Shown here piece by piece: positions 1 through 64,000 of a stretch of DNA of 64,000 nt. A model generated the notes under the pieces. The model had not been told where the DNA came from, did no database searches, and saw only the letters and a list, made by a program, of their open reading frames with translations. Both the position numbers and the translations under genes were made by a program. Position 1 is the first letter of the stretch, and each line of letters starts with the position of its first letter. The stretch is from Paramoeba atlantica (Eukaryota > Protista > Discosea): contig CDRNVI010000149.1 of assembly GCA_977017575.1 (NCBI GenBank), positions 186,001-250,000 on the forward strand, written 5' to 3'.

Positions 1-788
<788 letters not shown>

Positions 789-2949
789 TCAGCGAAAACC
801 TGAATTGAAGCCCTTGACTAAAAATAGCGCGTTATTTTTTAGCGCTCTACTTTTTTTTTCGTTTGTTTCTGTTTTTTTTTTTGCGTTTTGTTGTTTTTTT
901 GTGGTGGGCGAGAGGAGAAGAGAGCGCTCTCTTCTTTCTGTTTGTTTTTGTTTGTTTTTGTTTTGTTTTGTGTGTTATTTGTTTTGTTTGTTTTGCCAAT
1001 CTCACCAACCACCATCACGCAGTTTTGTGGTGGTGTGTGTTTTGTGTTTTTTTGTGTTGTGTGAGGGTTTGTTCTTCTCCTCACACCCCCTCCGCCCCCT
1101 TCTCTCTCTCTCACCTCATCTTTTAACACACAGAGGAGAGAGGAGAAGGGAAAAAGAACCTCTCTCTCTCTTTGATGAAGGGAAATGAAAAGCAAAGAAT
1201 GCGAAAAGAGGTGGTTTGTGTCTCTCTCTTCCTCTCCTTTTTCTCTCAAACACACTTCTCTTCTCTCGCACTCCTGACCATTTTTTCCCCCTTTCTCTCT
1301 CTCTTTCCCCTCTCTCTCTCTTTCCCCTCTTTCTTTTCTCTCTTCCCTTTCCTTCACACAGTTTTCAAGGGAACAAAACATAAAAGTGGGGGAAAAAGGG
1401 TGGTGTTTTGTTTCACCCATATAAAAGACAAATATTAGGGAACACGACAATCGAAAGTGGAGGGATAGTGGGTGAAAGGGGGAGAGAAAATCACCAGAGA
1501 GACATCCAATAGAGAGAGTGATGTTTGTGGTGGATGATCTCTCTTCTCTTTTTGGCCCTCTTGAGACGACGATCTTGTGTGTGTGTGTTCTGAGGAGAGG
1601 CCTTTCTTCGAGCGTGTTTTGGCGATGATGGTGTAGTGTTTGGTGGATACTTCTCTTTTGAAAATGTTGGTTATTCATGAAGAACTTTACCGCTGATATA
1701 TGTTTCTGCTCTCTCTCTCTCTCCTTTCCCAAAAAATCCATGTTTGGTGTTGTTGGTGTGTGATTAGACCCTCTCTCCTCCCTCCTCTCTCTCTCTCCCC
1801 ACTCTCGCTGCTGCGCCTTATTCCTCTGTTTCTTATCATTTTTTTGAGGAGTAAAAGCTCTTTCTTCTTAGCTTTCTTCTTTTGGAGGGTTCCTTTTGGA
1901 TTGGTGACAGTGATATTGGATCGGATCTCTCTCCTCTTCTTTAAGTGGTATGTCCTATCATAATGAAATCAAATGTCTTCTTTCTCGAAAAAAATGTGAC
2001 TTTCTTGACAAAGGTATACCACGTATCGGACCCTGTATGTATCGTTATACTACACACACAACACACAACACACAAGAAGATTTTTTGCCAACACGCTGAG
2101 AAGGTTACTTTTTTGCATGGATTATTTTTTCTGTCTGTGTTTGGTGTGTTTTATTGTTTACTTTTTTTGTATTTGTATCTTTGTGTTTTAAAAATGGGGT
2201 GTGTTAATGTTGTTTTTGTGTTTTTGTTTTGTTTTGTTTTTTGAGAAGAGGAAGGGAAGGAAGGAAGGAAGGAAGGAAGGGTGTGTGAAAAATTTATTAA
2301 TTTGTACAAAAAACAGTTTGTTGTCTCTCAAAGCCAAATTCTCAAATTGAAAAAAAGACAGGAATCCCCAGATTCCACTCCAAAAGTTCATCAAGAAGAA
2401 AACAGACAAAAAGAATGAAAAGAATTTAGATCACCAAGATTGGTGTATTAATTGAAAGAAGTGTCCCGTCCATTTTGAGGGGAATACGAAATCGTTGTAA
2501 ATGATTGATGTCCATTTTAAAAGAAGGTTTTGTGTTCTTGTTAATTTGTTCTTGTTGAACTTGTTTTTTTATTATTTGTTTTATTTTTTGCTTTTGGTAT
2601 TTTTGGTATTTGTTTTTGTTCTTTTCTTTTTTGTGGTGATTGGTTTGGTTTGGTTTGGTTGGTTTGTCTGTTATTATTGGAAAGAGTGTTTTTGTTTTTG
2701 TATTAGTTATTAGTATTTAATTAATTAAAATTCTCTGATACTAAAATCTGATTCTTCCCCCTCCCCCTTCTCTTAACTAGTGTGAGGACATCTTTTTTGT
2801 TTCCTTTGTTACAAAGACCTCCTTCCAATCACAAGCCTTTTTGAAAATATGAGTGGCACAGGTTTCCCTTTATTTTGTGTTTTGTTGTTTCAGTGTTTTG
2901 TGTTTGGTTTGTTAGTTATTTTGATTGTGTGGATTTGTTTATCTTTTTT

Positions 2950-3990
2950 AGTATGATGTGATTATTCTGTTGTGTTGGTTTGTTGTTGGTTTATTGTTGG
3001 TTTGTTGGTTTGTTGGTTTGTTTGTCGTTTTGTTTGTTGTTGTTGTGTCATTCAGTGTTACTTTTGTTTTGTTTGTTGTGATTGTGATTGTTGTGATTTG
3101 TGATTGTTGTGATTGTAGTTAAGTTATAGTTATTGTTGCTGTTGTTTATGATTGTTTATTGTTTTTCTTGTTGTTTGTTGTTTATTGTTTGTTGTTGTTT
3201 GTTGTTTATTGTTTGTTGTTGTTTGTTGTTGTTTGTTGTTATTATGATTATTGGTTTGTGATTGTGATTGCAATTGTTATGATTGTTGTTACTATTTTTT
3301 ATAATCAATTATTGTTATTATTGTATTGTTATGATTGTTGTTGTTATTTGATTGTTATTGCTTTTATTATTATTGTTAATTGTTAAATTGTTAATAATAG
3401 AATGGGGACATCTTTGTTTCTTTGTTATAAGACTCCCTCCACAGGCCTTTTTTTCTATTACTCCGTTCCCAACAATCCCGACTATTGTGCCACCGCCAGG
3501 TTTTTCTCTTTTTTCCTTCTTTTATTTTGTGCTTGTTTTTGTTTTTGTTAATGGTATTGCTGTTGTGGTGGTGATGATATTTTGATTGTGTTGTTATTTG
3601 TTGTTATTTGTTATTTGTTATTGGTATTCTTGTTGTTCTTGTTCTTGTTGTTGTTATTGTTGTTATTATTGTTGTTATTCTTGTTGTTATTCTTGTTGTT
3701 ATTATTGTTTTATTGTTATTTGTGATTGTTATTATTTGTTATTTGTATTGTTATTTGTTATTTGTATTGTTATTTGTTATTTGTTATTGTTGTTCTTGTT
3801 GTTCTTGTTCTTGTTATTATTATGGTTGTTATGGTTGTTATTGTTGTTATTTGTTGTTATTTGTTGTTATTATTGTTGTTATTTGTTGTTATTGTTGTTA
3901 TTATTGTTATTTGTTATTGATATTTGTTGTTGATATTTGTTATTGTAATTGTTATTGTTGATTTTGTTTTTTTGTGTTGTGGTTATGTTG
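2950..3990. repeat. Degenerate (GTT/ATT)n trinucleotide low-complexity tract
   Basis: About 1 kb of gttgtt/attatt/ttgtta mosaics, which produce spurious V/L/I/C-rich ORFs. Confidence 0.9.
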
Positions 3991-5239
3991 TGTTCGTACA
4001 CAAAAAAAGAGAGAGAGTGTGTGGAATCATTAAGACAAAGATGTGGTTGGGGATTTCTGGAGGGAGTCAGCCACATATAATGGTTGGTTGGTTCTTTTTG
4101 TTCTTTTGTAATATTTATATTTCCGTTTTGTTGTAATATTAGTTGGTTAATTTGTCTTCTGTTTTTTGTTTGGAGGGGGTGTGTGTATTTAATTAGTGCT
4201 GTTTAAGTTAAATATTATTATTGTTAATTGTTTTTGGTCACTTTGTTGGTAGTTGGTACATCAGTGTTTTTGTGTATTGGTTGTGTGTGTAAGTTGGTTG
4301 TGTGTTGTCTTGTGTACACACATTTTTCAAGGTTTATTGTTTGTTTGAACCAAACAATCAAAAATGACAATAAGGTTTTCTTTTTTTTTTTGTCTTTCTT
4401 TTGTTTCGTCCTTTTTGTTCTTTTTTTTTTTGTTCTTTTTGTTCTTTTTTTTTTTCTTTCTCCCTTTTTGTTCTTTTTCTTTTTTTTTTACTCTGTTCTA
4501 TAATTTTTTTGATGTTGGTGTTGGTCTTGTGTGGAATGTGCTTTTTCTAGAAGAGGGTTTTAATTGATGTGCAGGTTTTTCTTTTGATTTTTCTTTTGAT
4601 TTTTCTTTTGATTTTTTTTTTGATTTTTTTTTGATTTTTTGGTTTCTCTTTTTTTTTAAGATCCAAAAAGTTTCCACAGACACACTATGGTTTTTCTCTT
4701 TCTGTTTTTTGTTAATATAAGTGAGGTTTGCTTTGTGGGGACGGTTTGGGTTTTCCTTTTCGATAAAATGGTGAATGTAGGTGTTTTTGTGGGAATTGTG
4801 TACCTTTTTTCTGTGGTGGCGCACCTTGTTTTTTTTTTTTGGAGGGGGGGGGGTCTTTAATTGGGAGGGGGTTTGTTCAAGTTTTTAGAAAGGAATAACA
4901 CACTGTTTTGTTGAGATTTAATAAGACTAAAAAGGTTATAATATTTGTTCACATAAACAAATGTTGCAGCCTCTTTGGGAATTTTCCAGAATGGACATGA
5001 AGATTGGGTTTTGACTCGCACACCACCTCCATAAATACTTTGTGATGGGTAAATTAGCCACAGTAGCACCAATTTTGTTGGGGGGGGGGTGGGGGACATA
5101 TTGCCAAAATACATAATTTCCACAATTATTTTTCATTTGGTTGGTGACTTGAAGGAAGGGGGGGGGAGGTTTTCGTGGTGGTGTCGTATCTCCCTCAATC
5201 CTTTTTAAACCCATTTTTTTTTTCGATTTTTATCAAATT

Positions 5240-5312
5240 GCCTCCGTAGCTCAGTCGGTAGAGCGCTAGACTCTTAATCTAGTGGCCGCGGGTTCGAGCC
5301 CCGCCGGGGGCT
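5240..5312 (+). tRNA. tRNA-Lys (CTT)
   Basis: Full cloverleaf: GCCTCCG/CGGGGGC acceptor, GCTC/GAGC D stem, CTAGA-CTCTTAA-TCTAG anticodon arm, GCGGG-TTCGAGC-CCCGC T arm; followed by an oligo-T Pol III terminator. Confidence 0.96.
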
Positions 5313-5836
5313 GTTTTTTTTTTTTTCTTTTTTTCTTTTTTTCTTTTTCCTTCTTTCTTTTCTTTTTTCTTTTCTTTTTCCTTCTTTCTTTACTTTTTTT
5401 CTTTCAAAGGTGGTTTTTTCTCTTCTTTTCCTCTCTCTTTTTCTCTTCTCTTTTTTTTATTTTTTTTTCATGAACTTGGTCTGAACTGAACTGCTTCTTT
5501 GTTGCTCAAAGGTTTTTCTCTCTTTCTTTCTCTTTTCTTTTTTTCCTTTTTTTTCTTTTTTTTTTTTCTTTTTTTCTTTTTTTTTCTTTTTTTTTTCTTT
5601 TTCTTTTTTCTTTTTTCTTTTTTCTTTTTTCTTTTTCTTTTTCTTTTCTATTTCTTTTTTTTTGAGCTTGGTCTCGCTCTTTTTTTCTCTTTTTTCCCCT
5701 TTTTTTCCTTTTTTTTTCTTTTTTTCCTTTCCTTTTTTCTTTCTTTTTTTCTCTTTTTCTTTTCTTTTTCTTTTTCTTTTTCTTTTTTTCTTTTTTCTTC
5801 CTTTCCTTTTTCTTTTTCTTTTTCTTTTTTTTTTTA
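5313..5836. repeat. Polypyrimidine (T/C) low-complexity tract; similar tracts at 8470-9060, 10370-10545 (purine on +), 16630-17040, 26700-27060, 32130-34680
   Basis: Nearly pure T/C runs; source of the F/S/L-rich and K/E/R-rich pseudo-ORFs. Confidence 0.9.
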
Positions 5837-8340
5837 GAGCGAGCGTGCGAAAAGATTGCGCACCAGCCTTTTTGAAGGTGCGAAAAGAAGAGGTCTTTTT
5901 TGACCCTTGATTTACCTCTTCTTTTTGGATTTGTGTTTGGGATTGGTCAAAATCAGTGAAAGTCCACTCGCAATTGGGTCCAGGTGTGGGGACGTAATAA
6001 AGTCACCAGAGCAATGGTTGTCACTTGGTTCATTTTTCTGTTTCCATTCTTTTGGAATTTTTTCGAAAAAAAATGGTCTCTGTTGAAGAAAGCGATGTTT
6101 CTCTGCAACAAAAAGCATTATCAATTCGTTTTTCAGTTTTGTGAGTTTTGTCGCACTTCTGATAATCTTGCTCAAAAAGCATGAAGGTTTCTTCGTCAAC
6201 ATCCCTGGGAAGTTTGCACCTACCTCACGCTCACGGATTGAGTCGAGTATTAATCGTAAGATTCGTGGTCGAGGTCTGGAACTCTGGCAGAAGAGGTGTG
6301 ACTGGCGAACTCTTCGGGTGTGTTTTGGCCCACATTGTTCTGGATGAGAGGATTAATTTTCCGCTTGATAATCCAACATTTATTGAAGGTTCGTATCTGG
6401 AGTCAATTCCTCGATCTCCTTTGCGAAAAGGTTTCCTACGTGTGGTGCCATCAAATGGCAAGATGCTCCGGCGGAATCCTTTTGGGTCTTGCTGGCCCAA
6501 ACCCAGAAAGACAGAATTTTCCTTGGCCTCAACGAACATGTGAACCATGATGGAAAGTCAGTTGCTGAGGAGATAACAACAATGCTCCAAGAGATGCAAA
6601 ATCTCGCAAAGGAATTTCCAGAGACACAGGAATTTGTCCAATCTCTGTCTCTTTCTTCATTCTGTGGTGTCATGGGGGACCACACCAATGTAAATCGGAG
6701 TGTGGTGGCAGGAATTAGGAATTATCGAAAGAGATTGAAAGTCCCCTTGTGTGCAGCTGGGTTGTTTTGCCCACAAATGTGATTTGGTTGAAGAATCTTT
6801 TTTGAAGGCTTTGCGGAAAAAATCAAAAGAATGACTCTCTGCCCTCTTCCTCTTCTTCCTCTTCTTGTTCCTCTTCTTCCTCTTCTTGTTCCTCTTGTGT
6901 TCCTCTTTCTCACCCCCTTCAACCAGTGCTCTCAGTGCTTCAAGTTTCCCCTGCTTTGGTTACCACCACAAGAGCCCTGTATCCTCACTTCAGATGAAGA
7001 AGGTGATGAGTCCTGGGAGGATGATATTGAGCATATTTGTGTGGAGAAAGGACCTGAGCTTGGCTTCCCTCCAAAGACTGATGAACCTGAATATGGAATG
7101 AAGGCTCCTGGAAAAGACGATGACTTGAATACACACTCTGCAACTCAGTTTCTCTATCGAATCACAAAGGCATTATCGTTGACCTCAAAGGCAGGAAATC
7201 GCTATGGTCACTCTGAAACCTTTTCCCAGTGGTGCATAGTGAAAGGGTTTCAGTGTCATTTAACCCCCCCCCCTTCATTCAAATCGATTCTTGGTGTATT
7301 CTTATAACGCATATGCCATCTACAATGATCTGCATGTGTATTGGAATTTTCTTCAAGAATGTTTGGAGGACACTTGGACTCGCCAATTTCTCCTTGCCTC
7401 ACTCTCATCTCCATTGATGTGCCACGAACTCTGATTGTTGGGGTTGTTTCATTATTTCTTTGGTTTTTTTTTTCATTTTTATTTTCATTTTCATTTTCAT
7501 TTTTAATTTCATTTTTATTTTTATTTTTATTTTTATTTTTATTTTTCTTTTTCTTTTTCTTTTTCTTTTTCTTTTTCTTTTTATTAATTTTTCTTTGAAA
7601 TTCTTCACAGGCCCTCCTCTGACCTTTACCCTTTCGGTTCTTACAATTGAAGAGAGTGCTGCTCTTTGGAAAGAAGTTGAACGACATTTCATTGTTTTTA
7701 CCCCCGCCTCACTCACCCATCCGCAACCTTCAACAACTTATCTTTTTCACAAATTGTGGGATTATGTTGGTTTTTTATTTGAGAAAAAAATCCTCCCATT
7801 CAGGTCACAAGTGATGGTTGAAAAAGAGAAAGTTTGGGAACGCTTGGAAGGGGGAATTTTGCTGAACTGGAGCCCATACAGAGATAACAAGGTCTTTCAT
7901 TTGTGTTTGATCTCAGCACTGAAGGAAGTTCAAAAGGTAAGATTTCCTTTTTTTTTTCTCTTTTCTTCTTTCTTTTCTTTTACTAATTTTTAATTTTTTT
8001 GTTTCAAATTGGCAAAGGGTACTTGGGGAATGGATCTCTTTCAAGTGTCCCTTCTTCTCTCTCTTCCCTCCCAGCTGATAATCTGGAACTGGAACTGGAA
8101 CGTGTGTTTGCAAAAGTCAAGAAGGAGAAGGATACCCATGCGAATCACTTGAACACTTCGTCGTTAAAAGGACACATTATGTGGAAAGAAAACTTGATCG
8201 ATTGAACACCTTCATTGAGTTTGTCAGAAAATTCGCTTCAGCGAAAAGGGTTGTCAATTCATCACGCTGGAAAAAGGTCTGAACTCTTGAATAGATTGTT
8301 GGGACTCCTTTGATAAATGTTTTTGACTCTCTTGGTTGTT
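5830..8340 (+). pseudogene. hAT-like DDE transposase relic, intron-containing and frameshifted
   Basis: Motifs in hAT order across shifting frames: IFLGLNEHVNHDGKSVAEEI, GVMGDHTNVN, GCFAHKCDL (CxxH at 6763-6774), RFLVYSYNAYAIY, and C-terminal LPADNLE(LE)LERVFAKV. Intron acceptor ttcacag at 7610; donor gtaaga at 7937. Element ends not found. Confidence 0.65.
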
Positions 8341-9049
8341 CTCCCACAATAAAATTCATTTCTTTTGACTCATTCTCTTTCCTTCTCCCAAAACTCCACA
8401 CAAAACCAGCGCCCTTCCAAAAAAAGTGGTGCGCAAAGTCAAAAAGACCCTTACTACTGGCCCAGGCTACCTCTTTTTTCTTTTTTCTTCTTTTCTTCTT
8501 TTTTCTTCTTTTTTCTTCTTTTTCTTTTCTTTTTCTTTTCTTTTTTTCTTTCTTTTTTTCTTTCTTTTTTTTAAAACCTGATTATATTGAACTACCTTCT
8601 TGTCGATTGACTCTTTCAAAAGTTTTTCTCTTTTCTTTTTCTCTTTTCTTTCTCTTTTCTTTCTTTCTTTCTTTTTCTTTTTCTTTCTTTCTTTCTCTTC
8701 TTTCCTTTTTCTTTTTTTTCTTTTCTTTTTCTTTTTTTTTTTCTTTTTTTTTTTCTTTTTTCTTTTTCTTTTTTCTTTTTTTTAAACCGGTGTGTGTGTC
8801 AAACTACTTCTCATCAATCTTTCTCTCTTTTCTATTTCTCTTTTCTTTTTAAAACTTAGTTTGGGTCTTTATCAATTTGCTCTTTCAGAAGTTTTTCTTT
8901 CTTCTTTTTTTTCTTTTCTTTTTCTTTTTCTTTTTCTTTTTCTTTTTTTCTTTTTTCTTTCTTTTCGTTTCTTCCTTTTTTCTTTTCTTTTCTTCTTTTT
9001 TTCTTTTCGTTCTTTTTCGTTCTTTTTCGTTCTTTTTCGTTCTTTTTCA

Positions 9050-10892
9050 TTCTTTTTTCTTCTTTTTCCACCACAGCCGATTTTTGAGAAAACGCGAATT
9101 TTAAAAATAAAGTTCGGGCCCATTTTTTTGGTAGCAATCCGGTGTTTAAAGGTGTCATAAGCAACTTTTTGATGGTTGTTAAGGTGGTAATTTTTTTTTT
9201 TTTTTCAGATATTGGATTCACAAACCCAGCACCCATAATTCAAAATCCATTTTCATTTTTCAAAGACATATGATAATATGTCGCTGCTCGAATACCAGCA
9301 ACAGAGCCAGGACTGTGTTTCCAAATGTAACCCAACTCGGTAAGTCCAAAACTAGGTGTATTTTCCCATCCAAATCCTAAATAAAAGAGAAGAGAAAGCC
9401 CAATGTCTTTTTTGTCACAATGAAGAACTGTCCCATGAGCAATTGAGAGCCAGAATTCTTCAATCAAGCGGAAAATCTTTGTTGAAAGAGTCATTTGCTG
9501 TCCGGTTGCATCAAACTTTTTGTGAATGTCTTCAATGCATTCTCTCTGTTTATCAAATATTGGTGGGGGTGGGGAAGATGAAGATGTCTCTTTGATTGTT
9601 GAAGAAACCCATTTTTCGAAACGTAACTCAAAGATCGCATATCCTCCGAAAAAGAGATTCCACAAATGGAACAATCATATCATTTGTTTGGCCTGCTTGA
9701 ACATATTCCCGAATCGGATTTGCTTGCTTTGCATGAATTCCCATCGTTAACAAACACCATCCTCGACAATTTCTCTTTGTTTGATTAAATATAAAACATT
9801 GGAGGATTGAGAGCTCATATACCTCCTCAGGAGATCCAACCGATTCCAACCAAAACATATCCTTCAAACCACTCTCCGATTTAAAATAAACATTTCCGGT
9901 CAATTCCTTCAATAAATTCTCATCTTTCAAAAGGTCTTGTTGGGTATTACAACCACCTGGATTCGCCAATTTTTGATAAAAATCTTCAGTGGCACCAGGA
10001 AAATGGGCCTTCCAGCTCGAATCTGAGAGGCGATCTAATGGGATCCTGTTCACATCATCAAAGAGAATTGTTGTTGTTTGAGAATTTTGTTTTGGAACTT
10101 CAAAAGATTTAAAAAGAACTGGAACTGGCTCTGCTGGTTTGATTTCAAAATAAGTTCTCATCAACGACAGTGCTTTTTCCCTGGTTTCCTTGTCAGAATA
10201 ATGTGGTCGTCCTGGTTTTGAATAATCCATCGGTTTTGAGAGTCCATGTGAACCACTTGCTTTCTTTCGACTCATTCTTCCAACAATTTCAGAAACCTGG
10301 ATATTGTGTGTGGAGTGGATTCAAAAAAAGATATTTATAAAAAATGAGAATAATAATAATAAAAAAAAGAGGAAGGAAAAAAAAGAGGAAGGAGAAAAAA
10401 GGAGAAAAAAAAAGAGAAAAAAAAGGAAGAAAAAAAAGGGAGAAAAAAGGGAGAAAAAAGAAAGAAAAAAAAAGAAAGAAAAAAAGAAAAGAAAAAAAAA
10501 GGGAGAAAAAAGAAAGAAAAAAAAAGAAAGAAAAAAAGAAAAGCGAGATGATCGAACGGAAACACAACCTTCTTTTCAAGCACTTCCCAAGACACTAAGC
10601 TCTTATTTGTTTTTACAAGTTCTCTTACAGTCCAAAAACGAAAACGATCAAATAATAAAGGTGAAGGAGGAGAGTAGAAACTATCCTCATATGATGGCTC
10701 TGAAAGACGAACAGGAGGTAACAATAATGTCGAGAGAGGAAAAGGGTTTTTTGGCGATAATGTCCATGAAGAAGAAGAGAAAGAATCATGGGTAATTGAT
10801 TGACAGAGCAAAACATCCATTTCTAATCTCCTTCTTTTCTTTCTTTCTGATCGAATTTGTTTTTTTCTTTTGAGATTGAATTTGGTGAGCAT
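9050..10892 (-). pseudogene. TET/JBP-family 2-oxoglutarate/Fe(II) dioxygenase-like gene, spliced and disrupted
   Basis: Predicted exon 1 10892-10629 (basic NLS-like start), GT-AG intron 10628-10297, then ORFs 10275-9628 and 9674-9240. Core LHCDKKDIGLSLLFYLG...SPGSVAGIRAATYYH: His 9420-9422, Asp 9414-9416, His 9270-9272, and TGA (9240-9242) at the expected 2OG-binding Arg, followed in frame by IMGAGFVN. The 3' end is uncertain. Confidence 0.75.
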
Positions 10893-11087
10893 TTTGAAAA
10901 AAAGAATCAAAAATTTGAAAGAAAGGAAAGAAAGTAGCAATTTTCGTATTGGATTCTTTTCAGATTACTTTTTTTCTTTTTTTTTATTAGAAAAATACAG
11001 CCAAAACGATTTTGTTCAAGCACTTTGTTTTTTTTTTGTTTTTTTTTTGCTTTTTGTTTTTTGTTTTTTGTTTTTTGTTTTTCTCAA

Positions 11088-11771
11088 ATGTCTGAACAAA
11101 CTGCTCACTCTGTTCAAACCTGAACTCCTTCTCGAAAACTCCTTGAGGCAGATGAATCTTTCTTTAAAAGAGGAAACTCTGTTCCATATTGCTACATCTC
11201 TCTTGAACCCTCATCACATCAAAGCGTAAACAAACCAAAAACTACAAACCAAAAGAAAAACCAAAAAGAAAAGTGTCCTCCTTGTGCTCTTTCTCTTTTG
11301 GAGAGCAATATTGCAAGCAAGTTTTCATGTGATACAATTGTTGATTCTGTTGTTATTGAGCTTGATCGGATTGCCCATGATCTTTTTTCAAAAATTCCCT
11401 CGACTGCTTGTAGTATGCGAATCTATCGAACAAAGGTCAATGCAGTTCTGTTTGAACTCCTCATCATCCCTCATCTTTTGAGAAGTGGTGGCGACCTTTC
11501 TCCTCGCAAGAAGTCAGCGCCAGTTTTTCTGATCCAATTTTACGAAACAAAAACTTTTGAACAAATTTTTTCAGGACTTGCATCAAAGGGACTCTTCAAC
11601 CCAATGACGAAAAAATTCAAAAATGGTCAAAAGATGTGGATTGTCGCTCATAAAAAGTATCCGGTTGTATGGAGATTTTCTGCAAATCTTGGAACTCTTG
11701 CAGTTCATTTTTTTGTTCAAGGATGGACAAAAGGAGGACTTCCAATCAATGATCTTTATATCTCAAATTAA
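11088..11771 (+). pseudogene. Orphan two-exon gene (~200 aa, ORF X) with one in-frame TGA, function unknown
   Basis: ATG 11088 (MSEQTAHSVQT*TPSRKLLEADESFFKRGNSVPYCYISLEPSSHQS), phase-0 GT-AG intron 11226-11303, then the non-low-complexity ORF to 11771. Confidence 0.5.
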
Positions 11772-40086: not shown

Positions 40087-41148
40087 ATGTCATTTGAATT
40101 ATTTGATTCGCTTGACGATGTGTTGTCAATTTTTGATGAAGAAGTTTCGTTTTGTACGGAGCTTGGATCCATGAAAAGACATTTGATGTGTTCGAATCGA
40201 GGATCGAGTTCGATGTGTTCGAATCAAGGATTGGTTTCGATTGGTTCGGAACCAGAGCAATCAAGTTTATCGAGTTCGCTGGGTACAAGTTCGACGGTAC
40301 AGAAGTCCTCCAAATCTGTAGAGAAAGAGGAAGATTTTGAGGAGGCTGAGGCCCTTCAAGAGAAGTGTCGAGTTTTACGAAAAGAGAATACGGCTCTTTT
40401 GTTGAAAGATAGTTTGTCAGCCATGGAAAGGGCGAGGGTTGAACTAGTCAACCGGAGGTTGACGAGCTTGAGAAGTACTTTGATGGCTTATGATGTAATT
40501 GGGGTAGAGAAACAACAAAAGCCAAAAGACAAGAAAAGACTGCCCCAAATCCAAGATTTGCCGAAACTGCAAGAAAAAGTCACGATTTTCCAGTTGCTCG
40601 ATTTTGTTTTTCGCTTCCATTCCTGTATGGAGAACCAATGTGTCCCAGAGCCTGATCGAAAGAGATATCTGTTCGAAGCCACACCCAGTTTGATCAGTGG
40701 GTTTCTAAAGATGAGAGAAAACCGTCCATTCCGTGAATTGCTCACGTTGGTTCCAGTAAAGTTGCTAGGTCCAAGGTGGAAGTTGGTGATTTTGAAAGCT
40801 TTGAAAAGTCTCCAGCAAAAGCCAAGTGAGAGACTCGACGCATTTGGGTATCAGTTTAATCTGCTGGTAGCAGCTTCAGGGACAGATCCTCGTTCTCGAG
40901 AGGCGAAGGAGCTTTTGGAAAAAGCAGTTCTCCCAGGTTATCAGCCCTTCTGGGAATTATTGTGTGGAAGTGACTACCTTTTTGAGCCACGAATCTCTGT
41001 AACCAATCTGATTGATATTGGAGCTGCAAGGGAGGGTTCAGCCCTGCTTAACCATTTTTGTGCCCCTGGTCCTGTAGAGCCAAGGAGACCAACAAACTGC
41101 CGGAATTGTGGGAAACCTGGCCATCTTGAGAAAGAGTGTTGGGCTTGA
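40087..41148 (+). CDS. gag: Gag (353 aa) ending in a CCHC knuckle
   Basis: LQQKPSERLDAFGYQF gag-like motif; CRNCGKPGHLEKEC followed by TGA at 41146-41148. Confidence 0.88.
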   Translation: MSFELFDSLDDVLSIFDEEVSFCTELGSMKRHLMCSNRGSSSMCSNQGLVSIGSEPEQSSLSSSLGTSSTVQKSSKSVEKEEDFEEAEALQEKCRVLRKENTALLLKDSLSAMERARVELVNRRLTSLRSTLMAYDVIGVEKQQKPKDKKRLPQIQDLPKLQEKVTIFQLLDFVFRFHSCMENQCVPEPDRKRYLFEATPSLISGFLKMRENRPFRELLTLVPVKLLGPRWKLVILKALKSLQQKPSERLDAFGYQFNLLVAASGTDPRSREAKELLEKAVLPGYQPFWELLCGSDYLFEPRISVTNLIDIGAAREGSALLNHFCAPGPVEPRRPTNCRNCGKPGHLEKECWA

Positions 41149-41745
41149 GGGGGTGGAGCAGAAGGTAAAGGTCCATGGCAGCAATTGCGCAGAGATGAGC
41201 CTCAAGAGAGGAGAGGACGCGATTTGGCCAAGATAAGATGTTTCTCTTGTCGGGAAAAGGGTCACTATGCAAATGGGTGTCCAAAAAAGAAAGCTGAACC
41301 GAGGTTGGCTGGACTTGCCGAAGAGGAATCAAACCTGGGGGTCCCTGGAACTGATGTTTCAACATCTGATTTTGAGGATGAGGAAGCTTATTTAGCTTTA
41401 ACTGAAGAAGGATTTTTTGGTTTGGGGGTGGAAGAAGATACGGATGGGCTCCCCAAGATTCCAATCTCTCTTGGGAGGAATGATGTGGAAGTGTGGGCGA
41501 TCTTTGACTCAGGAGCAAGTGCAACACTCGCTGACCCTTCTGTTTTTGACCGTTTAGAAGGAGATTTAGTGAAGAGAAATTTTCGAGTCCGAGGAATTTC
41601 TGGATGTGTTCAAGAAACAGACACAGCAAAGAAAGTCAAAGTTTCAACAATCCAAGGCCAAGCTGAGATTTTGATTTGGACTTTACCTGGTTTAGGGAAA
41701 GATCGAGTACTTTTGAGTGCGGCTGATGGAGCAACTTGGTGTTGA
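41149..41745 (+). CDS. pro: Second CCHC knuckle plus aspartic protease, in frame with gag after the single TGA
   Basis: CFSCREKGHYANGC; AIFDSGASATL; FRVRGISG flap; same frame as gag. Confidence 0.88.
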   Translation, partial: GGGAEGKGPWQQLRRDEPQERRGRDLAKIRCFSCREKGHYANGCPKKKAEPRLAGLAEEESNLGVPGTDVSTSDFEDEEAYLALTEEGFFGLGVEEDTDGLPKIPISLGRNDVEVWAIFDSGASATLADPSVFDRLEGDLVKRNFRVRGISGCVQETDTAKKVKVSTIQGQAEILIWTLPGLGKDRVLLSAADGATWC

Positions 41746-44700
41746 AATCGAAGGAATCCCACCAGTGTTCCCAGAAAGGAAGAAGTTGTTCCATGAGACT
41801 AACTTAGCGGACAAAGAGGGATGGAGTGGGCCATCTGAAGAGACACGCCTGCCTGAGAATGAAGTTGAGAAAATAATGGGAGGGATTAAAGAAGTTCTTG
41901 AAGAGAATCAGAGATTGCCTGATGGGACTTGTTGTAATATCAGGAATTCGCATTTTTCGATTTCATTGCTCGATCCAAAGCCGGTTTTTACGCGACAGTA
42001 CCCGATTCCAGAAAGATTAAGTGGCAAAGTTCAACAGAGAGTTACTGAATGGTTGGAAAAAGGGTGGATAGTTCCTCTGGAGGATGTGTCCTCAGTGCGA
42101 AATCTCTGGAACACCCCTCTAGTAGCAGCTCCCAAGGTTTCAGGTGGCAAGAAGGAAGATGATATTCGGCTTTGTATGGACCTGAGAGGGGTGAATGCGA
42201 AATCAGAAGCCCCAGACTACCAGCTCCCTACGATTGCTGATTTGATTTTTCGGATCAGAGGTTCGAAAATTTTCTCTGAGTTGGACTTGTCAGCAGCATT
42301 CCACCAAATCAAACTCTCGAAGGACTCGCAAGTAATCTTGGGTTTTACAGGGCCTGATGGGAAACAGTATGTATGGGTGGTGATGCCTTTTGGTCCAAAA
42401 GGAGCAGCAACACACTTTCAGTGGGTGATTGATTCATTGGTGGCGGATTTCCTCGATTTCTTGAGAGCCTATGTGGACAATCTGTTGGCCCATTCACAGT
42501 CTGTGGAAGACCACATTGACCATCTGAAAGTTGTGATTGAAACTCTGACTAAGGCAGGATTCAAGCTGAATTTGAAGAAGAGCAAGTTTGGATTTACAAG
42601 AATTTGGTTTATGGGGATGATTGTTGATGGTGAAACTCGATGGGTGGCCAAAGACAAGTTGGGGTGGTTGAAGAAGATAACTAGACCAACGTCAGGAAAG
42701 AAGGTTTCTGCAATCTTGGGTTTTTTCAATTTCTTCAGAGACTTCATCCCTAACTATGCGAGGGTTGCTGCACCTCTTGAGGAGCTCAGAAAGAAGAAGG
42801 TGATCACAGAGAAAGATTGGAAGCCAGATTGTCAGAAAGCCTTTCAAGATTTAAAGATATTGCTTGAGTCAGCACCACCATTGAGCCAGCCAAATTTTGA
42901 TGAAGAATTTCGAGTTGCGACGGACGCTTCCCAGTTTGGGATTGGAGTTGTTTTGTATCAGAAAATCGAAGGAAAGATTAAATATATTGATTTTGGGGGT
43001 GGTTCATTGAAAGGTGGCCAAAAGAACTACCCAGCGGTAAAGCGAGAACTCTTGGCAATCATATTCGCTCTCAAAAGGTGGAGGCACCTGCTGTTGGGGA
43101 GGAGGTTTTGTATTGAGACGGATCATAAAGCATTGGAGTATTTGAACCAATCGAAGAACTTTATGATCTTAGATTGGCTGCACTTCCTGTTGAATTTCGA
43201 TTTCTATGTGATACATTGCAAGGGAATGAACCATGTGTTACCTGACTCTCTCTCTCGGATTTTTGGGGAACCAGTTAGAGATATGGCGGGAGTTAAGTGT
43301 GTTTTTGATTCACATGAGCTGGTGGTAGATGAGGTCCCTTCCACAGGGATTGGAAAAAAAATGAAAAAGTTGATGAAAGATATTTTGGGAAAGAAGGAAC
43401 CTGCAGAAGAAGACAAACTGGCCTTGATAAAAGCGAAACACAAAGAGAGTCATATTGGAGGACTCGGGCTATTTGAAGCTATGGTGAGAGACGGATTTTA
43501 TTGGGATGGATTGAGGACCCTGTGTGACAAAGTAGCGAAAGGGTGCCTAGAATGTTTGATGTACAATGTTGGGAAAGTGGGATTTCACCCCATCACCCCA
43601 GTTTTGTCGAAACTTCCGTTTGATCACATTGCAATGGATCTGATTATTTTGAAAGTATCTTCAGATGGCTTCACTGTAATCCTATTAGTGATTGATGTGG
43701 CTACGCAGTTTGTGCTTTTACGACCCCTAGTGTCAAAAGAAGCGGTGCAAGTAGCATGGGTTCTATTGAATATTTTCACTAACTTTGGAATCCCCAAGGT
43801 GTTGCAAATGGACAATGACCCTTCCTTTTTGAATGATGTTGTAGAAGAGTTCCGCAAGGCAGCTGAGTTTGTGGCAAGAGCCGTTTTGACTTATTTCCCA
43901 AACCAGAATGGAGCAGCAGAACGCTATGTGGGAGAAACAAAACGATTATTGTTCAAGCTGCTGAAAGGCTACCAGGAGAATTGGGCGAAAATGTTGCCAG
44001 TGGTCCAAATGTCCTTAAATGATCGGATTGTGGGGAGACATATGTCGAGTCCATTTGCCTTGATGTTTGCAAGGAAGTTGAACAAGTTCGAGGATTATCA
44101 GAGTATAGAGTTACAAGAAGTGTCAGAAGAAGATTTAATTGAACGAAATAAGAAGATGATCGATGCGGTGTATCCAGCCATTTTTGGACATTCCAAGGAA
44201 GCAGGAAGGAAATATTCAGAGAGGAAAAATAAGGCCAAGAAAGAGAAAATTTGGGAGGCAGGAACCGAGGTTATGAAGATGGTAGATGTAAGAGGTGCGA
44301 AGAGTGATCAGCGCTGGGAAGGACCATTCAAAGTGGTGGGGTACAATCAGGCAACAAAAGGATACGATTTGATTGATGCAACATGCGCCTTGGTGAAAAA
44401 TGAAGTACCTGCAGTGAGATTAAAAGAGATCCAAGGAGATTTGGAGGAAGGAGAAGGGAAAATACTGGAGATTTTAAAAGTGGTTGACGATCGGATGGGT
44501 GAGGATGGACAAGAATATTTAGTGAAGTGGAAAAATGCGGAGGAGTCGTGGGAAGCTGTGAGTTCCTTCCACTCGTACAAGGTGATTGAAGATTATTGGA
44601 AAAAGAAAGACAAGAAACAAGAGAAGAAGGAACCAAGAAAGAAGAAAGAGGAAGAGAAAGAAGAAGAATCAGAAGAAGAAGAACCAGAGAGGTTTTCGAG

Positions 44701-44749
44701 TACGGGAAGAAGAATTAAGAAGAATCTCCCTAAGGCTGCTCGTGGGTAG
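41717..44749 (+). CDS. pol: Pol: RT, RNase H, integrase, chromodomain; +1 frame relative to pro; RT motif YVDN
   Basis: IRLCMDLRGVN, ELDLSAAFHQI, VMPFG, YVDN; TDASQFGIG, ETDHKAL; H..H..C..C, QMDND..F, NGAAERYV; WEGPF; EYLVKWK...SWE chromodomain. Confidence 0.95.
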   Translation: MRLMEQLGVEIEGIPPVFPERKKLFHETNLADKEGWSGPSEETRLPENEVEKIMGGIKEVLEENQRLPDGTCCNIRNSHFSISLLDPKPVFTRQYPIPERLSGKVQQRVTEWLEKGWIVPLEDVSSVRNLWNTPLVAAPKVSGGKKEDDIRLCMDLRGVNAKSEAPDYQLPTIADLIFRIRGSKIFSELDLSAAFHQIKLSKDSQVILGFTGPDGKQYVWVVMPFGPKGAATHFQWVIDSLVADFLDFLRAYVDNLLAHSQSVEDHIDHLKVVIETLTKAGFKLNLKKSKFGFTRIWFMGMIVDGETRWVAKDKLGWLKKITRPTSGKKVSAILGFFNFFRDFIPNYARVAAPLEELRKKKVITEKDWKPDCQKAFQDLKILLESAPPLSQPNFDEEFRVATDASQFGIGVVLYQKIEGKIKYIDFGGGSLKGGQKNYPAVKRELLAIIFALKRWRHLLLGRRFCIETDHKALEYLNQSKNFMILDWLHFLLNFDFYVIHCKGMNHVLPDSLSRIFGEPVRDMAGVKCVFDSHELVVDEVPSTGIGKKMKKLMKDILGKKEPAEEDKLALIKAKHKESHIGGLGLFEAMVRDGFYWDGLRTLCDKVAKGCLECLMYNVGKVGFHPITPVLSKLPFDHIAMDLIILKVSSDGFTVILLVIDVATQFVLLRPLVSKEAVQVAWVLLNIFTNFGIPKVLQMDNDPSFLNDVVEEFRKAAEFVARAVLTYFPNQNGAAERYVGETKRLLFKLLKGYQENWAKMLPVVQMSLNDRIVGRHMSSPFALMFARKLNKFEDYQSIELQEVSEEDLIERNKKMIDAVYPAIFGHSKEAGRKYSERKNKAKKEKIWEAGTEVMKMVDVRGAKSDQRWEGPFKVVGYNQATKGYDLIDATCALVKNEVPAVRLKEIQGDLEEGEGKILEILKVVDDRMGEDGQEYLVKWKNAEESWEAVSSFHSYKVIEDYWKKKDKKQEKKEPRKKKEEEKEEESEEEEPERFSSTGRRIKKNLPKAARG

Positions 44750-44770
44750 TGTTTTTGTTTCAAAAACACT

Positions 44771-44779
44771 GAGGGGGGA
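44771..44779 (+). promoter_or_regulatory. Polypurine tract
   Basis: GAGGGGGGA directly before the 3' LTR TG. Confidence 0.9.
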
Positions 44780-45010
44780 TGTGCACAGGGTGCTAGTTTA
44801 GCCCCAGGGGAATTCAGTGAAAGATGAAGCTCAAGAAGGAGAAGAATTATGAACTTGTAGAGTTCAGATATTAGCTGAAGAAGAGAAAGAGAAAGAAACT
44901 CACTTGGGAGTTTCAGAATAAAAAAAGCGCTTGAAGACCATTCTTGAGTCCATTGTTCTCTGTGTGTCGGAGTGACTGTGTGTCTGGTGTGGAGTCAGGA
45001 GGTCGTTCAC
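44780..45010 (+). repeat. 3' LTR
   Basis: Identical to the 5' LTR except C44968 (T40007) and G45005 (A40044). Confidence 0.95.
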
Positions 45011-46339
45011 TTTGTTCATCAGTTATTCAAACTAAGTCTTGTTCAGATAAAGCATTAATCTTTTGGGTGACTCTTTTGTGCCCTACATTTGGTTTTGGCA
45101 TGGGTGTGTGCACTCAACATCCTCCTCCATTCCAGATAAGGTTCAGTGAGAGCATCACCACTTGAGTGGCCTGGTGTTTGAGACTGAAATTGAAAGTTGA
45201 CCCATCAATGCATTAACAAATGTCTTATATAAAGTTGACCTATCAATTGCATACTCAGTGTTTTGGCCAATGCTGAAACCTTGAGTGATGTGGGCTCTTG
45301 GAGTGCACACTGGAGAACAAGTTGACCCATGCAACACCTCAGACCCAAAATGGTGACTGTTTGTTGAGGGAGCAAGTTGACTCATGTTTTCTGATGACTC
45401 TTGTCTGGTTTGAGCAGGGGAGCAAAGTTTCAAAACAAATCTCTTTCCAGATCTCCAATGATGAGAGTGAAACTGTCATCTTGCTCATGATGAACAGTAA
45501 CAGTTGGATCATTTTTGTTTGTCCAATTTTCTTTTGAGTTCATCAAGGTCCTTACAATTCTCAATCATTTCATTGAGTTGTGTCAGCATTTGCTTCTTTA
45601 CTGCTTGGAGGTCGATTTCCTCTTCTCTTTTCCTTTTGGGTGGTGGAGGGGTTTGGTCAGATTGAGCAAACCACTGGACCAGATTCATGCAATTACTTGA
45701 GAACATTTCAAAAGCTATATGTTGCCATAAGTTGAGATGAGGGAGGACCAAGTCTTGTGTCCCTGGCCAATTCCTTTCACTTTCAAAAGTTTTCCAATGT
45801 TCAGCCAAAGACATTGAAGATTACTGTGATCAGTGTTTTCTTCATGAGCTTACATCAGGTTGTATTGACCCAGACAATGAAGAAGAAGAAGAAGAAGAAC
45901 TTGAATCAGAGTTTCTTCAAACAATCAGTGTCAAGTCAAGATCACTGAGAATACATCCAGGAATGGGAGTCTCTGGTGAAAGAGTTTCTGTTTGGATCAA
46001 TTAACAAAACAGGTTCTTTTTTTCCCTTTCACAACATCATCACCTTCAACTTCTATGCATAACCTTTTTTTTCAAATCAAACAATCCAATCATCAAAAGA
46101 ATAATAAACACACACTTTTTTTCCTTTTTCTTTTTCTTTTTTGTTCCATTTCTTCAACCTTCACCATCTTCATTCAACCAAAAAACAAACAAATCAGAAA
46201 AGAGACCACAAGAGTGAACATATGGATATAACATCAGATTTTTTTTGAAGGCTCAAAAGGAATATTTGAAGTCACTTCAATCCTAAAAACACTATGATTG
46301 CAAGTGCAGCTTAAGCTCACTCTCATGTAAAGCATTAAA

Positions 46340-46620
46340 CCAACAGTTTTCACTCCAAAACCTGATGGAGGTTGAAACTTGAACAAGCCCATTTCAGGAA
46401 TTTCAAGAGGATGGAACTTTCCCTTGACAATTTCAAGAAAAAATATCACTTTAGTCTCCCCTCAACCAATTATATGAAGTTCATTTCCAAAAAAATATGG
46501 TTTCTTTCTGAACAAACATTCAACTAAAAGTCAATTTGTAGAACCACACCACTATACACTCATTCAGACAGACCTGACAGATCTGTTAACTTGGAGCAAA
46601 GATGGTCTTCATCTTTTTGT
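46340..46620 (-). pseudogene. Decayed internal fragment of the same piggyBac family as 35986-38479
   Basis: KMKTIFAPS..VCLNECIVVW..FVQKE..VIFFLEIVKGKFHP..MGLFKFQPPSGFGVKTVGLML aligns to the 37140-37410 region. Confidence 0.85.
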
Positions 46621-46629
46621 TAAAAGCAA

Positions 46630-47965
46630 CATGTAATCATGGATGGGGTGATCTCTCATGATGATAATGTGGTTAAAAAAGCAATTAAGGATTTTTGGGA
46701 GGGTCTTCTCAGCACAGAAAGACCATATAACAAAGATTCTCTTGATGAACTGATTGCTGACCACCAACCTCATTTCCCCCCAGTTAAGAAACATAATGTG
46801 GACAGGAAGAAAGTCAATAAACTACTTCAGAGAACCAACAACACCAGCACAGGACCTGATGGTATTCCCTTCTCTTTGTATAAGGCAACACAAGAGAAGT
46901 ACTTTGATATGTGGGTAGAACTAATTCAACAAGCAAGTGAGGTTATGGATTTTCAGGAAATCAATTGATGAAGCAGTAGAATCAGTATATGACTCTTTTT
47001 ACAAAGCTTTGGCAGAGGGGAAAGATGTGACTCTCCTCCAAACAGACTTTTGCAAAGCATATGATTATGTGAATTGTGATGCACTCCTTCATATTCTCAA
47101 AGGTTTGAACACCCCCCTAAAGCAATCTATGTTGTTGAGAAAGTCCTTTGTGAATATGTAACCTGGCTGCTAAATATTGGTGGATCCAAGAGGGGAGGCA
47201 CCAAAGAATCAATCCAAAGATGGACAGGAGTTAGACAAGGATGCCCAATCTCCCCTCTATTGTTTGTGATTGTGTTTGACATCCTCCTTGTGAGTTTGAA
47301 GAAGAAACACAACCCCCAAGATCTGCCAGGCTTTATGGATGATTTGGGGATGGTGCTTTAGAGAGCTGAAACCATCAATTCTCTCACTCCAACCTTTAAG
47401 AAATATGAAGAAGTGACTGGAGCTAAACTGAACTTTAATAAGTGCTTTGTCCTCTCAACTGAGTCTTACAAACCAGTAGACCCCTGGTCTGAGATGGCAA
47501 GACCCAATTACTGTGGTGATGAAACTGAGAGTGAGATTGAGTAAATGGTTATCTCCTCTCAAAGATTGGGAGAAGGTGGTTCAAAAGATGAAGAAAGTTG
47601 GAACAGCAATTAAAAAGAGAGGTGGGAATTTTTGCTCAAGAGTGAAGATGGTCAATACCTATCTAACTCCATGTATAGGATACTTAGTGAGATTCAAGTT
47701 GATCCTAAAATCTGTCACCTCTTTGATGTGGAAATCCCTTTGCTCAGCCCTGGGTGTCTATGCCAACACTAAAACCTCTGTTCTTACTTTATGCTATCCC
47801 CTTTGGACTCAAAGCCTTTCTTCCAAAGTTGTGTTTGGTCAGACCACTTGTGTTGCATATACCAATATATCTCAAATGATTCCAATTGAAATCAAAGACT
47901 TGTATGTGGGGGAAGGAAGAGCTGAATGTGTGGTGTACAACTTGACTCATGCAATTAGATTTTAG
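46630..47965 (+). pseudogene. Non-LTR retrotransposon (L1/Tx1-like) RT relic with an internal deletion
   Basis: STGPDGIPFSLYK, QTDFCKAYDYVN, GVRQGCPISPLLF, FMDDLG, WEKVVQKM..SRVKMVNTYL; frameshifts; RT domains 1-2 missing. Confidence 0.88.
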
Positions 47966-49913
47966 CTTAAAAGGAATTTACTTAAATTTCTAATAAAAGA
48001 GCTATCTACAAGAAACAAGTTGTTTCACTTCTCAAACTAAGATTCAAATTGTTGCTCAGCTGTCACTGAGAAAAGGAGTTATGATCTCATCTATTGGAAA
48101 AATGCTCTGTGGCTGAGGGTCTTCTTCAAGCAAAAGGAAGGAAATGTATTTTGCTGAAAATACCCAACTAACAAGAAACTAAGAGTGTGTGGCCTTGTCT
48201 CAAAGTATTTTACCAGGCAAGAAACCTTTGTGGTGAGTGCTGCCCTGCTGAGTTTGTGGCTCACAGTATGTGCAAAAGGAACTAAATCAACCTAGTATAC
48301 TAAAAAAAATTTTAGAAAAATCCTGAGAAAGAATAAAATCCTCCCTTGGCCTCTAAGGACTCAAACCAAGAAAGGATCTAAAAAGAAAAAAAGTTTTAAA
48401 TTCAAAAGCTTTTAAATGTTTTAGAATGGTTCAAGACATACAAACCTTCATCTAGGGGGTGCAGGTTTTGCAGTTTTCAGGGAAGAAAGAGAGATATGTG
48501 GTGGGTTTGAAACCATTCCTCTTGGCTTTAACAATATTGGTGAATTTACAGGCTGCTTGATTAAATCAATGATAAAAGAGATTATAATTGTTGGAGATTG
48601 TATAATTCTTACCAAGGCAGTGTTTAAAACCCATACTAGAAAAAATTATGTTTTAAATGAATTACTTTGTGAAATTACAAGTTAAGGCTTGAAGGTTTGC
48701 AACACTATAAGCAAAACAACTATTTAAGATAAGAAAAGCTTTGACATTATCTTTGAACTTTAAAAATCAACATTTTATAATCACTTTTAGAACAAAAATT
48801 TTATCAATTCAATAAGAAAATAACTTATTATTGATATTTAGTGATGAAAATAATATTACATGACACCATTCATTCACTGAGAGATTATACATCACCTTTA
48901 AGTTTGAAACAAAGGATATTGTTTTAATAATTGTAAAAATTGAAAAACTCTATCCAATAATACCAACTATAAGCATTAAAGTGATATAGAATTTATTTCA
49001 AGAGGAACAATATATATGGAAGCAATTATGTATTAAAACAACTTTGAGTTTTTCAGTATCTTTTTTACAATCAAAATCAGTTTTATTCATATTCATGATT
49101 AATTAAAAGTGAGCAGCATCAATCTTTTTTTGTAATTCTTTTATATTTTGTTTCAGCTTTTCTTCAAACAAATTACACCTCTCTGCCTCAAGTGGCTCTG
49201 AATCAATAAGAAAAAGTTGTTTTTCACTTTAAACAAAAAAATAAATCTAAGTGAAAGAAATTGCTTTTAAGAAAGTGGTATTAATTCAATCCTTAAGAGT
49301 GGTTTGGATTAATGAAACTTGGTTTCCATTACATTTTTACACATATTTAACAATTTTATCAATTTGAAAAGATTTAATCTTTGTAAAGTGTTTTCACATC
49401 TTTGATTTCACTCCAAAAAGCAGGTTACCCCAAGTTTTGGAAAGTTTTCTGTTTTGTTGTTAGTCAATTTGAAAAAAACAACTTATAGTTGTGAAAGTTA
49501 TTATTTATTCTTTTTTATTTGGATTATTAAGAATTAATTTTTTATAAAAATAATAATATTACTTTATTAAAGTTTAACAAAGAGTTAACTTTTCTTATTC
49601 AAAGGTTTTATAAAAAAAAATGTATTCATGAACTAGAAGTTTTAAATTTTACAATGAAATTACTTCAACAAAAAGGACAAAAGATTTTTTTTTTTTTTTG
49701 TGAAAGAAAATAATAGATTCTTGAAAATGAATTTAGGTGAAATGAAGCAATGAAACAAAAACCAACAAAAACAAACAAAAAACTAAAATTAATTTCAGAA
49801 ATAAAATTAATTTTCTTTATTTGGCTAAAAAAAAATATTTTTCTCAATTTGATTTTTATATTTTTTAAAAAAATAAGATTTTAAATATTCAAAAAAGAGA
49901 AAAAATTTTTTGA

Positions 49914-52900
49914 TAAAAAAAGAAAATAAAAAATAAATCAAATACATCAATTCAAAACAATTAAGAAATTTGATTGAACCAACTTAAAAAATATCATAGA
50001 TCTGAAACATAAATTCAAAAAATATCACAGAATCAGAAAATAAATTAAGGAATTGCATTCAATATGGAGACATAATTAAGAAATTGAAATTACAAAAAAT
50101 TAATGTAAAAAAAAGAAAATAAAAAATAAATCAAATACATCAATTCAAAACAATTAAGAAATTTGATTGAACCAACTTAAAAAATATCATAGATCTGAAA
50201 CATAAATTCAAAAAATATCACAGAATCAGAAAATAAATTAAGGAATTGCATTCAATATGGAGACATAATTAAGAAATTGAAATTACAAAAAATTAATGTA
50301 AAAAAAAGAAAATAAAAAATAAATCAAATACATCAATTCAAAACAATTAAGAAATTTGATTGAACCAACTTAAAAAATATCATAGATCTGAAACATAAAT
50401 TCAAAAAATATCACAGAATCAGAAAATAAATTAAGGAATTGCATTCAATATGGAGACATAATTAAGAAATTGAAATTACAAAAAATTAATGTAAAAAAAA
50501 GAAAATAAAAAATAAATCAAATACATCAATTCAAAACAATTAAGAAATTTGATTGAACCAACTTAAAAAATATCATAGATCTGAAACATAAATTCAAAAA
50601 ATATCACAGAATCAGAAAATAAATTAAGGAATTGCATTCAATATGGAGACATAATTAAGAAATTGAAATTACAAAAAATTAATGTAAAAAAAAGAAAATA
50701 AAAAATAAATCAAATACATCAATTCAAAACAATTAAGAAATTTGATTGAACCAACTTAAAAAATATCATAGATCTGAAACATAAATTCAAAAAATATCAC
50801 AGAATCAGAAAATAAATTAAGGAATTGCATTCAATATGGAGACATAATTAAGAAATTGAAATTACAAAAAATTAATGTAAAAAAAAGAAAATAAAAAATA
50901 AATCAAATACATCAATTCAAAACAATTAAGAAATTTGATTGAACCAACTTAAAAAATATCATAGATCTGAAACATAAATTCAAAAAATATCACAGAATCA
51001 GAAAATAAATTAAGGAATTGCATTCAATATGGAGACATAATTAAGAAATTGAAATTACAAAAAATTAATGTAAAAAAAAGAAAATAAAAAATAAATCAAA
51101 TACATCAATTCAAAACAATTAAGAAATTTGATTGAACCAACTTAAAAAATATCATAGATCTGAAACATAAATTCAAAAAATATCACAGAATCAGAAAATA
51201 AATTAAGGAATTGCATTCAATATGGAGACATAATTAAGAAATTGAAATTACAAAAAATTAATGTAAAAAAAAGAAAATAAAAAATAAATCAAATACATCA
51301 ATTCAAAACAATTAAGAAATTTGATTGAACCAACTTAAAAAATATCATAGATCTGAAACATAAATTCAAAAAATATCACAGAATCAGAAAATAAATTAAG
51401 GAATTGCATTCAATATGGAGACATAATTAAGAAATTGAAATTACAAAAAATTAATGTAAAAAAAAGAAAATAAAAAATAAATCAAATACATCAATTCAAA
51501 ACAATTAAGAAATTTGATTGAACCAACTTAAAAAATATCATAGATCTGAAACATAAATTCAAAAAATATCACAGAATCAGAAAATAAATTAAGGAATTGC
51601 ATTCAATATGGAGACATAATTAAGAAATTGAAATTACAAAAAATTAATGTAAAAAAAAGAAAATAAAAAATAAATCAAATACATCAATTCAAAACAATTA
51701 AGAAATTTGATTGAACCAACTTAAAAAATATCATAGATCTGAAACATAAATTCAAAAAATATCACAGAATCAGAAAATAAATTAAGGAATTGCATTCAAT
51801 ATGGAGACATAATTAAGAAATTGAAATTACAAAAAATTAATGTAAAAAAAAGAAAATAAAAAATAAATCAAATACATCAATTCAAAACAATTAAGAAATT
51901 TGATTGAACCAACTTAAAAAATATCATAGATCTGAAACATAAATTCAAAAAATATCACAGAATCAGAAAATAAATTAAGGAATTGCATTCAATATGGAGA
52001 CATAATTAAGAAATTGAAATTACAAAAAATTAATGTAAAAAAAAGAAAATAAAAAATAAATCAAATACATCAATTCAAAACAATTAAGAAATTTGATTGA
52101 ACCAACTTAAAAAATATCATAGATCTGAAACATAAATTCAAAAAATATCACAGAATCAGAAAATAAATTAAGGAATTGCATTCAATATGGAGACATAATT
52201 AAGAAATTGAAATTACAAAAAATTAATGTAAAAAAAAGAAAATAAAAAATAAATCAAATACATCAATTCAAAACAATTAAGAAATTTGATTGAACCAACT
52301 TAAAAAATATCATAGATCTGAAACATAAATTCAAAAAATATCACAGAATCAGAAAATAAATTAAGGAATTGCATTCAATATGGAGACATAATTAAGAAAT
52401 TGAAATTACAAAAAATTAATGTAAAAAAAAGAAAATAAAAAATAAATCAAATACATCAATTCAAAACAATTAAGAAATTTGATTGAACCAACTTAAAAAA
52501 TATCATAGATCTGAAACATAAATTCAAAAAATATCACAGAATCAGAAAATAAATTAAGGAATTGCATTCAATATGGAGACATAATTAAGAAATTGAAATT
52601 ACAAAAAATTAATGTAAAAAAAAGAAAATAAAAAATAAATCAAATACATCAATTCAAAACAATTAAGAAATTTGATTGAACCAACTTAAAAAATATCATA
52701 GATCTGAAACATAAATTCAAAAAATATCACAGAATCAGAAAATAAATTAAGGAATTGCATTCAATATGGAGACATAATTAAGAAATTGAAATTACAAAAA
52801 ATTAATGTAAAAAAAAGAAAATAAAAAATAAATCAAATACATCAATTCAAAACAATTAAGAAATTTGATTGAACCAACTTAAAAAATATCATAGATCTGA

Positions 52901-55900
52901 AACATAAATTCAAAAAATATCACAGAATCAGAAAATAAATTAAGGAATTGCATTCAATATGGAGACATAATTAAGAAATTGAAATTACAAAAAATTAATG
53001 TAAAAAAAAGAAAATAAAAAATAAATCAAATACATCAATTCAAAACAATTAAGAAATTTGATTGAACCAACTTAAAAAATATCATAGATCTGAAACATAA
53101 ATTCAAAAAATATCACAGAATCAGAAAATAAATTAAGGAATTGCATTCAATATGGAGACATAATTAAGAAATTGAAATTACAAAAAATTAATGTAAAAAA
53201 AAGAAAATAAAAAATAAATCAAATACATCAATTCAAAACAATTAAGAAATTTGATTGAACCAACTTAAAAAATATCATAGATCTGAAACATAAATTCAAA
53301 AAATATCACAGAATCAGAAAATAAATTAAGGAATTGCATTCAATATGGAGACATAATTAAGAAATTGAAATTACAAAAAATTAATGTAAAAAAAAGAAAA
53401 TAAAAAATAAATCAAATACATCAATTCAAAACAATTAAGAAATTTGATTGAACCAACTTAAAAAATATCATAGATCTGAAACATAAATTCAAAAAATATC
53501 ACAGAATCAGAAAATAAATTAAGGAATTGCATTCAATATGGAGACATAATTAAGAAATTGAAATTACAAAAAATTAATGTAAAAAAAAGAAAATAAAAAA
53601 TAAATCAAATACATCAATTCAAAACAATTAAGAAATTTGATTGAACCAACTTAAAAAATATCATAGATCTGAAACATAAATTCAAAAAATATCACAGAAT
53701 CAGAAAATAAATTAAGGAATTGCATTCAATATGGAGACATAATTAAGAAATTGAAATTACAAAAAATTAATGTAAAAAAAAGAAAATAAAAAATAAATCA
53801 AATACATCAATTCAAAACAATTAAGAAATTTGATTGAACCAACTTAAAAAATATCATAGATCTGAAACATAAATTCAAAAAATATCACAGAATCAGAAAA
53901 TAAATTAAGGAATTGCATTCAATATGGAGACATAATTAAGAAATTGAAATTACAAAAAATTAATGTAAAAAAAAGAAAATAAAAAATAAATCAAATACAT
54001 CAATTCAAAACAATTAAGAAATTTGATTGAACCAACTTAAAAAATATCATAGATCTGAAACATAAATTCAAAAAATATCACAGAATCAGAAAATAAATTA
54101 AGGAATTGCATTCAATATGGAGACATAATTAAGAAATTGAAATTACAAAAAATTAATGTAAAAAAAAGAAAATAAAAAATAAATCAAATACATCAATTCA
54201 AAACAATTAAGAAATTTGATTGAACCAACTTAAAAAATATCATAGATCTGAAACATAAATTCAAAAAATATCACAGAATCAGAAAATAAATTAAGGAATT
54301 GCATTCAATATGGAGACATAATTAAGAAATTGAAATTACAAAAAATTAATGTAAAAAAAAGAAAATAAAAAATAAATCAAATACATCAATTCAAAACAAT
54401 TAAGAAATTTGATTGAACCAACTTAAAAAATATCATAGATCTGAAACATAAATTCAAAAAATATCACAGAATCAGAAAATAAATTAAGGAATTGCATTCA
54501 ATATGGAGACATAATTAAGAAATTGAAATTACAAAAAATTAATGTAAAAAAAAGAAAATAAAAAATAAATCAAATACATCAATTCAAAACAATTAAGAAA
54601 TTTGATTGAACCAACTTAAAAAATATCATAGATCTGAAACATAAATTCAAAAAATATCACAGAATCAGAAAATAAATTAAGGAATTGCATTCAATATGGA
54701 GACATAATTAAGAAATTGAAATTACAAAAAATTAATGTAAAAAAAAGAAAATAAAAAATAAATCAAATACATCAATTCAAAACAATTAAGAAATTTGATT
54801 GAACCAACTTAAAAAATATCATAGATCTGAAACATAAATTCAAAAAATATCACAGAATCAGAAAATAAATTAAGGAATTGCATTCAATATGGAGACATAA
54901 TTAAGAAATTGAAATTACAAAAAATTAATGTAAAAAAAAGAAAATAAAAAATAAATCAAATACATCAATTCAAAACAATTAAGAAATTTGATTGAACCAA
55001 CTTAAAAAATATCATAGATCTGAAACATAAATTCAAAAAATATCACAGAATCAGAAAATAAATTAAGGAATTGCATTCAATATGGAGACATAATTAAGAA
55101 ATTGAAATTACAAAAAATTAATGTAAAAAAAAGAAAATAAAAAATAAATCAAATACATCAATTCAAAACAATTAAGAAATTTGATTGAACCAACTTAAAA
55201 AATATCATAGATCTGAAACATAAATTCAAAAAATATCACAGAATCAGAAAATAAATTAAGGAATTGCATTCAATATGGAGACATAATTAAGAAATTGAAA
55301 TTACAAAAAATTAATGTAAAAAAAAGAAAATAAAAAATAAATCAAATACATCAATTCAAAACAATTAAGAAATTTGATTGAACCAACTTAAAAAATATCA
55401 TAGATCTGAAACATAAATTCAAAAAATATCACAGAATCAGAAAATAAATTAAGGAATTGCATTCAATATGGAGACATAATTAAGAAATTGAAATTACAAA
55501 AAATTAATGTAAAAAAAAGAAAATAAAAAATAAATCAAATACATCAATTCAAAACAATTAAGAAATTTGATTGAACCAACTTAAAAAATATCATAGATCT
55601 GAAACATAAATTCAAAAAATATCACAGAATCAGAAAATAAATTAAGGAATTGCATTCAATATGGAGACATAATTAAGAAATTGAAATTACAAAAAATTAA
55701 TGTAAAAAAAAGAAAATAAAAAATAAATCAAATACATCAATTCAAAACAATTAAGAAATTTGATTGAACCAACTTAAAAAATATCATAGATCTGAAACAT
55801 AAATTCAAAAAATATCACAGAATCAGAAAATAAATTAAGGAATTGCATTCAATATGGAGACATAATTAAGAAATTGAAATTACAAAAAATTAATGTAAAA

Positions 55901-58900
55901 AAAAGAAAATAAAAAATAAATCAAATACATCAATTCAAAACAATTAAGAAATTTGATTGAACCAACTTAAAAAATATCATAGATCTGAAACATAAATTCA
56001 AAAAATATCACAGAATCAGAAAATAAATTAAGGAATTGCATTCAATATGGAGACATAATTAAGAAATTGAAATTACAAAAAATTAATGTAAAAAAAAGAA
56101 AATAAAAAATAAATCAAATACATCAATTCAAAACAATTAAGAAATTTGATTGAACCAACTTAAAAAATATCATAGATCTGAAACATAAATTCAAAAAATA
56201 TCACAGAATCAGAAAATAAATTAAGGAATTGCATTCAATATGGAGACATAATTAAGAAATTGAAATTACAAAAAATTAATGTAAAAAAAAGAAAATAAAA
56301 AATAAATCAAATACATCAATTCAAAACAATTAAGAAATTTGATTGAACCAACTTAAAAAATATCATAGATCTGAAACATAAATTCAAAAAATATCACAGA
56401 ATCAGAAAATAAATTAAGGAATTGCATTCAATATGGAGACATAATTAAGAAATTGAAATTACAAAAAATTAATGTAAAAAAAAGAAAATAAAAAATAAAT
56501 CAAATACATCAATTCAAAACAATTAAGAAATTTGATTGAACCAACTTAAAAAATATCATAGATCTGAAACATAAATTCAAAAAATATCACAGAATCAGAA
56601 AATAAATTAAGGAATTGCATTCAATATGGAGACATAATTAAGAAATTGAAATTACAAAAAATTAATGTAAAAAAAAGAAAATAAAAAATAAATCAAATAC
56701 ATCAATTCAAAACAATTAAGAAATTTGATTGAACCAACTTAAAAAATATCATAGATCTGAAACATAAATTCAAAAAATATCACAGAATCAGAAAATAAAT
56801 TAAGGAATTGCATTCAATATGGAGACATAATTAAGAAATTGAAATTACAAAAAATTAATGTAAAAAAAAGAAAATAAAAAATAAATCAAATACATCAATT
56901 CAAAACAATTAAGAAATTTGATTGAACCAACTTAAAAAATATCATAGATCTGAAACATAAATTCAAAAAATATCACAGAATCAGAAAATAAATTAAGGAA
57001 TTGCATTCAATATGGAGACATAATTAAGAAATTGAAATTACAAAAAATTAATGTAAAAAAAAGAAAATAAAAAATAAATCAAATACATCAATTCAAAACA
57101 ATTAAGAAATTTGATTGAACCAACTTAAAAAATATCATAGATCTGAAACATAAATTCAAAAAATATCACAGAATCAGAAAATAAATTAAGGAATTGCATT
57201 CAATATGGAGACATAATTAAGAAATTGAAATTACAAAAAATTAATGTAAAAAAAAGAAAATAAAAAATAAATCAAATACATCAATTCAAAACAATTAAGA
57301 AATTTGATTGAACCAACTTAAAAAATATCATAGATCTGAAACATAAATTCAAAAAATATCACAGAATCAGAAAATAAATTAAGGAATTGCATTCAATATG
57401 GAGACATAATTAAGAAATTGAAATTACAAAAAATTAATGTAAAAAAAAGAAAATAAAAAATAAATCAAATACATCAATTCAAAACAATTAAGAAATTTGA
57501 TTGAACCAACTTAAAAAATATCATAGATCTGAAACATAAATTCAAAAAATATCACAGAATCAGAAAATAAATTAAGGAATTGCATTCAATATGGAGACAT
57601 AATTAAGAAATTGAAATTACAAAAAATTAATGTAAAAAAAAGAAAATAAAAAATAAATCAAATACATCAATTCAAAACAATTAAGAAATTTGATTGAACC
57701 AACTTAAAAAATATCATAGATCTGAAACATAAATTCAAAAAATATCACAGAATCAGAAAATAAATTAAGGAATTGCATTCAATATGGAGACATAATTAAG
57801 AAATTGAAATTACAAAAAATTAATGTAAAAAAAAGAAAATAAAAAATAAATCAAATACATCAATTCAAAACAATTAAGAAATTTGATTGAACCAACTTAA
57901 AAAATATCATAGATCTGAAACATAAATTCAAAAAATATCACAGAATCAGAAAATAAATTAAGGAATTGCATTCAATATGGAGACATAATTAAGAAATTGA
58001 AATTACAAAAAATTAATGTAAAAAAAAGAAAATAAAAAATAAATCAAATACATCAATTCAAAACAATTAAGAAATTTGATTGAACCAACTTAAAAAATAT
58101 CATAGATCTGAAACATAAATTCAAAAAATATCACAGAATCAGAAAATAAATTAAGGAATTGCATTCAATATGGAGACATAATTAAGAAATTGAAATTACA
58201 AAAAATTAATGTAAAAAAAAGAAAATAAAAAATAAATCAAATACATCAATTCAAAACAATTAAGAAATTTGATTGAACCAACTTAAAAAATATCATAGAT
58301 CTGAAACATAAATTCAAAAAATATCACAGAATCAGAAAATAAATTAAGGAATTGCATTCAATATGGAGACATAATTAAGAAATTGAAATTACAAAAAATT
58401 AATGTAAAAAAAAGAAAATAAAAAATAAATCAAATACATCAATTCAAAACAATTAAGAAATTTGATTGAACCAACTTAAAAAATATCATAGATCTGAAAC
58501 ATAAATTCAAAAAATATCACAGAATCAGAAAATAAATTAAGGAATTGCATTCAATATGGAGACATAATTAAGAAATTGAAATTACAAAAAATTAATGTAA
58601 AAAAAAGAAAATAAAAAATAAATCAAATACATCAATTCAAAACAATTAAGAAATTTGATTGAACCAACTTAAAAAATATCATAGATCTGAAACATAAATT
58701 CAAAAAATATCACAGAATCAGAAAATAAATTAAGGAATTGCATTCAATATGGAGACATAATTAAGAAATTGAAATTACAAAAAATTAATGTAAAAAAAAG
58801 AAAATAAAAAATAAATCAAATACATCAATTCAAAACAATTAAGAAATTTGATTGAACCAACTTAAAAAATATCATAGATCTGAAACATAAATTCAAAAAA

Positions 58901-61767
58901 TATCACAGAATCAGAAAATAAATTAAGGAATTGCATTCAATATGGAGACATAATTAAGAAATTGAAATTACAAAAAATTAATGTAAAAAAAAGAAAATAA
59001 AAAATAAATCAAATACATCAATTCAAAACAATTAAGAAATTTGATTGAACCAACTTAAAAAATATCATAGATCTGAAACATAAATTCAAAAAATATCACA
59101 GAATCAGAAAATAAATTAAGGAATTGCATTCAATATGGAGACATAATTAAGAAATTGAAATTACAAAAAATTAATGTAAAAAAAAGAAAATAAAAAATAA
59201 ATCAAATACATCAATTCAAAACAATTAAGAAATTTGATTGAACCAACTTAAAAAATATCATAGATCTGAAACATAAATTCAAAAAATATCACAGAATCAG
59301 AAAATAAATTAAGGAATTGCATTCAATATGGAGACATAATTAAGAAATTGAAATTACAAAAAATTAATGTAAAAAAAAGAAAATAAAAAATAAATCAAAT
59401 ACATCAATTCAAAACAATTAAGAAATTTGATTGAACCAACTTAAAAAATATCATAGATCTGAAACATAAATTCAAAAAATATCACAGAATCAGAAAATAA
59501 ATTAAGGAATTGCATTCAATATGGAGACATAATTAAGAAATTGAAATTACAAAAAATTAATGTAAAAAAAAGAAAATAAAAAATAAATCAAATACATCAA
59601 TTCAAAACAATTAAGAAATTTGATTGAACCAACTTAAAAAATATCATAGATCTGAAACATAAATTCAAAAAATATCACAGAATCAGAAAATAAATTAAGG
59701 AATTGCATTCAATATGGAGACATAATTAAGAAATTGAAATTACAAAAAATTAATGTAAAAAAAAGAAAATAAAAAATAAATCAAATACATCAATTCAAAA
59801 CAATTAAGAAATTTGATTGAACCAACTTAAAAAATATCATAGATCTGAAACATAAATTCAAAAAATATCACAGAATCAGAAAATAAATTAAGGAATTGCA
59901 TTCAATATGGAGACATAATTAAGAAATTGAAATTACAAAAAATTAATGTAAAAAAAAGAAAATAAAAAATAAATCAAATACATCAATTCAAAACAATTAA
60001 GAAATTTGATTGAACCAACTTAAAAAATATCATAGATCTGAAACATAAATTCAAAAAATATCACAGAATCAGAAAATAAATTAAGGAATTGCATTCAATA
60101 TGGAGACATAATTAAGAAATTGAAATTACAAAAAATTAATGTAAAAAAAAGAAAATAAAAAATAAATCAAATACATCAATTCAAAACAATTAAGAAATTT
60201 GATTGAACCAACTTAAAAAATATCATAGATCTGAAACATAAATTCAAAAAATATCACAGAATCAGAAAATAAATTAAGGAATTGCATTCAATATGGAGAC
60301 ATAATTAAGAAATTGAAATTACAAAAAATTAATGTAAAAAAAAGAAAATAAAAAATAAATCAAATACATCAATTCAAAACAATTAAGAAATTTGATTGAA
60401 CCAACTTAAAAAATATCATAGATCTGAAACATAAATTCAAAAAATATCACAGAATCAGAAAATAAATTAAGGAATTGCATTCAATATGGAGACATAATTA
60501 AGAAATTGAAATTACAAAAAATTAATGTAAAAAAAAGAAAATAAAAAATAAATCAAATACATCAATTCAAAACAATTAAGAAATTTGATTGAACCAACTT
60601 AAAAAATATCATAGATCTGAAACATAAATTCAAAAAATATCACAGAATCAGAAAATAAATTAAGGAATTGCATTCAATATGGAGACATAATTAAGAAATT
60701 GAAATTACAAAAAATTAATGTAAAAAAAAGAAAATAAAAAATAAATCAAATACATCAATTCAAAACAATTAAGAAATTTGATTGAACCAACTTAAAAAAT
60801 ATCATAGATCTGAAACATAAATTCAAAAAATATCACAGAATCAGAAAATAAATTAAGGAATTGCATTCAATATGGAGACATAATTAAGAAATTGAAATTA
60901 CAAAAAATTAATGTAAAAAAAAGAAAATAAAAAATAAATCAAATACATCAATTCAAAACAATTAAGAAATTTGATTGAACCAACTTAAAAAATATCATAG
61001 ATCTGAAACATAAATTCAAAAAATATCACAGAATCAGAAAATAAATTAAGGAATTGCATTCAATATGGAGACATAATTAAGAAATTGAAATTACAAAAAA
61101 TTAATGTAAAAAAAAGAAAATAAAAAATAAATCAAATACATCAATTCAAAACAATTAAGAAATTTGATTGAACCAACTTAAAAAATATCATAGATCTGAA
61201 ACATAAATTCAAAAAATATCACAGAATCAGAAAATAAATTAAGGAATTGCATTCAATATGGAGACATAATTAAGAAATTGAAATTACAAAAAATTAATGT
61301 AAAAAAAAGAAAATAAAAAATAAATCAAATACATCAATTCAAAACAATTAAGAAATTTGATTGAACCAACTTAAAAAATATCATAGATCTGAAACATAAA
61401 TTCAAAAAATATCACAGAATCAGAAAATAAATTAAGGAATTGCATTCAATATGGAGACATAATTAAGAAATTGAAATTACAAAAAATTAATGTAAAAAAA
61501 AGAAAATAAAAAATAAATCAAATACATCAATTCAAAACAATTAAGAAATTTGATTGAACCAACTTAAAAAATATCATAGATCTGAAACATAAATTCAAAA
61601 AATATCACAGAATCAGAAAATAAATTAAGGAATTGCATTCAATATGGAGACATAATTAAGAAATTGAAATTACAAAAAATTAATGTAAAAAAAAGAAAAT
61701 AAAAAATAAATCAAATACATCAATTCAAAACAATTAAGAAATTTGATTGAACCAACTTAAAAAATAT
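49914..61767. repeat. Tandem satellite, 193-bp monomer, ~61.4 copies, ~19% GC
   Basis: GATCT recurs at 49999, 50192 and 50385 (period 193). One BglII site per unit; no variant monomers noticed by eye. Confidence 0.98.
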
Positions 61768-62109
61768 TTTTAAAATGAAAAATAAATTTAAAACATATCA
61801 TAAAATTAAAAAATAAATAAAAACATTTTATTCAATATGGAAACATAATTAAGAAATTGAAATTACAAAAAAATTAATATTAAAAAAATCACTTTTAATA
61901 ATTTCTTGTTCATTCTCTATTTCAAATGTTCAAGTGGAAGAAGGCAAACAACTTCCCACAAACATTTCCTAATAGTGTAAGTCTTGATAACAAGTCAAAC
62001 TATTGTATGAATAAACTAAAAACTGATTTGAGTGGAGAGGTGTGAGGTGGTGGTGGATAAAATTATGTTGTGCTGTCCAGACTTGAAATTTTTCAGAATG
62101 CCCATACTT

Positions 62110-62180
62110 GGGTTGGCGCCCGTAGTTTAGTCGTAAATTCGACTATGTCCAACCTCGGGGGGGCGAGTTCAAATCCCAGT
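62110..62180 (+). other. tRNA-like Pol III promoter (A/B box) in a CpG-rich hairpin; possible SINE head or tRNA relic
   Basis: A-box-like TAGTTTAGTCG (62123) and B-box GTTCAAATCC about 44 nt downstream; does not fold as a full cloverleaf. Confidence 0.35.
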
Positions 62181-62529
62181 TTTTCGATATTATGGAAAAT
62201 TTTTCTGGTGCTGTAGAGTGATTTGATTGGAGTGAGGAGCTCTTGAAGAAGTGTGAAAATCGGAACAGGTTACATCTCAGCCCTGTCTGCTAAAAAGTTG
62301 AGGATAAATTCCCTTGGAAGGAGCTTTGGATTATTCTCCCTTCTGATGTGCATCCTCCAGCCTGAACTTGCAGAAGTTCTAAAGTTCAGCATAAAGACCG
62401 ACTGAACTAAGCTGAAGTTTAAAACTTCACCTCTCGTTAGAGGTTAAAAACAAACATAACTTAATGTAATTCAAATGGCTTAGATTAAGAACTACTAATT
62501 GAATAAAGTCTGCCTCAAAAAGAAAAAAA

Positions 62530-63330
62530 AAAACAGAATGTCCATACTTGTTTAATGAAGTCAGTGCAAGTTTTCCAAGTTGATACAGAAAGTGTGAAGA
62601 AGAGTGAATATTTTTCACTCTTGTTGGAGCTTTCATCAATAAGTCAGATCCACCACCACAATCAAGACTATCATCATCAACAACCTGTTCAACTCAAAAA
62701 GACAGATTTTTGATTAGGACCTTTCAAAAAGCTTCTTCAACAAGATCACATTTATGGGCATGGCAACCAAGAATCTGAAGGATTTTTCCAGCCATTTGAC
62801 TCAATTCTCCAACTGCTGCTGGGTTTGAAGGAGTATGATCCCCCATCACAGATTCAAAGGAAGAGAGGCTCAAAGAATCTGAAAAGGACTGGGTTTTAGG
62901 GAATTTCTTTGCTAGATTTTGGAGACCATTTAAAAGAGAAAAAATATCCTTTGCAATTGACAGGGCATCATGATCAACTGTTTCTCAAATACTTAAATTA
63001 ACATACCTACCTTTGCCCTGGATCCCAATAGAAAGAAGATTTTGTCCTTGTAATGAACTTTCATCATGAGAGAGAGTTGAGGATTTTCATTCTTGGACTC
63101 ATAGTAGTACTTCTAATTTTGATTGGATGCTGCCTTCACAACAAATCTATTGGATTGTGGTTGGTGATGGAAGAGTAGGGTCTTTTTTCAAAAAAATTCA
63201 GAAAAATTCTCAAATTGCAGGAGAAATATTTCTCTGGGCCATATCAAGGGAAGAAAGAGAATTACAATCCACCAGCACCAAGTTCAAGAGTTCTTACCTG
63301 CTCCTCCTCTTCTTCTTTTCCTTTTTCATC
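62530..63330 (-). pseudogene. Second, divergent member of the hAT-like family seen at 5830-8340
   Basis: SHDESSLQGQNLLSI..RYVNLSI*ETVDHDALSIAKDI..LQNLAKKFP..SLSLSSF.SVMGDHT..GCHAHKCDLVEEAF..MKAP..HSSSHFLYQ..NKYGHS aligns motif-for-motif with copy 1. Confidence 0.75.
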
Positions 63331-64000
63331 ATTCTCCTCATCCTCCTCAGTCTTCTTTGCAAGCAAGGAGGTCATGAAATGAAATTTCCTCAGGAAGATC
63401 AATCAAATGATAAACTTTTATCAACAAAAAGATCAAGGTTATTAAATGCTTTGATGTGTGGTGGGCAGCAAATAAAATAACCACAAGCAGGTTGGCTTTC
63501 CTTGTTTCAATCATGACCACTTCATAAACCACCAGAAAATTCCCCACCACTTCCACAAAAGCAGATTGCCCAACTTTATCAAAGAATTTGGGGGCCAATA
63601 AAGAAAAACAACCATTTTCATTCAAAACAAAATGTTCAACAACAATTCACAATTTTCAGTGTTTCAATCATTGGTTCTAGGAGGTGAGTCCTTCTCTAAT
63701 AATTTTTCAATCTAAAACCTTTTTTAATTGTCTTCACCATTTCTCCTCAGACAAGGAAGGAACAGCAATGAATGGTCCAGCATAAGTCATTGCTTTGTGG
63801 TCTGGTCCTTGACAATATTCACACTCAGCTTGCACTACTTTCAAGAATCGCTTCTTTATGGGTTTCATGAGTCTTTTTTCAAAAAAAAAAAAGATCAGTT
63901 TCAAGAAGAGGGTCTTTGAATTTAAAATCCAAAAAAATTTTGGGGATTGAAAGAAATACCTGCCTTAATCAAAGTTGTACAATAATTTTTTTGAGCAATT

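Follow-up and report, generated by a model that had tools for sequence, protein, structure and literature searches.

To our knowledge, fungi are the only organisms from which transposons with a TET/JBP dioxygenase of their own are documented. With this enzyme, the fungal elements are thought to erase their own silencing methylation. The TET-carrying DNA transposons known in fungi were described in a survey whose scope was fungi; the carriers include CMCT-clade EnSpm, ESTA and Plavaka, whose termini are 5′-CA and which resemble RAG1 by HHpred (Kojima 2025, PMC12730594). The same survey reports very distant 'TET/JBP-like' transposon proteins that can be recognised by structure only (PMC12730594). 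In TET enzymes, one arginine (Arg289 in NgTet1, Arg1896 in TET2) binds the C5-carboxylate of 2-oxoglutarate (2OG), and the base is read by an Asp or Asn directed to N4, an aromatic residue that stacks and a polar residue directed to N3 (PMC7854593).

The present analysis concerns a 64,000-nucleotide stretch of a Paramoeba atlantica contig, called the window below. On its minus strand, His CAT 9420-9422, Asp GAC 9414-9416 and Asp GAC 9405-9407 form the motif H-x-D-x-x-D. In the same frame, a distal His (CAT 9270-9272) follows exactly 50 codons past the first His, and 10 codons further a TGA (9240-9242) is followed by I-M-G-A-G-F-V-N, with the Phe at 9222-9224. An earlier note on this DNA had read the pattern as a TET/JBP-type dioxygenase, and each of its elements was found again on this strand and in this frame. 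NgTet1 (PDB 4LT5, 5CG8/9) shows the identical spacing, with H-x-D, Asp at +5, His at +50, Arg at +60 and an aromatic residue at +66. It is likewise a compact single-domain enzyme of similar size, and it is the best structural match of the family to which the window gene belongs (Z 18.9, 226 residues, rmsd 3.5). Unlike NgTet1, to which it is about 16-18% identical, the family is negative for the Pfam Tet_JBP profile, has Asn in place of the NgTet1 His at the N3-reading position (R+8) and, in its subfamily B, Lys in place of Arg. It also sits in a repeated, apparently mobile unit, of which the window copy is a pseudogene. Taking all results together, we consider it highly probable that window positions 9117-10275 (minus strand) represent a C>T-decayed pseudogene, once part of a mobile unit, whose intact form encoded an Fe(II)/2-oxoglutarate dioxygenase of the TET/JBP fold and of highly divergent sequence.

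A dioxygenase family with a conserved predicted active site

In a library of 1.84 billion proteins, 34 diverged representatives with conserved catalytic motifs were found, none of them annotated. This conservation indicates that the motif pattern is not due to chance. A word-based homologue search returned five near-identical ENA proteins and nothing further. Intact members of the family are about 340-390 aa long; natural examples are L020 (1435-2445, minus strand) of subfamily B and P0001, in which both arginines are retained. All rows of a 17-sequence alignment have His262 and Asp264, and a single full-length row lacks the distal His. The C5-carboxylate site is occupied by R or K in 15 of the 16 aligned full-length rows that cover it, subfamily B having Lys in place of Arg. 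The family consensus R-G-T-x-x-H-x-D places an Arg five residues before the first His, at the position of Arg224 in NgTet1. Also conserved are D/N at +5, F/Y at R+6 and mostly N at R+8, in register with NgTet1 Asp234, Phe295 and His297. In the window copy, the Phe at 9222-9224 is the equivalent of Phe295 and an Asn (9216-9218) occupies the His297 position.

From this register, a scheme of the intact active site can be proposed. The iron would be held by H-x-D...H. The Arg five residues before the first His would grip the C1-carboxylate of 2OG, and the Arg or Lys ten residues past the second His would grip its C5-carboxylate. A flipped-out pyrimidine would be read by the D/N at +5, the aromatic residue at R+6 and the Asn at R+8, which is the layout used by NgTet1 and TET2 for 5-methylcytosine (5mC).

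Decay of the copies and the putative substrate

C>T scars are present in every subfamily-A copy examined. C>T and G>A changes account for about 85% of the between-copy differences, and transversions for about 0.5%. NCG sites are mutated to 75-100%, with a per-site CpG rate of 0.78-0.88, as compared to 11-36% for other C, where the per-site rate (other C/G) is 0.20-0.23. At A/T sites, 1-4% are changed. The decay affects both strands without strand bias, and all premature stops in the copies are products of C>T or G>A, the TGAs deriving from CGA or TGG. Two-strand C>T hypermutation restricted to repeats, with TGA and TAG stops arising from CGA, TGG and CAG, resembles RIP and methylation-driven decay. 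It departs from RIP in its preference for NCG, as against CpA in Neurospora, and in that no DNMT/RID-type domain is detectable here. Indeed, a six-frame search of the genome for a C5 DNA methyltransferase (PF00145) gave no candidate even at E<=10, a search that intron-split or very divergent genes could escape. CpG methylation is therefore putative, and this null result weakens both the '5mC oxidase' and the 'methyl-CpG deamination' readings. The earlier note had proposed both; the CpG part of its proposal agrees with the mutation spectrum, and its methylation part is not borne out by the gene content.

We infer 5mC as the substrate, thymine or 6mA being further candidates. The family could instead consist of thymine hydroxylases (JBP-like, producing 5hmU or a base-J precursor) or of bifunctional 6mA/5mC enzymes like CcTet, and the diagnosis of a pseudogene would then be unchanged. 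This is possible, though we think it somewhat unlikely. It would account for the lack of a detectable C5 DNA methyltransferase domain in the genome. It would also be in line with the genome's own Pfam-positive Tet_JBP genes (PF12851, four other loci, 125-140 bits), which are JBP-like, one of them carrying an SNF2 helicase fusion like that of JBP2. Moreover CcTet, which is among the two closest structures, is reported to use both 5mC and 6mA as substrates. The D/N at +5, the aromatic residue at R+6 and the polar residue at R+8 argue in the other direction, as they correspond to the residues with which NgTet1 and TET2 read 5mC, and C>T decay of repeats that concentrates on CpG is what 5mC classically leaves behind. 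As for JBP1 and JBP2, the thymine hydroxylases of kinetoplastids, they belong to the same superfamily, and HHalign placed the motifs of the window family in register with those of the genome's JBP-like genes. The latter are nevertheless long, apparently single-locus host genes, whereas the window family is short, repeat-borne and PF12851-negative.

A repeated three-gene unit

The TET-like gene stands at one end of a repeated unit of three genes. The other two genes of the unit accompany it at seven loci, in the same order at each. The middle gene (11124-11768, plus strand) is a 215-aa open frame of no known family. The third gene (11749-14018, minus strand) is degenerate in the window, where it is broken by 7-, 4-, 1-, 1- and 4-bp insertions and by a 406-bp insertion, but it is open over 597 aa in the C143 copy (L056:6146-7936). 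Searches of Pfam and of the PDB sequences gave no match for either of these genes. Language-model features of the third gene are RAG1_RNase_H/Transib and Plavaka transposase-like, with scores of 0.86-0.91. On the basis of these features, we propose as a lead that the third gene encodes a transposase of the RAG1/Transib/Plavaka type (CMCT clade).

The inner part of the terminal sequence of the element lies at 9079-9112, the terminus itself being a few bases lower. An internally deleted derivative occurs at no less than nine loci, with 96.5-98.5% identity, unrelated flanks and one sharp 5′-CA terminus. An inverted copy of this terminus was sought in order to define the other end, and none was found, nor was any TIR, TSD or second terminus. 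Four metagenomic relatives on short contigs (L054, L065, L066 and L067) have no neighbour in common with the window element. Around subfamily B genes, no informative family was detected, except one retrotransposon fragment.

Homology of window positions 1-9000 with C177 and C149b runs 9 kb past the proposed terminus. Part of the copy number is therefore to be ascribed to segmental duplication and not to transposition. In addition, a 100%-identical duplicate of the window copy is found 23.9 kb away, and the duplicated segment takes in at least 12.7 kb of flanking DNA; this duplication would have followed the inactivation of the copy. Such observations, and the lack of a TIR or TSD among the sequences searched, are those expected if the three genes were an ordinary host gene family, segmentally duplicated in repeat-rich (pericentromeric or subtelomeric) DNA and carried by no transposon. 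We regard this as improbable, since nine or more deletion-derivative copies with unrelated flanks share one sharp terminus, the neighbour gene is transposase-like and hypermutation of the type seen in repeats affects all copies. If, as we favour, the unit is mobile, then by analogy with the fungal elements the enzyme would most likely have worked for the element itself, oxidising a silencing base modification carried by its DNA.

In fungal TET-carrying DNA transposons, a TET/JBP-fold gene is likewise multiplied beside a DNA-transposase-like gene (Iyer et al. 2014; Kojima 2025). Here the host is a protist, and a three-gene layout with a middle gene of no known family is undescribed in the fungal survey (PMC12730594). 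The window family is not demonstrably similar in sequence to the fungal PU, AG and PE types, and the element looks like a divergent, non-fungal variant of the TET-carrying transposons.

Fold of the encoded protein

Pfam assigned no family to the window pieces, to the open paralogues L003 and L020 or to ten diverged representatives (E up to 1-10), and none of these sequences reached the gathering threshold of Tet_JBP (PF12851). A search with this profile had been put forward in the earlier note as the means of checking the identification; it fails to detect the family. Likewise, phmmer with a single paralogue against the PDB returned nothing relevant. By contrast with the single sequence, a profile built from 17 members and compared with 177,635 PDB sequences gave NgTet1 as its only match (E 0.014-0.023). 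The alignment is gap-free over 63 residues of 4LT5/5CG8 and pairs the H, the D and the H(+50) of the family with the same residues of NgTet1, and the R/K(+60) column with its Arg, in agreement with the NgTet1 spacing given in the earlier note. HHalign comparison with this genome's Pfam-positive JBP-like domains gave E values of 0.004-0.015 at low probability and in the same register, a result consistent with a TET/JBP relationship and no evidence by itself.

An AF2 model of the family protein was obtained with pLDDT 84.8 and pTM 0.86; an earlier model from a 4-row alignment (pLDDT 36) was discarded. With Foldseek, the model matched Coprinopsis cinerea CcTet (2e-11), NgTet1 (6e-9) and CMD1 (2e-8), then FTO (6.5e-5), and the best 21 matches were all TET-clade. 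VIA-align gave Z values of 18.9 for NgTet1, 18.7 for CcTet, 16.4 for TET2 and 14.4 for CMD1, the next being ALKBH1 at 11.9. AlkB-type structures thus scored 11.9 or less, and prolyl hydroxylases about 10. Fold neighbours in the Atlas include Tet_JBP and PF20515 clusters. The double-stranded beta-helix (DSBH) of the model therefore has its nearest solved counterparts among TET-type enzymes, ahead of AlkB, prolyl hydroxylases and others, and the identification as TET/JBP-type holds by fold. Because Pfam is blind to the family and the sequence links are marginally significant, membership rests mainly on the predicted structure. CMD1 of Chlamydomonas and human TET2 share with the family the fold and the base-recognition logic. 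CMD1 differs in using vitamin C and in having no working C5-carboxylate Arg, and TET2 in its Cys-rich domain and its large insert; neither is transposon-borne.

The model could also be that of a 2OG oxygenase not acting on nucleic acids, such as a prolyl or lysyl hydroxylase or a small-molecule enzyme, its resemblance to TET being that of a generic DSBH. The missing Pfam Tet_JBP match and the many DSBH enzymes that reach Z 8-12 against the model are compatible with this. Such an assignment is nonetheless very unlikely. The four TET-type structures exceed all the rest by 2.5 to 7 Z units, over 226-275 residues, and TET-clade Foldseek E values are better by three to six orders of magnitude. NgTet1 is the profile's only PDB match and the positions predicted to contact the base are conserved. 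The best matches are nucleic-acid oxygenases.

Inactivation of the window copy

The two halves of the window gene lie in different frames on the minus strand. The N-terminal half (frame A, 9631-10275, 215 aa) starts at ATG 10273-10275, and the catalytic C-terminal half (frame B, 9243-9671) holds the triad, Asp(+5) and the mutated codon of the Arg five residues before the first His. The halves are split because the coding-strand T-run is T5 in the window versus T4 in L003 (plus-strand A-run 9649-9653; alignment columns 677-683), a +1 insertion. The N-terminal ORF ends at an out-of-frame TGA (9628-9630). The earlier note had taken this second TGA for another former CGA. The bases are identical in L003, where they are read ATC-TTT-GAG-TTA, so that this TGA is a stop exposed by the frameshift and not a mutated codon. 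The coding range given in the same note, which extended to 10892, was not supported either. The upstream minus-strand ORF 10338-10940 has no significant similarity to the N-termini of the relatives and was rejected as an N-terminal exon. An intron at 10259-10577, considered since this segment is absent from L005 and L059, was also rejected, because of AAGTG microhomology at the junction and because both splice readings are out of frame. Past the TGA at 9240-9242, the remainder of the ORF (9117-9239) comprises the last beta-strand, I-M-G-A-G-F-V-N, a poly-A tract whose length varies and a tail that is not conserved.

In the DNA alignment with the paralogues, TTT-TGA-ATT of the window faces TTT-CGA-ATT of L003. 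Among six full-length copies, the codon at this site is CGA in three, TGA in two and CAA in one, and subfamily B paralogues have Lys. With the register taken from the HMM alignment to 4LT5/5CG8, the site is equivalent to NgTet1 Arg289 and TET2 Arg1896. In the assembled sequence, TGA 9240-9242 thus replaces the Arg predicted to bind the C5-carboxylate of 2OG, the change being C>T within a CpG. All three residues of the Fe(II) triad H-x-D...H are intact in the window copy, and the basic C5-carboxylate residue is absent. At the site equivalent to Arg224 (9435-9437), the codon is CAT (His), from CGT; within this genome's subfamily A, CGT is found at this site in L004 only. Since the copy also carries the +1 frameshift and this CGT>CAT change, the TGA is not the sole killing lesion. 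Hence, of the proposal that a CGA to TGA change at a CpG had killed the enzyme, the C>T change at the CpG is retained, and two further lesions share its effect.

The copy would accordingly be dead three times, by the +1 T frameshift, by CGT>CAT (Arg to His) and by CGA>TGA (Arg to stop), the last two being products of the genome-wide, two-strand and strongly CpG-preferring C>T process. A functional gene, in which the TGA would be an assembly error, a selenocysteine codon, a site of programmed readthrough or a sense codon, is barely credible: TGA does predominate among the in-frame stops of the copies, but it closes 17 of 40 long open frames, on which ground a TGA-sense code was rejected, the copies also contain TAG and TAA stops and indels, each TGA comes from CGA or TGG via C>T or G>A, the window copy is in addition frameshifted and has lost a second Arg, and the TGA recurs in L005 and in the 100%-identical duplicate. 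The window copy is an ordinary dead pseudogene.

Implications

We tentatively suggest that, outside fungi, this unit would be the first family of DNA transposons to carry a TET gene: a protist RAG1/Transib-like (CMCT-clade) element whose TET-fold enzyme would act as a counter-defence against a silencing and mutating system based on base modification. If this is true, a Pfam-invisible TET-fold family on such an element would extend the arms-race strategy past fungi, and the TET/JBP family would gain a new compact branch for enzymology. CpG-directed C>T change without a recognisable C5 DNA methyltransferase would in turn point to an unknown cytosine-modifying or deaminating defence, or to a substrate other than 5mC. 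As no DNA methyltransferase is detectable, the nature of the C>T process and the substrate of the enzyme become a concrete, testable question. Both Arg codons predicted to hold the cofactor contain a CpG, and both were struck by the C>T process that the enzyme may have evolved to prevent.

A TET-like gene with a stop codon at the 2OG-arginine site

The window is eukaryotic, repeat-rich and AT-rich DNA, with a G+C content of 32.9%. The TET-like gene lies on the minus strand. Its N-terminal part is a 215-aa ORF running from the ATG at 10273-10275 to a TGA at 9628-9630. The motif-bearing ORF (9243-9671) overlaps it in another frame. In this second frame, the features that an earlier note had described are all present. 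The H-x-D-x-x-D motif has its first His codon at 9420-9422 and its Asp codons at 9414-9416 and 9405-9407. The distal His codon (9270-9272) is exactly 50 codons past the first His, and ten codons further on, at the site of the 2OG-binding Arg, a TGA occupies 9240-9242. Reading on past this TGA in the same frame gives I-M-G-A-G-F-V-N. The stretch was found in four DNA-type sequencing runs of one study and in no RNA run.

A low-complexity stretch upstream of the ATG (10259-10577) is precisely missing from the paralogue on contig C178 (L005/L059). It was considered as a spliced intron; AAGTG microhomology at both sides of the junction suggests a microhomology-mediated deletion instead.

Assignment of the protein family

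No Pfam family matched the ORF pieces, any open paralogue or the ten diverged relatives scanned, and this includes Tet_JBP, the profile proposed as a check in the earlier note. Searching the PDB with phmmer returned nothing, and a word-based homologue search returned five near-identical ENA proteins and nothing else. Used alone, these sequence methods leave the identity of the protein undecided. With a two-subfamily profile, HMMER was run exhaustively over 1.84 billion representatives and found 34 proteins, all unannotated; those of their contigs that were looked up are short, metagenomic and eukaryote-like. The alignment of the relatives conserves R-G-T-x-x-H-x-D, Y-x-G-F and H-M-S, with R or K at the 2OG-Arg position in 15 of 16 rows and F or Y six residues further. 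When the family profile was compared with all 177,635 PDB sequences, only the Naegleria Tet-like dioxygenase NgTet1 was retrieved (4LT5, 5CG8; E 0.014-0.023). Profile and NgTet1 align across 63 residues with no gap, and H-x-D, D(+5), His(+50) and Arg(+60) each fall on their counterparts; this verifies the NgTet1 motif spacing given in the earlier note.

Two gene models among the relatives deserve mention. A separate upstream ORF in a metagenomic relative (L054:305-652) corresponds to residues 1-100, the N-terminus, of a longer one (P0008), which points to a gene that is spliced and has an additional N-terminal region, absent or undetected in the copies of this genome. The 236-aa ENA protein P0004 is a gene call in which the first third of the TET-like protein, from its N-terminus, is followed by an RNase-H-like tail; it probably derives from a copy broken by retroelement insertion.

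An AlphaFold2 model built from a 35-row alignment was confident (pLDDT 84.8, pTM 0.86). With Foldseek, the best 21 PDB matches all belonged to the TET clade (Coprinopsis CcTet 2e-11, NgTet1 6e-9, Chlamydomonas CMD1 2e-8), and the first match outside it was FTO, at 6.5e-5. An independent all-against-representatives structure aligner gave Z scores of 18.9 for NgTET1, 18.7 for CcTet, 16.4 for TET2 and 14.4 for CMD1, as compared to at most 11.9 for AlkB-type structures and about 10 for prolyl hydroxylases. Among the fold neighbours in the ESM-Atlas are a fungal cluster that carries the Tet_JBP annotation in part, phage Tet_JBP fusions and the basidiomycete PF20515 family. The literature confirms these residue roles (NgTet1/TET2 numbering): 2OG is bound at its C5-carboxylate by Arg289/Arg1896 and at its C1-carboxylate by Arg224/Arg1261, while 5mC is read at N4 by Asp234/Asn1387 and at N3 by His297/His1904, with Phe295/Tyr1902 stacking on the base (PMC7854593). 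Predicted fold and residue register thus support a TET/JBP-type enzyme, as the earlier note had proposed, over an AlkB-type enzyme or a prolyl hydroxylase. We conclude that the family is, as modelled, a TET/JBP-fold nucleic-acid dioxygenase forming a divergent branch beyond the reach of the Pfam model. It may act as a 5mC oxidase.

The genome also carries Pfam-positive JBP-like host genes, two copies each: an LRR fusion (L050/L051; G000:C3:216687-220160 and C30; 893-aa frame) and a JBP2-like fusion to an SNF2 helicase (L052/L053; C39 and C40; about 1,045 aa). The presence of each on two contigs suggests haplotigs or recent duplication. With HHalign, the motifs of the TET-like family fall weakly in register with these JBP-like domains.

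Decay of the copies by C>T changes

More than 30 matches to the TET-like ORF occur in the genome (45.7 Mb, 248 contigs). The C177 paralogue L003, 96% identical to the window copy, has TTT-CGA-ATT in place of the window's TTT-TGA-ATT. The TGA at 9240-9242 is therefore a former CGA, changed by a C>T transition at a CpG as claimed. Among six full-length copies of subfamily A, which comprises the window copy and its close paralogues, the codon is CGA in three, TGA in two (window, L005) and CAA in one (L004), so that both possible CpG-transition products are represented. The second TGA (9628-9630) had likewise been ascribed to a CGA, wrongly: a T-run of four in L003 is five in the window (plus-strand A-run 9649-9653), and this +1 frameshift exposes a stop within unchanged bases that read ATC-TTT-GAG-TTA in the intact frame. 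With this exception, and as far as assembled base calls go, the original observation is real.

A second Arg, equivalent to NgTet1 Arg224, lies five residues ahead of the first His. Within subfamily A its codon is CGT in L004 only; four copies, the window's among them, have CAT (His), and L005 and the deletion derivatives have TGT (Cys). L003 itself carries a CGA>TGA change at Arg23 near the N-terminus, common to L004 and L005, and such lesions leave no subfamily-A copy of the six fully intact. In subfamily B (34% identical), two copies (L020/L021 and L022) are fully open, with Lys at the 2OG-Arg site. In this genome TGA serves as a normal stop codon, terminating 17 of 40 long open frames examined. 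The TGA at 9240-9242 is indeed a lethal lesion and a C>T scar; as the event that killed the gene it is neither singular nor the sole lethal lesion in the window copy.

Six full-length copies per subfamily were compared, majority rule being used for polarising substitutions only. C>T/G>A changes make up about 85% of the differences, with near-zero transversions and no strand bias. Per site, CpG changed at a rate of 0.78-0.88, other C/G at 0.20-0.23 and A/T at 0.01-0.04, and 75-100% of NCG sites are changed, as compared to 11-36% in other trinucleotide contexts. All premature stops in these copies are C>T/G>A products (CGA>TGA, TGG>TGA/TAG, CAG>TAG). The TGA at 9240-9242 is thus one of the scars left by a C>T process directed at repeats. 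CpG observed/expected is 0.38 over the window as a whole, with some stretches at 0.05-0.16. Methylated CpG may be the source of these changes. In contrast to such CpG-focused hypermutation of repeats, a six-frame whole-genome search, which readily found the Tet_JBP genes, gave no C5 DNA methyltransferase domain (PF00145) even at E<=10, a search that intron-split or very divergent genes could escape.

The putative carrier element

Upstream of the TET-like gene lie a 215-aa ORF on the plus strand (11124-11768) and a larger minus-strand gene, degenerate in the window (11749-14018); both recur in unchanged order at exactly the subfamily-A loci. On contig C143 the larger gene is an unbroken 597-aa frame (L056:6146-7936). 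Comparison with this frame shows that most breaks in the window copy, which has insertions of 7, 4, 1, 1 and 4 bp and one of 406 bp (about 13354-13759), are frameshifting indels and not introns. The 597-aa gene has no sequence match in Pfam or the PDB; as a lead only, its language-model features lie nearest RAG1 RNase-H/Transib-like and Plavaka transposase clusters (scores 0.86-0.91). The C143 copy also contains an inserted, fully open 1,231-aa Ty3/gypsy-type polyprotein (L056:942-4634) with zinc knuckles, protease, RT, integrase and a chromodomain-like tail.

In a non-autonomous derivative with an internal deletion, sequence from upstream of the gene runs straight into the C-terminal half of the TET-like ORF, and a 120-151-aa open frame is retained. 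The derivative is present at no fewer than nine loci, 96.5-98.5% identical (among L010-L019: G000:C151:19185-22352, C204, C170, C208, C149:445921, C174, C159, C199, C153 and C188). Because these copies share one sharp terminus, starting 5'-CACCGCATCCG (5'-CA), amid unrelated flanks, they support a mobile element in which the TET-like gene is the terminal one. In the window this terminus lies about 50 bp past the 3' end of the gene. A second element end, TIR and TSD were searched for and not found. In some copies homology runs 9 kb beyond the terminus, showing that segmental duplication also adds to copy number. Window positions 1-12731 have a 100% identical counterpart on the same contig, 23,917 bp upstream (G000:C149:162084-174814). 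The identity covers at least 12.7 kb, including the dead TET-like gene with every lesion, and stems either from a segmental or tandem duplication of very recent date or from a duplication in the assembly. Elsewhere in the window, a tandem satellite of roughly 12 kb (49915-61888) has a 193-bp period, copies about 99.7% identical, a G+C content of about 19-22% and zero CpG.

TET-carrying DNA transposons have been described in fungi only; some of the carriers belong to the CMCT clade and have 5'-CA termini and RAG1-like transposases, and the fungal set also has very distant TET-like proteins recognisable by structure alone (PMC12730594). Overall, the copy in the window is a dead pseudogene of an ordinary kind, and the family and its carrier are apparently a divergent, non-fungal variant of the known TET-plus-transposon theme.
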